Source: an uncultured Bacillota bacterium (lineage in GTDB: Bacteria; Bacillota_I; Bacilli_A; RF39; UBA660). From it: 50,252 bases of DNA. The stretch's first letter is position 1. The number at the start of each line of letters is the position of its first letter. The notes under the pieces were generated by a model, which saw only the letters and a list, made by a program, of their open reading frames with translations, did not search any database and had not been told where the DNA came from. The stretch is taken from assembly GCA_947303895.1 (NCBI GenBank), contig CAMYZQ010000002.1, positions 1-50,252 of the forward strand, in the 5' to 3' direction. Shown here one piece after another: positions 1-50,252 of the stretch. The translations under genes were made by a program, and so were the position numbers.

Positions 1-1086
1 TAAAGAAGTACAATATTTATTTAAATCTATCCTAGTATCTTCTCTTTGTAAATCAACAATATGTTTTCTAAAATTATTATCTTGTATTTTCTCTAGTCTA
101 TCTTCTACATCCTTTATAGATGATACATAACAAAATTTTCTAAGCTCATCATTTGTAAATACTTTCTTTTGAAAGTCATAAGCAGAATCGATTAAAACTA
201 CATTTCCTATAATTATTGATTCATATATTCTTTGGGCTAAATCTCCCCATGACTTATATATAGGATCTCCAATAATTACAGTCGCCTTAGCTTCAGCCAT
301 CTTAGATCCAAATTTATCATATTCTACTGATTTTCCAAAATTAGGAGGATTTAGGGTCTCTATTTTTTTATGATTAAAATCATCAATAGAAATTTTTCCA
401 AACATTTCTACTTTAAATTTTGGATCATATCCAAAATAATATTTAATCATATCGTCTTCTCTTCTTCCACCTCTAAATGTACCTCCATACAGAAGATCAT
501 ATGATGTATTTTCATTAAATGGATAATAATTCATTGTAAGTAGTGGAAACTTTTCAAACGGGAAATATATTACATCTTTTATAGGAACTAATTTTTTAGC
601 TTTATCTTTTACTTTATGTACAAATCTAGCTTGAGAAATATATATAATATCATCTCTAGTAATTAAAATATCTTCTTTATTATAATTACTTGCCCACTTC
701 TTTTTTTCTATAGAAGGCCAAATCTGCTTAAACAACAAATTACAATCACACATTAAATAAAATACTTTACCTTTAAAATGATTTATAATATAGTAATTTA
801 AAGTTTGTGCAGGGTCATCTACTCCTCCAAAATAATTTACATTTCCATTTAATATAATAAGAGCATTATACTGTCTATCATTTATATTTTTATAATCATC
901 TTCAATATTATAAACTGTAAAATCTTCTGGAGTTAAATCTTTATCTAAAACTTTTGTATAAGCATCTACATCAATTCCTGCAGTAGTAAGAATTTTTATA
1001 ATAGAGAGAGTTTCTCCTGTTCCTCCACTTGTACCAGTAGATGATATTGAGATTCTACTACCTAATTTTATTACTGCTACTTTCAT
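1..1086 (-). CDS. bgt: DNA beta-glucosyltransferase-like enzyme (phage T4 Bgt family); 3' end runs off the window
   Basis: This ORF is not in the supplied track. Reading + strand triplets 1-3, 4-6 ... up to 1086 I found no tta/cta/tca, so the minus-strand frame is open throughout. It starts at ATG 1086-1084, an ATGA overlap with the stop of 1083..2387. My hand translation gives MKVAVIKLG..NGNVNYFGG..FYLMCDCNLLFKQIWP..YGGTFRGGRRE..VIIGDPIY..QRIYES..VVLID. This is colinear with T4 Bgt as I recall it (MKIAIINMG, NSSINFFGG, YYLFTDIRLPFSQSWP, YGGSFRSGQRE, LIIGDKNY..LRVWET..VMLID). Confidence 0.8.
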   Translation of the reverse strand, partial: MKVAVIKLGSRISISSTGTSGGTGETLSIIKILTTAGIDVDAYTKVLDKDLTPEDFTVYNIEDDYKNINDRQYNALIILNGNVNYFGGVDDPAQTLNYYIINHFKGKVFYLMCDCNLLFKQIWPSIEKKKWASNYNKEDILITRDDIIYISQARFVHKVKDKAKKLVPIKDVIYFPFEKFPLLTMNYYPFNENTSYDLLYGGTFRGGRREDDMIKYYFGYDPKFKVEMFGKISIDDFNHKKIETLNPPNFGKSVEYDKFGSKMAEAKATVIIGDPIYKSWGDLAQRIYESIIIGNVVLIDSAYDFQKKVFTNDELRKFCYVSSIKDVEDRLEKIQDNNFRKHIVDLQREDTRIDLNKYCTSL

Positions 1087-2387
1087 CTTATAATACCACA
1101 ATCCTTTACAACTTCTATAAAATCTTCTTTAGAAGTCCATTTATTATCTACATAATCTATTAATTTATTCATAATATTTTCAGACTTTATAAGTCTATAA
1201 ATATCAAGCTTATTATCTAGAATTCTCATATCACCATAGGCAATATCATTTACAAGATCAAAATCTTTTTCATATACATGCATAGAAAAAGCATAATGAG
1301 TATATGATCCATATGATACTCCCAATCTATCTGCAACATATTTCTGAAGAGATATGAAGAAACTTAAATCATAAGACAATCCAAATATCACATCATTACT
1401 TCTCATCACTGTAGTACAATTAAGTTTATTATCTCTTATCATAAAAGATAAACAAATTGTACATATTTCATCTTTCGTATCTTTTACATTAATATTTGGA
1501 GTATTAAAATTCAATATTGCTCTTCTAGATGATGGATCTTGTTTCAGCAAATCTATAATAGTTTCAATCTGATTGAAACCATGCTTTTTCTGTAAAACAT
1601 ATCCATACGCAGAATTACTTGTCACTCCATCATCACTTATCTTATCCCAAAACTTAGAAAAATGTCTGATAAATGCAAGATCATTTCTTCCAGACCAATA
1701 CCACAACATTTCTCCAATAAGATAATTATATGAAATATTTCTAGACTTAAGATTTATAACATCATTCGTAATATCATTTATAGTAAAAGAATAATTACTA
1801 AGTTCTCTATAGTCACCTCTAGTAGTCTTTCCACCACTAATTAATTCACCTTTTTCTATAAGGTCTTTACAAACATTTTTATATGCAATATTTATATTTG
1901 TCTGATTCATTCTAGAAACAATCCAAGACCAAAGTCTATCATAAGCACCATCTAGAGCAATATCTACAACATACATATTATTATATTCCCATGCAGAAAA
2001 TATATAAGCATATTTAGTAAATAACTGATTCTGTTGCTCAATCTCTTCTAGATAATTATATTCTTCTCTTTGAATAAGTCTATCTTTAAGAATATTTATA
2101 TCTGAAGTAATAAAAATTATAAGCAAATCATTATTATCAACTATTGCTCTCATAATCTTATTACCACCATCAAAATCAAACTTTGGTTCTCTTCCATAGA
2201 TTTCTGGATATACAAGCTCTCCTATATGAAATCTATCAAATACAGTATTTCCTTGATACAAAGCATTTAAATGATTTTCCAAAGTTTCAGATGGAAAATG
2301 ATTATAACTCATATTATAATTAGTTACTAACTTATTTGCTAAAGTTGTCTTACCTATTCCATCAGGACCTTCAAGAATTATATTCAT
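1083..2387 (-). CDS. Fusion protein: N-terminal P-loop (d)NMP kinase (thymidylate-kinase-like) plus C-terminal ThyA-family pyrimidine hydroxymethylase (T4 gp42 dCMP hydroxymethylase-like)
   Basis: The N-terminus has the Walker A motif GPDGIGKTT and a DRFHIGELVY motif, as in dTMP kinases. Residues ~165-434 carry ThyA-fold motifs: LIGEMLWYWSG, SNSAYGY and DPSSRRAILNF. The stretch DEICTICLSFMIRDNKLNCTTVMRSNDVIFGLSYD aligns without gaps to T4 gp42 DFMCTNTVQYLIRDKKINAVVNMRSNDVVFGFRND. The catalytic Cys (C309) and the base-discriminating Asp (D340) are both conserved. A strong RBS is present (AGGAGGAAAGTATATG). Confidence 0.75.
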   Translation of the reverse strand: MNIILEGPDGIGKTTLANKLVTNYNMSYNHFPSETLENHLNALYQGNTVFDRFHIGELVYPEIYGREPKFDFDGGNKIMRAIVDNNDLLIIFITSDINILKDRLIQREEYNYLEEIEQQNQLFTKYAYIFSAWEYNNMYVVDIALDGAYDRLWSWIVSRMNQTNINIAYKNVCKDLIEKGELISGGKTTRGDYRELSNYSFTINDITNDVINLKSRNISYNYLIGEMLWYWSGRNDLAFIRHFSKFWDKISDDGVTSNSAYGYVLQKKHGFNQIETIIDLLKQDPSSRRAILNFNTPNINVKDTKDEICTICLSFMIRDNKLNCTTVMRSNDVIFGLSYDLSFFISLQKYVADRLGVSYGSYTHYAFSMHVYEKDFDLVNDIAYGDMRILDNKLDIYRLIKSENIMNKLIDYVDNKWTSKEDFIEVVKDCGIIR

Positions 2388-2404
2388 ATACTTTCCTCCT
2401 ATAT

Positions 2405-2423
2405 TAGTATAATAATTATACTA
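2405..2423. promoter_or_regulatory. 19-bp perfect palindrome between the polymerase stop and the RBS of the kinase-hydroxymethylase gene (candidate operator or small RNA hairpin)
   Basis: tagtataat-a-attatacta has 9-bp arms that are exact reverse complements. It sits about 10 nt upstream of the AGGAGG RBS. Confidence 0.3.
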
Positions 2424-2433
2424 TCTTTATATA

Positions 2434-4836
2434 TTATTGTAAATACTGTACTATTAATTCTCTTGTACTTTCTGGATGATTTTGAACTAAATTATCAATT
2501 GATACTCCTGAATTATATTCCTTAACTATGTTTTTAGAATATTCTTCTTCATACCAATGTTTTTCTATTGTTGGATCACATTTAATAGGAACATTAAGAT
2601 CTAAAGCACAAGTCTTCATTAAATATACTAATCTATCAGAAGCTTCTTTTGCATATTGTTCATCACATTGTCCAATTAACTCATCATGAACACCTATTAG
2701 AAGTCTAAAATTATATTTCTTCATTAAGTCATCATTATAAATAGCAATCATTGCTTTTTTAGTCATTGTAGCTGCAGAACCTTGGATTCTTGCATTTACG
2801 CATTGACGTTTAGCTCTACTTATAAATCCACCATTCTTTATAATTTCTAATCCTTCTTTTTTAGCTTCTTGCTTTACTTTATCATAATCTTTAAAAGAAA
2901 TATTTTTAAGTTTATTTTTATACTTATTTATTAATTCTTCATCTACTTTATTACCTGAAGATCCTATAAGTGGATTAAATGACTTTTTATTTTCCATTTT
3001 AAATGAATATTCTGGAAGTAATAAATCTGGAAGTCTTCTTCGTCTACCCCAAAAATCCTCTACATAACCTTTTTGACAAGCTTCTTCTTCAGTTTTTCTC
3101 ATCCAGTCAGAAACTTCAGGGAATCCTGTATGAAAGTCTTCTACTATCTTTATTGCTTCATCTAACGAACAATGCATGTCTTCAGACAATTTCTTAGGTC
3201 CCATACCGTAGCTCATTCCAAGATAAAGAGTTTTCATCTGTTTTCTACGTTTTTTTCCTTCAAGATTGTCTGAACCATCTTCCCAGTGCTCCATATTTTC
3301 CCAATAGTCATTACCATATACTCCAGAACCAAGAGTAGCATAAAGATCTCTTCCAGCTTTATATGATTCTAAGAGTTTATGATCTCTTGAGAAAGCAGTT
3401 AAAATTCTCGGTTCTTGTTGAGAATAATCTGCTCCTATAAGTATTTTTCCTGGATCTGCACAAAACATCATTCTAACTTCAATATTTCTAGCAGGAATTT
3501 GCTGAAGATTTGGATTTGTACAACTAAATCTACCTGTATCAGTACCTAATTGATTAAAATTAGAATGGATCTTATTATCTCTTTCAGAAGCAAGTTTGGG
3601 AAGAGCGTCTATAAAAGCATCTAATAATTTTAATAAAGTTCTTTGTTCTATAATTAATTTTACTATTGGCAAATCAATTTGTTTAAGAATATCTTCTCCT
3701 GTACCTCTTGGATTATTTTTATCTATAACTGATACCTTTAATATATCATATAGCAATATTGCTAATTGTGTAGGACTAGTTAGTGCGGGTGGATCTTCAA
3801 GCTGTTCTGCTCTAGTTTTTTTATTTTGAACTTCTTCTCCTTTTACTATTCTAAATGCTTTTTCTTGAGCATAAGGAGTCAACTTCCAAGCAGTAATTTG
3901 AGGTCTTAAATTTTCTAATTCTTTATTTAATTCTGAATTAATAATATCTAATTTATGGTGATATTTTTTACTTAATCTTTCACAGTATTCCTTATCAAGA
4001 GCAATACCATCTAGCTCCATTTCTGAAACTACTTCAATAATTGGAAATTCTACATCATAAAGAAGCGAAAGTAATCTTTTATTTTCTGGCTTTATTAATT
4101 CTTTAAATTGATATTGATAAAGTCTATAAGTTTTATATGAATCTGTAGCTGCATACAAAGCAAATAATTCAGGATCAATAATTGCATATTCTAGTCCTTC
4201 AAATAAATGATCTATAGAATATTTTTCTTCTGTAGGATCAATTTTCATTACATATTGATCCTTTAATCTTGCAGACCACTCATTCTCATTTAATATTCTA
4301 GCAGCAACTTGAGAATCCCAATAAATAGGAAAAGTACAATTACATGTACATTTAAGAACCTTATAGTCAAATTTTCCATTATGTGTAATAATTTTTACAC
4401 TATTAAGTTTCTCTACTCCTTCTTTTATGTCTTCTTCAGTTAGTTGCCAAGAAAGTCTTTCTCCAGTATCTTTATTTATATGATTTACTGGAATATAAGC
4501 TGCAGGCATTCCTTCTGTATAAAGACAAAGACCCATAAGCTTACATGTTAAAGGGTCAAGACTATTATTTGTTTCTGTATCTAAAGCTACAATTCCTATT
4601 GTTTTGCATTTATCTATATAAGAATCATATTCATCTTTTGATTTAATGACTATAGTAGAATCTGCATACTTTCCTAAAATCTTATAGACAGATTTTTCTA
4701 TATGAAAAAGCTTTTCTTCAATAGAAATTTTAGATTCTTTTTTCTTTACTTTTTTAGGACTATTAACTTTATCTAAAGCTTTTTTAGATTTTTCTATTGA
4801 TGATTCTACTACGAATTCATCTCCCCACAAATTCAT
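2434..4836 (-). CDS. Family A DNA polymerase (Pol I-like) with 3'-5' exonuclease domain
   Basis: Exo I motif VALDTETN. Pol motif A IGADYSQQEPRIL. Motif B KRRKQMKTLYLGMSYGMG. Motif C LIGVHDELI. The ORF is 800 aa and uninterrupted. Confidence 0.95.
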   Translation of the reverse strand: MNLWGDEFVVESSIEKSKKALDKVNSPKKVKKKESKISIEEKLFHIEKSVYKILGKYADSTIVIKSKDEYDSYIDKCKTIGIVALDTETNNSLDPLTCKLMGLCLYTEGMPAAYIPVNHINKDTGERLSWQLTEEDIKEGVEKLNSVKIITHNGKFDYKVLKCTCNCTFPIYWDSQVAARILNENEWSARLKDQYVMKIDPTEEKYSIDHLFEGLEYAIIDPELFALYAATDSYKTYRLYQYQFKELIKPENKRLLSLLYDVEFPIIEVVSEMELDGIALDKEYCERLSKKYHHKLDIINSELNKELENLRPQITAWKLTPYAQEKAFRIVKGEEVQNKKTRAEQLEDPPALTSPTQLAILLYDILKVSVIDKNNPRGTGEDILKQIDLPIVKLIIEQRTLLKLLDAFIDALPKLASERDNKIHSNFNQLGTDTGRFSCTNPNLQQIPARNIEVRMMFCADPGKILIGADYSQQEPRILTAFSRDHKLLESYKAGRDLYATLGSGVYGNDYWENMEHWEDGSDNLEGKKRRKQMKTLYLGMSYGMGPKKLSEDMHCSLDEAIKIVEDFHTGFPEVSDWMRKTEEEACQKGYVEDFWGRRRRLPDLLLPEYSFKMENKKSFNPLIGSSGNKVDEELINKYKNKLKNISFKDYDKVKQEAKKEGLEIIKNGGFISRAKRQCVNARIQGSAATMTKKAMIAIYNDDLMKKYNFRLLIGVHDELIGQCDEQYAKEASDRLVYLMKTCALDLNVPIKCDPTIEKHWYEEEYSKNIVKEYNSGVSIDNLVQNHPESTRELIVQYLQ

Positions 4837-4978
4837 CTAATATCTCCCAAAATGTTCTTCCATTAACTGGTTCTGATATACTATTTATATATTCAGCAAA
4901 TTCTTGATATTCTTCTTCAGTCAAGTCAACCATATCACCAAACAATTCTTTTGCTTCATTATATAATTTCATACTCAT
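4817..4978 (-). CDS. Small hypothetical protein (53 aa), below the ORF-track cutoff
   Basis: Hand translation gives MSMKLYNEAKELFGDMVDLTEEEYQEFAEYINSISEPVNGRTFWEILDEFVGR*. An AAGGA RBS lies 8 nt upstream. The stop overlaps the polymerase start by 20 nt, which suggests coupling. There is no recognisable domain. Confidence 0.35.
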   Translation of the reverse strand: MSMKLYNEAKELFGDMVDLTEEEYQEFAEYINSISEPVNGRTFWEILDEFVGR

Positions 4979-4994
4979 TTTGTAAATCCTTATT

Positions 4995-5031
4995 TTATAA
5001 AAATAAGCCAGGAGTATTAGCTCCTGGCTTT
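4995..5031 (-). terminator. Rho-independent terminator downstream of the SSB gene
   Basis: The minus-strand RNA reads AGCCAGGAG-CUAAUA-CUCCUGGCU, a perfect 9-bp GC-containing stem (5006-5014 / 5021-5029). It is followed by UAUUUUUAU and starts 5 nt after the TGA at 5035-5037. Confidence 0.85.
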
Positions 5032-5034
5032 AAA

Positions 5035-5841
5035 TCAATAATATCTCTGAGGTCTCTGAAGACTTCCTTCAGTCATTGGAGCTGGACCTCCATCTGTATA
5101 AGGCTGTTCATAACCATTAGGAATAGGTCTTGGAGCAAGATTTGGATTACCATTTGAATGCATAGTTGAACTATTAGGATCTGATGAAACATTAGTATAT
5201 TTCATATCCTGAAATCCATTAGAACTTACTTCTTTAGTTCTTTCTGGAAAATTTCCAGTTCTCATAAAAGCTATCATTTCATCTGCAGTCTTATCAAGAA
5301 CCATTCTTCCAAGAACTCTAAATTCTTCATCTTCAAAAGCTGAAGTATCTTTCTTATAATCTTCAAGAGTATAAACTTGAGGATTTATGTTCGGAATAAT
5401 ATCATATGTTGTATCAAGCCCAGATCCATGCCTAATTATCTTGCACATAATATTTGAAAGAGGACCATAATTATCAACATAACTTTTAAGCTTAGGCACA
5501 TATGTACCAGCCGGTCTATCCCAAACTACAGCATGAGGCTTCTTATTCTCATCATACTGAAGAAGTTTAATAAATACTCTCTGCTTTACCTTTTCTCCAC
5601 TATTACAGAAAGGACACATTTCCAGTGGATCATGAGGTGTTCTAAGACAATTTACATTCCTATTTGGAAAACTACTCTGTCCTACTGTTACTGGATGAAC
5701 TGTAAGAATCTCAAGATCAGAAACCTGATCACAAAGAATTCTAACAATAGCTTCATCTCCATCTGACTTTAGTGAAAAGAATCCTACATTAAACTCATTA
5801 TCACTACTTGATTTAACATCTTCATAACTAATCTGTGCCAT
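5035..5841 (-). CDS. ssDNA-binding protein, T4 gp32-like (zinc-containing)
   Basis: GDEAIVRIL resembles gp32 GQAVIRFL. CLRTPHDPLEMCPFC gives a C-x4-H-x5-C-x2-C pattern, like the gp32 Cys3His zinc site. The gene lies next to primase and polymerase. I moved the start to ATG 5841 (MAQISY...) because AAAGGAG lies 7 nt upstream of it; the track start at 5871 lacks an RBS. Confidence 0.6.
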   Translation of the reverse strand: MAQISYEDVKSSSDNEFNVGFFSLKSDGDEAIVRILCDQVSDLEILTVHPVTVGQSSFPNRNVNCLRTPHDPLEMCPFCNSGEKVKQRVFIKLLQYDENKKPHAVVWDRPAGTYVPKLKSYVDNYGPLSNIMCKIIRHGSGLDTTYDIIPNINPQVYTLEDYKKDTSAFEDEEFRVLGRMVLDKTADEMIAFMRTGNFPERTKEVSSNGFQDMKYTNVSSDPNSSTMHSNGNPNLAPRPIPNGYEQPYTDGGPAPMTEGSLQRPQRYY

Positions 5842-5897
5842 CTTTATTCTCCTTTTATAAATCTTAAACAACTTAGCACTTATTTATATATTATAAA

Positions 5898-6878
5898 CTA
5901 ATTTTTATGAATTGTAAAAAACCTCATATAATTAGTCTTATCCATAATTCTTAAATTATCGATTTCTTCCTTAGATAAATCATTTATATCTTTCCCTTCA
6001 GGAAGTAATAAAACATCTATTATAATATTATCTGGCATATTTTCAATAAATCTCATTATACCATGTCTTCCTGCCATATCTCCATCTAAAGCTAAATGAA
6101 ATATTCTTATACCAGATTTTTTTAGAATTTCATATTGATCTTTAGTCCCAGTTCCTAACAAAGCAACTGCTGACTTATCTAATGAATTAAGATACAAAGC
6201 ATCAATTTGACTTTCAACTACATATACTTCTTGTATATGCTCTTTTTTTATAAAATTTAAAAGATAAACTGGCTTACCAATATCTTTTGGTAAATAAAAA
6301 TATTTACTATTAACACTTCTTTCTGATATACCTAATAGATGATTATTCTCATCCCATATAGGAAATGTTATCGCATCTTTCTCTTTATCCCATCCAATTT
6401 TATACTTAACAATAATTTCTTCTGTAAGTTTTCTTTTAAACATATATGGGTGAAAATATGCATATTGATCTAAAATTGATTCATCTAAATATTCTATTTT
6501 ATTCTTTTCTAAAGATATTGTAGGAAGAGAAATTAATTCTTCAGTAATAGTTTTAGAAAAATTGTCTATTAGCCACTGCTTAGCTTCTTCAATTCCACAA
6601 TTTAAACATCTAGAAACTAATTGATAAAGCTGTCCTTTTGATCCACAAGTAAAACATTTGTAAAAACCAAATGGTACTTCATTATTATCTGTTCTATTAT
6701 AAACATAACAAGATGGATGATTTTCTAAACCGTCTTTATGCCAAGCACAAGTAATAGCAATATTATCTCCTCTTTTAGCTATATCTTTTAAAAATCTACC
6801 ATCAGTTTCTTGTCTTAATCTTTTAAGAATATCTTCTAAATTTGAATCTATTATATGATTATTTATTATAAGGTTCAT
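5898..6878 (-). CDS. DNA primase (DnaG-type: CHC2 zinc finger plus TOPRIM)
   Basis: Zinc finger CAWHKDGLENHPSC...CFTCGSKG. TOPRIM motifs VYVVESQIDALYL and LALDGDMAGRHG. Confidence 0.85.
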   Translation of the reverse strand: MNLIINNHIIDSNLEDILKRLRQETDGRFLKDIAKRGDNIAITCAWHKDGLENHPSCYVYNRTDNNEVPFGFYKCFTCGSKGQLYQLVSRCLNCGIEEAKQWLIDNFSKTITEELISLPTISLEKNKIEYLDESILDQYAYFHPYMFKRKLTEEIIVKYKIGWDKEKDAITFPIWDENNHLLGISERSVNSKYFYLPKDIGKPVYLLNFIKKEHIQEVYVVESQIDALYLNSLDKSAVALLGTGTKDQYEILKKSGIRIFHLALDGDMAGRHGIMRFIENMPDNIIIDVLLLPEGKDINDLSKEEIDNLRIMDKTNYMRFFTIHKN

Positions 6879-7047
6879 AATCTATGTAACCGTCTTCTTT
6901 TAAACCACCAGTTCTTTCATAAAAACTTAAAATATTCCAAATATATAAAAGTGAATCTACATCAGAATCGTTTCTTATACTTTCTATTAAATAAAATCTG
7001 ATAAAATCCCTCAATGAACTAGCTTCATTTTCTGTAATCTCAATCAT
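6859..7047 (-). CDS. Hypothetical small protein (62 aa)
   Basis: This ORF fills the gap between helicase and primase with coupled overlaps: 1 nt with the helicase stop and 20 nt with the primase start. No motif was recognised. Confidence 0.4.
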   Translation of the reverse strand: MIEITENEASSLRDFIRFYLIESIRNDSDVDSLLYIWNILSFYERTGGLKEDGYIDYEPYNK

Positions 7048-8312
7048 TAAAAGACATCTTCTCCTTCTTCATTAAATTCTTTTTTTAACTCTTCTACACC
7101 TTCTCCATCAAGAGCATTTGCTTCTTCAGGAACATATGTAAATTTTCCATAATTTAAATCTATTAAATATGTAATATCTTTCATATTTGCAGAATCTCTT
7201 GATTTAATAAGATGTAAAGTCATTAAACCATTCTTTTGCTCAAAGAAAATTACTATTGTACTGTCTTGTCCAATTCTATCTGCTTGTGCGATATGTTCAA
7301 GACCTACACCATTTTCTGTTGAAGATCTATTTTGCTGCGAAACAGATATTATTGGAATTTTCTTTAATACTTGAAGATTCTTTAAATCTTTAGAAATATT
7401 AGAAGCTTTTTCTACAGGAGATCTAGCATGCCTATCATCTTCAAGAAGTGAATGTTGATCTATAAATAATATATCAAGATTTTCTTTTTCTATAAAAGCT
7501 CTTAATGCAGATACTCCAGCTGGACCATCTATCATATTTGGTGTAAGAACTTTTAAAAATCCTTTATATTTATTTGGAAGATTATCTAAATATCTTTTAT
7601 AATCATTTTGAACAGTTCTATCACCTTTAGTTAAAGCTGTATTAGAAATATTAGCAATAAGTGTATCTACTCTATAGCCAACTTTTCGTTCACTCATTTC
7701 TCCAGAATAGATACCTACATTCAATCCTTGTTCTACTGCAGCAACTGCACATTTAAATAATACCCAAGATTTTCCTTGATTAGATCTTGCTACAATAGTT
7801 GCTAATTCTTCTTGTCTATCCCAGCCACCAATAATTTCATCTAGTTCTCTAAAGCCTGTCTTAACATAATACTTATCAAAATTTTCACATCTTTCTACAT
7901 AAGCATCATATCTTTCTGTGTTTCTTAAAATATCTACAGCTTCAATATGCTTTGCTTTTACTACAGCTTCACTTGAAGATGTATATAATTGCATAGCCTC
8001 ATCTATTTTTCCATCAACAAGAAGTTGCCTAATATTATTAAATATTTCAGCTAATTTTCTAGTATTACGATCATCATATAATTTATCTATTAAATAATCT
8101 GAAGATTCATTAACCTCAACTATATCAAAATTAGGAAATCTATCTAAAAAAGTTAATTTATCTGGAATACTTCCATATTCATTTAAATGATCACAAATAA
8201 ATTTATACTCTTCCTTATAGTCTGAGAAAAACTCTTCATTTATATTATTCATAAGAAGCATTGAACTGTCTTTCGTATCAAGAATCCAGTTCAAAGTTTG
8301 AAGTTGAATCAT
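7047..8312 (-). CDS. Replicative DNA helicase (DnaB family)
   Basis: Walker A ARSNQGKSWVLF. GEMSERKVGYR. Walker B ILFIDQHSLL. SQQNR motif. The N-terminal helical domain has a typical length. Confidence 0.9.
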   Translation of the reverse strand: MIQLQTLNWILDTKDSSMLLMNNINEEFFSDYKEEYKFICDHLNEYGSIPDKLTFLDRFPNFDIVEVNESSDYLIDKLYDDRNTRKLAEIFNNIRQLLVDGKIDEAMQLYTSSSEAVVKAKHIEAVDILRNTERYDAYVERCENFDKYYVKTGFRELDEIIGGWDRQEELATIVARSNQGKSWVLFKCAVAAVEQGLNVGIYSGEMSERKVGYRVDTLIANISNTALTKGDRTVQNDYKRYLDNLPNKYKGFLKVLTPNMIDGPAGVSALRAFIEKENLDILFIDQHSLLEDDRHARSPVEKASNISKDLKNLQVLKKIPIISVSQQNRSSTENGVGLEHIAQADRIGQDSTIVIFFEQKNGLMTLHLIKSRDSANMKDITYLIDLNYGKFTYVPEEANALDGEGVEELKKEFNEEGEDVF

Positions 8313-9031
8313 TTTAGCTTAAGTCCTCTCTTATCTGCTCCTAAAAATTCTATAGTCTTCGATGTATTTATAATTCTACTTGCTAATCTATCTCCAACAA
8401 AACTACTAAGTTCATTTGGAACTATATTACTTGTAAATATATTTGACTTATTATCAAGCAATCTAGAATCAATTAAACTAAGTAAATGTTCATGCTCAAA
8501 TTCTGTTGCTACTTTAGTTCCTATATCATCCCAAACTACAATATCTGCACTATTTACATAAGCATTAATATGATCAATATAATCATTTTGATTAGAGATA
8601 CTTGCTTTTAATGAAAGTAAAAACTTTGGTACATTTATAAATAAAACACGACAAGTCAATTTTGACTCTGCCCATATTCTATTTATATATGATTGAATTA
8701 ATTTAATCGCCCAACTTGTTTTACCATTTCCAGGTATTCTTGAATAAATATAAATATTATCTCCATTCTTCGCAAAAGAAACAATATTATTTTTTATTAT
8801 ATTCAAATCTGTAAATGCTTGTAAATCAATTTTATTAACATCAAGCAATAAAGCTTTTCTTGTTTTTTGAGCATCAGATAATAGTGCTTGATCTAATAAA
8901 TAATTTATTTTATATTGTCGCATACAAGGTTTAACTTCACTATTTATATACGGACAACTATCTTGTTCACTATCATAGATTTTACAAGTATCTTTTATAA
9001 AACAATCTACCATTAATAACTTGTACTCCAA
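8309..9031 (-). CDS. DnaC/IstB-like AAA+ ATPase (putative helicase loader)
   Basis: Walker A RIPGNGKTSWAIKL and Walker B IVVWDDIG. There is a Cys-rich N-terminus. The gene sits immediately upstream of DnaB and overlaps it by 4 nt. Confidence 0.7.
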   Translation of the reverse strand: MEYKLLMVDCFIKDTCKIYDSEQDSCPYINSEVKPCMRQYKINYLLDQALLSDAQKTRKALLLDVNKIDLQAFTDLNIIKNNIVSFAKNGDNIYIYSRIPGNGKTSWAIKLIQSYINRIWAESKLTCRVLFINVPKFLLSLKASISNQNDYIDHINAYVNSADIVVWDDIGTKVATEFEHEHLLSLIDSRLLDNKSNIFTSNIVPNELSSFVGDRLASRIINTSKTIEFLGADKRGLKLK

Positions 9032-9705
9032 TCTACATTTACATCTTTATTTTCTATAACTCCTGAATTAGGATGTCTTTCTTTATAAACTTTAACTGCC
9101 CATCTCATATCTTTCCAACCATTTGCTGCAGCTATGTTTATTATATCTATTGCAACATCTAAATCATGATTAGCTGCTGCATTAACTTCTAATTGTGCAT
9201 TAAATAATGTCTGTTTATTTATAAAATTAAATTTAGCATATACAGAATCCAACCAATTACTATAAGCCAGTTGTAGTTCCATAGGAAGAGTTTGATCTAT
9301 ATTGCTCTTTACCCCATTAAGAATATAATCACCTTTAGATTTCGCAGTTGCTGCTTTTCTGAAAGATGATAAATCTTTTCTTATATTTTCATTTTCTTCT
9401 AATACTAAAGATGTTAATATATCAAGATTTATCTTTATACAATCATTACTTAATTCCAAAATTCCTACTCTATTTAACTCAGTTTCTATTTTATTCTGTC
9501 TTGATTTACTTATAGTAGTTCTTTGTTCAATATAATCTCTATCAACTGTAAAAAATCCATCTTCTGTAATCTTATCTTTTCTATAAGCCTTTTCATTTAT
9601 ATCAATTAAAGCACTTAAATAAATAGAAGATTCTAACCCAAGCAAATGAGCAAGCTTTATATTAAATGATTGATAATTCGACTGGCTTAAAAGTTCTACT
9701 AGCAT
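9013..9705 (-). CDS. Hypothetical protein; possible replisome organiser (DnaD-like winged helix)
   Basis: The call rests mainly on position, directly upstream of the loader and helicase. The N-terminal pattern LGLESSIYLSALID...TISKSRQNKIETELNRVGILEL resembles a winged-helix organiser. RBS AAGAGGA. Confidence 0.35.
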   Translation of the reverse strand: MLVELLSQSNYQSFNIKLAHLLGLESSIYLSALIDINEKAYRKDKITEDGFFTVDRDYIEQRTTISKSRQNKIETELNRVGILELSNDCIKINLDILTSLVLEENENIRKDLSSFRKAATAKSKGDYILNGVKSNIDQTLPMELQLAYSNWLDSVYAKFNFINKQTLFNAQLEVNAAANHDLDVAIDIINIAAANGWKDMRWAVKVYKERHPNSGVIENKDVNVDWSTSY

Positions 9706-9716
9706 AAAATCCTCTT

Positions 9717-10523
9717 TTATACATTTAATATTTTAGATATTATATCATCATTTTTTAATGTTATAAATGACTGTTGTATTTTTTTATCTAGCTTATCTTG
9801 AGTGTCATACTTAAAATAATTTAAACTATGTAATACTTCTTTTTCATTTAATAAATATTTAGTTGAGAAATATGTACAAAAATTATTATCTAAATGTCTT
9901 AAATACTTTCTAAGTTTTTTTATGTCTAAATTATTGTTATCATCAAATAAATTATAGAAAAGTATTCCTTCTAGCACAAAAGCTGAAATGTATTTCTTCT
10001 TTTCAAAATAATATTTAATTCTTTTTTCTATAATTGAATCAATTAGTTCATCATATGTTTCTTCATATGGGGTAAAAAATCCTTCTTGAAAGTCCTCTTG
10101 TAAACTATCTAGTGAAAGATAATTATTATTAGCTACTCGTTTATATTTAAATTTCGCGTTTATAAAATTTTTCTTTCTACATTGAATTGTGATAGCCATA
10201 GCTTTCAAAAAAGCATCAGGATCTCCAAATAAAGAGCTATCTTCGTTGTCCCAAACATGCTTTGAAATAACATAGTTCAAAGTCTGAATAAAAATATCAT
10301 AACACTCTTCACAAGAAAGATTAGCATTATTATTTACATAATAAATCTTTTGAAGTAAATTCCAAGATTTAATAATTAAATAACTTATATAAATATTTTT
10401 ATCTCGCATAATAGAACTAGATAAATATAGACTTACAATATCATTACAACTATATTTATCTAGTTCATATTTACTTGATTTTATATTTTGTTCAAAAGGT
10501 TCTTTTAACTCACTTAATGTCAT
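9717..10523 (-). CDS. Hypothetical protein; weak resemblance to a divergent sigma-70/ECF-type factor
   Basis: CEECYDIFIQTLNYVISKHVWD...FLKAMAITIQCRKKNFINAKFKYKR...LSLDSL follows the region 2 pattern of small sigma factors (acidic-aromatic helix, then 'W/F-L..I..N...D..R..KR' and 'sld'). This is pattern-level evidence only. Confidence 0.3.
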   Translation of the reverse strand: MTLSELKEPFEQNIKSSKYELDKYSCNDIVSLYLSSSIMRDKNIYISYLIIKSWNLLQKIYYVNNNANLSCEECYDIFIQTLNYVISKHVWDNEDSSLFGDPDAFLKAMAITIQCRKKNFINAKFKYKRVANNNYLSLDSLQEDFQEGFFTPYEETYDELIDSIIEKRIKYYFEKKKYISAFVLEGILFYNLFDDNNNLDIKKLRKYLRHLDNNFCTYFSTKYLLNEKEVLHSLNYFKYDTQDKLDKKIQQSFITLKNDDIISKILNV

Positions 10524-11109
10524 TAACTTCTTCTAATTTATTTATGATAGCACGAATATTATCTTTTGAAGCATAAGACCAATGATGTCCCATAAATCTT
10601 TTATTTCTTAAATCACAAGATTTATAAAGCTTATCTCCATCTTTTTCTCTTGCTTCTATATATCTAAGTGCAGTAGCAGCATTTATAAAAACTAAATCGG
10701 AATCCATTATAACTGCTCTTGATTCATTTGGAAATCTATAGGATTCAGCTACCTTAAAGGCTTTTTCCCAGTCTTCCTTACTTACTTCTCTTTCTACTTC
10801 ATTAAGATTGTAGCTAGGAACATATGTTTTAGATTCTAAAATTTTCTTTCTCTGTTCACGTTTTTCTATTTCTTTCTTATTATATTCTTCTTTAAGAGCA
10901 GAAATATAAGATATTGCTTTTTCATCTTCAAGAGATATTATATTGCAGAACTTATCATCTACAAACATAGAAATAGCAAACTTTTTAATTTCGCCCGAAT
11001 TGAAATTAACTGTTATAATAGAACTTAATTCATTTTCAGATCTTATATTTAGATCTGTTATAATACCTTCTCCATATTTCTTATGAATTACTGTAGAACC
11101 AATAAACAT
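10510..11109 (-). CDS. Hypothetical protein with N-terminal PcrA/UvrD-CTD-like Tudor/SH3 domain
   Basis: GSTVIHKKYGEGIITDL...IITVNFNSGEIKKFAISMF matches the G..V.H..FG.G.V....V.F..G.KK signature of the PcrA/UvrD C-terminal domain. I moved the start to ATG 11109 because AGGAGG lies 7 nt upstream. Confidence 0.45.
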   Translation of the reverse strand: MFIGSTVIHKKYGEGIITDLNIRSENELSSIITVNFNSGEIKKFAISMFVDDKFCNIISLEDEKAISYISALKEEYNKKEIEKREQRKKILESKTYVPSYNLNEVEREVSKEDWEKAFKVAESYRFPNESRAVIMDSDLVFINAATALRYIEAREKDGDKLYKSCDLRNKRFMGHHWSYASKDNIRAIINKLEEVNDIK

Positions 11110-11180
11110 AACATATCCTCCTTCATAAAACATTTTATCTTACATAAATATTATATACTAAATACAAGAAAAAATAAATA

Positions 11181-12860
11181 CTATTTTTTAAAATCTAAAA
11201 TATATTTTTTAAGACTATCTAAAGAGGATTGTGATATTTTATTATCTATAATAAAATCTGATATTGCTTCTTTAGTTTCTACTATTTCTGCTACTCTCTC
11301 ATCTATTGTATCTTTAGTTATTAATTCATAAATAAATACTGCTTTATTAGAACCAATTCTATGTATTCTATCTTGAGCCTGTTCAAGCTCTGCCGCCGTC
11401 CAAGGAGTATCAATAAATATTGCATAAGAAGCAGCAGTAAAAGTAAATCCAGTTCCAGCTTTTTGGCAAGTTGCTAACATTACTTTATACTTACTATCTT
11501 CTTGAAATCTTTTCTTATTTATTTCAATATCTACTTCTGAAACATCTCCTGTAATCAATACTGGATTGAATTTAGATAATTCTGTATAAAGTCTATTCAA
11601 TGGATCTTTGAATACTGAAAATATAATTACTTTATCTCCATTATCTGCGATTTCTTCTACTAAATCTTTTGCTCTATCTATTTTTACACTTGGAATATCT
11701 TCAGAAGATAATACCCAAGGGGAAGCTGTTGCTTGTCTTAATCTAGTAGTCATAGATAGAATATTAGCAGGGTTCAAATTCACTTTATCTACTTGATCAA
11801 TAATACCATCTAATATGTTATTATAAAAAGTAGACTGCTTATCCTCCATCGTAACATATTCTTTTATTACTGTTTTTGGAGGTAACTCTAAAAGATCTTT
11901 TGTTCTTCTTAGAGAATGTTTTGAAATTTGATCTTTTAATACATCTGTATTTTTATACCCTACAATTTCATTACCAAAAGGCCCACCAAACACACAATAA
12001 TAATATTTGAAGTTAGTAGCAGTACTATTATCTAACTCTAACCACTTTAATGGAACATATGCATCTAATGGATTATTAGTTAATAAAGTACCTGTCATAG
12101 CAACTTTGTACTTAGCTACTAATTTTTGCAAACCTTTACTTTGTTGAGCACCTACTGATTTTGCTTTATGACATTCATCAAACAAAATCAAATCAAACTT
12201 TGTCTTACCAGAATTTATTTCTTTTACTATGTTTGAATCTCTTAATGATTCTATATTAGTAATTGTAAAAAACTCTTCTCTAACTTTCTTTAAGTCTTCT
12301 AGCTTTTCTTTATTGCCACCAATCTTCTCAGTTCCCTTTTTAGTTATTCTTGAACCAAGAATATGAGCAGAAAGATTTGAATGTTTTTCTATCTCACCCT
12401 TCCAATTATGTTTAAGTGTATTTACTCCACATATAACTAAACAATGATTTATTTCTCCTCTTTCTTTTAATTCCTGAGCAAGATAAATCATCTGTAAAGT
12501 TTTGCCTAATCCTGGAGCATCTAATAATAGCCAATTAGAATTTGTTAATCCAAATTTTATTCCCTCTAATTGATACGGAAAAGGTTTTGTAAGATAACTT
12601 TCTTCATTTAATTTTACTTCAATAGGTTCTTTTATTTCTTCTTCTAAAAGAGTTATATCTATTGAATCTAAGTTTGATAACAAAGTAATAGCTCTAGATA
12701 AACTAGTAGCTGGTATTTCCCAGCTCTTTAATTTATTGTGATAAATTGCATTAGGGACTTGCTTTATAGTATCTACTATTCTCTGATCATAATTAAATGA
12801 AACACTAAATGAAGTCTCTCCAGGAAGTTTATATGGAATTTGTTCTTTTAAATATATCAT
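11181..12860 (-). CDS. SNF2/Rad54-family helicase-like ATPase
   Basis: Motif I LLLDAPGLGKTLQ. Motif II LILFDECHKAKS. Motif VI QAQDRIHRIGS. Confidence 0.9.
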   Translation of the reverse strand: MIYLKEQIPYKLPGETSFSVSFNYDQRIVDTIKQVPNAIYHNKLKSWEIPATSLSRAITLLSNLDSIDITLLEEEIKEPIEVKLNEESYLTKPFPYQLEGIKFGLTNSNWLLLDAPGLGKTLQMIYLAQELKERGEINHCLVICGVNTLKHNWKGEIEKHSNLSAHILGSRITKKGTEKIGGNKEKLEDLKKVREEFFTITNIESLRDSNIVKEINSGKTKFDLILFDECHKAKSVGAQQSKGLQKLVAKYKVAMTGTLLTNNPLDAYVPLKWLELDNSTATNFKYYYCVFGGPFGNEIVGYKNTDVLKDQISKHSLRRTKDLLELPPKTVIKEYVTMEDKQSTFYNNILDGIIDQVDKVNLNPANILSMTTRLRQATASPWVLSSEDIPSVKIDRAKDLVEEIADNGDKVIIFSVFKDPLNRLYTELSKFNPVLITGDVSEVDIEINKKRFQEDSKYKVMLATCQKAGTGFTFTAASYAIFIDTPWTAAELEQAQDRIHRIGSNKAVFIYELITKDTIDERVAEIVETKEAISDFIIDNKISQSSLDSLKKYILDFKK

Positions 12861-13162
12861 TAATCTTCTTTTAGAAATAAACTCGGCTTTGATAATTTAG
12901 TCTGATATGTATTTTTAAAATCTTTAGTCTTAGAGTCTACAAAGAACTTTACATTGGCATCTACTTTAAACTTTCTTCCACAGTAATCACAACAATAACT
13001 TTCTGTTGTATTCATGTTACTACCAAAGTAGTTTATAATTTTTCCAGTTAAATCTTTTTCTATAGATTTAGGTTTTCCCAATAATTCGTTAGGAAGAAAA
13101 ATTTCTGCGGGTAAATATTCTGCACCACAGTGACAACATTTTATAATATGTTTACTAGCCAT
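12860..13162 (-). CDS. Zinc-ribbon protein (two CxxC pairs)
   Basis: CCHCGAEY ... CCDYCGRKF. There is a 1-nt overlap with the SNF2 start. Confidence 0.55.
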   Translation of the reverse strand: MASKHIIKCCHCGAEYLPAEIFLPNELLGKPKSIEKDLTGKIINYFGSNMNTTESYCCDYCGRKFKVDANVKFFVDSKTKDFKNTYQTKLSKPSLFLKED

Positions 13163-13180
13163 TTTAATTTTTCCTTTTCA

Positions 13181-13223
13181 TAAATAAAAATAAGGTACAT
13201 AGTACTATAACTATATACCTTAT
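13181..13223 (-). terminator. Rho-independent terminator at the boundary between the structural and replication modules
   Basis: The minus-strand RNA reads AUAAGGUAUAUAG-UUAUAGUA-CUAUGUACCUUAU. This is a 13-bp stem with one G.U pair (13223-13211 / 13202-13190), followed by UUUUUAUUU. Confidence 0.7.
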
Positions 13224-13250
13224 TATATATCTATTGTATTAAAAAGTAAA
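13222..13250 (-). promoter_or_regulatory. Sigma-A/sigma-70-like promoter candidate for the replication module
   Basis: On the minus strand: TTTACT (13250-13245), a 17-nt spacer, then TATAAT (13227-13222). This is the only gap at the module boundary where an early promoter could sit. Hexamers of this kind are frequent by chance in AT-rich DNA. Confidence 0.35.
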
Positions 13251-13251
13251 A

Positions 13252-13854
13252 TTATAGAGAAATTTCTCCACCATCAATATTAGCAATTGATGCTGATGAA
13301 AATTTAAATAGAGATGATAGTGGAACAACTCTACCCCATTGACCATTTTCCTGTTGAGTATATTTAACTAAAGGTAAAGAATAAAAACTATATTTGTCTA
13401 GTCCTTGCGGTGGATCTGGAACTTCTTCGTCTTTATAAAATACTATTGCTTGATACTCACCATGTATATCATCTTGACCATACAATTCAGGAAAATTATT
13501 ATCCGTTTTATCTATAAAAATCCCTGCATATAGAGTATGTTCTTGTTCATCTGAAGGTTGGAATCCTGCTGCAGCTAAAAGATAATATAATCCAGAAGTA
13601 GAATTATCACTTGCAATAGAAAAATAATAACCTCTAATTACAAATTCAAAATCTGCTGTAACATTACTCCAAACATCAATAGGAAGATCATTTACAAAGT
13701 TAGCTTCAGTTAATCCTGTAGTAATAACAAATCCATCTACATCGATTAATCTATTAATAAGTCTTGTAACACTATTTTCAGTCATTAACTTATTAACTGA
13801 AGCTCTTTTTGTAGAAGGAAAACTATTTATTCTTTGTGTGTTTAATTTTGTCAT
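13252..13854 (-). CDS. Hypothetical virion-module protein (200 aa)
   Basis: Long ORF and the last gene of the baseplate/fibre operon. No motif was recognised. Confidence 0.5.
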   Translation of the reverse strand: MTKLNTQRINSFPSTKRASVNKLMTENSVTRLINRLIDVDGFVITTGLTEANFVNDLPIDVWSNVTADFEFVIRGYYFSIASDNSTSGLYYLLAAAGFQPSDEQEHTLYAGIFIDKTDNNFPELYGQDDIHGEYQAIVFYKDEEVPDPPQGLDKYSFYSLPLVKYTQQENGQWGRVVPLSSLFKFSSASIANIDGGEISL

Positions 13855-13866
13855 TTATATTACCTT

Positions 13867-14451
13867 TTATCCAACAACAATATCAGATTCTATGTTATCT
13901 GATGAATTTTCTTCTGCATATAATAATTCTGTGTACCAAGAAAATATAGCTGAAGTAGAATCTCTAATTTCTCTAATTTCTTCAGGAGTAATATCTATCT
14001 CAGCAAAATACTTTCTATCTTTAGGATCATATGAACATAATCTTACTTTTAAAGAGATATATCCTTCTTCAGCTTGAGTCAAAACTTTATCTAAAATACC
14101 ACCATTTAAATCTGAATAATAAACAGTAGTTACCAGCACTCCAAGCCAATTTTCTAATTCTGTATCATACTTATATTGTCTACCACCAATATTTGCTGGA
14201 GAATTAAGAATAGACATCCATACCCCATTACTATAAGTATAATTTGTAGTAGTAGCACTTGGTACCATATAACCAATATCTATTAATCTAGGTATATCTG
14301 AAGAATAATCTAAATTTCCTGTTACCGCTTTTGCAAATAACAGTGACATATCAGAAAGCCCTCTATTATGAGTAGTTTGTTTTAATATATTTTTACCTTT
14401 TTTGAAAGCAATTTTTACTTTTCCTCTATAAATATTTGTGTCTTTATTCAT
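13867..14451 (-). CDS. Hypothetical virion-module protein (194 aa)
   Basis: Long ORF that overlaps the upstream gpI-like gene by 8 nt. No motif was recognised. Confidence 0.5.
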   Translation of the reverse strand: MNKDTNIYRGKVKIAFKKGKNILKQTTHNRGLSDMSLLFAKAVTGNLDYSSDIPRLIDIGYMVPSATTTNYTYSNGVWMSILNSPANIGGRQYKYDTELENWLGVLVTTVYYSDLNGGILDKVLTQAEEGYISLKVRLCSYDPKDRKYFAEIDITPEEIREIRDSTSAIFSWYTELLYAEENSSDNIESDIVVG

Positions 14452-15466
14452 TCATGCTCCCTAATTCTTTAAATTGTTCTCTACCCATAACAGTAGCTAA
14501 ACTTACTGTATTAACATCAACATCAGAAATAACTTTATCAACAAATTCTTTAGTCTTGTTATAAGAATATTTTACATAAGTAATACTATTTGCAGGTATA
14601 GTTATGGAATAAATATTAGAAGAACTATATGTTAATAAAGTTTGAGTTTCTTCTCCTGTATCAGGATTTACATCAATCTGATATACTTTCACGTCTGTAG
14701 CTGGCGGAATAGGTACTGCATTATGTTTTAATTCATAAGAAACTGTACCTGGAGTATCTCCAATAAATTCTTTTCTAGTAGCAATATTATCTGTACCAAC
14801 ATAATTAAATACTGCACTATAGTTATCATCTTTATTTTTAATCATACTTATATATGGAGCTTTAATCATTGGATTAGTAAAATATGTATGTTCATGAGTA
14901 TAGAATAAAAATGTATATTCCTTATATTTAAATCTTTCAAAATATTCTTTTTGAACACCAAAGGAATATTCAACAATTAATCCTGAAGGAATTACCATAT
15001 TTAAATAGGTGTCTAATACATGTAAATTTGTTAAACTTGGAAATGTTGATAATATTATTACTATTGAATATGGTTTTACAGGTCTATTTAAAAGTAAAGA
15101 TATGTCAGCTGCTGACTCTTCATCTTTTGAATGAAGAGCCAGAGCATTATCAAAAATATCCATAGAGTCTAAGAATGCATTTAATAAAACTATTACACTT
15201 TTTAAAGACCCTTTATATTTTAAAGCAATAGGTAAAGCTTCTAATAATTGTCTATTAGAAAAAGCTTCTTTATCATATATACCAAGTTTGTCACCTAATA
15301 AAGGAAGAACTGTATCTTTAACTCTTCTAGTATCAGTTAATTGCTGCATAGAATCTATGTTATACTTTAAACTATTCAAAGCAAAATCATACATTCTACA
15401 TAATACTTGGAAGTCTCTAGATGCTTCTATGTAATAATCTGGAACCATTTCTTGATATCTAATCAT
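14444..15466 (-). CDS. Baseplate protein, P2 gpI / XkdU-like
   Basis: The gene lies immediately after the J-like gene. VLPLLGDKLGIYDKEAFSNRQLLEALPIALKYKGSLKSVIVLLNAFL follows the gpI signature (LP.LA..lG....w....R.li......l...KGT...l). Confidence 0.5.
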   Translation of the reverse strand: MIRYQEMVPDYYIEASRDFQVLCRMYDFALNSLKYNIDSMQQLTDTRRVKDTVLPLLGDKLGIYDKEAFSNRQLLEALPIALKYKGSLKSVIVLLNAFLDSMDIFDNALALHSKDEESAADISLLLNRPVKPYSIVIILSTFPSLTNLHVLDTYLNMVIPSGLIVEYSFGVQKEYFERFKYKEYTFLFYTHEHTYFTNPMIKAPYISMIKNKDDNYSAVFNYVGTDNIATRKEFIGDTPGTVSYELKHNAVPIPPATDVKVYQIDVNPDTGEETQTLLTYSSSNIYSITIPANSITYVKYSYNKTKEFVDKVISDVDVNTVSLATVMGREQFKELGSMNE

Positions 15467-15478
15467 TGATTATTACCT

Positions 15479-18400
15479 CTATTTATTCATCTTTGTAGTG
15501 ATATATCTAAATGATAGTTCATCAAAGTTTAGTTGTGGGATTACAAATTCATTGTACACGTGATTTGAATTCCAAAACATCTTAGGATTTAAAGGATTTT
15601 CTATTAGATCATTTGACTTAGGAATAAATGAATAATTATATTCTTCTTTATCGTCTAGTTGTTGTATCTTTGTTCTAATATCATTAAATCCCTCTCCTAA
15701 TGCAGGATTATTCTCATATTTAAATATATCTAATACAGTATATGTTACGGTCTTAGAATCTTCATCAATTTCAAACTCTAAACTTGAATCAACAGTAGAT
15801 AAGTCAGCGTAGAATTCAGGTTCTTTATAATATGTTTTACCTGAATCTATACTTGTATCATCAGATAATATATAAGTAGAAGTATCTAATTCATACCAAC
15901 CTTTCTCTTTTGGACTAGCACCAGAAAACATTGATTGATCTACTACTTCTAATAATGAAGAACCTTTATCAGAATAAGTATTATCTGCTAATCTATATGC
16001 TCCATTAACATATACATACCAACCTAATTCATATGGGGATTTATCAGTTAAATAAGTTATTAATGAAGGAAGTTTTATTAAACTATGTAATGAGTCTATA
16101 TCCAGCATTAAATATTCATATCTATCACCTGTGAATATATTCTTTCCTTCATTAGCATATGATCTTAATAAATTAGTATAGGATGAATCAAATGTATATG
16201 CCATATCATCGTATAAAGTTTCAGAAGATACTGCAGGAGCATCTATATTATATCCTTCTTCTATCTTTTTAATATAGTTAGCAGTTAAATTAATATCATC
16301 TTTCATATTCATTCCTAATAGGTAATGACCTGCCGGTAACCCAATAGGTAATGATATTTCTTGTGGAGCATATGATATATCTTCACCTTCTCCAGAAACA
16401 TCTGAATTAAAGTACAAGAAAGTTGAATAGTTACTAGTATCATATGCATAATATGATCCATTTGCAAATGGAACAAATGCATATAACTCATTTAAAACAT
16501 TTTCACCAAGAATATCCACAGTGGAAACATCTATAAAAGTACCTGATTTATTTTCTACAGGATATTTCAATTGGAAAGTAATATTAGTCTGAGTATCTCC
16601 AGATAAAACAGCAATAGGAGTAATACTAGAATCACTATCATATAATTCTAATGAATGATTATATTCCAGTTTTTGACCACTTGTACTTGATGTATTTAAT
16701 ATTAATGAAGAATAACCTCTCCACTTGTATTCATCTACAGACATAGTTTCTAAATCTATAATATCTTCGCCTGCTCTTTGATAAGAAACTTTATAAGAAT
16801 CAAGATCTAATATGCATTCTGTATTACTGAATACTGGCCAATTAACATATGATTCTGACATTTCAGAAGCTTCAAAAATTAAAGTATCATCTGTTGAAAA
16901 TGACTCAATATCATTTTGAATTAATGTTAAAGATGTATTTGTCTGTAATGATGTCCATAAATCTCCTATATTTTTTATAGGATCATTACGTATATAGTCA
17001 TTATCTAATGCTGTGCATGTCCAAGCTTTAATTTCACCACAGTTTCTATTATATAATTCTTTTACTTCATAGTATTGCTTATAAGTATATCTTACAAAAT
17101 CATTAAATAAATAGAATTTTGGTAAGAAGTAAATATGTATTGTACCATATTCACTAACATTATTTTTCGAGTTAGGGAATAATGCTGCAAGTTTTCTATC
17201 TGTATCTAATTTAATAAAAGGATTACTTGTGTCTGGTACATAATAATTTGTATCAAAACCTGTATCACCTTCAAAATTAGAACGCCATATTTCTGAAATA
17301 TAGAAATATGCATTAGATGCTGCAGCAGTTTCACCTTCTAATGCTGGGTAAATATCTCTAACTATTAAAGCTTTATCTATAAGACTATCACTAGTTACTC
17401 TAATATATCGCCCTGTTTGTGGATCTCCAGCAGTAGTTTGTCTGAAATTCTGAACTACCCAAGTCGTATCAACTTTTACCCATTCTGTTGGATCCCATGT
17501 TTCTGAAGAAGTTGCAACAATACATCTATAGTTTTCACTACTATATTTTACAACAGCATCATAATAATAAATGTTATTTGATACATAATCAGGAACTGGA
17601 TAATATGGATATTGATAAGTTACAGCAGATGACCATTTACTATAAATGGCTTCTAATTGGCTTGTACTGTCTGCCTCATTTAAATCTGCACTAGAAAGCG
17701 TATTACTATATAAAGTAAATAAATACTGTAAAGGTGATCTACTATAAGCTCCTTCATACTCTGATAAAACTACACCTGCATCCAAATAAGATTTATTTAA
17801 ATTTCTATAATAATAGTTTGTATTTATAGCACTTGGCTTATAGTAGAAACCAGAATTACTTACATCAGCAGAATATAATGAACTTCTTTCATTAAATAAT
17901 TCTATATTTATAGAATTTTCTATAGAAAGTATTTCTGGAGTTGTATCTGAGGTCAGTATATAATTATCATCTACTTTTTCGTATAAACCTTCTTCATTAG
18001 GATTTGTTAAATATGAAACAACTGCTTCTGCAGAACCAGATGAATCTATATAATAAGTTTTATATATAGGGGATAATAAACCTAAAGCTTCTGGCCCTAC
18101 AGAAAGTGCCTCAGATAAATCTAATGTTGTATAGCTTCCAATATCACCTAGAACTAAATTAGAATATTTTGTTCCAGATAAAATATTCCTGTCTATTGTT
18201 GAAGTATCTTCAGTTGCTGTAAATCTGTTTTGAGACGTAGCTGATGAATTATCATTTAAAGCATAAGTATCTATAAACTTATTATTATTAAATGTTGCCA
18301 ATTCATATAAACCTAATTCTTTAGGGTTACTCAAATCACTTGATTTATAAAGATTTACTTCTTTAAAGCAACCAGTATCAACTGTATCTGATACATAAAC

Positions 18401-21400
18401 TTCTTTTGTTACTCCATTATCATCAGTTATATAAGATTTTATATAACTTCCTGGATCTTTTCTCATTACTAATACATAGTAATATTTACCAGAAACAGAA
18501 GTGCTATCTAATGATCTTATAAATACTGGTTTATAATAATTTGTACCATCAATTACTTTAGTATCATAAGTAATAATATAAGAAATTGATGAATCGTCAT
18601 GAGTAACTTTTTCATATAAACCTAAAGCAAATGGATTAGCATCAGCTGGTAGGCTTTCTGGATTTAATGGGTTTGTTAAATCAACTTCAAATAAACCACT
18701 ATCAAAAGGTTTTACTTTTTGATTATCATCAGTAACGAATTGGAATAAACCATCTGAAATTAAGTGTGCAATATCATCAATGTTTACATAATATAAAGAA
18801 TTTTCAATCTCAGAATATATTGAAGATTCGACACCACAATTTCTAATTAAAGTTGTACCAGGACCTAATACTGCAAAATCTGTACTATCTTCATTTGTAT
18901 AGAATAATGCTTCACCGTTTCTTAATGTATATGTATTAATTGTTTCAGAATACATATTTTGTTCTACACTATCAAAAGTATCAAATAAAGTATATGATTT
19001 TAAATTTGAATTATTTGAATAAGTAGGTTCATTTAAGATCCAAAAGAATTTATATTTATCTTCTCTATCTAAAGTTATAGTAGCAATTTCTTGAATACTT
19101 ATTTCATTAGTACCAGAAATTACATTATTTATGATAGCAGAACTATTCCTTATTTCTGTTTTATAATTTTCATTATATGTTGATATTTCATAATAATTCT
19201 TAGTAGGATTAACTGTAAAATAAGGAATAATTTTTGCTTTAACGAAACTAGATAATGCAGAAACAGAAGCTTGCGGTGCTATATCAAATGAAGGTTTAAT
19301 AATAGTACCAGCACTACACGCATATACAGTATATCCAATTATAGTAGTTGCATCACTATCTTTAATAGGATTATATAATATAAAATATTCATTATTAGCT
19401 AATTTATAAGAAGCTCCTGCTGATATACCTTTATATAAAACATATTCAAAATGTACATTATTAGGAAAAGTCTTTGTTGGGTTAAAATGAGGTCTATATA
19501 ATGAAACAGTTTCATTATCTTTTAATGTATATGTTTTCCTAATAAATGATTCGATATTATCTACTGAATATGATGTTACTGAATCATTTTGAATATCAAT
19601 CTTAGCTTCACCAGTTATATTACTAATATTATCTATGTAACTAATATATTTCTGACTAAGATGATATATAAATGTTTTATCAGGTACTAAAAGTTGAGTA
19701 GTTCCAGCAAGAATAGATTTACACATAATATCTTTTTTCATAGATGATGAAATAATATTTGATAAATCTCTATAGGATTCTGGAGTATATATACTCATAT
19801 CCTCATCTACTGGTATATCAATATATAAATCTTCATTTTTATCATAATAAGTTGCTAACAAAGAATATGAAATAGGATCTATAGTAATATTTTTTATTCT
19901 ATCGTCACTCTTCTTAGCAATATCTACTAAATATTCTACAGATATAGGTAAACCAAAATCTACTTGTGAACTACTAACATTTTCATATAAACTAGCGACA
20001 ATATTACTAGAAATATCTGTTTGTGTTACTTCATCTAATACACTAAATGTAGAAATATTCATTACTACTGGGTATACTGCTTTAAACATTACAGTATGTG
20101 GTAGTAATGCTTCCACATCTATTTCATATACATTAGAATTATCTGCTGGTGGATTATCAAAAGCAGAATCATTAGCAATTAAAGTATAAATATCTTCTTC
20201 TTCATCATATAACCAATAAGATTTATTTGTGAGCCAAGAAGTATCTTCTGATTTCTTATAAGTGTTTTCCCCTAAAGATAAAATATCTTCATAAGTATGC
20301 TCAAGATGTGAAGTATCTCCTAATAAGGAGTTAAAATCAGGATATGGCTTCATCATAGTAAATGTTTGATTATAAGCAGTTTTATTATTTAAAGCTATAG
20401 CTTTTCTTAATAAATAAAACTTTAATGAGAATGGAGTTAAAGCATCTTTTGTTTTTGGAGCAATAGATTCTAATTCATACCAGTTTTCTTGCTTAGGATT
20501 ATGTACTCCAGAAGTATCAGCTTCAGATAAATCGTTATCATGAATTACATAGTATGTTTTACCAGAATCTACTGATGTATCTGTTGATTTTATAAACTTA
20601 TAATCAAAAGTAGATTCAATATTTGTATTATCTACAATTTGCTCTACTTTTACAATTAAAGTATCTAAATCATGGCTCTTGCTTATAATTTTATAAGTGC
20701 ATTGAATATCATTTGTTCTATCACACACAAAAGCATTAGAACAAATATCTAATTCTTGACTTCTAATATAGTTAAGATAATCTCTTAAGGTAATTAAAGT
20801 TTTAAATGTACCTACTGTTCTTTTATAATTTATATAAGCTTCATCAATTCCTTCTACATCTTTGTGACCAGAGGCTGAAGCAAAATTAGTAATTTTTACA
20901 TTACTAGAATCAAGAACAATGCCTTCAACGTCTCCTCCTACTGAAATAGGAGCTAAGAATTGATTTAATGATTGAGCAGGAATATTAGCAGTTTCTTGTG
21001 GAATTACTAAGTAAGTAATTTCAATACCACTTCCAAATAATTCTGCATAGTTATCAGGAAATTCTAGATAACAAGTATCAGTATTACTATCATATCCAAA
21101 AATATATCTTAATTCATCGTATGAATTTTCATATAAATTATTTACTCTTTTCCAAGAAGAATAATTTTCTTGGTTTGTATTTTTTATAAAAACTCCATTT
21201 TGAGAAACAAAAGAATGAGGAAAATATAATCTTCTCGATAACGGATCTACCATCTGAGCAGTAATAATCTTTTCATTCTCAAACTGATACTGTACTGCAG
21301 TACCTTCCATTGCTACTACATTAACTGCTTTACCATCTGTAGATAATATAGTATTAGATACTACAACCCCTTCTGCTCCTTCTGTCCCTATTATAGAATA

Positions 21401-21808
21401 TATATGAGCAGATTCTGAATCTGTAATAGGAGTAAATTTAGGAATTATATAAGATATTGAAGTGTCAGTAGTACTACCTATCCAAGATATTGAAACAGGA
21501 ACTGAAGCACTTTCATACCAATCCATATAATAACCTAACTGATCATATAATTGTCTAGCATTACCTTCTTGTGTCACTGAAAGTGGAAATGTTTCTAATA
21601 TATTTTTATCAATATTATAGTTACATTTATCAGCTATTAAAGCAGATAATTTTACTAGAATAACACCTGGATCAGATTCGTCAGATATAGATGGATCCCA
21701 TCTATATGTTAATTGCTTAATTAAATCTAAAACTTCTGTGTATATTGCTGAGAAATCTAGATTCGTATAAGAAATTTTTTGATTTTCATTTACTATGTCT
21801 TGTGCCAT
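15479..21808 (-). CDS. Giant (2109 aa) baseplate J-like protein with a long repeat-bearing extension
   Basis: The N-terminus DESDPGVILVKLSALIADKCNYNIDKNILETFPLSVTQEGNARQLYDQLGY is typical of the baseplate J/gp6/gp47 family. The gene follows the gp25-like gene. The ORF is uninterrupted for 6.3 kb. Confidence 0.7.
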   Translation of the reverse strand: MAQDIVNENQKISYTNLDFSAIYTEVLDLIKQLTYRWDPSISDESDPGVILVKLSALIADKCNYNIDKNILETFPLSVTQEGNARQLYDQLGYYMDWYESASVPVSISWIGSTTDTSISYIIPKFTPITDSESAHIYSIIGTEGAEGVVVSNTILSTDGKAVNVVAMEGTAVQYQFENEKIITAQMVDPLSRRLYFPHSFVSQNGVFIKNTNQENYSSWKRVNNLYENSYDELRYIFGYDSNTDTCYLEFPDNYAELFGSGIEITYLVIPQETANIPAQSLNQFLAPISVGGDVEGIVLDSSNVKITNFASASGHKDVEGIDEAYINYKRTVGTFKTLITLRDYLNYIRSQELDICSNAFVCDRTNDIQCTYKIISKSHDLDTLIVKVEQIVDNTNIESTFDYKFIKSTDTSVDSGKTYYVIHDNDLSEADTSGVHNPKQENWYELESIAPKTKDALTPFSLKFYLLRKAIALNNKTAYNQTFTMMKPYPDFNSLLGDTSHLEHTYEDILSLGENTYKKSEDTSWLTNKSYWLYDEEEDIYTLIANDSAFDNPPADNSNVYEIDVEALLPHTVMFKAVYPVVMNISTFSVLDEVTQTDISSNIVASLYENVSSSQVDFGLPISVEYLVDIAKKSDDRIKNITIDPISYSLLATYYDKNEDLYIDIPVDEDMSIYTPESYRDLSNIISSSMKKDIMCKSILAGTTQLLVPDKTFIYHLSQKYISYIDNISNITGEAKIDIQNDSVTSYSVDNIESFIRKTYTLKDNETVSLYRPHFNPTKTFPNNVHFEYVLYKGISAGASYKLANNEYFILYNPIKDSDATTIIGYTVYACSAGTIIKPSFDIAPQASVSALSSFVKAKIIPYFTVNPTKNYYEISTYNENYKTEIRNSSAIINNVISGTNEISIQEIATITLDREDKYKFFWILNEPTYSNNSNLKSYTLFDTFDSVEQNMYSETINTYTLRNGEALFYTNEDSTDFAVLGPGTTLIRNCGVESSIYSEIENSLYYVNIDDIAHLISDGLFQFVTDDNQKVKPFDSGLFEVDLTNPLNPESLPADANPFALGLYEKVTHDDSSISYIITYDTKVIDGTNYYKPVFIRSLDSTSVSGKYYYVLVMRKDPGSYIKSYITDDNGVTKEVYVSDTVDTGCFKEVNLYKSSDLSNPKELGLYELATFNNNKFIDTYALNDNSSATSQNRFTATEDTSTIDRNILSGTKYSNLVLGDIGSYTTLDLSEALSVGPEALGLLSPIYKTYYIDSSGSAEAVVSYLTNPNEEGLYEKVDDNYILTSDTTPEILSIENSINIELFNERSSLYSADVSNSGFYYKPSAINTNYYYRNLNKSYLDAGVVLSEYEGAYSRSPLQYLFTLYSNTLSSADLNEADSTSQLEAIYSKWSSAVTYQYPYYPVPDYVSNNIYYYDAVVKYSSENYRCIVATSSETWDPTEWVKVDTTWVVQNFRQTTAGDPQTGRYIRVTSDSLIDKALIVRDIYPALEGETAAASNAYFYISEIWRSNFEGDTGFDTNYYVPDTSNPFIKLDTDRKLAALFPNSKNNVSEYGTIHIYFLPKFYLFNDFVRYTYKQYYEVKELYNRNCGEIKAWTCTALDNDYIRNDPIKNIGDLWTSLQTNTSLTLIQNDIESFSTDDTLIFEASEMSESYVNWPVFSNTECILDLDSYKVSYQRAGEDIIDLETMSVDEYKWRGYSSLILNTSSTSGQKLEYNHSLELYDSDSSITPIAVLSGDTQTNITFQLKYPVENKSGTFIDVSTVDILGENVLNELYAFVPFANGSYYAYDTSNYSTFLYFNSDVSGEGEDISYAPQEISLPIGLPAGHYLLGMNMKDDINLTANYIKKIEEGYNIDAPAVSSETLYDDMAYTFDSSYTNLLRSYANEGKNIFTGDRYEYLMLDIDSLHSLIKLPSLITYLTDKSPYELGWYVYVNGAYRLADNTYSDKGSSLLEVVDQSMFSGASPKEKGWYELDTSTYILSDDTSIDSGKTYYKEPEFYADLSTVDSSLEFEIDEDSKTVTYTVLDIFKYENNPALGEGFNDIRTKIQQLDDKEEYNYSFIPKSNDLIENPLNPKMFWNSNHVYNEFVIPQLNFDELSFRYITTKMNK

Positions 21809-21819
21809 TTATAAGCCCT

Positions 21820-22194
21820 TTAACCTTCATCAGTGTTAAGTAATGTTATTTTCATAAGATCTGATACAATACCTAAATCGTTTTTAGCCTTAATTGTAAC
21901 AGATACAAAATTATCTTGTACTGAAATATCTATATAATCTCTCTGTATAGCTGTTTGTGGCATATAAGAGAGAACAGCTTCATAAATATCATCTTTAACT
22001 AATTCTTTTAAAATATCATCTGCTGCTTGATCGAAAAGAATATGTTTAATATTAGTTCCGTAGTGAGGATCTCCAAATAATCCTCCTCTATTTGAATAAA
22101 GTAAATTTTTTAAATTACTTTTTATAGCATCATAATCTTTATATAAATTAATTGTAGCACCATTAAAAATATTAGGAAAACCTATAGAATACAT
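21820..22194 (-). CDS. Baseplate wedge protein, gp25/gpW-like
   Basis: 124 aa. Carries LLYSNRGGLFGDPHYGTNIKHILFDQ, a gp25-like signature. It lies directly upstream of the J-like gene. Confidence 0.65.
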   Translation of the reverse strand: MYSIGFPNIFNGATINLYKDYDAIKSNLKNLLYSNRGGLFGDPHYGTNIKHILFDQAADDILKELVKDDIYEAVLSYMPQTAIQRDYIDISVQDNFVSVTIKAKNDLGIVSDLMKITLLNTDEG

Positions 22195-22277
22195 TTAATT
22201 TCCTTTAAATACAACATATAAAAATCAATATATTGTTTTTTATTATAATAAAATATATACTAATAAAGTATTTATAA

Positions 22278-22309
22278 ACATATATAATATATAAATATAT
22301 TATATATGT
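22278..22309. repeat. Perfect 14-bp inverted repeat with a 4-nt spacer in a 186-bp AT-rich intergenic region
   Basis: acatatataatata-taaa-tatattatatatgt. I checked the arms as exact reverse complements. Confidence 0.9.
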
Positions 22310-22380
22310 GGCAGTAAACTGCTATACATAAAATTCAGACTATTGCAAAACAAAAAAAAGTTTGTAAGCATTTTATACTC

Positions 22381-23163
22381 CTAATCGGTTGTTTTTGTGT
22401 ATTCGCAAATAATATAGGCCGATGTGATATTGGTTAAATTTGAACCTACTTCAATATAGATATTACCACCCGAATAATATATGCCTATTTGATATGCGAA
22501 TGTACTTAAATGGGCTTTAGGTATTGGTGCTTGTGCTCCGCTCGACTCTTTCTCTATACCTCTCAATGTAACAAGAGTGTCGATGTTGCTCGGTGCGGTT
22601 ATAGTATTAAGACCTGTTGTTAGATTTGCTGGTATTACCTTCCTGTAAATAGGCTTTCCATCAATCCAAGTGCCTACTTGCTGTTCCTCTGTTGAATAAT
22701 TAGGAAATTCGACTTGAGGAGGAGCTACTCTTTCATACTTTATGCCATAGATTTTATAAGGGATAGCTCTATCCGACCAATTTGTATAAGCGTTCCCACT
22801 ATAGGTCATTTGCCCGTTTCCAAAAGTTATACCGCTTGTGTTAACAGAAAAATCTCTTGCAACGCCATTAATAAATGTTGAAGCATTTGTTGCTGTTTCA
22901 GTGTTAAGCAATTGATATGCAAGGTTACTTCCTGCTCCTACTGGGCATCGTACAGAATATGTATTAACAATGTTTCCTAAAAAAGTAGCAACTATTTCAA
23001 CTTCGTCATATTCGCTTAGATTAAGTCCTACTGTTTGCGCTGCAAAAGCCGCGGCAGGACTCGAATTCGTCCAAAGCAACTTTTTATACTCACTTGGTGT
23101 TGGTGGTAATACCTCATTCAGTATTGCTGTTAGGTCATTTTTTGTTATTGTTTCGCTAATCAT
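22381..23163 (-). CDS. Tail fibre/receptor-binding cassette protein; paralogue of the N-terminal domain of 24832..26424
   Basis: LLWTNSSPAAAFAAQTV..EYDEVEIVATF...AIPYKIYGIKYE parallels LLWTNENPFSQFAAQTL..DYDIVEIESY...CIPYRIYGIKIG in the 530-aa protein. Confidence 0.55.
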   Translation of the reverse strand: MISETITKNDLTAILNEVLPPTPSEYKKLLWTNSSPAAAFAAQTVGLNLSEYDEVEIVATFLGNIVNTYSVRCPVGAGSNLAYQLLNTETATNASTFINGVARDFSVNTSGITFGNGQMTYSGNAYTNWSDRAIPYKIYGIKYERVAPPQVEFPNYSTEEQQVGTWIDGKPIYRKVIPANLTTGLNTITAPSNIDTLVTLRGIEKESSGAQAPIPKAHLSTFAYQIGIYYSGGNIYIEVGSNLTNITSAYIICEYTKTTD

Positions 23164-23172
23164 AGATACTCC

Positions 23173-23709
23173 TTACTTCCAAGTGCCAATGGCGTGTGAA
23201 AGAATAGCAATACTCCTTGTGCCATTTGCTGAACACCATAAATATCCACCATAATATGTATTGCTGATAGTGCTTGGACAGAATGAAACCAATCCGCCAC
23301 CACCAAGCACACCAAATGTTATTGTCGGATTAGCATTAAACAATCCTGTAGGGAATGACCTATTCGTAATATCTGCATAGTATCCGTAGCCTTCCTGTGA
23401 TGAGAATGTTGTAGTCCCAATCTGCCGTCTTTCCCAACATTCTGCAATACCACTATTCCATTTTCGATATGTCCAACTATCACTTATGCCTTGTTCGATA
23501 ACATAATCTGCGAGATTTGCTCCTTGAGTATCAAGACTATTTACTAAATTTGTTATTTCAGTAGAAGTCATATCTGTAGAATTCATTTTAGCAGAATTAT
23601 CAAATTTTGAAATAGTATTTGCAGTAGGAATAGCTGAAGATGGAACATCTCCTCCACCTCCTCCATTTGATCCTGTATATTCTTGATTTTTATAATAAAT
23701 TTTTCCCAT
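23173..23709 (-). CDS. Tail fibre-associated protein (Gly-rich N-terminus, WTYRKW..ECW C-terminal domain)
   Basis: GGGGGD linker, SWTYRKWNSGIAECWERR motif, and position inside the fibre cassette. Confidence 0.45.
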   Translation of the reverse strand: MGKIYYKNQEYTGSNGGGGGDVPSSAIPTANTISKFDNSAKMNSTDMTSTEITNLVNSLDTQGANLADYVIEQGISDSWTYRKWNSGIAECWERRQIGTTTFSSQEGYGYYADITNRSFPTGLFNANPTITFGVLGGGGLVSFCPSTISNTYYGGYLWCSANGTRSIAILSHAIGTWK

Positions 23710-23717
23710 AAAATTAC

Positions 23718-24821
23718 CTATGCTGTTCTATGCCATCTATTAACTACGATATATGGTTGCATGTTATTATGCGCTTGCCCACCACCAGTTGGTCCTACAC
23801 CACCACTTGCTTCTGTTTGAGCAGAACGAGTACCTCCTGATGAAGCATAATTGTATCCCCAGTTAACAGCACTACCACCGGCATATAACATTGTATGTGT
23901 ATGACTTGGCATTTCATTAACAATTAAAGTATGTGTTGCTTCACCACCTGTATCACCTGCTATATAATTTTGACCAGCACTTACGTGTACTTGACCTTCT
24001 GTTTCTAATACCCAAGTACCACCAAAAGCGATATTAGGATCAAATGTAGTATCAGAAGTTTCATAATAACTCCCTACTGGATAGAAATAATTCACCATAG
24101 AAAGTAAACTAGTATCTGAAAAACTTTGATCTTGTGCTTTTATAATATAATTTGTTACTACTGTATTAGGTTGAACAGTTGTTGAATTACCATAAATGGA
24201 ATTTGAATTTGAAGCACTAAAATTAATAGGACTTCTATATGCATTCGTTATACCAGAACCAGAAATTTCAAGTGCTCCAGAAACACCATCACTAAATATA
24301 GTTTCACCTGCAGTCCTTATAGCGCCACTTGCAGAAACAACTGTATTATTTCCTGCAGCTGAGGGTTGTAACAAAGCCTGCCCTTCAATATTTGGAAGTC
24401 CAGCATCAACTTCATCGCCAAGAGAATAAGTAATACTATCTATAGTACCTGCGCCAGTAATAACTCTACCTTGTAAATCTGGAAGATTGAAAGTAGTAAT
24501 ACCATCTCCAGAACCAAATAAAGTTCCAATCACGGTAAATAATTCACTATATAAGCTTCTACTAACTGCTGAACCGTCACACAGTAACCAACCAGAAGGA
24601 GCAGAAGATCCACCATAAGCTTGTATAGAGCCTATTGGGGCTGGATCATTTACTATAATCGTATCAGGAATACTGTCTGTTATAAAATAAATAGTTCCAT
24701 TATTTTTTTCAGCTAATGTTAAAGCATCATATCTAGCTTGAGTCATCTCTACACAGTTTTTACCTGTTATAGTTATATCGGCTACGCCATATTCTTTACC
24801 TGTTTTATAAATATAAGGCAT
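23718..24821 (-). CDS. Tail fibre protein with phage tail-collar domain(s)
   Basis: SGWLLCDGSAVSRSLYSELFTVIGTLFGSGDGITTFNLPDLQGRV is a canonical tail-collar motif. GDTGGEATHTLIVNEMPSHTH...AHNNMQPY is also present. I moved the start to ATG 24821 (MPYIYK) because AGGAGG lies 6 nt upstream. Confidence 0.75.
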   Translation of the reverse strand: MPYIYKTGKEYGVADITITGKNCVEMTQARYDALTLAEKNNGTIYFITDSIPDTIIVNDPAPIGSIQAYGGSSAPSGWLLCDGSAVSRSLYSELFTVIGTLFGSGDGITTFNLPDLQGRVITGAGTIDSITYSLGDEVDAGLPNIEGQALLQPSAAGNNTVVSASGAIRTAGETIFSDGVSGALEISGSGITNAYRSPINFSASNSNSIYGNSTTVQPNTVVTNYIIKAQDQSFSDTSLLSMVNYFYPVGSYYETSDTTFDPNIAFGGTWVLETEGQVHVSAGQNYIAGDTGGEATHTLIVNEMPSHTHTMLYAGGSAVNWGYNYASSGGTRSAQTEASGGVGPTGGGQAHNNMQPYIVVNRWHRTA

Positions 24822-24831
24822 ATATTTCCTC

Positions 24832-26424
24832 CTAAGCAACACGATGCCAAATAACTACTAAAATTGCTGGTGGCTGAACTGTAGTTGAATTACCATATAT
24901 TGAATTTGAAAGGGAAGCATTTATACCTATATCTGACCATCCTGAGCCTGCTGCACGTCCACTAAGATAATATTGAGTACCTGACATACTTTCAGCATAT
25001 AAGGCTCCAGAAAAAGATCCACCTGAATATGGACTACCAGAATAAGTAGTATTTGCATGTGCTACACCTGTAATATTAGGAAGTCCCGCAGCGACCTCAT
25101 CACCAACTTTACTATTATTTGTTGTAGCCTGTAAAAATTTTCCTTCTTCTACTTTTTCCCAAGTTCCACCCCATCGTATATTTGGGTCAAAAGTTGCATC
25201 AGAAGTTTCATAATAGCTTCCTATTGGATAAAAGAAATCAAGTTGTGATTGATTTTCGGATAATGCAGATTTAGCTTTGATTATGTAGTTTGTTACTACA
25301 TAAGGCTGCATGTTATTGTGAGCTTCATCATTACCAAATTTATATCCAACATCAGCCCAAGATTCAGCTCCAGATGTTGCCCCAGTAGTTTGATATTGTG
25401 AAGCAACTCGTGTGCCATAAAAATGACCATTAACGTGATAAACATGAGTACCGTGTTCTTGCCCATGCCAAGCTAAATGGCCATCAATTAATGGTAACTC
25501 ATTTTCAACAAGAGTATGAGTAGATTCTCCACCAGTATCTCCTAAACCATAAGTTGCACTCGCACCAACTGCGACGTTTCCTCTCAAATCCGGAATATTA
25601 AATGTTGTACTTCCATCACCAGCTCCATAGGTTGTTCCTATTACTAAGAATAATTCAGAATATGCTGTTCTACTTATAGCTCTACCATCACATATAAGCC
25701 AATAAGACGGATCAACTGTGCCACCATAAGGAGCAATCATTCCTATTGGAGTATTATCATCTAGAAATACATTTTTAGATATTCCATCTGTTATAAAATA
25801 AACAGTACCGTCATCTTTTTCTACTTCTGGAAGAATATCGAACTCAGCTTGAGACATTTCTTCATGGCTAGTATCTCCAATATTAAGATCATCTGAAGAA
25901 AGTCCTTCAACTAAAGTAACTCCATTTATAGAAGGCTTGTGTATAAGAAGATTATAATCACTAGTACCTCTACCTTCTACATCCTCTGTACCTGAACCAA
26001 TTTTAATGCCATAAATACGATATGGAATACACATATCATTTCTCATAGCCCAGTTATTATTTGGATAACCACCATAAGCATTATCAAATACTATTCCAGA
26101 TGATGATGGAGTAACTTTTCTAGTAGCAAACCAGAAAACGCCTGAAGCATAATTACTACCACCAAATGCTCCTGATTGCATACAACCAGTTTCATTCATA
26201 TGTACTGTTATAGGTATAGTAGTTTGTCTATTAGAAGAATTAGTAATATAAATATAGGATTCTATTTCTACAATATCATAATCTTCTAATTCTCCTTGAG
26301 TTAATAATGTTTGAGCAGCAAATTGTGAAAAAGGATTTTCATTAGTCCATAAAAGAGTTTTTCTTTCTACTTTAGATAAATAATGAGAAGCATTATTTAC
26401 CCATTTTTTCATATCTAATTCCAT
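24832..26424 (-). CDS. Tail fibre protein with phage tail-collar domain(s)
   Basis: YWLICDGRAISRTAYSELFLVIGTTYGAGDGSTTFNIPDLRGNV and GDTGGESTHTLVENELP...AHNNMQPY. RBS AGGAG lies 8 nt upstream. Confidence 0.75.
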   Translation of the reverse strand: MELDMKKWVNNASHYLSKVERKTLLWTNENPFSQFAAQTLLTQGELEDYDIVEIESYIYITNSSNRQTTIPITVHMNETGCMQSGAFGGSNYASGVFWFATRKVTPSSSGIVFDNAYGGYPNNNWAMRNDMCIPYRIYGIKIGSGTEDVEGRGTSDYNLLIHKPSINGVTLVEGLSSDDLNIGDTSHEEMSQAEFDILPEVEKDDGTVYFITDGISKNVFLDDNTPIGMIAPYGGTVDPSYWLICDGRAISRTAYSELFLVIGTTYGAGDGSTTFNIPDLRGNVAVGASATYGLGDTGGESTHTLVENELPLIDGHLAWHGQEHGTHVYHVNGHFYGTRVASQYQTTGATSGAESWADVGYKFGNDEAHNNMQPYVVTNYIIKAKSALSENQSQLDFFYPIGSYYETSDATFDPNIRWGGTWEKVEEGKFLQATTNNSKVGDEVAAGLPNITGVAHANTTYSGSPYSGGSFSGALYAESMSGTQYYLSGRAAGSGWSDIGINASLSNSIYGNSTTVQPPAILVVIWHRVA

Positions 26425-26435
26425 AAAAATCTCTC

Positions 26436-28469
26436 CTATAGATTATTCATAACATCAAACCAACCAAGAGCTGAAATTACTGTATATAATGAATTATCCA
26501 AAGTACTTGAAGTTTCATACTCAGGCATTCTTAAAAAGAAATCATTTGAAAACATAATTCCTTGATTCCAAATTTCATTTTCAGGATGATCTTCTTTTTC
26601 TACCTGTGAATAATCTACTGCTTCTTCAAAAAATGCTATAACATCACCATTTTTATTTATATCTCTTATTATCTTTGGTGGATATATATTTATAGTAACT
26701 GAAGGTAGACTTTTACCAAAACTATCTTTAACTCCAGAAATAGTTAATGTATACTCTGTAGTATCTGGATCAACTAGTTTTCCACCAGTAGTTCCTGTAG
26801 TTCTATAAACAACAAATAGATCAGAAGTATTAGAATTTAAATTAGTTACTTTGTTAAAATAAACAGTATCTAAATTTATTTCTATAGGTTGTTCATCAGA
26901 AACACTTATTAAAGTTGCAGTAATAGTAGATAAATCTAAAGAAACTCCTGAAGCTCCTATTGCTGTCCTAAATACAGCACATGCAGCTAAGTCATCATCT
27001 ACTACTGATAAAGGAATAGTCGATAATTGACCTGAAGCATATTGAAAATACATTTGTACTGTAATAGCATCAGAAATATAGTTATATAAACTAGTATATG
27101 GAGATACAAGACTTATTGTATTGTCTTTATATATTGGATATACATAAACAGTATCTATTACTTGATTTAATACAGACCCAAATTTTAAAAATCCTTCTGC
27201 TTCAAGATCACTATTGGTATAATCATATGGAACTATACCAGCAGGGAATGAAACCCCATATTCTGTATAGACTTTAGAATTTGGTTTTTCTGTAGTCCAA
27301 TAACCAGTAAAAGTATAATTTGTTATATCTGGAGCAGTTATATTTTCAATAGTATATGAAGTATATTGAATTGTAGTTCCTACATATAACTCCACATAAG
27401 AATTTGGGTCAGAAAAATTTCTTTCTAAAGCTGTTCTATAATATCTTATATTAATAATTGTAGGAGACCATACTGCATATAATACAGTATCTTTATCTAT
27501 ATTCCATAAAATAGTTGAATCTTCAAGATACTGTGGTGCTTCTGTATTAGCAACTGCTGACCAACCTTTAAATGTGTATCCCTGCTTAGTTAAAGATTCA
27601 CCAGAAGGTAATGTAATATTTGAATCATAGGTAGCTACTATAGTTTGAGGTACTTCCCCTTCTGCTCCATTAGCATTAAAACTTACATCGTATGTATTTG
27701 CTTCCCATTGAGCAGTAAGAGTTAAAGAAGAAGGAATAACATTTGCTGCTTTAACAACATCTCCTTCTTGTATTATAGTACCGTCATCAGATCTTTTCCA
27801 ACCTTGAAAAGTATAACCTACAGCAGATATAGATGCAGCTGTAGTTGCTGCAGTATATCTCATAGTAACTGCAGCAGGAGCAGTACCATGACCACCATTA
27901 TTATAAGTTAAAGTAGCAGTATTTTCTTTCCAATATGCGTATAATGTTGCCCCTGACTCAGAAGTATATGTAGTATTATAATTAGTACCACCACCTCCAG
28001 TACCAGTACACCAACCGCCAAAAGTATATCCTGTTTTTGTAGGTGATGGTAAACCTAAGGCATAACCATAAGTCTTAGTAAGAGGTGAAGATACTGCAGA
28101 ACCACCTTGAGAATCTAAGTACACTGTAAAATATCTATTTATCTTAGTTAAAGTAATAGATTTAGATGTTGAAATAGTCCCAGGTGATACACCTGTTTTA
28201 TATTTTGCACTTACTGAAACTGTTTTAGATCCGTCAGCATTATGAGTAACAGTTTTAGATTTAGTCGCAAGTGTTGTAGTAGTATTTTTAGCAAAATAAT
28301 GTTTAAAACTATATGAGGTACCATCAATCGTAATGGTACCAGTACATGAATCTTGCTGATTATATGTACCATTAGTAGATTTTACTTTTAATACTGCTGT
28401 TACAACAGAAGTATTCGCTGCTGTATTTACACTAGATTCAGAAAGAGTTAATGATAGAGATGCACCCAT
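26436..28469 (-). CDS. Tail/baseplate-associated adhesin-like protein with three Listeria-Bacteroides (InlB B-type) repeats
   Basis: Three repeats each end GYTFGGW..LYAYW, GYTFQGW..LTAQW and GYTFKGW..LYAVW (aa ~113-336). The N-terminal ~110 aa is Ser/Thr-rich and beta-type. Confidence 0.6.
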   Translation of the reverse strand: MGASLSLTLSESSVNTAANTSVVTAVLKVKSTNGTYNQQDSCTGTITIDGTSYSFKHYFAKNTTTTLATKSKTVTHNADGSKTVSVSAKYKTGVSPGTISTSKSITLTKINRYFTVYLDSQGGSAVSSPLTKTYGYALGLPSPTKTGYTFGGWCTGTGGGGTNYNTTYTSESGATLYAYWKENTATLTYNNGGHGTAPAAVTMRYTAATTAASISAVGYTFQGWKRSDDGTIIQEGDVVKAANVIPSSLTLTAQWEANTYDVSFNANGAEGEVPQTIVATYDSNITLPSGESLTKQGYTFKGWSAVANTEAPQYLEDSTILWNIDKDTVLYAVWSPTIINIRYYRTALERNFSDPNSYVELYVGTTIQYTSYTIENITAPDITNYTFTGYWTTEKPNSKVYTEYGVSFPAGIVPYDYTNSDLEAEGFLKFGSVLNQVIDTVYVYPIYKDNTISLVSPYTSLYNYISDAITVQMYFQYASGQLSTIPLSVVDDDLAACAVFRTAIGASGVSLDLSTITATLISVSDEQPIEINLDTVYFNKVTNLNSNTSDLFVVYRTTGTTGGKLVDPDTTEYTLTISGVKDSFGKSLPSVTINIYPPKIIRDINKNGDVIAFFEEAVDYSQVEKEDHPENEIWNQGIMFSNDFFLRMPEYETSSTLDNSLYTVISALGWFDVMNNL

Positions 28470-28477
28470 TCACTTTC

Positions 28478-29623
28478 CTATATTTTTGTTTTTGCTAATA
28501 ATCTTAAATGACCATCTGTAGTATAAAAATCTGAAAAAGCTGTTCTAGCTCCTATATCTGTATATTCTAAATCATTTAGAATAAAACTATTATTTTTATT
28601 ATCTATATACATAGATTTATTTACACTAAAGTTAATGTTCTTATTTTCTACTCCATGAATATCTATGGTACTTGGAGAAACTACTATTCCATCTAATAAT
28701 CCTGTACTGTCTGATACTTGATTTTCAGTTGAATAATTAAATCCATATAAAGCTTCTTCATTTCTTTCTACTCTTGGAAGTAATAAATTCTCAAGTTTAT
28801 TGACTAAATACTCTATGGATTCATACATAGAAGTCCAAGTATATAATGATGGAATAGTAGGAGGAATAGGATCTGTTGATACACAAATACCTATATAATC
28901 TCCATATACACTTCCAATAGCATTCTTATCTGTAGTTAATACTATATGATAGTCATTAAATTCTTCTGTACATAATATCGAAAATGATAATTTTAATTTA
29001 TTTAATCCCTTAAACTTTATAGGAATATAAATTAACTTATCTGTAAAAGTCTGTGTAGTATTATTATCATCTGAGTATAAAGTAGTTTTAATCTGTAATT
29101 GAGAAGTCACATCTAAATTATTTGAATCTATCACAGACCAATAAATAACAGATGAATTAGAATCAATTACAATATCTTTTTCAGTAACATAGGTACTTTG
29201 AGAAGCATAAATATAACTTATATCAGTATATTCATATAATGAAGTAAATGTTATTCCATTATCATTAGAATATTTTAAGTGAGTATATAATTTATTAGAT
29301 TTTAATTCCTGTATATCACTCTCATATTTTGATAATGCTTCTTGAATTACTGGAGATATAAACTGTTCTGGCTCTCCATTTTCTGCTTTATATAAAGCCC
29401 CTAAAATAATAGGTTTGTTTAATTCACCATTCTCAAAACCAACTAATACAATATCGCCTTCAGCATAAGAAAGCTTAGTTCCAGGAGTAGAACATACGAT
29501 TGCAGAAGATAGATCTTCAGTAGATACTCCACCAGGAGTAGTAACTAATTTATCATACCTTGGAATTCTTACTTTATATTCATAAGCAGATATAATAGAT
29601 TCTACTATACCCTTTTGTATCAT
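28478..29623 (-). CDS. Baseplate central spike, gpV/gp5 OB-fold-like N-terminus
   Basis: GDIVLVGFENGELNKPIILG is the Phage_base_V signature. The gene follows the hub paralogues with a 4-nt ATGA overlap. Confidence 0.6.
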   Translation of the reverse strand: MIQKGIVESIISAYEYKVRIPRYDKLVTTPGGVSTEDLSSAIVCSTPGTKLSYAEGDIVLVGFENGELNKPIILGALYKAENGEPEQFISPVIQEALSKYESDIQELKSNKLYTHLKYSNDNGITFTSLYEYTDISYIYASQSTYVTEKDIVIDSNSSVIYWSVIDSNNLDVTSQLQIKTTLYSDDNNTTQTFTDKLIYIPIKFKGLNKLKLSFSILCTEEFNDYHIVLTTDKNAIGSVYGDYIGICVSTDPIPPTIPSLYTWTSMYESIEYLVNKLENLLLPRVERNEEALYGFNYSTENQVSDSTGLLDGIVVSPSTIDIHGVENKNINFSVNKSMYIDNKNNSFILNDLEYTDIGARTAFSDFYTTDGHLRLLAKTKI

Positions 29624-31881
29624 GTTTTTACTCTCCCGTCTACAATTATATGTTGTTTAGAACTTGCAACTCTTAATAATGAAAGAGTTGTCTTATATCC
29701 ACTCCCACTTAATGAATCTTCTTGACCAGTAACTATATATACTCCACTTATTATTCTTTCACTACCAAAATATATACAATTTATTTTTATATAAGTCAAT
29801 AATAATTGAGGTGATAATAGTCCTCTACATGTTAATTTAGCAGAGACAGGAAACTCAGTAACTTGTTTCCACCAATTATTGTTCAAGCTATCCTGAGAGG
29901 GACTTGAAAAGTCAAGTAAGTGAGAAGAATTAGTAGTATAAGTAACAGAATTTCCTATATTGTTTATATCATAATTATAATTAGAAACGTCTCCACTATA
30001 CTCATATGCAATAGGCCAACTATAATCTGTATCTATACTAAAATCAAATACTTGATTATCATCTGGAAAATTTATATTTACTTCATATAAAGATGCATCA
30101 TATGAATAATTATTTGATATTTCATTAATCTTAAAATAACCGTCATTAATAGTTAACATATAATTAGAATTAACAATATCATCTACATTACTTTTCATAA
30201 TTGAAACAAGACTACTTAAATATGATACTGCATTAATATTTTTAAATTCATCTACTTCAACAACAGAATCATTATTAGGAATCAAATTGTTCTTCTCTAC
30301 AAAATTCTTATCTCTCATTCGAGGAAAAGCAGTAAGTAAATCTTCATTTGCATCGTTATATAATAAGTCTCGAATTATATTAGAAGGTTTATCTTCTATG
30401 CTTGAAAATGTTCTTTTGTGCGAAGCAATAGAAACTGCCGAGCTTGTTGCTTTAAGAGTATATTTTATATTACAATTTATAAAATCAAAACTAACATTTA
30501 CTCCTACTAACAGTGCATTAGAATCAATAAACTCAACACCACTATTAGCATCTCCATATCTTATGATAATTTTATTATATCCATTCTTAGATAATAACTC
30601 ATCTATAAAATTTGGATTACTACCAGGTCTAACTTGATGGATTAAATTTATAGTGTATTCATTCATAGATCCATTTGTTTTTCTTACATTTATACTATCT
30701 ATATAATTTGGATATTTATCATATCTTCCATCACCCTCGTATATACCAAAAGCAAAACCACCTATAGTTATTTCTGCAAATGGAGCTTCTACTGGGTCTA
30801 ATGCAGTTGGTAAAGAAGGACCAAATACTTCTCCTTCAAGTTTAGTTTGTCTTCTTTTAGTATTATCAAACTCACCAGAAGTATTCTGAGTAAGAGCAAA
30901 GACAATCTGTGGTGTATCAGGTATACCACCATAATTCGAATTAGAAATAGATTCTAATGATTTTTTAATTGAATCTACTATTAAGTCTTTAGTCTGATTA
31001 TTTTCATTTACTTGTTCTTCTAAGTATTCAAAATTATCAGATCTATAGAGCTTATTAGCATTACTAGATAAAACAGCGCTTGAATATTGTTCTTCTGAAA
31101 CATAGTCAGCTGGTGCAAAAATATCAGATGAAGAAACATTTATATTAAACTTAGTAGATGTTTTTATATATCGTCTTTCACCTGCTTTAATTGCATGAAT
31201 AATACCATTCTGGTCTATATCGATACTTTCAAGCTCACCTTTTTTAAATTCCCAAGAACCTTTATAACCTTTAGTTTTAGAATCATATAAATCTATATAT
31301 GCAGTAGCAGAAGTATTATCTTTAATAGACATTACTGACATAATAATACCATTAAACCCACATATATCTTGATGTGCTCTGCCATCTTGAAATTGTTTTG
31401 TTATATATCTAAGATGTTTGGCACTACCTGCTTTACTGAAGTCTGAAAAGTTATAAACGCCTATTTTTGACGTGTTAGATATATAAAAATTTTCTGTAAT
31501 TCTATCATAAGCAATTCCAGAACAGGACATGTCTAAATTTATACGAAATTCAATTTTAAATGAATTGGGATTAACAGCATAAACTGATTGTGCTCTAGTA
31601 CTTGATTGATAATTATAAGCAGTTACATAAAATAAACCATTTTTATGGCAGTATGTAGCGCCATTTGCATGACCATAATCAGCTCTCTTCCCTAGATCAA
31701 TATAACTTCCGGAACCGTTTATTTTTAAGACATGATTAGGGTTTGTTCCAGAACAAAATACATACATTTCTTCAGAGGAAACTAATGCAAAAGATTGAGG
31801 AGTAAATCCAGTTCCTGATTTTAATTTATGAACATTACTATTTGAATAACTAAGTTTTCCTATAATATTTCTTGCTGACAT
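29620..31881 (-). CDS. Hub paralogue 3: unknown (possibly beta-propeller-like) N-terminal domain plus shared gpD/XkdQ-like hub region
   Basis: The C-terminal ~480 aa is colinear with the other two paralogues (YPNYIDSINVRKTNGSMNEYTINLIHQVRPGSNPNFIDELLSK ... NWWKQVTEFPVSAKLTCRGLL ... GVYIVTGQEDSLSGSGYKTTLSLLRV). Confidence 0.65.
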   Translation of the reverse strand: MSARNIIGKLSYSNSNVHKLKSGTGFTPQSFALVSSEEMYVFCSGTNPNHVLKINGSGSYIDLGKRADYGHANGATYCHKNGLFYVTAYNYQSSTRAQSVYAVNPNSFKIEFRINLDMSCSGIAYDRITENFYISNTSKIGVYNFSDFSKAGSAKHLRYITKQFQDGRAHQDICGFNGIIMSVMSIKDNTSATAYIDLYDSKTKGYKGSWEFKKGELESIDIDQNGIIHAIKAGERRYIKTSTKFNINVSSSDIFAPADYVSEEQYSSAVLSSNANKLYRSDNFEYLEEQVNENNQTKDLIVDSIKKSLESISNSNYGGIPDTPQIVFALTQNTSGEFDNTKRRQTKLEGEVFGPSLPTALDPVEAPFAEITIGGFAFGIYEGDGRYDKYPNYIDSINVRKTNGSMNEYTINLIHQVRPGSNPNFIDELLSKNGYNKIIIRYGDANSGVEFIDSNALLVGVNVSFDFINCNIKYTLKATSSAVSIASHKRTFSSIEDKPSNIIRDLLYNDANEDLLTAFPRMRDKNFVEKNNLIPNNDSVVEVDEFKNINAVSYLSSLVSIMKSNVDDIVNSNYMLTINDGYFKINEISNNYSYDASLYEVNINFPDDNQVFDFSIDTDYSWPIAYEYSGDVSNYNYDINNIGNSVTYTTNSSHLLDFSSPSQDSLNNNWWKQVTEFPVSAKLTCRGLLSPQLLLTYIKINCIYFGSERIISGVYIVTGQEDSLSGSGYKTTLSLLRVASSKQHIIVDGRVKT

Positions 31882-34475
31882 TAAACTTCTCCAGCTACTC
31901 TTAGTAATGTAAGTTCAGTACTATATCCTGATCCTGAAATTGTATCTTCTTGCGAAGTTACTACATATAAACCACTAGCTAAATCTTTTTGACCATAAAA
32001 TAAAGTATTTATTTTTATATAGGACATAAGTAATGCAGGACTTAATAATCCTTTGATTGTAACTTTTGCAGATATAGGAAATTCAGTTACTTGCTTCCAC
32101 CAAGTAGAATTTATTAAACTTGCTTCATTATATTTATTATTCGAATATAGAATATTAGTTTTTCTTTGGATTAAATCCCCATTATCATCTATACCATATT
32201 CAAATTTAGGAATATTTCCTGCATAATCATATACTAAAGACCAATAATTATTATTACATAATTGAAAATTAGTTATATAATTATCTGTAGGATAACCTAT
32301 ATCTAGGACAAAATAATTACTACTAATTTCCGAATCAGTAGACTGTTGATTGTTATAACTAACTACTTCATTTATTTTAAAATAAGAGCCATTAAATTCA
32401 CTATAAGAATTATCCACTAAACTTAAGTAATAAGTTGAATTATTTTCGTTATTATTCATACATGCTACTAAATAAGATAAATAAGCTAATGGGCTTGAAT
32501 TTGTCATTCCACCAACTTTAACCACTTTATCATTAGTAGGAATTAATCCTTTACTAGCAACTAATGTTCTATTTCTCATTCCAGGAAATAAATCAATTAA
32601 ATTTTTACTAATACTTCCACTATTATAAAGTAAGTCATAAATTAAATTAGAAGGCTTATCAACTTTTTCTTTAAATGTTGTAAATGAAGTTTGTGCTACT
32701 CCTACAGAAGAAATAGCAGTTATAGAATAATTTATTCTATAAGAACTAACATCTTCTGAATGTCTAGCATCCATGATTACTGCAGACTCTTCTTTATAAT
32801 ATGCATTAGGATAGTTTGAATCTCCATATAATATTTTAAGAGGATTAGTATAACCAGTTTTAGAAATTAATTTATCAATAAAATTAGGATCCTCTCCTGG
32901 TCTTATTTGATAAGTTAAATTTAAAGTATATTGATTTATTCTGCCATTTATCTTTTTAACAGACATAGAAGTTATATAATTAGGATATTTATCTCCTTTA
33001 TTACCATAACCCCCTATCTTTGTACCATTAAAGTCTAAAATTATTGTAGGGGCTTCTACCCAAGTTGGGTATGATAATAATTGTGAAGCTTTACCAGATA
33101 ATATTTTCTTAGGTTTATCGTGTTCAAATTCGACTTCTATTATTTCTGATTTAATTTCTGGTTCAGGTATAGCATTTGTTGTAGTAATAGTAGAAGTAGA
33201 AGAACTAAGGTCGAGATTATTTAAATAATCTTGAATCGTTTTAGTGAATTTTGAACTAACTGATTCTTCTTGTTCTTCTTCCTCTCCAGTATAAACATAT
33301 TGATAATTATCAGAACGCCATAACTTAGATATGGCTTGCCTCATGTCGATACCCTGGCCAGTATCTACACCTTCTTCACCAGGAATATCCATAATGCCGC
33401 CACCAGTACCAATATAACGAGAGGCATGTGTAAAACTACCATAACTAGAAATACTTCTAACTCTAATGGAATTATTCCATTTATTAGAATTTCTTACATT
33501 ATCATCTCCACCAGCAGCTTCTGCTAATCTATTTCCACCAAGATATAATGCGTAATGACAACTACTACCATTATCTCTCCACAATACATCACCTTTTTGG
33601 AGAGATGAAAATGAAGGCTTACCTAAATTTCTAAATCTAGAATTAGTATTTCTAAATATTGTAGTGGCAGAATTCTTTCCTTTTTTGCACATATCTAGCA
33701 TATATGGCTCACCACCACCATGAGCAAAAGCAGAAAAAACAAATGGATTGCAACAATATGTTTTTTCTGGGTCTAGCATATGGCCTTTTTTTAATTTCTG
33801 AGTACCACAAAAATAACAGCCATAATGATGAGCAGGTTTCCCATAACCATAATGAAAACTATTATCAGCAGCAATAGCTTCTGCCCACTTACAAGCACCA
33901 TCAATTACATCAGCGGCACAAGTAGATCTTCTTTTAACTGGTTGAGAGACAATACGTAAATTAGTATTTCCATTACTAGTAGTACTTGTAGCAGTTTTTA
34001 GCTTTACGATAGCTCTAACTTTTCTAGAATTATCATACTTGTGGGCTGTTAATTTTGTCTTAGAGTTTGTTTTATCCCAAACATACACATCATTGCCTGA
34101 TGCGTGATCAACAATAAAAATATGACCACCGCTACCACTAATACCTGACTTATTATCATCTAAAAGAATAATATCTCCAGGTGTGATTTTGTTTATTATT
34201 GATTTTATTGAAGGATTCTGATAGTAAGTAACTATCATCTTATCATTAGCACCAGTAACAGTACCTGTCCCATATCCTTTACCATTATGCCATAATGCTT
34301 TACCTTCTGTTAAAATCCCTATTCTTTGTAAAACACATGCTACAAAAGTAACACAAGTACCTTTATGCTTGGATTTTGCGACAGTTGGATGACTTTCCCA
34401 TCCATAATCGGCGTCTTCCATCCATTTAGCTTGAGTTTGGCATGCTTCTAATTCTTTATCTATTATATTAGCCAT
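31881..34475 (-). CDS. Hub paralogue 2: two papain-like (NlpC/P60- or CHAP-like) cysteine peptidase domains plus shared hub region
   Basis: Cys/His pairs GTCVTFVACV...GGHIFIVDH and YCCNPFVFSAF...SCHYALYLGG. The shared C-terminus reads YPNYITSMSVKKINGRINQYTLNLTYQIRPGEDPNFIDKLISK ... GLYVVTSQEDTISGSGYSTELTLLRV. Confidence 0.65.
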   Translation of the reverse strand: MANIIDKELEACQTQAKWMEDADYGWESHPTVAKSKHKGTCVTFVACVLQRIGILTEGKALWHNGKGYGTGTVTGANDKMIVTYYQNPSIKSIINKITPGDIILLDDNKSGISGSGGHIFIVDHASGNDVYVWDKTNSKTKLTAHKYDNSRKVRAIVKLKTATSTTSNGNTNLRIVSQPVKRRSTCAADVIDGACKWAEAIAADNSFHYGYGKPAHHYGCYFCGTQKLKKGHMLDPEKTYCCNPFVFSAFAHGGGEPYMLDMCKKGKNSATTIFRNTNSRFRNLGKPSFSSLQKGDVLWRDNGSSCHYALYLGGNRLAEAAGGDDNVRNSNKWNNSIRVRSISSYGSFTHASRYIGTGGGIMDIPGEEGVDTGQGIDMRQAISKLWRSDNYQYVYTGEEEEQEESVSSKFTKTIQDYLNNLDLSSSTSTITTTNAIPEPEIKSEIIEVEFEHDKPKKILSGKASQLLSYPTWVEAPTIILDFNGTKIGGYGNKGDKYPNYITSMSVKKINGRINQYTLNLTYQIRPGEDPNFIDKLISKTGYTNPLKILYGDSNYPNAYYKEESAVIMDARHSEDVSSYRINYSITAISSVGVAQTSFTTFKEKVDKPSNLIYDLLYNSGSISKNLIDLFPGMRNRTLVASKGLIPTNDKVVKVGGMTNSSPLAYLSYLVACMNNNENNSTYYLSLVDNSYSEFNGSYFKINEVVSYNNQQSTDSEISSNYFVLDIGYPTDNYITNFQLCNNNYWSLVYDYAGNIPKFEYGIDDNGDLIQRKTNILYSNNKYNEASLINSTWWKQVTEFPISAKVTIKGLLSPALLMSYIKINTLFYGQKDLASGLYVVTSQEDTISGSGYSTELTLLRVAGEV

Positions 34476-36922
34476 TAATCGCCAACCCTTAATAAACTTA
34501 AATTAGTCATAAATCCACTGCCAGATAGTATATCCTGTTCTCCAGTAACAACATATAAACCACTTGTTATATGCTTTTGTCCATAAAAGACTACATTTAT
34601 TTGAATATAATCCATAAGAGAAATTGGCTTTAATAATCCTCTCATAGTCAATTGAGCAGATATTGGAAATGTAGTCATCTGTGTCCACCAATTTTTTTGA
34701 ATCTCATTTAGTATATTAGAAGATCCAACTAAGTTCGGTGAATAAGTAATAGTTTTATTTCCTCGTGAATTTATTCCATAAAGATATTCACTTGAAACAG
34801 ATTCATGATCATATAACATAGACCATGCTTCATTATTATTTATCTTAAAATCATAAACATCATTACCATCAGGATACCCAACAGTTATTTCATAAATATT
34901 ATTAGTTAATACAGAAGCTTGATTAGCTGTTTTAACTTCATTTATCTTAAAATAGGAACCCTTCTCAGTATCATCTTGATAAACTATAAAATAAGTAGAA
35001 TTTCTAATAACATCTGATATTCCATTAGTATTATTACTCATACAGCCTACCAAATAATTAATATAAGATAAAGTATTTATATTAGGCTTAGCAGCTATAT
35101 TTAAAATACTATCGTTATCTGGAATAAGACCATTAGAATCTACCCATTGTTGATCTCTCATTCCAGGAAAAGCATTTAATAATAAATTTGAAGTTTCTAA
35201 ATTCTCATATAATAAACTTCTAATTATATTAGAAGGTTTATCCTGAGTAGCTTTAAAATTAAATTTTACACTGGTAACATAGTTACATGCTGATGTTGCA
35301 TAAACAGTATAAGAAATTCTTGAACTAGCATAATCTCTATTATTTACTATATTGGTAATTATTGCTTCAGTATCTTTAAATAAAGAACCACTTTCACAGT
35401 CTCCATATCTAATGGATATTTTATTATATCTAACTTTAGAAAATAATTTATCTAATAAATTAGGATCTTCTCCAGGCCTTATTTGATAAACAATACTTAT
35501 TGTATATTGATTTATTTCTCCATTTATCTTTTTTACATCTAATTGAGAAATATAATTAGGATAATCATCTAATGTACCTTTATAACTACCTATTATATAT
35601 CCACCAATATCTAATTCTACAAATGGAGCTTGTATAAGTGCTTTAGAAATATCTAAAGTTGATTTAACTTTTAAAATAGGAGCTTTCTCTACTGATTCAA
35701 AACTACCTTCTATTACAGGTTCAGGTATAGCACTTGTACTAGTAAGATCGTTAGGAAAACTAATTTTTGATATTTGATCTTTTATTTTTGTTGAAATATC
35801 TGATACAGCTTTCTGTGTCTCAGACATTCCAATTCCTTCTTCATAAACATAATGATAGTTATCAGAACTATATAATTTATTTATACGCTGATGCATATTG
35901 ACAGTTGCTTGAAGAATTTCTCCTTCGCCAGCACCTGACATTTTTTCATCCCATTCATGAGCATACTTTTTCCTTTTGTCAAACATAGGAACACCAGCAC
36001 GCTCAAAGGCTTTCTCAAACTCTACTGTCATCTCATCAAGAGTTAGAGATTCATTTTTTAATATACTATTAGCCTTTTTCTCAGAATGTTCTAATTCATA
36101 TACTAAATATGCTACTTGACCATCTACACTTTTCCAAGAACCAGAAGCAGAATGTTGAGCAGCATATGTCATCATTTTTTCTTTACGACCAAATGTCCAT
36201 TGACATAAACCTTCAGAACCATTACCATCATAAGAACCACCAGTATAAACTCTTATACCAGATTCTTGTTGCATATTTCCAAGTACTGCACAACATGCTT
36301 TATGTGAATACCCATATTTTTGTAATTCAAAATATACTTCAGCACCTGTACCGTATTTAGAAATATACCATTCTTTAGAATGACCAGAAGCAGAAGCCAC
36401 ACCTAAAGGATTTCCAAAATCAATTGGATTGTAAATAAACCCATTAAAATAAGAATTTAAATATCCTAACTTATAAGCCCCAGTTCCTTTCTTACCAGTT
36501 CCTGGCTTTAAAGTTTGATTCTTTAGTGGTCCGGAACTCCAACCTGATTGAGATATTTCAATACTACCATCAGCATTAACAGCTTCTACAAAGGCTACGT
36601 GACCAGGGTTACCTTCAGATTTACCATTATATCCCCAACAAGCAATCGCACCAGGCTTTGGAACTAAACCACCAGATAAACCCCTATTAGTCATTATCCT
36701 ATAAAATGAACAAGCATTACCTGCTCCATAAGTCCATTTTAAACCTTGACCAGCCACAGCCATAACTTCGAGAAATCTACCCCAGGCCCACCAAGTACAG
36801 TTGCCTCCTGTAGCAGAATTTATTTCAAAAGGATTTAAAGACCCCATAGAAGTATAGTACTTTAAACTTTTTACTTGACTATATTTAGTTGGTCCTACTC
36901 TTTTTGAAAACGTATAAGCCAT
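34475..36922 (-). CDS. Hub paralogue 1: CHAP domain plus phage tail lysozyme-like domain plus shared hub region (tail-associated lysin)
   Basis: CHAP motifs GGNCTWWAWGRF ... PGHVAFVEAV..GSIEISQSGW. Tail-lysozyme-type motif AVLGNMQQESG...GLCQWTFGRK. The shared C-terminus reads YPNYISQLDVKKINGEINQYTISIVYQIRPGEDPNLLDKLFSK ... GLYVVTGEQDILSGSGFMTNLSLLRV. Confidence 0.75.
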   Translation of the reverse strand: MAYTFSKRVGPTKYSQVKSLKYYTSMGSLNPFEINSATGGNCTWWAWGRFLEVMAVAGQGLKWTYGAGNACSFYRIMTNRGLSGGLVPKPGAIACWGYNGKSEGNPGHVAFVEAVNADGSIEISQSGWSSGPLKNQTLKPGTGKKGTGAYKLGYLNSYFNGFIYNPIDFGNPLGVASASGHSKEWYISKYGTGAEVYFELQKYGYSHKACCAVLGNMQQESGIRVYTGGSYDGNGSEGLCQWTFGRKEKMMTYAAQHSASGSWKSVDGQVAYLVYELEHSEKKANSILKNESLTLDEMTVEFEKAFERAGVPMFDKRKKYAHEWDEKMSGAGEGEILQATVNMHQRINKLYSSDNYHYVYEEGIGMSETQKAVSDISTKIKDQISKISFPNDLTSTSAIPEPVIEGSFESVEKAPILKVKSTLDISKALIQAPFVELDIGGYIIGSYKGTLDDYPNYISQLDVKKINGEINQYTISIVYQIRPGEDPNLLDKLFSKVRYNKISIRYGDCESGSLFKDTEAIITNIVNNRDYASSRISYTVYATSACNYVTSVKFNFKATQDKPSNIIRSLLYENLETSNLLLNAFPGMRDQQWVDSNGLIPDNDSILNIAAKPNINTLSYINYLVGCMSNNTNGISDVIRNSTYFIVYQDDTEKGSYFKINEVKTANQASVLTNNIYEITVGYPDGNDVYDFKINNNEAWSMLYDHESVSSEYLYGINSRGNKTITYSPNLVGSSNILNEIQKNWWTQMTTFPISAQLTMRGLLKPISLMDYIQINVVFYGQKHITSGLYVVTGEQDILSGSGFMTNLSLLRVGD

Positions 36923-36934
36923 TCATTATTATCT

Positions 36935-37486
36935 CTATATGTAATGTATGTTTAATTTATCTTGATCTATATCTTTATAGAATAAATGATTAATTGTCCA
37001 GTTTAATTTAGTAGTTTCATAATCATCTTTAGGTTTTGGTAAATAAATATCTGTTAATCTAGGATTATTAGAAAAAATAGCTCCTTTTAATTTTGGAACA
37101 GACTTAAAAGTAACTTTTCTTAAATTTTTGCAGCCTTTAAATACTGAACTTCCTATCTCTTCTAAAGAAGATGGAAAAGTAATTTCTTCTAAATCTTTGC
37201 AACCATAAAATGAAGCATACCCTACAGTTTTTATTCCTTCATTAATAGAAATATTTTTTTCTCCTATCTTTAAATTTGCAAAACACCATTCAGGAATACT
37301 TTTTTTAAAATAAGATAAAGGATTAGCTCCTCTACTTAAAAAGAATTGTGTAAAACTAGATAAATAGCCATTACCCCATTCATCTCTCATTTTTTCATAA
37401 AATGCATCTAAGTCATTTCTTTTAAGTAGCATTTTATTTTCTTTTAAAATTTTAATAGCCCAATTATTTAATTCTTCAGGTGTCAT
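36935..37486 (-). CDS. Leucine-rich repeat protein (BspA-type LRR_5)
   Basis: GYASFYGCKDLEEITFPSSLEEIGSSVFKGCKNLRKVTF is a typical BspA-like LRR signature. Confidence 0.55.
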   Translation of the reverse strand: MTPEELNNWAIKILKENKMLLKRNDLDAFYEKMRDEWGNGYLSSFTQFFLSRGANPLSYFKKSIPEWCFANLKIGEKNISINEGIKTVGYASFYGCKDLEEITFPSSLEEIGSSVFKGCKNLRKVTFKSVPKLKGAIFSNNPRLTDIYLPKPKDDYETTKLNWTINHLFYKDIDQDKLNIHYI

Positions 37487-37812
37487 TTCTCAAATTCCAA
37501 TCCAGCATTTAGTGATGGCAAATCTAAAATAGTTCCAGGTTTCGGATTAACAAAAGGATTTGTTATTCTATTATAATCGCATATGATCCAGTAATATGTA
37601 GGATTATTATAAAATTCTAACGCAATAGTATCCCAAGTATCTTTTTCTTTTACTGTATAAGAAGTAACCTTAGAAAGGTCTACAAATTCTTTCAGCCAAT
37701 GTCTTGTTTCTAATTGATACTTATCATCTAAATGATTATAATAATAAAATAATCCATTATATCTGGAATAATAATTACTAGTTTTAGCAGTTTTACTTGT
37801 TAATACATTCAT
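37483..37812 (-). CDS. LysM-like tail protein (P2 gpX / XkdP-like)
   Basis: YTVKEKDTWDTIALEFYNNPTYYWIICDYNRITNPF..PGTILDLP is a LysM-like pattern. The gene lies between the tape measure and the hub. Confidence 0.55.
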   Translation of the reverse strand: MNVLTSKTAKTSNYYSRYNGLFYYYNHLDDKYQLETRHWLKEFVDLSKVTSYTVKEKDTWDTIALEFYNNPTYYWIICDYNRITNPFVNPKPGTILDLPSLNAGLEFEK

Positions 37813-38459
37813 ACTAATGTACCTCCTAATAATCCATTACCACTAGTTCCAGTAGCACTAGATCCTACTGAATCAGATATTCCAGAAGTTTGTCTATATT
37901 TTCCACCTACTTTAGGTAATATGCTAGCACTATAAGGAGTTATTTCATTTACTCCAAAAGATATTGTGACCATAGCATATTTATAAACTGCTTTTTCTGC
38001 AGTACCATAATTAATTAAAGGTAAATTATAAGTTACGCCTACACTTCCAGTTACTACACCTTTAATATAAATTTCATCTCTTATCTTTAAAGAGACTAAA
38101 GGTGGATTAACAATTTTATTAGCTGAATCATAGTCTGGAAGAACTATAGCATCAAGCCAAGTAACTAATGCATCTACAGGATCTTCACCATTTTCAGTTT
38201 TTAGCTCAGGATTTAATTCTCTAACTAAATCTCTATGTAGGGTGAAAGTAACCTGTACACTTCTTGGTCCTGAATTTTGATATGAATATATAGGAGCACT
38301 TCTACTTAATGGAGTATTCTCTGCAAATGACACTGACATATTATCTGAAATTGCATCAGGGTCAACAGGAATTAAAAATGTCTTATTAATATGATGCAAT
38401 ATTATATAATTTTCAGTAGGTATTCCTAAATTTGATCTTTTTCTTACTTTTATAGCCAT
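37809..38459 (-). CDS. Putative tube-like / tube-initiator baseplate protein
   Basis: FLIPVDPDAISDNMSVSFAENTPLSRSAPIYSYQNSGPRSVQVTFTLHRD follows the 'F.vNPe.i......w.......g.....y.g...r.l.l.l' pattern of contractile-system tube-family proteins. Position supports the call. Confidence 0.3.
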   Translation of the reverse strand: MAIKVRKRSNLGIPTENYIILHHINKTFLIPVDPDAISDNMSVSFAENTPLSRSAPIYSYQNSGPRSVQVTFTLHRDLVRELNPELKTENGEDPVDALVTWLDAIVLPDYDSANKIVNPPLVSLKIRDEIYIKGVVTGSVGVTYNLPLINYGTAEKAVYKYAMVTISFGVNEITPYSASILPKVGGKYRQTSGISDSVGSSATGTSGNGLLGGTLV

Positions 38460-38462
38460 TTA

Positions 38463-40802
38463 TTAATTCCCATATGGATAATCATTTATGTACGAATCAC
38501 TATTTCTAGTAGTATTAATAACCTGCTCTAAGTTTTTAGTCACATACCCTAAATTATCTGTAACAACTATATTATTATAATATCTTCCAACATCGCTCAC
38601 TAATTTTCTATACTGTGCATACCAGTAATTAGCATAATGATCAACATTAACGTTATATTCAAGCACTTTATCTATAGCAAGAAGTAATCTATCCATGTTA
38701 TTATTTATACTATCTAAATTATTAATAGCATTCCATAATAAGAACTCTATTAATGTGTCTGAAAATGGAACTGGAATACTTGACGGCATCTCCATCAATT
38801 TTAAATTAGATGTGTACAAATAATCTACTAATACTGTAGGAAGCATTTCTACTTCTGAATCATCTAATATTTTTTCTGACTGAGTATTTAAATAATTACC
38901 TTCTAATATTACTATACTCGATTCATACGATTTAGGTACTTGAATTAAAAGATATAAATTATCTTCTAAATAATCATATAAAGCACAATTCTCCTCAGTA
39001 ATATCATAAATATATTCTGCTTTAGTTTCTAAATCATGACTTGCATAATATTTTTTACCAGTAATCATATAAATATCTGAAGTAGGAACAAGCTCATCTT
39101 CATCGTTCTTTTCTTGCCAAGTAAATAACTCTTTTTGAATTTTTATAGCATATGTATTATTCATATTAAATTCTGCTACTGGAGTAAGCTGTTTAAATTC
39201 TCCATCTTCTAATAAATAATATAGAGTAGGATTATCTTGGAAACCTATAGCAGTATAAAAATCTGTAGTATTTAATAAGAAATAATATTCTTTTGAAGTT
39301 ATATATTTTTCATTAGAAAATACATAATATGTTGTTGAACTATCATATACGGAACTATTTGTACATTGAATATAATTATCACCTACTTTTGTATAATAAA
39401 AAGTTTTATTTCTATTAAATTCATAAGGATCTAACACATAATCCCATACTTCAAATACTCCATTTTCTCTTATATAATAAGTTTCATTTTTATCATATAC
39501 TGAATATTCATCACATTGTTTCCATAAACAAACTGTTTGATATTCAGGAGAATCATATTCTCTAATTCTATTAGTATCTAATGTTAAAGTTCCATCTTCA
39601 TAAAGAGCAGTAAAATCCTCTTCATCCATAAACAATGATAAACCTTCAACCCATGTTTCTACATCAGTATAAAATGTTCTATCTTCACTCCAGAAATATC
39701 TTTTAGAAAATTGGAAAGTAGAATCTATTCTTCCTGTATCAGGCTCAACACCAACATAAAGAACTGTACTTCCAGCAGTTTCTGGTGTTAAATTAGTAGG
39801 TAAATACGTATTTCCAGATATATTATTTTCTAAAGTAAAATATACTATATTAACATTAAAATTATCAGACTGAGTGCACCGTGTCATTATACCATTATCA
39901 TTATAATAATAATGAGTAGGATCTTCGGCATATACTTCTGAAGTAAGATCTTCAGCAACTATATAATTTCCACTATTTTTTATATAGTACATCATTCTTG
40001 GAAGCATAGATGAAGTATTTAATTGATAATAAATATCATTATGAAGATAATCTACTTCTTTTAAACTCTTCTCAAAATATGTAACGTGTTTTGTTTCAGG
40101 CACATTATTATATCTTAATATAAAAGGTGCTTTAAATCTTGAATTAGCTACATGTTGAATAACATTGGTTCTATGAAGTCTAATATATTTATTAGTAGCA
40201 TCCACATTATTTCCAAATCTTGTATTGTTTAGCAATACAAGATTATTATTTTTGATAAATGCTGGAGCAAATGTAGTTACTCCTAAATTATCCATACATA
40301 TAGTATAATCAGTATTAAATCTAATAGGTACTTTATAGATTTTAGTATTATAATCAGCTGCTGTTCTTTCTACTTTGGTATTAGAAATGTGATGTGCTTG
40401 AAGAACCTGATTACTAAAGCAATTATATAATGGCATAAGATTTAAATCATACATATCTCTAAGACTTCTTAAATATTTTCCAAGCCTCTCATGAGTTATT
40501 GAATCATAACCTTCTGAATTAGATATGTAATTTGTACAAAGCTTATCATTCTTCTCACCAAAATAATATTCTGTTATTACTTTATAAGCAGCTCTTTCTC
40601 CATCAAAACTTATATTCTTATAACCAGTTACTAAATATCCACTTTTGGTACATTTTATTACTTCACATTTATAAACATAGAGTCTATCTTTAATAATAAA
40701 GTCAAAATCTCTTACTGTTCTAATTAGAGGTAAATAAGTACTGATTAAAAGATTTTTTATAAAATTTGAAGTTGTAGTAACTTTATTAAATTCTTGTGCC
40801 AT
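38463..40802 (-). CDS. Large (779 aa) tail/baseplate protein of unknown function with Tyr-rich beta-hairpin-like repeats
   Basis: The gene lies immediately downstream of the tape measure. Motifs of the type KTFYYTKVGDNYIQCTNSSVYDSSTTYYVF and NPTLYYLLEDGEFKQLT recur across aa ~262-590. Confidence 0.5.
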   Translation of the reverse strand: MAQEFNKVTTTSNFIKNLLISTYLPLIRTVRDFDFIIKDRLYVYKCEVIKCTKSGYLVTGYKNISFDGERAAYKVITEYYFGEKNDKLCTNYISNSEGYDSITHERLGKYLRSLRDMYDLNLMPLYNCFSNQVLQAHHISNTKVERTAADYNTKIYKVPIRFNTDYTICMDNLGVTTFAPAFIKNNNLVLLNNTRFGNNVDATNKYIRLHRTNVIQHVANSRFKAPFILRYNNVPETKHVTYFEKSLKEVDYLHNDIYYQLNTSSMLPRMMYYIKNSGNYIVAEDLTSEVYAEDPTHYYYNDNGIMTRCTQSDNFNVNIVYFTLENNISGNTYLPTNLTPETAGSTVLYVGVEPDTGRIDSTFQFSKRYFWSEDRTFYTDVETWVEGLSLFMDEEDFTALYEDGTLTLDTNRIREYDSPEYQTVCLWKQCDEYSVYDKNETYYIRENGVFEVWDYVLDPYEFNRNKTFYYTKVGDNYIQCTNSSVYDSSTTYYVFSNEKYITSKEYYFLLNTTDFYTAIGFQDNPTLYYLLEDGEFKQLTPVAEFNMNNTYAIKIQKELFTWQEKNDEDELVPTSDIYMITGKKYYASHDLETKAEYIYDITEENCALYDYLEDNLYLLIQVPKSYESSIVILEGNYLNTQSEKILDDSEVEMLPTVLVDYLYTSNLKLMEMPSSIPVPFSDTLIEFLLWNAINNLDSINNNMDRLLLAIDKVLEYNVNVDHYANYWYAQYRKLVSDVGRYYNNIVVTDNLGYVTKNLEQVINTTRNSDSYINDYPYGN

Positions 40803-40821
40803 TATTTTTCCTAATAGTTAA

Positions 40822-43224
40822 TTATGCTTGAACTGTATTTTCACCAGCAGGTACTGCTTCAGTTGAATTAGAAGTAGTATCGTCAAAGTAATCGAATAAA
40901 GCTTTATTAAGTACATTATTATCACCAGTAAATGTTGCGAGCATTGCATCTTCATCAGCAAATATACTAGCAAATGATCTGAGTACTTCGTTATTCATAC
41001 CTTCAACAGAAACAGCAAATGCATAACCATTTCCTTCTTTAAGCTTCATTAAAGTTTTAGATAATTCTTTTAGTATACCTAAAACCTCATCTTCTTCTTC
41101 CTTTCCCCAATCAGAAACTGAGGCTTGAGAAGTTTCAATTGTTGAAGCCATAGTTGTTTTAAATGTTTTAAATCCTGAATTAGTGCTAGCTCCAGTAGTA
41201 GAATAATATCCTGAGCCTTCTGAACCGCCTTGTAACGGACCAAGTAATCCAAGTAATGAATCATTACTAAAACTACTAATATTACCTAACATATTTATCA
41301 TGCTTATTCCACCTATTCCAAATTGTGTAATAGCTGGAACTAGTTTAGCAGCATTAAGAGCCTTACCTAAAACTCCACCTGCTTGACTAAAAGTATCTAA
41401 AATATCATAAGTAATATCTGCTATTCTATATACTGAATACATTGTATCATTATTAGCTACATTTGAACCAAATGAATAACTAAAGTTTTTAAATAAGTTA
41501 TCCCATTTCTCTGATACGAATGTATTCTCTGCAACTTTATTTGCAACGGCATCTAAAGTGAGTGATTGTGCTTGACTTGAATTTATAGCTTGAATAGAAC
41601 TCATCTTACTATACACATTTTGTATAGCCTGCATATCAGAAACACTTAAGTTAAATAAGTTTGAATAAGATGATTTTAATACTAAATTATCCTCAGTATT
41701 TCCTGCTATCTCATTTAATAATTCAACTACTGCTGATAATAATTTATGAGTATCTTCAGAACTTAAACCTTGTTGAAGAATATCTGCATAATCCATTCCT
41801 ATTCTATCCATAGAAAGTAGGAATAATCTTTGCATACTTTCATCATTAGCTAAAGCTGATACATTACCAGAACCTAAAGCATTAATACCAGAAGCTATTG
41901 AGCTAACTACATTATCACTTAAACCAGAAGCGTACATAGCTCCTAACCAAGTTTGTACTGTTGAATTAAAGTTAGTTATATCACCTTTAGTTACGACGCT
42001 GGAATCAAGAATAGCAGAAGTTACACTATCAAACATTCCTTGAAGATAACTTGCATCCCCAAATAATCTTGAATTTAATAATCTCTTTAACTGTAATTCT
42101 ACGCCAAATTGATTAATAGAATTTTGTTCACCTAAACGTACTAATCTAGTTAATCCGGCATTTGCTACATCAAATGAAGTAAGAGTTTTATCTTTTATAG
42201 TTTGAAGTAATGCTCTCTGCTCTACGTCTGTAACAAGACCTTGACTAGTTAAATCTGCAATTTTATTTAAATAATCAGTTTGTTTTACTAATCTGCTAAA
42301 GCCTAAAGATTCTTCAACGTCTTCAGCTATCTTATAATAGTCAATTCCAGAACCTTCAAGACCTGCTTGTATTCTACCATAGTAACTTTCTATAGTAGAA
42401 GCTGCTTGATTTATAGACTGTGTCATGCTTTGACGTAAAGCATTTAAGCCTTGACTTATAAGCTTTACTGTAGCACCAACATCAACTAAAGTAGAAACTC
42501 CTTTAAGTGTAGTAGTTGAAATTCCTTCTACTGCTCCTTCTAGAGGATCTAAGTCAGGAAAAGCATCAGATAATAAATCAATAGCATTACCTGCTCCTGT
42601 TTTATTTCCTACAAGAGAAAGTAAAGAACCACCAATACTTTTTTCACCACCTAAACCTGATAATATGTCTTCAGCTAACTTAGAAGGTTTGAGTTCTGTA
42701 GGATCTTTGCCTGATTCTTTTCTTTTACTAGCTATTTTCTTGTCAATTTCTTCTAATTCTTTTTTCTTTTGTCCATAGGATAAATCATTATTTCGAAGAA
42801 TTGCTTTTTTCTCATCTTCTAAAAGAGCAATACTTTTTTCAAATTCTTTATTTGCTGCTTCTTCTAATTCTTTCTTCTCTTTTAAAGCTTCAGCTTCTTT
42901 CTTAGCAGCTTCTAAAGAAATTTTATGAGTACTTTCTACAGATTTTTTAAGCTTTTCAAATCTATCTTCTTCAAGCTTTGCAGTACTTTCTATCTTAACT
43001 CTTTCTTCTTTTAATTCTTTTAAATACTTAGCTTCTTCTTCTGATAACTTAGTACCTTTTTCTTGAAGAGTCCTAATTCTAGTTTCAACTTCTTCTTGTT
43101 GTCTACGTATCTTAAGAAGCTCTTTTTCCTTTTCAAGAGCATTACTGATAGCTTTTTCTCTTTCAATTTGTTGTCTTAAGACACCATTTGGACTTTTTTC
43201 TTCAAAGTTGTCTCTAGTACTCAT
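40822..43224 (-). CDS. Tail tape measure protein
   Basis: 800 aa. The N-terminal ~180 aa is E/K-rich coiled coil. A long Gly/Ala/Ser/Leu-rich helical body follows. Position after the chaperone pair supports the call. Confidence 0.8.
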   Translation of the reverse strand: MSTRDNFEEKSPNGVLRQQIEREKAISNALEKEKELLKIRRQQEEVETRIRTLQEKGTKLSEEEAKYLKELKEERVKIESTAKLEEDRFEKLKKSVESTHKISLEAAKKEAEALKEKKELEEAANKEFEKSIALLEDEKKAILRNNDLSYGQKKKELEEIDKKIASKRKESGKDPTELKPSKLAEDILSGLGGEKSIGGSLLSLVGNKTGAGNAIDLLSDAFPDLDPLEGAVEGISTTTLKGVSTLVDVGATVKLISQGLNALRQSMTQSINQAASTIESYYGRIQAGLEGSGIDYYKIAEDVEESLGFSRLVKQTDYLNKIADLTSQGLVTDVEQRALLQTIKDKTLTSFDVANAGLTRLVRLGEQNSINQFGVELQLKRLLNSRLFGDASYLQGMFDSVTSAILDSSVVTKGDITNFNSTVQTWLGAMYASGLSDNVVSSIASGINALGSGNVSALANDESMQRLFLLSMDRIGMDYADILQQGLSSEDTHKLLSAVVELLNEIAGNTEDNLVLKSSYSNLFNLSVSDMQAIQNVYSKMSSIQAINSSQAQSLTLDAVANKVAENTFVSEKWDNLFKNFSYSFGSNVANNDTMYSVYRIADITYDILDTFSQAGGVLGKALNAAKLVPAITQFGIGGISMINMLGNISSFSNDSLLGLLGPLQGGSEGSGYYSTTGASTNSGFKTFKTTMASTIETSQASVSDWGKEEEDEVLGILKELSKTLMKLKEGNGYAFAVSVEGMNNEVLRSFASIFADEDAMLATFTGDNNVLNKALFDYFDDTTSNSTEAVPAGENTVQA

Positions 43225-43499
43225 TAACCACTAACCTTATTTTTGGCAGCATCCATAATACGTTTCTGCTCTTCTAAATCTTTTAATATAAGCTTTAATA
43301 AAGCTCTTCTTTCTATAGCTGTAATATTATCTAATTCAGTAAATGATGTATGAATTCTTTTTGATATTTGATATTTTTCTTGAATGATGTTATTCATCAT
43401 TACAGTTTTAAATTCAGGATCATCAATTACGAGGTCTAAAAAATGTTTGGTTGATATAAAAGGGAAGAAGGTATTCTGTACCACAAACTTTACACTCAC
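43224..43499 (-). CDS. Probable frameshift extension of the upstream chaperone gene (G-T type), not an independent gene
   Basis: The track start is GTG with no convincing RBS. The ORF overlaps the end of 43423..44175 by 77 nt in the +1 frame and ends in a TAATG overlap with the tape measure start. Confidence 0.45.
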   Translation of the reverse strand: MSVKFVVQNTFFPFISTKHFLDLVIDDPEFKTVMMNNIIQEKYQISKRIHTSFTELDNITAIERRALLKLILKDLEEQKRIMDAAKNKVSG

Positions 43500-44175
43500 T
43501 TTCTACATTTAAATCAACACCTATAACACTATTTATTAAATCAATTCTATTAATTAAAGCATTTGTATCAGCGAGAGGAAGATCTTTTATCCACTCTTCT
43601 AATGAAAATGTTGTCATCTGTTCATCATCTACTTCTTCTATTGAAGCAAGTATAGTATATAGAATTGTTGGATTTTCTTCAGAATCTTTATGTCTTCTTC
43701 TATATTCTTTAATCTTTGTATTAATTCTATCAAGCATTCTTGGAGTCTGAAGAGTTAATTTTACTTTACTTCCTGTCTTAGGTAATGTTAACTCCATTAA
43801 ATCAACAAGTGACTCATCGTACAGTTTCACTGGAAGCTCGTCTAAAAGAACTTTATTTGTCTGATTAAATCCACAATAAGGACATTTACCAGCCATTTCA
43901 TATTCATTACCAAAAGTTACTACTCTTAGCATAAATAAAAGATATTGAAAATCACCAAGACATAAATCATATGCAGAAATACCAAGATCTGATTCAATAC
44001 AATCATCAATGATTTGAGCCATAATTTTTTGACTATCTTCAGTAGACGATAATCTTAACATTTCATGTCTTGTAGTCATACTACTTAAAACAACTTCTGG
44101 ATTAACTTGTTCTTCGTATACCATTCCCTGAGAAGGTAAAGTAAAAGTTTCAACAATTCGCATATTGTCTGACAT
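43423..44175 (-). CDS. Tail assembly chaperone / T4 gp26-like hub assembly protein with zinc ribbon
   Basis: The gene lies between tube and tape measure. The N-terminal FTLPSQGMVY...MTTRHEMLRL is reminiscent of the 'LPS.G...(m)..dE..L' signature I recall for gp26-family proteins. CPYCGF...CKVCGTEY forms a zinc ribbon. Confidence 0.45.
   Translation of the reverse strand: MSDNMRIVETFTLPSQGMVYEEQVNPEVVLSSMTTRHEMLRLSSTEDSQKIMAQIIDDCIESDLGISAYDLCLGDFQYLLFMLRVVTFGNEYEMAGKCPYCGFNQTNKVLLDELPVKLYDESLVDLMELTLPKTGSKVKLTLQTPRMLDRINTKIKEYRRRHKDSEENPTILYTILASIEEVDDEQMTTFSLEEWIKDLPLADTNALINRIDLINSVIGVDLNVESECKVCGTEYLLPFYINQTFFRPRN
43438..43443 (-). other. Candidate ribosomal slip site (T6 run) linking 43423..44175 to 43224..43499
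   Basis: The minus strand reads ACA TTT TTT AGA in frame 0 and CAT TTT TTA GAC in the downstream frame. tRNA-Phe can re-pair +1 (or -2) on the T6 run. Confidence 0.35.
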
Positions 44176-44203
44176 TAATAATTATCTCCTTTGTTAGTTA
44201 TGC

Positions 44204-44244
44204 TAAAAAAGAGCCAACACAAGAATAGATCCTATGTTGACCCT
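44204..44244 (-). terminator. Weak stem-loop plus U-run (possible attenuating terminator) upstream of the chaperone gene
   Basis: The minus-strand RNA reads (AGG)GUCAACA-15 nt-UGUUGGC(UCU)UUUUU. The stem is 7-10 bp and includes G.U pairs. Confidence 0.4.
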
Positions 44245-44288
44245 TAATTTTTTGTTTCAACTGAATCTCATATATTTATATACAACAA

Positions 44289-44327
44289 TCAATAATAAGT
44301 TTTCTAAAATAGATTCAATAATAAGTT
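44289..44327. repeat. 13-nt direct repeat tcaataataagtt x2 with 26-bp periodicity in the 190-bp intergenic region
   Basis: Exact copies at 44289-44301 and 44315-44327. Confidence 0.8.
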
Positions 44328-44365
44328 ATCTTTTGAGATTCCATATATAATAATTTAGCATTATT

Positions 44366-45220
44366 TTATGCTAAATTTTCATCAGACTCTTCTTCTTCAA
44401 ATTCATTTTCTAAATCGTCAAAAGTAATCTGATCTTTATTATCTTTTCTAAATCTATATTCATTACCTTTCTTGAACTGACCTTTCTTTCTAGCTTCAAT
44501 ATTTGAAGTTTCGATAGTTTCTTCATCAGAATCAAGAACTTCTTCTTCATCATCAAATATACTTAACTGTCTTTCATCATATTCTTTATCATAGACAGCT
44601 GGATAAATATATTTCTGATATAATCTTTCATCATGTTGCTCCATATAATTTATGTAATTTAAAATTACAGAAGCAATTTTTATAAGCCATGAAGAATCAC
44701 TTAAACACAAAATAATATGCTTACAACCAGGTCCTTTATCATCTCCTGGATTTGTTATATCAGCAGGTCTATCTTCAGGTTCTCCAATCAATAAACCTTT
44801 TCTTGTTGCCCAATATTTGAATCTATATCTAAAATCAGGACATGTACAGTTAATATAGACATCATCTCTATTAAAAGCTTTCATCAGAGCCTTTAATATC
44901 ATCTTTCTGTCAACCTGCTCTATATTATTCTTTTTTATATAATCGTGTAATTCTTCTAAAGTACCTACAAATGACATTCTAACTTTATAAATATTTGTTT
45001 CTCCTCTAATATCAACACTTACATCAAGCGTATCTGTCTTAAAGAATTTGTCCATATCCATATTATTAAAATGTTTTATTGAAGGTGCTATACTTGATTT
45101 TAATCTTCTTTTGTATCTATTACTACCATAATGTTGATTTGAAGGAGCATAATTAGCTCCTTTTTTAGACTGTGTTAATAATGCACTTCGTCTATCTTCT
45201 AAAAGAATATTTGTTGACAT
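44366..45220 (-). CDS. SWIM zinc-finger protein with basic N-terminus and strongly acidic C-terminal tail
   Basis: C125-x-C127 ... C166-x-H168 (INCTCPDF ... GPGCKHIILC) fits the CxCxnCxH SWIM pattern. The C-terminus reads DDLENEFEEEESDENLA. Confidence 0.6.
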   Translation of the reverse strand: MSTNILLEDRRSALLTQSKKGANYAPSNQHYGSNRYKRRLKSSIAPSIKHFNNMDMDKFFKTDTLDVSVDIRGETNIYKVRMSFVGTLEELHDYIKKNNIEQVDRKMILKALMKAFNRDDVYINCTCPDFRYRFKYWATRKGLLIGEPEDRPADITNPGDDKGPGCKHIILCLSDSSWLIKIASVILNYINYMEQHDERLYQKYIYPAVYDKEYDERQLSIFDDEEEVLDSDEETIETSNIEARKKGQFKKGNEYRFRKDNKDQITFDDLENEFEEEESDENLA

Positions 45221-45234
45221 TTCTAAATACCATA

Positions 45235-45264
45235 TGGCTAGCCAATATTTCTACTGGCTAGCCA
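45235..45264. promoter_or_regulatory. Stem-loop formed by two copies of the self-complementary 10-mer TGGCTAGCCA (putative RNA stabiliser or attenuator after the tube gene)
   Basis: tggctagcca-atatttctac-tggctagcca. Each 10-mer is its own reverse complement, which gives a perfect 10-bp stem. It lies between the tube stop (45277) and the SWIM start (45220). Confidence 0.5.
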
Positions 45265-45276
45265 CATTTTTAATAA

Positions 45277-45864
45277 TTAAATAACTTCGTTGTATGAATC
45301 TACAACTGCTCTATCATATTCGATAGTGCATCTAATTCTGCGTGCCCCATTAGCATCTACAGAGAAAGCATCTTCATCAATACTAGAAATCCAGCAGCCA
45401 TCTAATCTCCAAGTTCTTACAATCTGATTATAATCTGGAGTATATTCAATTAAGTTAGCAGTGACTTTATAGTCTGCTTGCTGACCAACTGTTTGATACA
45501 TAGGGTTACCAGATCTAGCTTGCCATGCCATAAGAATATCTTTTGTTTCAGCACCTATGAAATCATAGCATTCAAGACTTCCTGAAGGCCAAGTCATAAC
45601 ACCAGCATATTTAATACCAGTATTTCCTCTTCTAACTTCAATAGCGTTTTGACTGAAATGAGGAACTGATGCTGAAGAAACTGAAAGCCTAATCATTTCT
45701 TTAGCTTTAGGGAATGTTTTTGTCTCATTACCATAAGCAGCAATATTATTTAATGCATCACTGATAACAAAATCAAAGTTATTACCTCTTTGAATTTCAA
45801 ATAATTCCTTGTTGTCAGAGAAATGATAAGCACCTACGCTTGTTGCTCTTGCTTGTTGTGCCAT
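45277..45864 (-). CDS. Tail tube protein
   Basis: 195 aa, directly downstream of the sheath gene. The composition is beta-rich. The call rests mainly on synteny. Confidence 0.65.
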   Translation of the reverse strand: MAQQARATSVGAYHFSDNKELFEIQRGNNFDFVISDALNNIAAYGNETKTFPKAKEMIRLSVSSASVPHFSQNAIEVRRGNTGIKYAGVMTWPSGSLECYDFIGAETKDILMAWQARSGNPMYQTVGQQADYKVTANLIEYTPDYNQIVRTWRLDGCWISSIDEDAFSVDANGARRIRCTIEYDRAVVDSYNEVI

Positions 45865-45875
45865 TTATTATCTCC

Positions 45876-47906
45876 TTATTCTACTTCCGCAACAGTTACT
45901 TCACTATTTTCTAACTGTACAGTAAGTTCAAATACTTCTACTGAGTTAATAGGAACAATCCTGATTGCTGAAAGAATCTTATATGAAGGAACTGCTTGAC
46001 CAGTTTCTGGATCAACATTATATTTTACAATACTATAATCAGCTAAAATATAATTTGATACCATTGTATCAAGTAATGGAGTAATTAAATTCTTGAAGCT
46101 TAACCATAATACATCTGTATTCTGCTCAAAGAGTAAGCTTTGTGAAGCTTCATATAATCTCTTCTTAATGTCAGAAACTGTATCTCTAATATTAAGGAAT
46201 GAAGTAGCTTTAGTACCATTAGAATTATTTCTTAATGTTCTATTACCCCAGATACAATATCCATAATTCCTAATATAAGTAATTGGGTTAATCGAAATTG
46301 ACGATGCACCTAAATTCTCAACATCACCAGGAATGATCTGATATGAATCAGCTACATTGTTTGTTAATGTAAAGTTAGTATGTAATCCTGCACAATATGG
46401 AACTGGACCTCTACTTACACCAGATACAGCTAACCAAGGATTGTAGTTCTTTAACTGTTGTGCTAATGCACTTAAGAAGGCTAATGAACCAGGCATTTGA
46501 GCTACATTATCTCCTGTACCATAATTATTTGTTGCACCACCTGTAATTGCAGCATGTGTGCATGTGTACCAAGGAGTGAACATAGCACCATATGAACCAA
46601 CCTCAGTAGTTATATTAGAAAATTCATCTCTAATTCTACTTATTACTGAATAAGTATCAGATGCATAAATTGTTCTATTAGGATTGTTTGTGTGATCGAT
46701 TAATGCTACAGCATCTTCTCTTTTAGCAGCTAATCTAATCATCTGCTCAGCTAATGGGGAAGTACCATAAACTGCACTTGTTTCATCCTGAGATAATGGA
46801 CCATATTCAAATGTTGGATATCCACCAGAAGTAATATACTTAACAGCATAATCTCCCATTGAATCAAATGAATAATCAGATTGACCACTTGATTCACCAG
46901 CGTCAAAACCATTAAATCTATACTCAAGACCTTTATATAAAGATGTTATTGAAATATCAGCACCCTTATAATATGTAGTACCAGACTGAACTGTTTCATC
47001 ATCTGTTCTAATATAATTACCTTCAACCTCAATAAACCAGTCATTTGCCATCGGGTTTGCTTCAGCATTCGAAGGATCGTTCATATCTACAGGCTCAAAA
47101 GCAGAATTCATTTGCTCATAATAAACCGGAATACCTAATGATAATAGATATAAAGCATATCTATATCCTGGATCAGGATCTCCAGCAGTAGACTCTGTAG
47201 GACCTTTAAACATTAATGAAGGTTGTACAGTACTAATATAGTAATCTTTAACTTCTGTCTGAGTCATACCTGACATTTGGAAATCAATAAAAGTATCATC
47301 GGTATAAACATAGTCATTACCATACTTTATCATCCAACCATTATCACTAGGAGCCGTAGTTGAAGTAAAGACAAGCATTCCTGCATAACTAGTCTCTGCA
47401 GGAAGAGCTGACATAACTACTGTAACTGTATCTTCTACTGCAGTAGCGGTAGCCACATAGTAAATAACACCTTCTACAGGACTCCACTGAGCATCTACTT
47501 CTACATTTGTATAGAATCCTGTATTTGTAACTGCTTCAATAGTACTTTCTGCAGAAGCAGGTGCTGTATAAGTTATATTATTCACACCAGCAACTAATGA
47601 CGGAGTAACCGGTGGAATATAACCTGGAATAGCATATGGAGGGAATCCATACTTTGATTCTGTAGCTATTGGATAAGGTTGATCTGTAGGGAATGTAGGG
47701 CAATCATCTACACCACCATTACCAAATAATCTTAAGAATTCATACTTAGAAGTAACTAAAGTTGGAGTTCTAAATAATGTTGCACCATTTTCAAATGTAG
47801 GGGATGCACCATTATTACTAAATCCAGGCACATATACCACATCATATGAAGAAAGTGCTTCAACATTAGAAGTATTATCAACTTCTGTTATAATTATTCT
47901 TTGCAT
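45876..47906 (-). CDS. Contractile tail sheath protein
   Basis: N-terminus RIIITEVDNTS..VVYVPGFS and C-terminus NPITYIRNYGYCIWGNRTL are typical sheath signatures. At 676 aa it carries a large insertion domain. Confidence 0.85.
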   Translation of the reverse strand: MQRIIITEVDNTSNVEALSSYDVVYVPGFSNNGASPTFENGATLFRTPTLVTSKYEFLRLFGNGGVDDCPTFPTDQPYPIATESKYGFPPYAIPGYIPPVTPSLVAGVNNITYTAPASAESTIEAVTNTGFYTNVEVDAQWSPVEGVIYYVATATAVEDTVTVVMSALPAETSYAGMLVFTSTTAPSDNGWMIKYGNDYVYTDDTFIDFQMSGMTQTEVKDYYISTVQPSLMFKGPTESTAGDPDPGYRYALYLLSLGIPVYYEQMNSAFEPVDMNDPSNAEANPMANDWFIEVEGNYIRTDDETVQSGTTYYKGADISITSLYKGLEYRFNGFDAGESSGQSDYSFDSMGDYAVKYITSGGYPTFEYGPLSQDETSAVYGTSPLAEQMIRLAAKREDAVALIDHTNNPNRTIYASDTYSVISRIRDEFSNITTEVGSYGAMFTPWYTCTHAAITGGATNNYGTGDNVAQMPGSLAFLSALAQQLKNYNPWLAVSGVSRGPVPYCAGLHTNFTLTNNVADSYQIIPGDVENLGASSISINPITYIRNYGYCIWGNRTLRNNSNGTKATSFLNIRDTVSDIKKRLYEASQSLLFEQNTDVLWLSFKNLITPLLDTMVSNYILADYSIVKYNVDPETGQAVPSYKILSAIRIVPINSVEVFELTVQLENSEVTVAEVE

Positions 47907-47935
47907 TTATATTTCTCCATAATTAAACTTTTTAA

Positions 47936-48565
47936 TTAATCTGTTTTGTCTTCTACTATTATTTCAATTTCCGCGTTGCGGTGTTCTCTTAAATCCCATA
48001 AATAGGCATCATTTATCATTATCAAGAAAGAAAGTTTAGTATAATTACCTTCTATAAATCTTTCTTTCTCATTTGAATTATCCTGAATTTCAGTATTACC
48101 AAACTCTATTCTAGCAGTATGTTTAAAATCTTCATACTCTTTAGTTTTAGGATTATAAATTCTTACTTTAGGAACTTCTACTTCTAATGCAGGATAATTT
48201 ATAACATTAAATATCAAGTTACGAATAAGAATATCTGCTTCTTTAGCATATCTTGTATATACATTAACTTGATATGAAAGAGATATAGGAATAGCATTTA
48301 ATATTTCAGCTTGCTTACTATCAGCATTTATATCTTTACCATCATAAGATAATGGTCTTCTTGTAGTACCATCATTTATTATGTTAAAACCCCTATCTCT
48401 CTCTATGTAAATCAAAGGAAGTTTTATAGGTTCATCACCTGTTTTATCTGCTATAGTTTCAAAAACTCTTGATGCTTCATTTGGACCATATATTTCTATT
48501 TCTGATTTATGAGTCCAAGATTTAAATTTTCTAACTAATGCTTCATCATATAAAAATGTTGACAT
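47936..48565 (-). CDS. Putative tail completion / sheath terminator-type protein
   Basis: 209 aa, immediately upstream of the sheath gene. The call is by synteny only. Confidence 0.35.
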   Translation of the reverse strand: MSTFLYDEALVRKFKSWTHKSEIEIYGPNEASRVFETIADKTGDEPIKLPLIYIERDRGFNIINDGTTRRPLSYDGKDINADSKQAEILNAIPISLSYQVNVYTRYAKEADILIRNLIFNVINYPALEVEVPKVRIYNPKTKEYEDFKHTARIEFGNTEIQDNSNEKERFIEGNYTKLSFLIMINDAYLWDLREHRNAEIEIIVEDKTD

Positions 48566-48567
48566 TC

Positions 48568-49158
48568 TTACTCCTCACCAGAAGATAAAGCAAAAGCTTC
48601 TTCTATTTCATTTTGATCTCTCATATAACTTGTCATAGGTCTTACTTCTTCAGATTCAAATATATTATAATCTTCAGTAGCAGCTATTGCTTCAGCTGTA
48701 AGACCATAAGTAGTTTCATCAAATGCATTAGTATATTCTGGAACTATTTCACAGGTTATTGAAGCTGGATAAACCATGCTTGTAGCCATTTTAACTACTC
48801 TAAATAATCTTCCATTTCCATCATCAAGACCACTTGGAACAATAAACATACTCCCTTGTTGTAAATTAGGTAAATCATAATCTACATGAATAAAAGAAGA
48901 ATTTTCATCTAATTCAGACATCCAACCCATTTTTCTTAAAGTTTGCTGTGATGGGTGTTCATCAAATATACAACCAACTAATAAAGGTGGATTATAATTA
49001 GCATCTATTTCTGCATATGTAGTGTATTTTCTACCAGGCTTTGGAGATCTGTAAAGAACTCTTATACCTATAAGTTTACACATCTCACGAAAGTACTGCC
49101 TCCATTGTCTAGCATCTGGCGTAATTAATATTCCGTATTTTTGATTATCCATATTCAT
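48568..49158 (-). CDS. Putative neck/tail-completion protein (196 aa)
   Basis: The call is by synteny. Its first 23 codons have a diverged duplicate at 50170-50238. Confidence 0.35.
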   Translation of the reverse strand: MNMDNQKYGILITPDARQWRQYFREMCKLIGIRVLYRSPKPGRKYTTYAEIDANYNPPLLVGCIFDEHPSQQTLRKMGWMSELDENSSFIHVDYDLPNLQQGSMFIVPSGLDDGNGRLFRVVKMATSMVYPASITCEIVPEYTNAFDETTYGLTAEAIAATEDYNIFESEEVRPMTSYMRDQNEIEEAFALSSGEE

Positions 49159-50087
49159 TATCTTTCCTTAAATATTGTCATGCCTTTATAAAAATCTGGA
49201 TTATCATTTAAAAATGATTCTACTTTATCATTTTTTATACGTCTATTCTTTAAACCATTAGTTACATACGTGGTACCACCACAAGAAGACTTTACAAGTC
49301 CTTTTGTGCCTTTATATGGACAAGGATGACCTTGTTTACGCTTATTAGTAGGAAGTCCTCCAAGCTCATATCCATTATACATATACTCATTTAAGTTTTC
49401 TTTAGAAATTTTAGTTTCTTTTTTTAATTTTAAATTATGTACAACTACATAGCCCTTAGATTTTTGACTTGTTAAATGAGAATGTCCTATAACATATCCT
49501 TTAGACAAATAAATATCCAATTCATTTTTATTAATAAGTCGATCTACTCCATCTTTAGTTACACTTACTTTATTTTTTAAAATATTATTTCCTAACTCAA
49601 ATCCTAAATCAAGATAGTCTTGTAACTCTTCTTTTAATATAGTATGAACTTCTAGTCCTTTAGAAACTTGAATTCTTCCTTTCATGCTATTACTTATTTG
49701 TTTTGATCTACTTTTACTATCACAAAATTCTGTTTGTAATAATTCATAATTAGTTAAAGAATAAATAAAATCTTTATCATCTCCAAATGCTCTTTGAAGA
49801 ACTAATATATTAGCAATTTTAAACCATTCCTCTTTAGAACATAAAGCTAAATAATAATGAGCTAATAAATGATCTTTTATTAATAGATTAACTTTATTAT
49901 TTAATGAATTATCTATAGAAATATTATTATGACGAAAATAACATTTAGGTACTATATGATGGGAATGTGTTTTATATTTTTCTTTTATTGTTGTACTATT
50001 TCTTTCTATTAAATCTATATATTTATCTAAATATTCATTATTAGTAACTATATCTAAATTTAATAGATAATTCTTTAAAGAATCCAT
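49158..50087 (-). CDS. Free-standing HNH homing endonuclease with repeated C-terminal DNA-binding modules
   Basis: HSHHIVPKCYF...NKVNLLIKDHLLAHYYL is an HNH motif. The GFELG / GYVIG / GYELG / FYKGM motif repeats every ~30-45 aa, as in NUMOD/IENR-type repeats. The gene has its own RBS (AAGAGG) and an AT-rich upstream region. Confidence 0.8.
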   Translation of the reverse strand: MDSLKNYLLNLDIVTNNEYLDKYIDLIERNSTTIKEKYKTHSHHIVPKCYFRHNNISIDNSLNNKVNLLIKDHLLAHYYLALCSKEEWFKIANILVLQRAFGDDKDFIYSLTNYELLQTEFCDSKSRSKQISNSMKGRIQVSKGLEVHTILKEELQDYLDLGFELGNNILKNKVSVTKDGVDRLINKNELDIYLSKGYVIGHSHLTSQKSKGYVVVHNLKLKKETKISKENLNEYMYNGYELGGLPTNKRKQGHPCPYKGTKGLVKSSCGGTTYVTNGLKNRRIKNDKVESFLNDNPDFYKGMTIFKER

Positions 50088-50163
50088 ATTTATACCTCTT
50101 ATATAATATATTTATATAATTTAGCATAAATATAATTTTTTTATCTCTAAAGTATTGTCGATG

Positions 50164-50238
50164 CTAATTAAAATATTGTCTATGCTGTCTTATATCTGGA
50201 GTTAATAGGATACCATATTTTTGATTATTAGTTTCCAT
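50164..50238 (-). pseudogene. Truncated 5' remnant (24 codons plus TAG) homologous to the start of 48568..49158
   Basis: METNNQKYGILLTPDIRQHRQYFN* compared with MNMDNQKYGILITPDARQWRQYFRE... A good RBS is present (AGGAGATAATAATG). By my hand alignment, nucleotide identity is about 40/57 over the conserved block. Confidence 0.7.
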
Positions 50239-50252
50239 TATTATCTCCTACT

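Follow-up and report, generated by a model that had tools for sequence, protein, structure and literature searches.

The window analysed here is a stretch of 50,252 nucleotides deposited as part of an uncultured Bacillota assembly (GCA_947303895.1, contig CAMYZQ010000002.1). Its first genes lie on the minus strand and encode a DNA polymerase, a kinase/hydroxymethylase fusion protein and a homologue of the phage T4 DNA beta-glucosyltransferase (Bgt), and the last of these runs off the window at base 1 (Table 1). The Bgt gene is absent from the ORF track for the trivial reason that the window edge truncates it. As the original prediction held, the minus-strand frame is open throughout. The reverse-complement translation reads from the ATG at 1086 down to base 1 through 362 codons without a stop, and the other five frames of this interval contain 17–57 stops each. 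At the base composition of the strand, the probability of 362 codons without a stop by chance is 1.7e-15. Proteins related to it at 92% identity have 369 aa and end in ...NKYCNDLKEILEDN, and the window protein ends in ...NKYCTSL. Comparison of these C-terminal ends indicates that the window Bgt is short of only about 7 residues and the stop codon. The window gene differs from a 92% relative at 100 nucleotides, 70 of which are third codon positions, and 53 codon changes are synonymous versus 30 non-synonymous. The Bgt gene is under purifying selection.

Table 1. Features at the first end of the window, in window coordinates
Feature	Position	Strand	Evidence
DNA beta-glycosyltransferase (T4 Bgt / GT63 / PF09198 homologue), residues 1–362 of ~369	1–1086	−	open frame, PDB, Pfam, PHROG, AF2, Foldseek
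E289 codon	220–222	−	conserved catalytic/UDP-binding residue
R286 codon	229–231	−	conserved catalytic/UDP-binding residue
R209 codon	460–462	−	conserved catalytic/UDP-binding residue
R205 codon	472–474	−	conserved catalytic/UDP-binding residue
Asp114 codon GAT, counterpart of the catalytic base Asp100 in T4 Bgt	745–747	−	invariant columns in 17- and 46-sequence alignments
E25 codon	1012–1014	−	conserved catalytic/UDP-binding residue
ATGA overlap: TGA of the kinase/hydroxymethylase gene (1083–2387) and ATG of Bgt	1083–1086	−	sequence, ORF coordinates
Thymidylate-synthase-like domain (~aa 160–434 of the fusion), dCMP-hydroxymethylase signature	1083–1910	−	Pfam, PDB, alignment, motif
P-loop dNMP (thymidylate-type) kinase domain, N-terminal, ~aa 1–145, GPDGIGKT	1953–2387	−	Pfam, PHROG
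Family A DNA polymerase	2434–4836	−	Pfam DNA_pol_A E = 5e-83

The start codon of Bgt overlaps the stop codon of the kinase/hydroxymethylase gene, and the identical 4-nt overlap was seen in the relative loci L001–L004. This arrangement indicates co-transcription of the two genes, and translation of Bgt is probably coupled to that of the gene upstream.

The similarity to T4 Bgt (CAZy GT63, Pfam PF09198, PDB 1bgt/1j39/1nzd), which had been recognised by eye block after block, was reproduced by every search. With phmmer against PDB, residues 1–349 of the window protein matched residues 1–329 of T4 BGT (1bgt and others) at E = 6.1e-36. The Pfam PF09198 profile scored 89 bits against a cut-off of 27, and PHROG 7922, annotated as beta-glucosyltransferase, matched over residues 1–349 at E = 1.9e-52. 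The residue blocks quoted in the original prediction (MCDCNL/FTDIRL, YGGTFRGGRRE/YGGSFRSGQRE and QRIYES/LRVWET) align exactly as given there. The AlphaFold (AF2) model of the window Bgt has a pLDDT of 94 and a pTM of 0.90. When it was compared with known structures by Foldseek, ranks 1–6 were T4 BGT entries only (TM 0.74–0.86, E 4e-26 to 3e-20). The next fold was PimA (E 2e-8, TM 0.50), and other GT-B enzymes reached 0.5 at most.

The catalytic Asp and the UDP-binding Arg and Glu residues, which had been taken to be intact, are invariant in a 17-sequence alignment that takes in T4, VPE25 and RsoM2USA and in a 46-sequence alignment of the Bgt family. In T4 numbering these residues are E22, D100, R191, R195, R269 and E272, corresponding to E25, D114, R205, R209, R286 and E289 of the window protein. 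The kept catalytic base Asp114 is consistent with an inverting mechanism. These results confirm that the window ORF is a T4 Bgt (GT63) homologue, alignable over its full length, with the GT-B fold of two Rossmann domains. In contrast to this agreement, its identity to T4 Bgt is 25–29%, and an SGGTGE loop and longer N-domain inserts are specific to the subfamily of the window. Fusions of Bgt to a UDG-like domain are present in three clusters of the clade, which supports DNA as the substrate. The subfamily was also sought in 185,579 bacterial and archaeal species genomes as a clue to host or prophage, and was not found there. The window Bgt belongs to a distinct, unstudied subfamily, although the gene type itself is already known.

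The thymidylate-synthase (TS)-like domain of the upstream protein matched Pfam Thymidylat_synt at E = 6.4e-29, and its top PDB matches were MilA CMP hydroxymethylase (1e-24) and T4 dCMP hydroxymethylase (1e-15). When it was aligned with E. coli ThyA, T4 gp42 and the VPE25 homologue, C146 and D169 (ThyA numbering) were found to be kept and N177 to be replaced by Asp, with the motif RSNDVIFGLSYD. An Asp lies at −3 from the Cys (KDEIC), as in T4 (SDFMC), VPE25 (NDEMC) and MilA, where a MAFFT indel makes the L143 column ambiguous. Replacement of N177 by Asp in TS homologues leads to the choice of dCMP over dUMP, an acidic residue at the L143 position gives water access and a hydroxymethyl product, and D169N is diagnostic of 5hodCMP synthases of the RB69 gp48 / DLP3 gp80 type (PMC13326640).

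The kinase domain scored 31.4 bits with Pfam Thymidylate_kin (cut-off 27) and matched PHROG 761, thymidylate kinase, at E = 1.9e-13. The kinase-hydroxymethylase fusion is kept in the relative loci L001–L004, L008 and L010/L012, and in L009 the kinase is a separate gene adjoining Bgt. Such a fusion makes sense because co-expression of a phage TS homologue and its cognate dNMP kinase is sufficient to place modified dC in DNA (PMC13326640). By sequence, the TS-like domain would be of the dCMP-hydroxymethylase type. This signature in a coupled upstream gene points to 5-hydroxymethyl-cytosine (hmC), and not hmU or 5-hydroxycytosine, as the acceptor, which homology and gene neighbourhood together suggest. 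The original prediction had spoken of a hydroxymethyl pyrimidine; the hydroxymethyl base stands, and the choice of base, which it left open, is narrowed to hmC by the neighbouring TS-like gene.

The gene order polymerase, hydroxymethylase, Bgt is that of T4 (gp43, gp42, beta-gt), where Bgt likewise comes immediately after the dCMP hydroxymethylase, with the DNA polymerase close by. Unlike the window phage, with a family A polymerase and a probable Firmicute host, T4 infects E. coli and has a family B polymerase. The source of the window is probably an uncultured gut myovirus of roughly 150–180 kb with a clostridial host, and the earlier inference of a Firmicute-like host is supported. The contigs of relatives are 153–180 kb long. 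The first 20 kb of the window gave no megablast match among GenBank phages, which indicates that the window phage has no close cultured relative, and an exact look-up of the complete protein encoded next to Bgt found no record. Extension of the contig by way of relatives, proposed earlier as a route to the missing end and to nucleotide-pool enzymes, supplied the C-terminus of Bgt, and a dUTPase and a dCMP deaminase were found 3–4 kb beyond the window edge in these relatives. The dUTPase is canonical and passes the NCBIfam dut cut-off. No dedicated dCTPase (T4 gp56 analogue) turned up in the roughly 70 kb inspected, neither in the window nor, in relatives, in the 10 kb past its edge. In close relatives PolA is split by an insertion, and an Rfam scan of this insertion found no group I intron or other family. 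A 2109-aa ORF and several small ORFs of the replication module had no PHROG or Pfam matches.

A Bgt in a Firmicute context had been called unusual, which was overstated. Bgt homologues are present in at least 8 Enterococcus phage records. For the Enterococcus phages VPE25 and VFW, resistance to bisulfite showed a cytosine modification, and glycosylation was proposed in 2016 (PMC4999554); a 2026 survey describes the prevalence of beta-GT as 'not-so-limited' (PMC13216743). VPE25 and VFW (and also vipetofem and nattely) resemble the window phage in the Gram-positive host and in a Bgt homologue beside an Asp177 TS homologue and a dUTPase. In contrast, VPE25 and VFW are siphoviruses of ~86 kb with a T4-type Bgt that is ~30% identical to that of the window, they have no kinase fusion and none of the CofD-like, HAD and nucleotidyltransferase (NTase) genes described below, and they carry another second glycosyltransferase-like gene.

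In the relatives, Bgt is directly followed by genes for a CofD/YvcK-like protein, a HAD-IIB phosphohexomutase-like protein and a GlmU-like NTase. This three-gene cassette was found in all 18 distinct lineages with a Bgt at least 41% identical to that of the window; the lineages are fetched phage loci, some from PolA phages, others from T4-like phages and one from a jumbo phage. The cassette is absent from T4, VPE25, L029 and L032. Judged from relatives at 84–92% identity, it would lie in the window genome just past base 1. The CofD-like and HAD domains are fused in most lineages, and the HAD and NTase domains in L010/L012. At the loci examined the CofD-like protein always adjoins Bgt, and it seems to be confined to contigs of large-phage size.

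The CofD-like protein matched Pfam CofD at E = 5.5e-22. It scored 15.9 bits against TIGR01819 (CofD, cut-off 257) and 62 bits against TIGR01826 (YvcK, cut-off 196). Its best structural match by Foldseek was the YvcK-type structure 2hzb (8e-14, TM 0.76), and CofD 3c3d and FbiA 6uw7 followed at ~1e-8. With GlmR/YvcK (UPF0052) and CofD/FbiA of F420 biosynthesis it has in common the fold and an N-terminal G-G-x-G ... A-D-(D/N)-G-x-S-x-G site; in contrast to them, it mostly occurs as a fusion with a HAD-IIB domain. Its motif AyD(n/d)GkstG corresponds to ADDGGSSG, with the first Asp invariant and the second Asp or Asn. The protein thus appears nearer to YvcK/GlmR than to CofD in both sequence and predicted structure, yet it falls far under both curated cut-offs.

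In 16 loci the HAD domain shows conservation of motifs I–IV (DFDDT, (S/T)GN, Lys and GDE..GND). Foldseek matched the HAD domain, which has the type IIB cap fold, to the alpha-PGM 4bnd (5e-10) and to PMM1/2, and its profile matched 4bnd at 2e-5 over the full length. A phosphohexomutase or a phosphatase is predicted. The NTase profile matched the uridylyltransferase domain of GlmU at 2e-15 and gave no match to CofC/FbiD; the CofD-like protein has only the superfamily fold in common with CofD. A CofC/CofD-type pair that moves a small phospho-acid was considered and is weakened by the GlmU-like NTase, by the CofD-like protein being nearer GlmR/YvcK and by the phosphohexomutase-like HAD as the third gene. 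GlmR is a demonstrated uridyltransferase that makes UDP-GlcNAc from GlcNAc-1-P and UTP (PMC10128056). The likeliest role of the cassette would be a phage-encoded supply of NDP-hexose. No paper describing the cassette was found, and a literature search on CofD in phage DNA modification gave nothing relevant.

Taken as a whole, the locus is best explained by a T4 Bgt-type DNA beta-glycosyltransferase that is functional, acts on hmC and is served by an NDP-hexose supply cassette, with a probability of about 0.8. The TS-like domain of the fusion protein would convert dCMP to 5-hm-dCMP, and the fused dNMP-kinase domain would convert this to the diphosphate. The host NDP kinase would then make hm-dCTP, which the phage family A polymerase would incorporate. 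After replication, the window Bgt would decorate the hmC of the phage's own DNA by flipping out each hmC and transferring a hexose from UDP-hexose in beta linkage, with Asp114 as the general base. The cassette would lead from hexose-6-P through hexose-1-P to NDP-hexose. T4 lacks genes of the CofD-like, HAD and NTase kinds and uses host UDP-glucose, and its DNA glucosylation needs host galU (PMC3130283). In contrast, a phage with its own supply could glycosylate its DNA independently of the host sugar-nucleotide pool. Homology, fold, catalytic residues, the hydroxymethylase signature and the gene linkage are shown directly, and from them we infer the acceptor, which sugar is donated, how it is linked, what each accessory gene does and protection from nucleases.

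Another reading, which we hold to be possible at clearly less than even odds, is that the CofD-like protein carries out CofD-type chemistry on the DNA adduct, or that the cassette makes an NDP-hexose other than that of glucose, so that the adduct is not glucose. In the CofD-type version, hexose-1-phosphate would be transferred from NDP-hexose, with release of NMP, to a hydroxyl of glycosyl-hmC or hmC, and the base would bear a phosphodiester-linked second substituent. Most bacteria already make UDP-glucose. Three genes seem extravagant for this product, for which T4 needs none, and this points to a different sugar or to an extra transfer step. The CofD superfamily fold is confirmed by Pfam and Foldseek, a second uridylyltransferase looks redundant beside the GlmU-like NTase, and the linkage to Bgt is strict regardless of the phage backbone. 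T-even phages often pair TAGT, a second transferase, with an alpha- or beta-GT (PMC13216743). However, the protein is closer to YvcK/GlmR, and uridylyl transfer is the only activity demonstrated for GlmR. The partner NTase is GlmU-like rather than CofC/FbiD-like, the alternating fusions fit successive steps of one soluble pathway, and a phospho-linked hmC adduct has no known example. We therefore propose only tentatively that this Bgt subfamily does not make plain beta-glucosyl-hmC but uses a dedicated NDP-sugar, maybe with a phosphodiester-linked second group added by the CofD-like enzyme. This would be an undescribed cytosine hypermodification common to gut Firmicute myoviruses, T4-like phages and jumbo phages such as RsoM2USA.

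Other acceptor bases are much less probable than hmC. In SPO1-type large Firmicute myoviruses hmU is classical, and a base-J-like glucosyl-hmU would be conceivable in the window phage as well, the more so as the dCMP deaminase and dUTPase beside the cassette in relatives would feed dUMP. However, Asp stands at N177 in the only TS homologue of the locus, and both D169 and D177 are present in each of the 23 TS-like genes that neighbour a Bgt at the fetched loci. T4 makes hmC despite its dCMP deaminase, and the best solved relatives of the domain are CMP and dCMP hydroxymethylases. On the Asp177 of every linked TS homologue hmU was rejected, with very little probability left to it. There is a similarly slight chance that the sugar is ether-linked to 5-hydroxycytosine, as in RB69, DLP3 and RL38JI, with the TS homologue serving as a flavin-dependent 5-hydroxy-dCMP synthase. 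Phage TS homologues with N177D and L143E can make 5hodCMP, and their phages encode a sugar-nucleotide supply. In contrast, Asp169 is unchanged in the window gene and in all linked TS-like genes, so that the D169N of these synthases is missing and this base was rejected; moreover, the transferase is homologous to Bgt, and the Bgt with a solved structure works on hmC. Least probable of all is a decaying or non-DNA glycosyltransferase that is merely Bgt-like, such as an enzyme that modifies the cell wall or teichoic acid. In its favour are the diversity of GT-B enzymes and the teichoic-acid glycosyltransferases (TarP-type) carried by Firmicute phages. It is opposed by the invariant catalytic and UDP-binding residues, by the purifying selection, by a TM to T4 Bgt of 0.81–0.86 against 0.5 or less to any other GT-B enzyme, by the likely translational coupling to a putative dCMP hydroxymethylase, by the UDG-like fusions and by the lack of any relative in the 185,579 bacterial or archaeal genomes searched.

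The preferred reading, a Bgt on hmC with its own NDP-hexose supply, has a parallel in arabinosyl-5hoC phages, in which a kinase, a HAD phosphatase and a nucleotidyltransferase feed the DNA glycosyltransferases (PMC13326640). The AfhE/AfhF clusters of RB69, DLP3 and HY126 resemble the window locus in the TS homologue and dNMP kinase that lead to modified dCTP, in their own sugar-nucleotide supply with a HAD enzyme and a nucleotidyltransferase, and in DNA glycosyltransferases that act after replication. In contrast to the window locus, their base is 5hoC made by D169N synthases, their sugar is arabinofuranose and their transferases are different. Their supply also differs, as it consists of an isomerase, a kinase-NTase fusion and a GmhB-like HAD phosphatase and has no CofD/YvcK-like protein.

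Glycosylated hmC is a textbook means by which phages withstand restriction enzymes and the effectors of type I and type II CRISPR-Cas, and it is also targeted by type IV restriction systems and by newly found anti-phage DNA glycosylases. The locus would represent the T4 solution transplanted to an uncultured gut myovirus with two twists, the kinase-hydroxymethylase fusion and a portable set of four genes that joins the transferase to sugar-activation enzymes of its own. The new element is the strict linkage of Bgt to the three genes predicted just beyond the window. If the cassette makes only UDP-glucose, it would explain an escape from galU-type dependence on the host, which is known as a weak spot in T4. 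With a different sugar or a phospho-linked group as the product, a new DNA hypermodification and the first DNA-related role for the poorly understood YvcK/CofD superfamily would follow. Enzymatic library preparation and nanopore base-calling are likely to under-represent or mis-call genomes of the clade.

The sole cultured carrier of the cassette type found is the Ralstonia jumbo phage RsoM2USA. On its DNA chemistry nothing relevant was found in the literature, and its published paper only lists the Bgt BLAST match. Unlike the window phage, it has a Gram-negative host and a 344-kb genome, its TS-like ORF10 lies several kb off, and it has no kinase fusion. Its Bgt is the best relative from a cultured phage (48% identity), and the gene immediately after it encodes a CofD-HAD fusion of 619 aa (ORF2-ORF1), which makes RsoM2USA a cultured entry point for the chemistry.

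The window encodes a homologue of T4 DNA beta-glucosyltransferase (Bgt), as the original prediction had proposed. When all PDB sequences were searched with phmmer, T4 beta-glucosyltransferase was the sole match (E=6e-36, query residues 1–349 to 1–329). The protein scored 89 bits against Pfam PF09198 (gathering score 27) and matched PHROG 7922 with E=1.9e-52. Structure prediction, which had been suggested as a check, gave an AlphaFold2 model with a mean pLDDT of 94 and a pTM of 0.90 from a 46-sequence alignment. The top six PDB matches of this model were T4 Bgt entries only (TM 0.74–0.86, E down to 4e-26), and the next fold was PimA (E 2e-8, TM 0.5). In an alignment of 17 sequences, taking in T4, Enterococcus phage VPE25 and Ralstonia phage RsoM2USA, residues E22, D100, R191, R195, R269 and E272 (T4 numbering) do not vary; they correspond to E25, D114, R205, R209, R286 and E289 in the window protein. 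D100 (D114) is the catalytic base. The residue pairs that had been proposed as catalytic or UDP-glucose-binding were therefore right. These results show that both the fold and the catalytic machinery of Bgt are present in the window protein.

The frame is open across its whole interval, as had been claimed. Its translation gives 362 codons with the N-terminus MKVAVIKLGSR, the five alternative frames contain 17–57 stops each, and the chance expectation for such a stop-free run is 1.7e-15 (strand composition, 9% stop probability per codon). At the start, an ATGA is formed by the ATG at 1086 and the TGA of the upstream gene. The frame runs off the window at base 1, and because its stop codon is missing, Bgt would be left out by an ORF caller or annotation track. 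Relatives have 369 aa and continue for seven residues beyond the last ones in the window, NKYCTSL. Compared with a 92%-identical relative, 70 of the 100 nucleotide differences fall at third codon positions, indicating that the gene is under purifying selection.

Coordinates of features in the window and in related loci (L numbers, fetched loci of Bgt relatives)
Feature	Location	Strand	Remarks
Bgt frame	window 1–1086	−	cut by window edge
Kinase–thymidylate synthase (TS) homologue fusion	window 1083–2387	−	434 aa
P-loop thymidylate-type kinase domain	residues 1 to ~145 of fusion		GPDGIGKT; above Pfam threshold; PHROG 761 E=1.9e-13
TS-homologue domain	residues ~160–434 of fusion		profile matches
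Family A polymerase	window 2434–4836	−	one unbroken 800-aa ORF
2109-aa ORF	window 15479–21808	−	between replication and tail modules
Split polymerase	L002:2649–5408; L003:987–3746; L004:938–3697		526- and 286-aa ORFs
Two Glyco_trans_1_3 (PF13528) genes	L002:884–2222	−	opposite strand, upstream of PolA
109-aa ORF	L001:13924–14253		between dUTPase and dCMP deaminase
GGDEF (diguanylate-cyclase-type) gene	L001:18352–19020		right after RecA-like gene
TS-like, then serine hydroxymethyltransferase and dUTPase genes	L009:13526–18397		downstream of cassette
Bgt–CofD/HAD pair of RsoM2USA	L006 (MG752970.1 1–11011)		ORF2–ORF1, very start of linear record

The fusion protein encoded upstream of Bgt points to the modified base. 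The closest solved relatives of its TS-like domain are MilA CMP hydroxymethylase (1e-24) and T4 dCMP hydroxymethylase (1e-15). In TS homologues (E. coli ThyA numbering), N177D leads to selection of dCMP, hydroxymethyl products go along with an acidic position 143, and D169N is the hallmark of the flavin-dependent 5-hydroxy-dCMP synthases found in RB69-type phages (PMC13326640, 2026). In the alignment, the window domain has the catalytic Cys, keeps D169 and carries Asp at 177 (motif RSNDVIFGLSYD). It also has an Asp three residues before the catalytic Cys, whose putative equivalence to position 143 comes from register counting across an indel. D169 and D177 occur together in 23 of 23 TS-like genes near a Bgt gene in the fetched loci. 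From these residues, 5-hydroxymethyl-cytosine is predicted to be the acceptor of Bgt. 5-Hydroxymethyl-uracil was considered because relatives have dCMP deaminase and dUTPase nearby, and is rejected on Asp177; 5-hydroxycytosine is rejected because D169 is kept. Co-expression of a phage TS homologue and its cognate dNMP kinase is sufficient to put modified dC into DNA (PMC13326640), so a kinase–hydroxymethylase fusion makes functional sense. The order polymerase, hydroxymethylase, Bgt is also that of gp43, gp42 and beta-gt in T4. Of the two enzymes that were to be looked for past the contig end, dUTPase was found beyond Bgt in relatives, while dCTPase was not found in the ~70 kb inspected, and complete cytosine replacement is therefore not established.

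Bgt is followed by a gene cassette for which no published description was found. The window ends inside Bgt, and we infer the cassette in its own genome from relatives. In close relatives (Bgt 84–92% identical, contigs up to 157 kb), Bgt is followed by a CofD-family gene (PF01933, E=5.5e-22), a gene for a 221–226-aa protein without family match, an NTP_transf_3 nucleotidyltransferase (NTase), dUTPase and dCMP deaminase. The order Bgt, CofD-like, 220-aa unit and NTase is kept in distant relatives despite very different backbones, among them those of a further PolA phage (L008), a third type in which serine hydroxymethyltransferase sits beside the TS-like gene (L009), T4-like phages carrying Gp23/gp13 or gp32/PolB (L010, L011) and the Ralstonia jumbo phage RsoM2USA (344 kb). 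In a tblastn census of 32 loci, 21 of them from IMG/VR, 18 distinct lineages share at least 41% Bgt identity with the query clade, and every one of them has a CofD-like gene directly 3' of Bgt; T4, VPE25 and the two loci that are most distant lack this gene. The CofD-like and 220-aa units are fused as a 555–620-aa protein in most lineages, and the 220-aa unit and NTase as a 444-aa protein in L010 and L012. These results show strict linkage and fusion of the cassette genes, and the alternating fusions fit consecutive steps of one pathway.

The four HAD motifs of the 220-aa unit (DFDDT, S/TGN, Lys, GDE..GND) are kept in 16 loci. In an AlphaFold2 model of a fused CofD–HAD protein (pLDDT 93.5), the C-terminal domain is closest to HAD-IIB phosphohexomutases, namely 4bnd (5e-10), the L. 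lactis 'atypical alpha-phosphoglucomutase', then PMM1 and PMM2, which outrank sugar phosphatases in the structure search. By sequence profile alone, 4bnd was matched along its entire length. For the N-terminal domain, YvcK/UPF0052 structures are the top matches (2hzb, 8e-14, TM 0.76), followed by CofD and FbiA at ~1e-8. GlmR (YvcK) purified from three Firmicutes makes UDP-GlcNAc from GlcNAc-1-P and UTP and needs an N-terminal Asp-Asp site (PMC10128056); AyD(n/d)GkstG of the phage family aligns to its ADDGGSSG. The NTase, with the signature (L)xAAGxGxR...PK, matches by profile the GlmU uridylyltransferase domain (2e-15) and archaeal sugar-1-phosphate nucleotidyltransferases, and its profile did not match CofC or FbiD. 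Given these HAD, YvcK/GlmR-like and GlmU-like matches, all three genes can be read as chemistry from sugar-phosphate to NDP-sugar. A close precedent is provided by the arabinosyl-5-hydroxycytosine phages, whose own kinase, HAD phosphatase and nucleotidyltransferase supply UDP-arabinose for DNA glycosyltransferases (PMC13326640). T4, by contrast, needs host galU for its UDP-glucose (PMC3130283).

The fusion protein carries both a dCMP-hydroxymethylase signature and a kinase domain, and would convert dCMP to hm-dCMP and then to hm-dCDP. Host NDP kinase would provide hm-dCTP for incorporation by the family A polymerase. After replication, Bgt would move a hexose in beta linkage from a donor made by the phage mutase/phosphatase and nucleotidyltransferase. 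Within this pathway, the CofD-like protein could be a second, GlmR-type uridylyltransferase; it could also be a phosphotransferase acting just ahead of the HAD step, in analogy with the AfhE kinase/AfhF phosphatase pair. In a third reading, which together with that of a non-glucose sugar is less likely than not, it would be a CofD-type transferase that attaches a phospho-linked group to the DNA adduct.

The Bgt family is small: clustering at 50% identity, 1.84 billion representatives yield 268 clusters (95 at E<=1e-30). It matches 120 GenBank phage records, among them those of 8 Enterococcus phages and 6 Acinetobacter phages. Glycosylated cytosine was proposed in 2016 for the Gram-positive phages VPE25 and VFW (PMC4999554), and 753 phages had GT homologues in a 2026 survey (PMC13216743). 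Bgt is thus not confined to T-even phages, and its occurrence in a Firmicute phage, which had been thought unusual, is no surprise. A search of 185,579 bacterial and archaeal genomes found no member of the Bgt subfamily. For the cassette, no report joining CofD with phage DNA modification was found in the literature searched, and neither the CofD-like nor the NTase proteins have a family in PHROGs. The CofD–HAD protein occurs in 2 of 50,697 GenBank phage records: RsoM2USA, where it is annotated as hypothetical, and a metagenomic phage of 462 kb that has no annotation. In metagenomes the CofD-like family numbers ~500 members, the longest contig being 410 kb. The RsoM2USA publication does not report DNA chemistry. 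Any NTP-transferase partner in this phage would lie across the record ends. Its ORF10, 5 kb from the Bgt–CofD/HAD pair, is a TS-like gene with D169/D177, neighboured by genes for Hsp20, a TPR protein and a DDAH/arginine-deiminase-like protein, and ORF473 is a separate true Td.

The window belongs to an uncultured large myovirus. All gene-like ORFs of at least 70 aa, including every one with a family match, lie on the minus strand; GC skew stays negative along the entire window, GC content increases from 27% (replication module) to 29–32% (structural module), and window 1–50252 contains no tRNA gene. The window encodes DnaB, a helicase loader, primase, SSB, PolA, an SNF2 helicase, a tail sheath (<=26% identical to any cultured match), a tail lysin with CHAP and tail-lysozyme domains, a Listeria-Bacteroides-repeat protein and a collar/gp10-like protein. 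The 2109-aa ORF has no Pfam match and no PHROG match at E<=0.001. The best polymerase match overall is a human faecal contig (49%); the nearest cultured relatives of the polymerase are phages of Clostridium, Streptococcus and Bacillus (31–38% identity), and one close relative of Bgt had been placed in the bin of a Romboutsia MAG. A Firmicute host, as originally suggested, is therefore supported.

Several further features were observed in the relatives. In the three loci with 92%-identical Bgt, the polymerase is split by a ~0.35–0.4 kb insertion right before motif A (...FCAD | PGKILIGADYSQQE), and DYS is separated from QQE by a 6-nt TAGTCA with an in-frame TAG. The insert continues the exon 1 frame as ...NNCITLYINDDIMLYNGTWKKVLEVEKGDEIF, which looks vaguely Hint/intein-like; it matched no Rfam family, group I introns included. 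The Glyco_trans_1_3 pair of L002, not found at the corresponding place in L003 and L004, is possibly a second, variable glycosyltransferase module. In the 157-kb relative L001, the GGDEF gene is unusual in a phage replication/recombination module, and the 109-aa ORF has no family match and is absent in L002–L004. In L009, the dUTPase gene is followed by a gene for a 600-aa ART-PolyVal (ADP-ribosyltransferase-like) protein, and a separate dNMP-kinase-like gene lies directly upstream of Bgt; serine hydroxymethyltransferase is a source of methylene-tetrahydrofolate. Among Bgt-clade proteins 30–42% identical to the window protein, P0262, P0263 and P0355 (574–592 aa) share a C-terminal domain of ~200 aa, which in P0262 matches the uracil-DNA-glycosylase superfamily (PF03167, 1e-5); we know of no described Bgt–UDG-like fusion. 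At the C-terminus of P0307 (542 aa) there is instead a P-loop, EGIDKCGKD, that recalls a dNMP kinase.

Follow-up and report, generated by a model that had tools for sequence, protein, structure and literature searches.

A thymidylate-kinase-like domain fused to a predicted dCMP hydroxymethylase and encoded next to a β-glucosyltransferase-like gene

Synthesis of 5-hydroxymethylcytosine (hmC) DNA at the nucleotide level requires a kinase that accepts modified dCMP. In phage T4 the conversion of hm-dCMP to hm-dCDP is carried out by gp1, which represents, to our knowledge, the only characterised and biochemically proven hm-dCMP kinase family. gp1 is encoded ~50 kb from the gene of the hydroxymethylase gp42, which adjoins the β-glucosyltransferase gene and follows the DNA polymerase gene at a short distance; in the dNTP synthetase complex of T4, hydroxymethylase and kinase are physically coupled by non-covalent association. 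A covalent link between a ThyA-fold enzyme and the enzyme of a neighbouring step is known from the bifunctional DHFR-TS of protozoa and plants, for which channelling has been proposed. The closest solved structure to the ThyA-fold domain described here is MilA, the CMP 5-hydroxymethylase of Streptomyces rimofaciens (5B6D, 5JP9; TM-score 0.69 normalised to the target), an enzyme of a bacterial antibiotic pathway with a preference for the ribonucleotide CMP and no kinase domain. The closest cultured homologues of both of our domains, at 35–43% identity, belong to the Enterococcus phages VPE25, VFW, Planchet and 9183 (Andrewesvirinae), where kinase and ThyA-like protein are the products of two separate genes followed by a dUTPase gene and glycosyltransferase or b-gt genes; the cytosines of VPE25 and VFW are resistant to bisulfite, i.e. 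modified (PMC4999554).

The stretch of DNA analysed here (hereinafter the window; 50,252 nt from an uncultured Bacillota bacterium) carries on its reverse strand, at 1083–2387, a single ATG-initiated open reading frame (ORF) of 434 aa with no in-frame stops (ORF listing, table 11) and a TGA stop at 1083–1085. An earlier note on this DNA had read it as a kinase and a ThyA-fold enzyme in one polypeptide, and the ORF, Pfam and PHROGs bear this out; the boundary lies at aa 162/163. The N-terminal TMK/YorR-like kinase domain (aa 1–162; 1902–2387, reverse strand) is supported by Pfam PF02223, a fold match to YorR and a domain model; the C-terminal, dCMP hydroxymethylase-like ThyA-fold domain (aa 163–434; 1086–1901, reverse strand) is supported by PF00303 and by matches to MilA and T4 dCMP hydroxymethylase. 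We think it probable, judging from the sequence, that the product of this gene is bifunctional and catalyses the first two committed steps of hmC DNA synthesis, in which the coupling that T4 achieves non-covalently would be covalent. Such an enzyme would differ from DHFR-TS, where DHFR recycles the folate product, in that the kinase would act on the nucleotide product. A Shine-Dalgarno sequence read from the DNA (AGGAGG, 2395–2400, reverse strand) precedes the start codon at 2387, an ATG, by 7 nt. The promoter-like TTTACA-17-TATAAT just upstream of the gene (2415–2443, reverse strand; 11/12 matches) is only suggestive in such AT-rich DNA, promoter-like sites in total not exceeding the shuffled expectation.

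The arrangement in the Enterococcus phages bears on whether the single ORF is real. Their gene pairs are collinear with our protein, but the genes overlap by 7 nt in VPE25, and in Planchet and 9183 the stop codon of the first is directly followed by the ATG of the second, in the same frame, where our sequence has an open reading frame; a sequencing or assembly frameshift, or the loss of a stop codon, could thus have joined two neighbouring genes. The chance of this appears vanishingly small, since the same architecture, for which the earlier note had proposed a database search, recurs at full length in more than 110 metagenomic cluster representatives (50–98% identity) from many independent samples and assemblers, and, in a library of 1.84 billion proteins clustered at 50% identity, in four clusters. 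P0001, a 434-aa protein 98% identical to the fused protein of the window, is found in three independent assemblies. In an alignment of 117 full-length fused homologues (116 besides P0001, identity down to 50%), the junction region (positions 150–185) has no indels and the catalytic residues of both domains are invariant. The AF2 model of the fused protein (pLDDT 94.3, pTM 0.86) is compact and free of a disordered linker, with a continuous, well-packed kinase/ThyA junction. We therefore reject a joined-gene artefact on the grounds of the homologues, the three assemblies and the indel-free junction, and treat the fusion as genuine.

The ThyA-fold domain is readily recognised by Pfam Thymidylat_synt (PF00303; aa 168–381, E 6.4e-29, 101.3 bits, curated cut-off 24.3) and by the thymidylate synthase families of PHROGs (phrog_160, E 1.4e-47), and Foldseek matches MilA, ThyA and T4 dCH at a probability of 1.00. 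MilA is the top PDB match by both sequence (1e-24) and fold (Foldseek 1.6e-17), and T4 dCMP hydroxymethylase matches at 1.1e-15. The domain shares with T4 gp42 (PDB 1B5E, 6A9A) the ThyA fold and the catalytic Cys/Glu/Arg-Ser/His-Tyr set, but identity is only ~30% over 178 residues, and gp42 has neither a kinase domain nor the ~50-aa helical C-terminal extension that our domain has in common with its Enterococcus-phage homologues.

All catalytic positions can be placed by alignment, and all are invariant in the family (coordinates on the reverse strand). Glu226 (1710–1712) corresponds to E. coli E58 and T4 E60, which activate the folate cofactor. Arg288-Arg289 (1521–1526) corresponds to E. coli R126-R127, the phosphate-binding pair that is given across the dimer in ThyA, and its conservation suggests that a dimer is retained here. 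The nucleophile by alignment, Cys309 (TGT, 1461–1463), matches E. coli C146 and T4 C148, R329 and S330, which complete the phosphate-binding set, are the equivalents of E. coli R166 and S167, and the His/Tyr pair H370 and Y372 is that of E. coli H207 and Y209. Three further positions are diagnostic: Asp306 (1470–1472; E. coli L143, T4 D145), three residues before the catalytic Cys; Asp332 (1392–1394; E. coli D169, T4 D171); and the cytosine-versus-uracil discriminator Asp340 (GAT, 1368–1370; E. coli N177, T4 D179). The earlier note had singled out the Cys and Asp340 codons at these coordinates, setting FGLSYD against FGFRND of T4; these two motifs do align, and both residues stand in the alignment to ThyA, T4 gp42 and the SPO1-type enzyme.

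The triplet at E. coli L143/D169/N177 is thus D/D/D, the same as in T4 gp42. In the same alignment E. coli ThyA reads L/D/N, an SPO1-like dUMP hydroxymethylase D/D/N and RB69 gp48 D/N/D, so that Asn occupies the discriminating position of the thymidylate synthase and the dUMP enzyme, as the earlier note had stated; the triplets of E. coli ThyA, T4 gp42 and RB69 gp48 agree with published criteria. An acidic residue at L143 points to hydroxymethyl instead of methyl as the product (PMC13326640; PMC6400193), and the flavin-dependent 5-hydroxy-dCMP synthases carry Asn at D169 (Lee et al. 2026; PMC13326640). MAFFT gap placement around Asp306 is ambiguous, HMMER alignments are consistent, and an Asp three residues before the Cys is also seen in T4 (D-F-M-C) and in MilA (D-V-A-C), which has Asp at both the L143 and the N177 positions, as here. 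The Enterococcus-phage ThyA-like proteins (HMM E 5.2e-86 and 3e-84) have the D/D/D signature as well.

At all three published diagnostic positions the domain accordingly has the residue of a T4-type 5-hydroxymethyl-dCMP synthase, which indicates such an enzyme by rules that are correlative and derive from a limited set of characterised enzymes. Asp340 makes dCMP the predicted substrate, upholding the earlier prediction of cytosine, and Asp306 predicts a hydroxymethyl product, the L143 and D169 positions adding to the T4-type fit. Other chemistries are distinctly improbable, even though the fold is common to 5-hydroxy-dCMP synthases, dUMP hydroxymethylases, thymidylate synthases and dCMP methyltransferases, similarity to T4 gp42 (E 1.5e-23) about equals that to RB69 gp48 (E 2.1e-23), and database labels for the family read 'thymidylate synthase' or 'deoxyuridylate hydroxymethyltransferase'. 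A flavin-dependent 5-hydroxy-dCMP synthase of the RB69 gp48 or DLP3 gp80 type is rejected because Asp332 is kept where Asn, as seen in RB69 gp48, would be expected; a thymidylate synthase or a dUMP hydroxymethylase of the SPO1 gp29 type is disfavoured because Asp340 stands where Asn would be expected; and a methyl product formed by hydride transfer is at odds with Asp, rather than a bulky hydrophobic residue, at L143. All three Asp are invariant in the 117 homologues, and the neighbouring gene encodes a homologue of T4 Bgt, which is annotated as acting on hmC.

In the kinase domain, Pfam Thymidylate_kin (PF02223) covers aa 38–143 at 31.4 bits (curated cut-off 27), and PHROGs assigns thymidylate kinase phrog_761 (E 1.9e-13). 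Modelled alone (pLDDT 94.8), the domain has Bacillus subtilis SPβ YorR (2AXP, 3KB2; TM-score 0.72–0.74) as its top PDB fold match, with TMPK, dNK and GMPK also among the top matches. The P-loop G7-PDGIGKT-T15 (EGPDGIGKTT; 2343–2369, reverse strand) has invariant G12 and K13, and T15 is conserved in at least 98% of the 117 fused homologues; in D51-R52 (2232–2237, reverse strand), which we take to be the 'DR(F/Y)' motif known from TMPK/dNK-type kinases, the Arg never varies and the Asp is at least 98% conserved. R103 and R107 (RLIQR; 2067–2081, reverse strand), both invariant in the family, are putative lid arginines, an assignment that we presume from what is known of the TMPK family. The earlier comparison with the T4 pair holds for the thymidylate-kinase-like nature of the domain but not for homology to gp1: BLASTP (E 13) and the family HMM (E 3.8) give no relationship to gp1, tblastn with gp1 over the window and the tail of a near-identical contig (L004) returns nothing at E <1 (best 1.9), and the gp1 structures 1DEK and 1DEL are absent from the top 50 fold matches.

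Instead, the family HMM matches the separate kinases of Planchet (E 1.9e-38) and VPE25 (E 7.5e-28), and judged by these matches the domain has its orthologues in the stand-alone kinases whose genes lie directly upstream of the ThyA-like gene in both phages. A tblastn search with the kinase domain over 50,697 phage records (E ≤ 1e-3) returned 60 records, including a DLP3-type kinase (E 2e-4); RB69 gp45, likewise a more distant relative, is detectable with the family HMM (E 6.6e-6). Our domain has the same small TMK-like P-loop fold as YorR and the 'nucleotide kinases' DLP3 gp78, RB69 gp45 and RL38JI gp214. Like our domain, the kinases of the DLP3, RB69 and RL38JI clusters are found beside cytosine-specific ThyA homologues, but they are stand-alone. 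RB69 and DLP3 have them alongside 5-hydroxy-dCMP synthases and also possess a gp1-type dNMP kinase, which in RB69 has been shown to phosphorylate modified dCMP; with both kinase types present, the TMK-like one may do something else there.

For our protein, we infer 5hm-dCMP as phosphoryl acceptor from the fusion, from the neighbouring genes and from the fact that no other kinase is detectable. The domain has no detectable similarity to T4 gp1, and the acceptor could instead be dTMP or another dNMP. The fusion might then serve co-expression and stoichiometry only, its kinase being a general dTMP/dNMP kinase that raises dNTP pools for a 72% A+T genome, has no 5hm-dCMP specificity and does no channelling. 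This fits the thymidylate kinase label given by both Pfam and PHROGs, the related stand-alone TMK-like genes of Geobacillus E3, Gordonia phages and pelagiphages, which have no evident cytosine modification, and the multi-specificity of T4 gp1 itself (dTMP, dGMP and hm-dCMP; annotation). We nevertheless consider it unlikely. The same two domain families also occur fused in the opposite order (ThyA–kinase) in 22 of the best 150 cluster representatives, so kinase and ThyA domains have been fused at least twice, a classic sign that they are functionally linked, and in every fusion found, of either order, the partner is a ThyA homologue with the D/D/D signature. The closest stand-alone relatives also adjoin ThyA genes of the D/D/D type. 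Moreover, a phage that makes 5hm-dCMP needs a kinase for it, and in the ~57-kb genome this domain is the only recognisable NMP kinase, just as the fused gene is the only ThyA homologue.

The preferred reading, a kinase acting on 5hm-dCMP, is also consistent with the downstream genes. As the earlier note had it, the fused gene is ATGA-coupled (overlap 1083–1086) to a gene for a Bgt-like DNA β-glucosyltransferase (1–1086, reverse strand), 362 of whose ~369 codons lie inside the window. Its product matches Pfam T4-Gluco-transf (PF09198; E 3.8e-25, 89 bits, cut-off 27) and phrog_7922 (E 1.9e-52). A full-length, 369-aa copy in L004 shares 28% identity with T4 Bgt across 361 residues (E 4e-43), with Asp aligned to T4 Bgt D100, which we take to be the catalytic base. 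The description of the locus as a two-gene cassette does not stand: at least five more genes follow Bgt in the contig, which is 97.9% identical to the window, and these encode a CofD/YvcK-like protein, an unknown protein, an NTP-transferase, a dUTPase-family protein and a dCMP deaminase. The gene order kinase, ThyA-like, dUTPase, b-gt of VPE25 and VFW is the same as here. Across eight distinct kinase–ThyA contexts (nine counting the near-identical P0001 contigs), a gene for an hmC-type DNA glycosyltransferase (Bgt, TAGT or AGT) is nearby in all eight.

The P-loop kinases (5-HMUDK) of phages ViI, M6, SP10 and PhiW-14 act on 5hmU, and our kinase domain might by analogy phosphorylate the 5-hydroxymethyl group, in the nucleotide or in DNA, creating a leaving group for hypermodification by the downstream genes. 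Pyrimidine hypermodification clusters commonly encode such kinases, for which activity on 5hmC has been proposed (PMC8256090), and the CofD/YvcK-like and NTP-transferase genes beyond Bgt are otherwise unexplained. We regard this role as highly improbable, because the domain has the fold and the motifs of NMP kinases (P-loop EGxDGxGKTT, invariant DR; YorR, TMPK, dNK and GMPK matches), and because a minimal cassette, that of homologue P0078, comprises only the fusion, Bgt and a dUTPase, and Bgt needs a free hydroxyl. At BLAST-level sensitivity, the 60 records returned by the search of 50,697 phage records (E ≤ 1e-3) include no Salmonella, Pseudomonas or Delftia phages, and thus none from the genera of ViI, M6 and PhiW-14; the sole Bacillus record matched, relevant to SP10, is vB_BanS-Thrax4.

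With phosphorylation of 5hm-dCMP retained as the preferred role, the following pathway can be proposed. The ThyA-fold domain would act as a T4 gp42-type folate-dependent dCMP hydroxymethylase, in which Cys309 would attack C6 of dCMP, Asp340 would select and protonate the cytosine and Glu226 would activate CH2-THF. With the polar Asp306 in place, the exocyclic methylene intermediate would be resolved by water instead of hydride to give 5hm-dCMP, which the TMK/YorR-like P-loop domain, possibly by channelling between the two domains, would phosphorylate with ATP to 5hm-dCDP. Host NDP kinase would then produce 5hm-dCTP for incorporation by the phage PolA, and the translationally coupled Bgt-like enzyme would glucosylate hmC in the DNA, so that the final modification would be glucosylated hmC.

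The fusion, its reverse-order twin and the adjacent Enterococcus-phage genes together form a "Rosetta stone" for a TMK-like kinase step, pointing to a non-T4, thymidylate-kinase-like enzyme in phages of Gram-positive and gut bacteria and suggesting a role for the orphan 'nucleotide kinase' genes in the cytosine-modification and 5-hydroxycytosine clusters of RB69, DLP3 and RL38JI. A more ambitious proposal has three parts: that these kinases are a second class of modified-dCMP kinases, unrelated to gp1, with which phages outside the T4 group make hmC-type DNA; that both fusion orders are channelling enzymes handing 5hm-dCMP directly to the kinase site; and that the CofD/YvcK-like, unknown and NTP-transferase genes decorate the base beyond glucosyl-hmC, a cytosine hypermodification not yet described. 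That all three hold jointly is possible but, in our estimate, rather doubtful. A single 434-aa protein that may turn dCMP into 5hm-dCDP is a possible tool for making hmC nucleotides and DNA. The gene combination could also be used to predict from sequence which uncultured phages have glycosylated cytosines; such phages would be expected to withstand many restriction enzymes and Cas nucleases and to be sensitive to type IV systems. Current annotations of the fused family go no further than "hypothetical protein" or "thymidylate synthase".

On the minus strand of the window, positions 1083..2387 form a single ATG-start open reading frame (ORF) of 434 codons, a length that is non-random in stop-codon-rich DNA of ~27% G+C. 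A Shine-Dalgarno sequence (AGGAGG) lies 7 nt 5′ of the ATG on the same strand, and the TGA stop overlaps the ATG of the next gene as ATGA (1083-1086, minus strand), confirming the coupling to a T4-type β-glucosyltransferase (Bgt)-like gene described in the earlier note. The codons it had assigned to Cys309 (TGT, 1461-1463) and Asp340 (GAT, 1368-1370) are also correct. In the encoded protein, Pfam recognizes Thymidylate_kin at aa 38-143 (31.4 bits versus a cut-off of 27) and Thymidylat_synt at aa 168-381 (E 6.4e-29), and the PHROG assignments of both domains agree with Pfam.

The alternative that an assembly error or frameshift has artificially joined two genes is contradicted by the homologues. 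The same 434-aa ORF, represented by a protein 98% identical to that of the window (P0001), occurs in three independent samples; of the contigs concerned, L004 (56.7 kb) is 97.9% identical to the window in DNA across the shared 12.4 kb. A word-indexed search retrieved 120 cluster representatives of 50-98% identity. Full length (421-456 aa) is reached by 116, and for 114 at least 97% of the query is aligned. In an alignment of 117 full-length sequences, 85 positions scattered across both domains are at least 98% conserved, and the junction (positions 150-185) contains no gap. AlphaFold2, supplied with this alignment, returned a model with a pLDDT of 94.3, a pTM of 0.86 and no segment below 50, in which the last kinase helix (148-159) almost abuts the first helix of the ThyA-fold domain (165-179); as modeled, the two domains form one compact unit and are not separate proteins strung on a flexible linker. 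Because the ORF recurs in three samples and in 116 full-length homologues, with a gap-free junction and a well-packed model, we conclude that the fusion is genuine, its architecture being kept in homologues down to 50% identity without an indel at the junction. An internal start at Met160, which would yield a separate ThyA-like protein, was rejected, because the family does not conserve this methionine and it lacks a preceding Shine-Dalgarno sequence.

The solved sequences closest to the ThyA-fold domain (aa 163-434) are the CMP 5-hydroxymethylase MilA (1e-24) and then the T4 dCMP hydroxymethylase gp42 (1.1e-15), and the top Foldseek structure is also MilA (1.6e-17). Alignment places E226, R288/R289, C309, R329/S330, D332, D340 and H370/Y372 at T4 gp42 E60, R123/R124, C148, R168/S169, D171, D179 and H216/Y218, and at E. 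coli ThyA E58, R126/R127, C146, R166/S167, D169, N177 and H207/Y209, respectively. The T4dCH ternary-complex paper and Lee et al. (NAR 2026) define three diagnostic positions in this fold: Asp in place of N177 points to dCMP as the substrate, Asp or Glu in place of L143 to a hydroxymethyl rather than a methyl product, and Asn in place of D169 marks a flavin- and O2-dependent 5-hydroxy-dCMP synthase such as RB69 gp48 or DLP3 gp80 (PMC6400193, PMC13326640). We read these columns in an alignment of reference enzymes and homologues built on a fused-family profile, which reproduced the published rules for E. coli ThyA (L/D/N at L143/D169/N177), T4 gp42 (D/D/D) and RB69 gp48 (D/N/D); the SPO1-like dUMP hydroxymethylase of phage Goe26 reads D/D/N. 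The query reads D/D/D, as do its counterparts in the Enterococcus phages VPE25 and Planchet, and all three aspartates are invariant across the fused family. The D169 position matters because a 5-hydroxycytosine synthase, a chemistry published only in 2026 (PMC13326640), would otherwise be plausible for a ThyA homologue beside a glycosyltransferase; here the position is occupied by D332. The domain is best read from these residue signatures as a folate-dependent, T4-type 5hm-dCMP synthase, and we regard its assignment as a dCMP hydroxymethylase as very likely, in line with the gp42-like domain and cytosine substrate predicted in the earlier note. Conservation of the cross-subunit pair Arg288/Arg289 suggests that the ThyA-type homodimer is kept, which would place two kinase domains on each dimer. 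The N177 column also bears on Agathobaculum phage AB434P2 (OP172633.1; L011:3838-4500), whose enzyme is named 'deoxyuridylate hydroxymethyltransferase' yet carries Asp (D183) at the N177 position; because of this residue, the enzyme is more likely specific for dCMP than for dUMP, and the annotation is probably wrong.

The N-terminal domain (aa 1-162) is a small TMPK/dNK-like P-loop kinase. It carries the P-loop EGPDGIGKTT, and the family shows no or almost no variation at D51-R52, R103 and R107. Its model (pLDDT 94.8) best matches YorR of the B. subtilis SPβ prophage (TM 0.72-0.74), followed by guanylate, thymidylate, adenylate and deoxynucleoside kinases. The thymidylate-kinase-like assignment thus holds. 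The domain is not a homologue of the T4 dNMP kinase gp1 (BLASTP E 13; family HMM E 3.8), and tblastn against the window plus the other 6.5 kb of L004 detected neither a gp1-like kinase nor a second ThyA homologue. The nearest relatives are stand-alone genes directly 5′ of a ThyA-like gene in the Enterococcus phages Planchet and 9183 (HMM 1.9e-38) and VPE25 (7.5e-28); more distant are the 'putative thymidylate kinase' that Acinetobacter phage DLP3 encodes, with its relatives (tblastn 2e-4), and, most distant of those noted, RB69 gp45 (HMM 6.6e-6). A search of phage records with the kinase domain gave no match from the genera of phages with 5-HMUDK-type DNA kinases.

The query is collinear with the kinase and ThyA-like gene pair of the Enterococcus phages, and its domain junction coincides exactly with the stop and start that separate the two genes there. 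That boundary is a stop followed directly by an in-frame ATG in Planchet and 9183 and a 7-nt gene overlap in VPE25, whereas the query is open across it as a single ORF. An exhaustive phmmer search against 1.84 billion cluster representatives yielded 254 matches at E ≤ 1e-30, the best 150 of which were sorted with two domain profiles. Four of these 150 have the kinase-ThyA order of the query (P0105, P0121-P0123), 22 have the reverse, ThyA-kinase order (470-550 aa), 123 are stand-alone ThyA-like proteins (121 D/D/D and two D/D/N) and one is a stand-alone kinase; every fused protein among them, in either order, reads D/D/D. The kinase profile that was built for the query's family also recognizes the C-terminal domain of the 22 ThyA-kinase proteins (1e-8 to 1e-21). 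Three of the 22 have Pfam TMK hits, which pass the cut-off of 27 bits in P0141 (28.5) and P0146 (36.6) and fall just short of it in P0143 (25.8). The ThyA-kinase representatives are P0141, P0143, P0146, P0149 and 18 others, with loci at L021:4029-5516 and L024:6001-7485. Because there are two domain orders, the same two families must have fused in at least two independent events, which is strong comparative evidence that the kinase would act in the hydroxymethylase's pathway. In a third type of fusion, P0126 (616 aa), the N-terminal part is a TET-associated glycosyltransferase (PF20691) and the C-terminal part a ThyA-like domain that reads D/D/D.

The physiological acceptor of the kinase domain is probably 5hm-dCMP, but genuine channeling of this nucleotide between the two domains seems unlikely. 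RB69 gp45 (L018:6048-6596) and DLP3 gp78 (PQ034586.1 37553-37969), both detectable homologues of the domain, are orphan 'nucleotide kinase' genes within published 5-hydroxycytosine arabinosylation clusters, and the fusion predicts that they would act on modified dCMP.

The Bgt homologue lies 3′ of the fused gene on the minus strand (1-1086) and is cut by the window edge (PF09198, E 3.8e-25; phrog_7922, E 1.9e-52); its full-length copy on L004 (369 aa) shares 28% identity with T4 Bgt (E 4e-43) and conserves the residue aligned with T4 D100. T4 also has this arrangement, with DNA polymerase, the two short genes imm.1 and imm, 42 and b-gt in succession; here PolA is immediately 5′ of the fused gene. 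Past the window's left edge, L004 continues with a CofD-family protein (closer to YvcK/UPF0052 structures), a 226-aa protein of unknown function, a MobA-like NTP transferase (these three at L004:12412-14796, and the same in L016 and L020), a dUTPase-family protein and a dCMP deaminase. The two-gene cassette of the earlier note is an understatement, because the block of fusion, Bgt, CofD-like, unknown, NTP-transferase and dUTPase genes is found again around homologues with 68% and 51% identity. A promoter-like site (2443-2415, minus strand) precedes the fused gene, and a strong terminator-like hairpin (5030-5005, minus strand; 10 bp, six GC pairs, T-run) is followed by a second promoter-like site (4986-4958, minus strand) ahead of a small ORF and polA; each promoter-like site matches at 11 of 12 positions, and together with the hairpin they suggest possible separate early or middle transcription units, although in a scan of this AT-rich window such sites are not above background.

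Other fusions of the kinase-ThyA order likewise have glycosyltransferase genes as neighbors: P0078 adjoins only Bgt and dUTPase, P0122 adjoins Bgt, and P0096 and P0045 adjoin TET-associated and T4-alpha-type glycosyltransferases; reading Pfam 'TAGT' as the T4 α-glucosyltransferase was rejected, since Pfam defines it as 'TET-associated glycosyltransferase'. The ThyA-kinase fusions examined adjoin a carbamoyltransferase (PF02543/PF16861), and in both informative contexts the fused gene directly follows it, ahead of a DnaE-type polymerase, which hints at a carbamoylated hydroxymethylcytosine. Among cultured relatives, the cytosines of VPE25 and VFW resist bisulfite and restriction, according to data from 2016 (PMC4999554). 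A 2024 Nat Commun study of enterococcal type IV restriction (PMC11322646) was discarded as evidence for glucosyl-hmC in VPE25, as it concerns phi47, whose DNA is unmodified.

P0078 lies in a temperate-looking phage (L015:1-8631, L014) with HTH repressor/Cro-like and Phage_rep_org_N genes on a 314-kb contig, and is also reported from an Erysipelotrichaceae MAG. P0096 and P0045 (L012, L019) lie on phage-like contigs of 356 kb and 532 kb, where a C5 DNA methyltransferase and a DNA ligase adjoin. An hmC-type modification in a temperate phage or megaphage would be unusual.

In the pathway we propose, the C-terminal domain would convert dCMP to 5hm-dCMP, with the dUTPase-family enzyme possibly helping to supply dCMP if it also hydrolyzes dCTP, and the N-terminal domain would use ATP to form 5hm-dCDP. 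Host NDP kinase would then produce the triphosphate for incorporation by phage PolA, and Bgt would glucosylate hmC in DNA. The CofD/YvcK-like, unknown and NTP-transferase genes may further decorate glucosyl-hmC or furnish its sugar nucleotide donor.

Both enzyme kinds are already known, and fusions of ThyA-fold enzymes with pathway neighbors have a precedent in DHFR-TS. The present fusion is unsurprising in principle. Its covalent kinase-hydroxymethylase architecture, with two domain orders, appears to be new, as does the implied use in these phages of a TMK/YorR-like rather than gp1-type kinase for hmC synthesis. No earlier account of the fusion was found in the searchable literature, which is incomplete in coverage; the combination is probably listed already in automatic domain-architecture databases, and the family is named only 'hypothetical protein' or 'thymidylate synthase' in the source databases. 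Among 50,697 deposited phage genomes there is no single-ORF equivalent, the four records spanning the whole query being in-frame two-gene versions, and coverage of the reverse-order P0141 stays below 80% in every record. A BFVD fold search with the two-domain architecture gave no full-length match (best TMq 0.53). The fusion offers a clean, testable lead, both on an orphan family of kinases and on hmC-type DNA as a widespread feature of uncultured Firmicutes phages.

From 6 kb to the window's right end there are 35 ORFs of 100 aa or more, and every one is on the minus strand save an embedded ORF of 116 aa; GC skew is negative across the whole window. The window plus the 6.5-kb L004 tail appears to span essentially all of a ~56.7-kb genome, that of an uncultured phage with ~28% G+C. 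A DNA search of the phage collection with window 1-8000 found no close relative, the longest match covering 7% of the query at ~70% identity. PHROG matches for 20 other window ORFs are to tail and baseplate families only, with no further nucleotide-metabolism gene among the 20. A 2109-aa ORF (15479-21808, minus strand), flanked by the replication module on one side and by baseplate and tail-fiber genes on the other, has no PHROG match at E ≤ 1e-3 and could encode a giant virion or injection protein.

What the first reader, a model, noticed from the sequence alone, without database searches (positions are those of the whole stretch)
23718..26424. Two adjacent tail-collar fibre genes built from the same four modules in reciprocally swapped order
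The 530-aa protein has this order:
- collar A1 (PIGMI..DLRGNV)
- X (GDTGGESTHTLVENELP..AHNNMQPYVV), then TNYIIKA
- A2 (FFYPIGSYYETSDATFDPNIRWGGTW)
- Y (GDEVAAGLPNITG..SNSIYGNSTTVQP), then WHRVA

The 374-aa protein has this order:
- A1 (PIGSI..DLQGRV)
- Y (GDEVDAGLPNIEG..SNSIYGNSTTVQP), then TNYIIKA
- A2 (YFYPVGSYYETSDTTFDPNIAFGGTW)
- X (GDTGGEATHTLIVNEMP..AHNNMQPYIV), then NRWHRTA

The distal halves (X and Y) are therefore exchanged between the two genes, while the junction peptides are conserved. Nucleotide similarity persists at the junctions, for example gttgaattaccata.at.gaatttgaa at ~24181 and ~24883. That provides recombination substrates, so this looks like a built-in module-shuffling system for receptor-binding tips.
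Basis: seen in the sequence. Interest (0 to 1): 0.65.

Follow-up and report, generated by a model that had tools for sequence, protein, structure and literature searches.

The report
Swappable cores in paired tail-fibre genes
Two neighbouring tail-fibre genes of a ruminant-gut phage each carry two conserved domain frames whose inner "core" segments are replaced like cassettes by recombination at conserved border motifs, a familiar way for phages to change host-binding proteins, seen here in a different protein family.

Summary
The 530-aa and 374-aa (probably 367-aa) proteins share four modules, and the two cores X and Y sit in exchanged positions. X-X and Y-Y alignments score z=15, while the colinear X-Y pairs score z=0.

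Each protein has a Collar (T4 gp12-like) frame followed by a Gp10_C (T4 gp10-like) frame. Each frame is split by a variable core. The closing strand (NYIIKA or WHRxA) stays with its frame, not with the core.

Three metagenomic relatives are 97-99% identical in the flanks but carry different core interiors. Every break lies in a junction motif. In one relative, found in two independent studies, the first-domain core of the long gene is 97% identical in DNA to the second-domain core of the window's short gene. So cores do move between genes and between domain positions.

Inside this genome, however, the paired modules share only their border motifs. Exact DNA runs are 18 nt or less, and there is no excess codon identity at the junctions. 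I found no reverse transcriptase, recombinase or inverted repeats. Other family members show many other core combinations.

This is evolutionary cassette exchange at conserved motifs, as in T-even gp37/gp38. It is not a built-in shuffling device, and the reciprocal order is incidental.

The parts
24832..26424 (-). Long tail-fibre gene (530 aa): N-terminal domain, adaptor, D1 (Collar frame with X core), D2 (Gp10_C frame with Y core)
   Evidence: ORF. [quoted passage not shown] PHROG tail proteins.
25990..26424 (-). Long protein aa 1-145: N-terminal domain, homologous to the N-terminal half of the 260-aa ORF. Replaced in relative L003.
25573..25752 (-). A1 of the long protein (aa 225-284): Collar frame, N-terminal part
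   Evidence: Pfam Collar 228-284; dot-plot; coordinates
25300..25542 (-). X core of long D1 (aa 295-375): GDTGGE...His-rich interior...HNNMQPY
   Evidence: Replaced in L002 and L003. In run X1 its depth is 12.8 against 37-49 on the flanks.
25273..25299 (-). Closing strand of D1 (VVTNYIIKA, aa 376-384). It stays with the Collar frame.
25159..25236 (-). A2 of the long protein (aa 397-422): Gp10_C frame, N-terminal part
   Evidence: Pfam Gp10_C 395-439; 97-nt direct repeat D1 at 75%
24871..25104 (-). Y core of long D2 (aa 441-518): GDEVAAGLPNITG...SNSIYGNSTTVQP
   Evidence: Replaced by a Z-type module in L003 and by another 401-nt segment in run X7.
24835..24870 (-). Closing strand of long D2 (PAILVVIWHRVA). 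It stays with the Gp10_C frame.
23718..24842 (-). Short tail-fibre gene (374 aa from GTG; probably 367 aa from the ATG at 24821): adaptor, D1 (Collar frame with Y core), D2 (Gp10_C frame with X core)
   Evidence: ORF. Pfam Collar 4e-24 and Gp10_C 7.5e-15 over the full profile, 1-139. P0100 is 367 aa.
24462..24641 (-). A1 of the short protein (aa 68-127)
24168..24419 (-). Y core of short D1 (aa 142-225). At least four alternative interiors occur among near-identical relatives.
   Evidence: Joints 24194>24387 (run X4) and 24197>24387 (run X10). 86% DNA identity to the D1 core of L003's long gene.
24135..24167 (-). Closing strand of short D1 (NTVVTNYIIKA)
24012..24089 (-). A2 of the short protein (aa 252-277)
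23751..23957 (-). X core of short D2 (aa 296-364) with the SHTH (HxH) motif. The same cassette sits in D1 of the long gene in L002 and run X5.
23721..23750 (-). Closing strand of short D2 (IVVNRWHRTA)
23173..23709 (-). 178-aa tail-fibre-like ORF. Its C-terminal 'Z' domain (WTYRKWNSGIAECW...) also occurs as the D2 core of the long protein in L003.
   Evidence: phrog_2712; blastp 1e-11 to 2e-14
22381..23163 (-). 260-aa ORF. Its N-terminal half is homologous to the long protein's N-terminal domain. Its C-terminal half is replaced in L001 and L003.

Best explanation
The two genes encode paralogous baseplate fibre or receptor-binding proteins of an uncultured contractile-tailed phage from ruminant gut, about 28% G+C.

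Each protein carries two tandem domains of the T4 gp10/gp11/gp12 fold family:
- D1 is a Collar-type frame, made of A1 plus the closing strand NYIIKA.
- D2 is a Gp10_C-type frame, made of A2 plus the closing strand WHRxA.

Each frame is interrupted by a large inserted core of about 70-85 aa. The core comes in several types:
- X: bordered by GDTGGE..H.L and HNNMQPY; the HxH motif (SHTH) is seen in the short protein's X core, not in the long protein's.
- Y: bordered by GLPNIxG and YGNSTTVQP, with no HxH.
- Z and others.

Shown here:
- The frames are nearly invariant among close relatives, while the core interiors are replaced wholesale.
- The replacement borders fall in the conserved motifs.
- Identical cores occur in different genes and in different domain positions.
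- Several alleles coexist within single gut samples.

Inferred:
- Exchange happens by homologous or short-homology recombination, during co-infection or replication, in the DNA that encodes the conserved border motifs.
- The cores form the exposed, receptor-contacting part of a trimer.
- Host-receptor diversity selects for the variety.

The reciprocal X/Y plus Y/X layout of this particular phage is one combination among many. The X pair and the Y pair inside this genome are old relatives, not products of a recent swap.
For: Domain identity:
- Pfam Collar and Gp10_C and PHROG tail families.
- PDB sequence hits to the cyanophage A-1(L) tail fibre 8kec and the T5 L-shaped fibre 8hqz.
- Foldseek hits to 8kec, T4 gp12 (1ocy, 5iv5) and the gp10 C-terminal domain (2fkk, 2fl8).

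Cassette behaviour:
- L001, L002 and L003 have the same gene order and 97-99% identical flanks.
- The protein alignment shows invariant frames and unrelated core interiors.
- Identity breaks map to GDEVDAGLPNI / YGNSTTVQP, GDTGGEATHTL / HNNMQPY and YGAGDGSTTF / QPYVVTNY.

Transfer between genes and between domains:
- L002's long D1 equals the window's short D2 core over 208 nt at 97%. The same arrangement is in run X5 from another study.
- L003's long D1 matches the window's short D1 Y core at 86% over 377 nt.

Family-wide:
- X interiors compared between D1 and D2 have a median identity of 28%, but 15 pairs reach 80% or more, in three independent subtypes. One Y subtype is shared between D1 and D2 at 60%.
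- All core combinations occur in both long and short paralogues.

Polymorphism within samples:
- Depth drops and contig breaks fall at module borders, and alternative-core joints are seen in runs X1, X4, X5, X7 and X10.
Against: - No experiment shows that these proteins bind a receptor, form trimers or bind metal.
- The AF2 monomer model was poor (mean pLDDT 59) and left the core interiors unmodelled (pLDDT below 50). The claim that the core is an exposed insert rests on analogy with T4 gp10/gp12.
- Neither the recombination mechanism nor whether exchange occurs within one genome or between co-infecting phages can be told from assemblies.
- Within this genome the junction homology is short (exact runs of 18 nt or less). 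The parental sequences of the observed events were presumably more alike than these two genes are.
- All relatives are metagenome contigs.
Confidence: 0.8

Rival explanations
1. One reading: a built-in shuffling system within one genome. The junction repeats would be maintained as recombination sites so that one phage genome regularly reshuffles X and Y between its two genes to produce new receptor-binding tips.
For: - Direct repeats do exist at the junctions.
- A core has demonstrably moved between the two gene positions in a close relative.
- One 156-nt unitig in run X6 (depth 2.2) joins short-gene codon 257 to long-gene codon 402, in register within A2, with no mismatches to the window on either side.
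Against: - The junction repeats are only 74-85% identical over 26-48 nt, and the longest exact run is 18 nt or less.
- Codon identity at identical residues is 0.42-0.57 at the junctions against 0.40-0.69 in the frames, so nothing beyond protein-level constraint is conserved.
- The core interiors of the X pair and of the Y pair in this genome are unrelated.
- No recombinase, reverse transcriptase or inverted repeats were found in the window.
- Reciprocity is not conserved across the family.
- The X6 unitig is low-depth and could be a library chimera.
Confidence: 0.07
2. No exchange at all. X and Y would be ancient alternative core families, each combination would be an old vertical lineage, and the shared borders would reflect only structural constraint.
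For: - Within this window only the border motifs are shared and the interiors are unrelated.
- Codon identity at the junctions is not elevated.
- Y-like 'PNITG' motifs occur as far away as the T5 L-shaped fibre.
Against: - Near-identical DNA cassettes (97%) sit in different frames and different genes, within backgrounds that are otherwise 98% identical.
- At least four alleles occur per core site among phages that are 95-99% identical elsewhere.
- Identity of 86-96% between D1 and D2 interiors stands against a median of 28%.
Confidence: 0.05
3. Assembly artefact. The swapped arrangements would come from mis-joins of metagenome contigs at repeated motifs.
For: All sequences are metagenome assemblies, and Logan contigs break at module borders.
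Against: - The window's arrangement is reproduced at 98% in an independent ENA assembly (L001) and in contigs from several runs.
- The L002 arrangement occurs in two studies (runs X3 and X5).
- Exact repeats between the genes are 18 nt or less, shorter than the 31-letter words on which the Logan contigs are indexed (the assembler's k is taken as 31 from memory).
- All reading frames are intact.
Confidence: 0.03

Closest known systems
[quoted passage not shown] 1996 and 1998, Trojet et al. 2011; PMC3157838)
   Same: - Conserved short motifs flank hypervariable segments.
- Exchanges occur within or near the conserved motifs.
- Chimeric adhesins arise among related phages and between adjacent genes.
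- Diversity is networked at the level of the population rather than held in one genome.
   Different: - The protein family is different: Collar/Gp10_C frames, not gp38 glycine-rich motifs or gp37 His boxes. No sequence match to those was seen.
- The exchanged unit is a 70-85 aa insert within a domain, and it fits two frames that show no sequence similarity to each other (A1 against A2, z about 0.4 to 2.2).
- Nothing here has been tested by crosses.
T4 gp12 short tail fibre receptor-binding domain and gp10 C-terminal domain (PDB 1OCY, 2FKK)
   Same: - Pfam Collar and Gp10_C matches and Foldseek hits.
- An HxH motif in the short protein's X core, like gp12 His445/His447.
- A core fold decorated by big inserted loops.
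   Different: - Here the two domain types are fused in tandem within one protein, and that protein is duplicated.
- Some cores (Y, Z) lack the HxH motif.
- Sequence identity to T4 is low (about 20-23% in the Foldseek alignments).
Cyanophage A-1(L) tail fibre (PDB 8kec) and MdpB-like 'microcystin-dependent protein' tail-collar proteins
   Same: The A1-X-NYIIKA layout is the standard full domain. 8kec aligns from the collar through GDxGG and HxH to QPY. Actinophage minor tail proteins match P530 residues 214-387 at about 43%.
   Different: Those proteins carry one such domain with an X-type core. They lack the tandem arrangement with alternative cores.
Programmed tail-fibre variation: diversity-generating retroelements (Bordetella phage BPP-1 Mtd) and invertible segments (Mu Gin, P1 Cin)
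   Same: The outcome is similar: alternative receptor-binding tips on a constant frame.
   Different: No reverse transcriptase, template repeat, invertase or inverted repeats were found. Variation is by whole-cassette replacement with length changes, not adenine-specific substitution or inversion.

Membership tests
Pfam PF07484 Collar (phage tail collar domain) | Profile match above the gathering score (24 bits) | tested here: met
   P374 scores 84.7 bits (residues 71-128). P530 scores 77.2 bits (residues 228-284).
Pfam PF21939 Gp10_C (T4 gp10 C-terminal domain) | Profile match above the gathering score (27 bits) over the whole domain | tested here: met
   P374 scores 56.5 bits over profile positions 1-139 of 139 (residues 249-373). 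P530 scores 34.1 bits, but its best stretch covers only profile positions 2-46 (residues 395-439), because the Y core replaces the canonical X-type core.
T4 gp12-type knitted metal-binding head | HxH motif that coordinates a metal on the trimer axis | tested here: inconclusive
   The SHTH motif is present in the X core of P374. The X core of P530 is His-rich but not canonical, and the Y cores lack the motif. Metal binding and trimer formation cannot be tested with these tools. The gp12 facts come from PMC3004832.
T4 gp10/gp11/gp12 fold family | Structural superposition on the common core fold | tested here: inconclusive
   Foldseek probabilities are 0.97-1.0 for 1ocy, 2fkk, 5iv5 and 8kec, but TM-scores are only 0.15-0.33 because the model is poor (pLDDT 59).
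Motif-bounded recombinational adhesin cassettes (the T-even gp37/gp38 kind) | Hypervariable segments bounded by conserved motifs, with recombination breakpoints in those motifs | tested here: met
Motif-bounded recombinational adhesin cassettes (the T-even gp37/gp38 kind) | Homology to gp38 or to the gp37 C-terminus | tested here: not met
   No such Pfam or PHROG family appears among the hits. This locus works like that kind but is not a member of that protein family.
Diversity-generating retroelement | Reverse transcriptase plus a template/variable repeat pair that differs at adenines | tested here: not met
   No reverse transcriptase among the window ORFs scanned. No repeat pair of that kind. 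The rest of the phage genome, which exceeds 80 kb, was not seen.
Invertible-segment or shufflon tail-fibre switches | Site-specific recombinase plus inverted crossover sites flanking alternative 3' exons | tested here: not met
   All genes lie on one strand. The only inverted repeats are 35 nt or less, and those longer than 18 nt are at most 80% complementary. No recombinase was found.

The most novel reading that the evidence does not exclude
Collar-type and Gp10_C-type frames, which show no sequence similarity to each other, accept the same 'head' inserts. The four core sites of the two genes, together with the Z and N-terminal modules of the two downstream genes, would then form one combinatorial cassette pool. 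That pool would be reshuffled by ectopic recombination often enough to be seen as coexisting variants, and possibly as fresh in-register chimeras, within single ruminant-gut samples. If so, the junction motifs are natural, portable splice points for receptor-binding cores.
Probability: 0.25. Interest if true: 0.6.

Novelty: new member of a known kind. Interest (0 to 1): 0.4.

Why it matters
The locus gives a clean natural example of where a widespread class of phage fibre domains (Collar/MdpB-like and Gp10_C) can be cut and re-joined. The exchangeable unit is the insert between the N-terminal half of the frame and its closing strand, and the same insert works in two different frames. That helps when reading the very common 'tail collar' annotations in metagenomes, when predicting which residues decide host range, and when choosing swap points for tests of receptor-binding chimeras in laboratory phage-host pairs. 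It also shows that strain-level diversity of a ruminant-gut phage is concentrated in four small cassettes. It does not reveal a new diversification mechanism.

Tried and rejected
- No close phage in the GenBank phage collection: a megablast of 8.7 kb found nothing, and tblastn found only the standard collar domain in actinophages and others.
- IMG/VR and JGI metagenome scans gave only distant relatives, 53% identity or less over the full length, mostly rumen. The close relatives came from exact-protein look-ups in ENA and Logan.
- The AF2 monomer with a 46-sequence alignment modelled the frames but not the cores. I could not show directly where X and Y sit, and I did not spend the second job because the fold is an intertwined trimer.
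- I looked for DNA-level conservation at the junctions beyond what the protein sequence requires and found none.
- I looked for a rule of reciprocity, each genome holding X/Y plus Y/X, and found none outside this lineage. The contig grouping in that test used contig length as a proxy.
- All the runs are held as contigs, not reads, so rare variants could not be counted. The single chimeric unitig in run X6 stayed unconfirmed in sister runs.
- A literature search found no description of core swapping in Collar/Gp10_C proteins.
Full report
**What is there**

The window is a low-G+C stretch (26-36%) of a contractile-tailed phage, with every ORF of 90 aa or more on the minus strand except two short ones (94 and 116 aa) that lie inside minus-strand genes. 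It encodes:
- tail sheath, tube, tape measure, a spike-like OB protein and a gp25-like wedge protein;
- a 2109-aa baseplate protein;
- DNA polymerase A, primase, DnaB-type helicase, a SNF2 helicase and thymidylate synthase.

Between the spike-like gene and the gp25-like gene lie five fibre-like genes. The finding concerns two of them: 24832..26424 (530 aa, 'long') and 23718..24842 (374 aa from a GTG start, 'short'). The short gene probably starts at the ATG at 24821, giving 367 aa. That is the form held in the protein collection and the form called in relatives.

**Checking the observation**

A windowed protein dot-plot shows that the two proteins are not simply colinear:
- A1, the NYIIKA strand, A2 and the WHRxA strand lie on the colinear diagonals.
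- The borders of X (long 290-312 and 362-381) match short 291-313 and 351-370.
- The borders of Y (long 438-456 and 501-523) match short 139-157 and 208-230.

Against 500 shuffles, X-X and Y-Y score z=15.4 and z=15.5. The colinear pairs, X against Y, score z=0.0 and z=-0.7.

The DNA gives the same picture at 74-85% identity over 26-97 nt.

Only the first 15-20 and the last 15-20 residues of each core are shared. The interiors of the two X cores, and of the two Y cores, are unrelated.

**What the modules are**

- Pfam places A1 in Collar (PF07484).
- In the short protein, the whole of A2 + X + WHRTA matches Gp10_C (PF21939) over the full profile.
- In the long protein, Gp10_C matches essentially only A2, because Y takes the place of the usual core.
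- A1 + X + NYIIKA is the standard full 'tail collar / MdpB' domain found in hundreds of phages and in the solved cyanophage A-1(L) fibre 8kec.
- A Y-like 'PNITG' motif occurs in the T5 L-shaped fibre 8hqz.

An AF2 monomer model gave the frames pLDDT 75-86 and the core interiors below 50. Foldseek placed the model with 8kec, T4 gp12 (1ocy, 5iv5) and the gp10 C-terminal domain (2fkk, 2fl8).

According to the T4 tail review PMC3004832:
- gp12 residues 342-397 form the collar;
- His445 and His447 of the three chains hold a Zn ion on the axis.

The SHTH motif of the short protein's X core fits that HxH motif.

My reading is that each domain is a frame (A1 plus NYIIKA, or A2 plus WHRxA) interrupted by an inserted core. 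This explains why the closing strand travels with the frame and not with the core. This topology is inferred, not shown. I also recall, from memory only, that in gp12 the last residues return to the collar.

**Comparative evidence**

Exact-protein look-ups found three close relatives with the same gene order: L001 (ENA), L002 and L003 (Logan). Their flanks are 97-99% identical to the window, but identity collapses inside the cores.

The protein alignments are striking. N-termini, A1, linkers, A2 and C-terminal strands are almost invariant, while core interiors are replaced by unrelated sequences of different length:

| Core site | Window | L001 | L002 | L003 |
|---|---|---|---|---|
| Short D1 | Y, window type | different interior | same as window | different interior |
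| Short D2 | X, window type | same as window | different interior | different interior |
| Long D1 | X, window type | about the same as window | different core (the window's short D2 cassette) | a Y core |
| Long D2 | Y, window type | same as window | same as window | a third type, Z |

Sliding identity puts every break in a junction motif: GDEVDAGLPNI / YGNSTTVQP, GDTGGEATHTL / HNNMQPY, YGAGDGSTTF / QPYVVTNY, or FFYP.

The D1 core of L002's long gene is the window's short-gene D2 core:
- It is 97% identical over 208 nt (window 23751-23958).
- A three-way DNA alignment shows L002 following the short-gene sequence from the GDTGGE codons to the HNNMQPY codons, and the long-gene sequence outside them.
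- The same arrangement appears as paired joints (25299>23751 and 23955>25541) in run X3, which is the source of L002, and in run X5 from a different study.

The D1 core of L003's long gene is 86% identical over 377 nt to the window's short-gene D1 Y core. So among four genomes there are two transfers between genes, and one of them is also a transfer between domain positions.

**The wider family**

About 160 homologues were retrieved, nearly all from metagenomes and most annotated Collar + Gp10_C. I sorted them by motif.

- Both the long (about 500-550 aa) and short (about 340-400 aa) forms occur with D1/D2 cores X/X, X/Y, Y/X, X/Z, X/other and Y/other; Y/Z was seen only in long forms.
- Comparing core interiors only, D1-against-D2 X pairs have a median identity of 28%.
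- Fifteen such pairs reach 80% or more, in three independent subtypes: P0002-P0100 at 96%, P0017-P0024 at 94% and P0004-P0060 at 94%.
- The window's long-D2 Y subtype is 60% identical to a D1 core, P0054.
- Contigs that carry two or three paralogues show no rule of reciprocity.

**Populations**

The locus is found in goat and bovine gut metagenomes. These runs are held only as contigs, so rare variants are invisible. Even so:
- Contigs break at module borders.
- In run X1 the window-type long-D1 core has depth 12.8 against 37-49 on the flanks.
- Alternative interiors appear as 'skip with N letters between' joints in runs X4, X5, X7 and X10.

This gives at least four alleles at each short-gene core site and at least three at each long-gene site.

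One 156-nt unitig in run X6 (depth 2.2) joins short-gene codon 257 to long-gene codon 402. The joint is in register within A2, and both sides match the window without a mismatch. It may be a fresh ectopic recombinant or a library chimera. I treat it only as a hint.

**Is it a built-in system?**

I found nothing that points to dedicated machinery:
- no reverse transcriptase or site-specific recombinase among the ORFs scanned;
- no inverted repeat longer than 35 nt, and none over 18 nt more than 80% complementary; no perfect direct repeats;
- all genes on one strand.

Within this genome the two genes share exact runs of 18 nt or less. The fraction of identical codons at identical residues is 0.42-0.57 at the junctions and 0.40-0.69 in the frames. 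The nucleotide similarity at the junctions is therefore what protein conservation and A/T-rich codon usage would give. From general knowledge, such short homology is a poor substrate for RecA-type recombination, though phage recombinases tolerate less. The observed events probably involved parents that were more alike at the junctions.

**Conclusion**

- The idea that conserved junctions act as crossover points, and that cores move between the two genes, is supported by comparative data.
- The idea of a programmed, self-contained shuffling device is not supported.
- The reciprocal order in this phage is one of many combinations.
- The new element is the protein family and the unit exchanged: an insert within a domain that fits two different frames.
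- I rate it a new member of a known kind, of moderate interest.

Noticed in passing
window 22381-23163 (-) and 25990-26424 (-): The N-terminal domain of the long fibre protein (LLWTNENPFSQFAAQT...IPYRIYGIK) is homologous to the N-terminal half of the 260-aa ORF two genes downstream. The C-terminal half of that ORF is replaced by unrelated sequence in L001 (236 aa) and L003 (249 aa), although the flanks are 98-99% identical.
   Followed up: partly
window 23173-23709 (-); L003 4345-5991: The C-terminal 'Z' domain of the 178-aa ORF (WTYRKWNSGIAECW...) also occurs as the D2 core of the long fibre protein in L003, and at the C-terminus of L003's 249-aa ORF. The module pool therefore spans four adjacent genes.
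   Followed up: partly
window 24073-24154 joined to 25146-25219 (run X6): A 156-nt unitig of depth 2.2 joins the short gene to the long gene, in register within A2, with no mismatch to the window on either side. It could be a fresh ectopic recombinant or a library chimera.
   Followed up: partly
window 15479-21808 (-): A 2109-aa ORF sits directly after the gp25-like wedge gene. It is presumably a giant baseplate or fibre protein. It is 98-99% conserved in L001 and L003.
   Followed up: no
window 26436-28469 (-): A 677-aa protein carries a DUF859 N-terminus and three Listeria-Bacteroides repeat (Flg_new) domains. It lies just upstream of the fibre pair.
   Followed up: no
window 36935-37812 (-): A BspA-type leucine-rich-repeat protein (183 aa) and a LysM-domain protein (109 aa) lie inside the tail module, next to the tape-measure gene.
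   Followed up: no
window 49158-50087 (-): An HNH or homing-endonuclease-like ORF (309 aa) lies among the tail genes, about 1.3 kb upstream of the tail-sheath gene.
   Followed up: no
window 1083-2387 (-): A 434-aa ORF combines a thymidylate-synthase domain with an N-terminal part that resembles thymidylate kinase or a P-loop protein.
   Followed up: no
window 25300-25542 (-): The X core of the long protein is unusually rich in histidine (GHLAWHGQEHGTHVYHVNGH) and lacks the canonical PSHxH motif seen in the short protein's X core.
   Followed up: no

Follow-up and report, generated by a model that had tools for sequence, protein, structure and literature searches.

Three adjacent genes on the minus strand of the 50,252-nucleotide stretch of DNA analyzed here (the window) encode baseplate hub paralogues of 815, 864 and 753 aa (A, B and C), which share a C-terminal hub module and differ in their N-terminal heads. 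The best reading of this trio, and one that is slightly favored, is a heterotrimeric hub that contains A, B and C; we infer the co-assembly of the three proteins from sequence evidence, since the genes are strictly retained in a fixed order, the copies form separate clades and each paralogue carries its own signature residues. The source of the DNA is a large contractile-tailed phage of low GC content, and its host is probably a Gram-positive gut or rumen member of the Bacillota.

The trio is located 3' of the sheath, tube and tape-measure-sized genes, between the genes for a LysM protein and for a central spike with a gpV-type OB domain (Table 1). This is the position of a hub of the gp27/gp44/gpD type, and the same order is shared by the relatives. 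The junctions of the trio genes read gatTAATGgct, gttTAATGtca and acATGAta, and the start of the spike gene and the stop of hub C overlap at ATGA. These overlaps had been described in a first-pass annotation of the sequence and were borne out, as opposed to the equimolar synthesis that it derived from them: stop/start overlaps of the same kind also join the gene for a 216-aa protein to the LysM gene and the LysM gene to the following open reading frame, neighbors which need not match in copy number.

Table 1. Hub paralogues, their domains and signature sites, and the neighboring baseplate genes, with positions in the window.
Feature	Position (nt)	Strand	Residues (aa)	Remarks
Central spike	28478..29623	-	381 aa	N-terminal gpV/gp5-type OB domain
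Hub paralogue C	29620..31881	-	753 aa	ORF
Hub module of C	about 29659-30816	-	356-741	followed by a 12-aa C-terminal tail
Site 2 of C	29755-29757	-	Arg709	
Site 1 of C	30487-30489	-	Phe465	
Junction motif of C			278-287	LYRSDNFEYL
Head of C, predicted beta-propeller	about 31147-31875	-	3-245	AF2 model
Hub paralogue B	31881..34475	-	864 aa	ORF
Hub module of B	about 31887-33089	-	463-863	
Site 2 of B	31983-31985	-	Asp831	
Site 1 of B	32754-32756	-	Glu574	
Junction motif of B			385-394	LWRSDNYQYV
Head of B, domain 2			about 175-345	weak NlpC/P60 match at 282-331; Cys241/His307
Head of B, domain 1			about 1-165	Cys41/His118 papain-like motif; no family match
Hub paralogue A	34475..36922	-	815 aa	ORF
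Hub module of A	about 34481-35671	-	418-814	preceded by a linker of ~60 aa
Site 2 of A	34571..34573	-	His784	codon CAT
Site 1 of A	35336..35338	-	Arg529	codon AGA
Junction motif of A			350-359	LYSSDNYHYV
Head of A, Phage_lysozyme2			196-328	Pfam, E 2.9e-26; QQESG motif
Head of A, CHAP			38-126	Pfam, E 3.5e-14; Cys42 and His108 motifs
BspA-type leucine-rich-repeat (LRR) ORF	36935..37486	-	183 aa	Pfam LRR_5, E 2.1e-18
LysM baseplate protein	37483..37812	-	109 aa	Pfam LysM, E 3.8e-6; PHROG baseplate wedge subunit

The neighbors of the trio were compared with those of its relatives. The OB domain of the spike gave a match to Pfam Phage_base_V below the cutoff (E 5e-4), the same match being obtained with the spike of another three-hub locus (L118), and every locus surveyed has one spike gene. 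In three-hub and single-hub loci alike, the survey found one LysM gene upstream of the hub genes. The LysM protein resembles gp53, XkdP, gpX and gp16 of the Anabaena myophage A-1(L), in which gp16 is the LysM protein, and LysM proteins tie the hub to the wedges (PMC10966104); by analogy it is a putative hub-binding partner. The LRR open reading frame, which separates the LysM gene from hub A, does not belong to the conserved hub set, because most relatives do not have it: homologs occur in only 4 three-hub loci, the window counted, and in 2 other loci, and the LysM gene lies immediately upstream of hub A in L001 and L118.

The region common to A, B and C comprises the C-terminal ~460 aa and is 43-46% identical. 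Measured from the SDN[YF] motif on, identity amounts to 46% between A and B (207/449), 43% between A and C (190/444) and 43% between B and C (191/442), with pairwise raw BLOSUM62 scores of 781-926 over the shared region; the earlier estimate by eye of roughly half was fair, if slightly generous. The conserved linker said to open this region was located in all three proteins. Their N-terminal parts, described as different, gave only local alignments at chance level (scores 34-43). The same conserved blocks are kept along the entire module in all three copies, and 39 alignment columns are identical across them. Judged by sequence, A, B and C are true paralogues, each with a complete hub module.

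The hub family is a separate sequence family (506 cluster representatives). Neither a Pfam nor a PHROG family was matched by the shared region, a PDB sequence search with a 17-sequence hub profile returned no match, and membership in curated hub families such as Pfam Phage_GPD or the PHROG baseplate hub was not found by sequence. No match was obtained by megablast of the region against GenBank phages, and tblastn against 50,697 phage records recovered one uncultured 6.9-kb faecal fragment only and no cultured relative. The relationship to known hubs appeared at the level of the fold. An AF2 model of the shared region (A, aa 353-815) was obtained with moderate confidence (pLDDT 70.5, pTM 0.62), and the top 50 matches of this model in a Foldseek search against the PDB were all hubs or VgrG proteins (probability 1.0, E 9e-12 to 9e-7, best TM on target 0.56), including T4 gp27 (1k28_D), Mu gp44 (1wru), 3d37 and VgrG1 as well as Afp8, Pvc8, the diffocin hub, the pyocin R2 hub and the A-1(L) protein 8kea_A. 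The shared region is thus predicted to adopt the four-domain hub fold of the gp27/gp44 type, and the gpD/XkdQ-like C-terminus proposed in the first-pass annotation holds for the fold and does not extend to the sequence family.

The heads differ in how firmly they can be assigned. Both Pfam matches in the head of A are solid, in agreement with the CHAP and tail-lysozyme-like domains originally recognized there, and A joins a hub module and peptidoglycan hydrolase domains in one polypeptide. Two papain-like domains had been proposed for B. Domain 2 gave a sub-threshold NlpC/P60 match (E 0.004-0.01) and domain 1 was recognized from its motif only; the best hits of the B head in a PDB sequence search (E 0.05) were cell-wall hydrolases of the NlpC/P60 type, and relatives were found that have only domain 1 (P0061) or only domain 2 (P0044, P0045, P0056). 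The head of C, left unassigned before, matched no Pfam or PHROG family and found nothing in a PDB sequence search. A homolog search with this head alone was likewise empty, though C-type proteins share it (its identity to aa 2-237 of the L001 C copy is 37%), and for this reason the AF2 model rests on a 5-sequence alignment (pLDDT 77.6, pTM 0.80). Foldseek matched the model to NHL, glutaminyl-cyclase and YjiK propellers (E about 1e-8). The C head is accordingly given here as a predicted beta-propeller with neither an enzymatic assignment nor a recognizable active site. The earlier count of up to five cell-wall-active domains was overstated, since CHAP and lysozyme are the two firm ones, the NlpC/P60 domain is a weak match, another was recognized from a motif only and the last is the propeller. 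Among the orthologues, heads with CHAP, M23, glucosaminidase, C39_2, ELLD and lysozyme2 domains occur, and in other lineages C carries a lysozyme instead of the propeller or a propeller together with CHAP. From these sequence assignments, heads are swapped between lineages on a constant hub scaffold.

The number and order of hub genes were surveyed in 119 related loci. Most of them have one hub gene. Three hub genes occur in 13 distinct loci, always in the order A-B-C and with junctions that are mostly TAATG or ATGA, and the trio keeps this order wherever a locus covers the whole region (13 distinct trios). No genuine two-copy locus was found among the 119: four apparent cases (L086, L087, L091 and L093) were rejected because a contig end truncates them (the final part of an A copy can still be read in the first 226 nt of L093), and the others proved to be single genes split by in-frame TGA codons. 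Neither frameshifts nor truncations were detected in the trios apart from contig ends. The core partners (spike, LysM protein, the 216-aa and 779-aa proteins, tape measure and gp25-like protein) are single-copy.

The history of the copies was addressed with simple distance (NJ) trees and bootstrap on explicitly assigned A, B and C groups. The clades were recovered with bootstrap values of 97-98 (A), 99-100 (B) and 98-99 (C), and all multi-copy genes grouped together against the single-copy genes with a value of 100; on these trees the trio arose once. Mean identity is 0.49-0.55 within the paralogue clades versus 0.39-0.41 between them, so the copies co-diverged without homogenization, and the mean identity of single-copy hubs (0.485) is similar to the within-clade values. 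The copies of L117 were not placed by the distance tree (alternatives at 27-41% support) and were assigned to A, B and C by signature residues only. Their residues are, in gene order, R+H, E+D and F+R, on which basis an independent triplication in this locus (27% bootstrap) was rejected.

At just 2 of 388 alignment columns, the signature sites, the three paralogue clades each have a fixed residue of their own, and these residues are complementary in charge. In single-copy hubs, site 1 is occupied by V, I, F or M, and site 2 is His in 72 of 76 cluster representatives. When the signatures were checked in 150 independent representatives (50%-identity clusters), R+H was found in all 16 A proteins, E/D+D in 26 of 30 B proteins and F+R in 27 of 28 C proteins, and a hydrophobic residue with H in 72 of the 76 single-copy representatives; the residues are independent of the type of head attached. 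In a wider search, no more than 8-10 sites specific to one paralogue were found per clade, and these showed no evident grouping along the sequence. If, as these residues suggest, each subunit turned its site 1 toward site 2 of its neighbor, a single ring order would pair R529(A) with D831(B), E574(B) with R709(C) and F465(C) with H784(A). Alternatively, the signature sites may contact another partner, or the two may lie opposite each other in the same chain.

Each paralogue consists of a complete hub module attached to a different head through the conserved L-Y-S-S-D-N-Y-x-Y motif and a flexible linker, the head of A providing a CHAP amidase/peptidase and a tail lysozyme and that of B one or two putative papain-like (NlpC/P60-type) domains. 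In the heterotrimer reading, one copy each of A, B and C would build a single pseudo-threefold ring, which would extend the channel of the tube and hold the homotrimeric OB-fold spike, and each virion would bear a fixed set of three heads to cut through the thick cell wall. A more specific version, a real though tentative possibility, is an obligate heterotrimer with a fixed A-B-C order set by a charge code, in which two salt bridges (R:D and E:R) and one ancestral F:H contact would have replaced the three identical V:H contacts of the single-gene ancestor. Such a site pairing would penalize B:B (E:D) and A-to-C (R:R) contacts.

That the copies form homotrimers (AAA, BBB, CCC) or random mixtures, with virions of varied heads arising in one burst, is rather unlikely. 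Such a population would be comparable to type VI secretion, where multiple VgrG paralogues load different effectors. Because A, B and C keep all conserved hub motifs, the 39 identical columns among them, each copy could dock to the same partners, and the free swapping of heads among lineages would suit subunits of this kind, as would the VgrG paralogues reported in mixed spikes without fixed composition (PMC8668125). If the subunits were interchangeable, however, one would expect copies to be lost or gained, or to undergo gene conversion, now and then; what is found is exactly three copies, always in one order and in deep, well-supported clades. The fixed H/D/R and R/E/F residues, which do not follow head type, also argue against free exchange, and a B:B contact would set E beside D if, as we infer, the two sites face each other. 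A counterpoint to the heterotrimer reading is that three homotrimers, non-redundant and employed at different positions or in different virions, would likewise explain why all three genes are strictly retained.

It is also clearly improbable that the paralogues occupy different places in the baseplate, one forming the canonical ring and two a stacked hub extension or a distal collar with extra lysins. The spike measures 366-1542 aa in three-hub loci versus 124-281 aa in most single-hub loci, and a Listeria-Bacteroides-repeat protein is an extra component in 13 of 17 three-hub loci versus 3 other loci, both of which point to a more elaborate tail tip that could offer more docking levels; a precedent is found in the T4 tube paralogues gp19, gp48 and gp54, which form successive rings. 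On the other side, no solved contractile system is known to have stacked gp27-type rings and the PDB matches are single hub rings, the copies keep the same blocks over the whole module with no loss of top or bottom contact motifs, and none of the other core components has the duplicates that added layers would call for. It can hardly be expected that a single copy is structural and that the remaining two are decaying duplicates or soluble or assembly-phase proteins (lysins, or chaperones with a hub-like domain). A role of the hub domain as a decoy or an assembly scaffold is conceivable, and nothing specific points to this; the modules are full length and conserved in the 13 distinct trios and in dozens of protein clusters, they diverge within clades about as single-copy hubs do, and their reading frames are intact apart from contig ends.

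To our knowledge, every contractile system solved so far has a homotrimeric central hub, which gives the baseplate core its threefold symmetry. If the heterotrimer reading is true, a hub of three different subunits would break this symmetry at its source; in the version with an obligate fixed order, the center of the baseplate would be fully asymmetric, and a virion would bear each of three exchangeable heads, wall-degrading or wall-binding, in exactly one copy. The heterotrimer would in addition offer a clear natural example of the passage from a homomer to an obligate ordered heteromer, with a simple and testable two-site signature. The lineage is in addition a catalog of hub-anchored heads (CHAP, lysozyme, M23, glucosaminidase, NlpC/P60, C39-like, ELLD and propeller), and swappable heads are of interest for engineering lysins of the tail-associated kind that target Gram-positive gut bacteria. 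Even should the heterotrimer reading fail, the trio stands as a hub module of three genes, conserved and undescribed, in diverse uncultured phages of about 130-150 kb.

Several known systems share features with the trio, and a literature search, limited in coverage, found no heterotrimeric or paralogous phage hub. The canonical hubs T4 gp27, Mu gp44, P2 gpD and PBSX XkdQ have the four-domain fold and the gene order tape measure, LysM protein, hub, spike in common with it; the trio differs from them in matching no Pfam or PHROG family, in its N-terminal heads and in the presence of three paralogues. The hub gp110 of phage 812 is a single-gene homotrimer with one hub position per tail (PMC13433997). 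Like the trio, the gp110 type fuses a channel-forming gp27-type module to a peptidoglycan hydrolase, adjoins an OB-fold central spike and belongs to large myoviruses of Gram-positive hosts, and local wall degradation after spike release was proposed for it (PMC13433997, PMC11406892). Its enzyme is C-terminal, whereas the heads of the trio are N-terminal; its single gene stands against three paralogous genes conserved as a set, and no sequence similarity between the two was detectable.

In A-1(L), gp15 is likewise a single-gene homotrimeric hub with one hub position per tail, and N-proximal lysozyme and endoglucanase domains are among its extras (PMC10966104). It resembles the trio in the addition of several hydrolytic domains to a hub. 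All of them are carried there by one homotrimeric polypeptide, in three copies each, whereas here they are spread over three paralogues and would be present in one copy each if the hub is a heterotrimer. The VgrG proteins of type VI secretion systems (VgrG1/2/3 of V. cholerae and those of Aeromonas dhakensis) are gp27-type paralogues with different effector or enzymatic extensions, as in the trio, and their structures are among the best fold matches of its hub model. For VgrG paralogues, joint assembly into one trimeric tip has been proposed or demonstrated, with a gain in payload diversity (PMC8668125). VgrG is a fusion of gp27 and gp5 modules with C-terminal extensions, whereas the trio has its OB domain on the separate 381-aa spike gene and its heads at the N-terminus. 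VgrG genes are scattered and vary in number among strains, and the composition of their trimers is apparently flexible; the genes of the trio, in contrast, lie side by side in a constant number and order and are marked by fixed residues specific to each paralogue.

Downstream of the junction motif, the products A, B and C of the three adjacent genes are 43-46% identical over ~445 aligned residues, far beyond chance, and the first-pass annotation was correct in describing three tandem paralogues that share a C-terminal region; comparison of their N-terminal parts with each other gave no similarity. The shared region had no match in Pfam or PHROG, nor among PDB sequences even when used as a profile. 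An AlphaFold2 model of this region built from 17 sequences (pLDDT 70.5, pTM 0.62, first 77 residues disordered) was compared using Foldseek, and the top 50 PDB matches were exclusively baseplate hubs (probability 1.0, E 9e-12 to 9e-7), among them 3d37 (Neisseria Mu-like tail protein), T4 gp27, Mu gp44, MuSo2, VgrG proteins, Afp8, Pvc8 and the hubs of diffocin, pyocin R2, P1, Milano, E217, 80alpha and phiCD508. Among predicted viral structures the best match (36% identity) was a protein of 862 aa from an uncultured phage, labelled "peptidoglycan hydrolase"; it belongs to the same hub family and is a headed hub encoded in single copy. Combined with a gene position between a LysM protein and an OB-domain spike, these matches identify the shared region as a gp27/gp44-type hub module. 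When clustered at 50%, the sequence family, not yet curated, comprises 506 representatives, of which 233 have E <= 1e-30.

All long ORFs of the AT-rich window (GC 26-36%) lie on the minus strand. In order of transcription, a homing-endonuclease-like ORF is followed by the tail sheath and tail tube, a T4_baseplate-family protein, proteins of 800 aa (tape-measure size) and 779 aa without family match, a 216-aa protein, a LysM protein (gp53/XkdP type), a BspA-type LRR ORF, the three hub paralogues, a 381-aa protein with a gpV/gp5 OB domain, a tail protein with DUF859 and Listeria-Bacteroides-repeat domains, two fibre proteins, a gp25-like protein, a 2109-aa protein and a replication module (helicases, primase, SSB, DNA polymerase and thymidylate synthase). 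The region is the tail-baseplate module of a large phage with a contractile tail. Contigs related to it measure 120-205 kb, and the only organism labels on relatives are those of MAGs from Lachnospiraceae, Bacilli and Romboutsia; the host is likely to be a Gram-positive member of the Bacillota from gut or rumen.

Two small ORFs separate the homing-endonuclease-like ORF from the sheath gene. Homologues of the LRR ORF occur in only four three-hub loci (window included) and two others and are absent from most relatives, and it looks like an accessory or moron gene inserted within the baseplate operon. The adjacent fibre-like paralogues, missing at this position from the close relative L001, in which the repeat protein is directly followed by the gp25-like gene, may be an acquired receptor-binding cassette. 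The place of the 2109-aa protein is taken in relatives by proteins of 1323-2598 aa; it presumably represents a giant wedge or baseplate fusion.

Positions of the hub genes, junction motifs and accompanying features (window coordinates unless a related locus, L plus number, is named)
Feature	Positions	Strand	Remarks
Hub paralogue A	34475-36922	-	815-aa ORF
Hub paralogue B	31881-34475	-	864-aa ORF
Hub paralogue C	29620-31881	-	753-aa ORF
Junction motif A	35846-35875	-	LYSSDNYHYV
Junction motif B	33294-33323	-	LWRSDNYQYV
Junction motif C	31021-31050	-	LYRSDNFEYL
Central spike gene	28478-29623	-	381 aa
HNH/homing-endonuclease-like ORF	49158-50087	-	309 aa; PHROG 655, E 9e-14; upstream of sheath and tube genes
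BspA-type LRR ORF	36935-37486	-	183 aa; LRR_5, E 2e-18; between LysM gene and hub A
Fibre-like paralogues	24832-26424; 23718-24842	-	each with Collar and Gp10_C domains
Fibre-paralogue stretch (minus strand)	22000-26500		GC 0.35-0.36 vs ~0.28
gp25-like sheath-initiator ORF	21820-22194	-	124 aa; weak match
2109-aa protein	15479-21808	-	no family match; after gp25-like ORF
ORF in L001	L001:4636-5271	+	211 aa; no Pfam match; exactly between hub A and hub B
Single-copy hub genes	L082:10001-11248; L115:1935-2843; L102:281-1474; L036:1892-3256		interrupted only by in-frame TGA

For copy number, a hub profile was used to scan the ORFs of 119 related loci, which came from IMG/VR as well as from metagenomes, genomes and assemblies. 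Most encode one hub gene, often headless (~410 aa), at the equivalent site, flanked by the LysM gene and a short spike gene, whereas 13 distinct loci (window included) encode three, always in the same order and adjacent in all save L001. Clade-specific HMMs assigned genes 1, 2 and 3 to A, B and C in every trio, including loci outside model building, except the deep-branching L117, the first copy of which scored alike with the A and B models. Apparent two-copy loci were of two kinds: four (L086, L087, L091 and L093) are truncated by the contig end (in L093, nt 1-226 still code for the C-terminus of an A copy), and four (L082, L102, L115 and L036) have one gene each, divided by in-frame TGA codons. 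Several of these codons fall at family-conserved Trp residues (e.g., NWW to TW*, NYWSL to NS*SL), and TGA probably encodes Trp in these phages or their hosts (genetic code 4); the MAG label of L082 is "Bacilli bacterium". Every other core protein (spike, LysM, 216-aa, 779-aa, tape measure and gp25-like) is single-copy in both kinds of loci.

In neighbour-joining trees (388 aligned columns) A, B and C formed clades with bootstrap values of 97-98, 99-100 and 98-99, respectively, and each of 100 replicates united all multi-copy genes in one clade apart from the single-copy genes, which indicates that the trio arose once, by two duplications. Lineage branching within the three clades is largely parallel, and identity averages 0.49-0.55 among members of one clade, 0.39-0.41 when clades are compared with each other and 0.35-0.39 against single-copy hubs. 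The trio has thus been inherited as a unit since its origin, and no locus that could be judged shows loss, gain or homogenisation. L117, with copies 49-52% identical to each other, was not placed by the tree.

The N-terminal head of A carries CHAP and Phage_lysozyme2 domains, both well above the Pfam threshold and with the expected Cys/His and QQESG motifs, and its orthologues have either CHAP, alone or combined with lysozyme, or glucosaminidase together with M23. B orthologues carry CHAP, NlpC/P60, C39_2, ELLD or lysozyme2; relatives have one or the other part of the window B head, which is therefore a fusion of two head types. C orthologues show lysozyme2 or M23 in several lineages (L013, L014, L088, L093 and L118), or a propeller with or without CHAP. 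This variation indicates that heads are exchangeable modules on a constant scaffold, and most of them are peptidoglycan hydrolases. The set of up to five different wall-active domains earlier proposed for the window phage is not established, since the first part of B (~aa 1-165) has a papain-like Cys41/His118 motif without family match, the second (~aa 175-345) a sub-threshold NlpC/P60 match, and C residues 1-245 a predicted beta-propeller (pLDDT 77.6, pTM 0.80) resembling NHL, glutaminyl-cyclase and YjiK-type propellers only generically. Head and hub meet at a motif, L-[YFW]-S-S-[DA]-N-[YF]-x-[YF]-[VIL], kept in all copies of all trios and followed by an acidic stretch and a predicted helix; headed single-copy hubs of the L018 type have the related K-K-Y-S-S-Y-A-E-Y-V. 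Its possible roles include those of docking strand, processing site and hinge.

Within the hub module 39 conserved columns hold the same residue in all three paralogues; only three are conserved within each clade yet differ between clades, and only two of these hold three different residues. Site 1, in a hairpin turn, is R529 in A, E574 in B and F465 in C (V, I, F or M in single-copy hubs), and site 2, in the loop before the last two strands, is H784, D831 and R709 (H in single-copy hubs). The pattern is kept in every trio, L118 and L117 included, and L117 is assigned to the same triplication by its R+H, E+D and F+R in gene order. An exhaustive HMMER scan of 1.84 billion proteins, with the best 150 representatives scored at both sites, gave R+H in 16/16 A-type, E/D+D in 26/30 B-type (the others were fragments, a single Ala and an A copy of the L117 kind that had been scored as B), F+R in 27/28 C-type and hydrophobic+H in 72/76 single-copy sequences. 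As these residues are independent of head type, they belong to the hub scaffold.

Site 1 of one subunit may face site 2 of its neighbour in a ring. In the order A, B, C such facing would pair R:D, E:R and F:H, giving two new salt bridges of opposite polarity and one ancestral-type contact; a B:B contact would oppose E to D, and A beside C in reverse order R to R. Solved hubs are single-gene homotrimers, with one hub position per tail (PMC13433997, PMC10966104). A 1:1:1 heterotrimer of A, B and C in a single hub position most simply explains the data and is somewhat favoured, given the fixed number and order of hub genes, their deep, non-homogenised divergence and the charge-complementary fixed residues. 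That the three proteins instead form interchangeable or alternative trimers is unlikely.

The stop/start overlaps (TAATG at A/B and B/C, ATGA between C and the next gene) are real and conserved, most trio junctions being TAATG or ATGA overlaps or gaps of <=3 nt. They show co-expression; the equimolar synthesis once read from them does not follow, because overlaps of this kind also link other genes in the operon. The central spike protein measures 366-1542 aa in three-hub loci vs mostly 124-281 aa in single-hub loci, and the Listeria-Bacteroides-repeat protein after it is usual in the former and almost confined to them; overall, the three-hub lineage has the more elaborate tail tip. Placement of the paralogues in separate layers around an elongated spike would suit such a tip, would depart from the one hub position of solved tails, and is judged rather improbable. 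That only one copy is structural is very improbable.

The full texts searched described no paralogous or heterotrimeric phage hubs, and the heterotrimers that they do describe are wedge or accessory complexes; GenBank phages (megablast of the region, tblastn) yielded no cultured relative of the three-hub lineage. For type VI secretion, VgrG spikes of mixed composition are already known (PMC8668125). Hub-lysin fusions are also already known: the gp110 hub of phage 812 has a C-terminal CHAP "cleaver" (PMC13433997), A-1(L) gp15 has lysozyme, endoglucanase and peptidase domains (PMC10966104), and the Deep-Blue and Vp4 hubs have NlpC/P60 (PMC11406892). What is new relative to these systems is a conserved set of three hub paralogues with exchangeable N-terminal heads in an uncultured phage lineage, for which the heterotrimer is a well-motivated and directly testable hypothesis.
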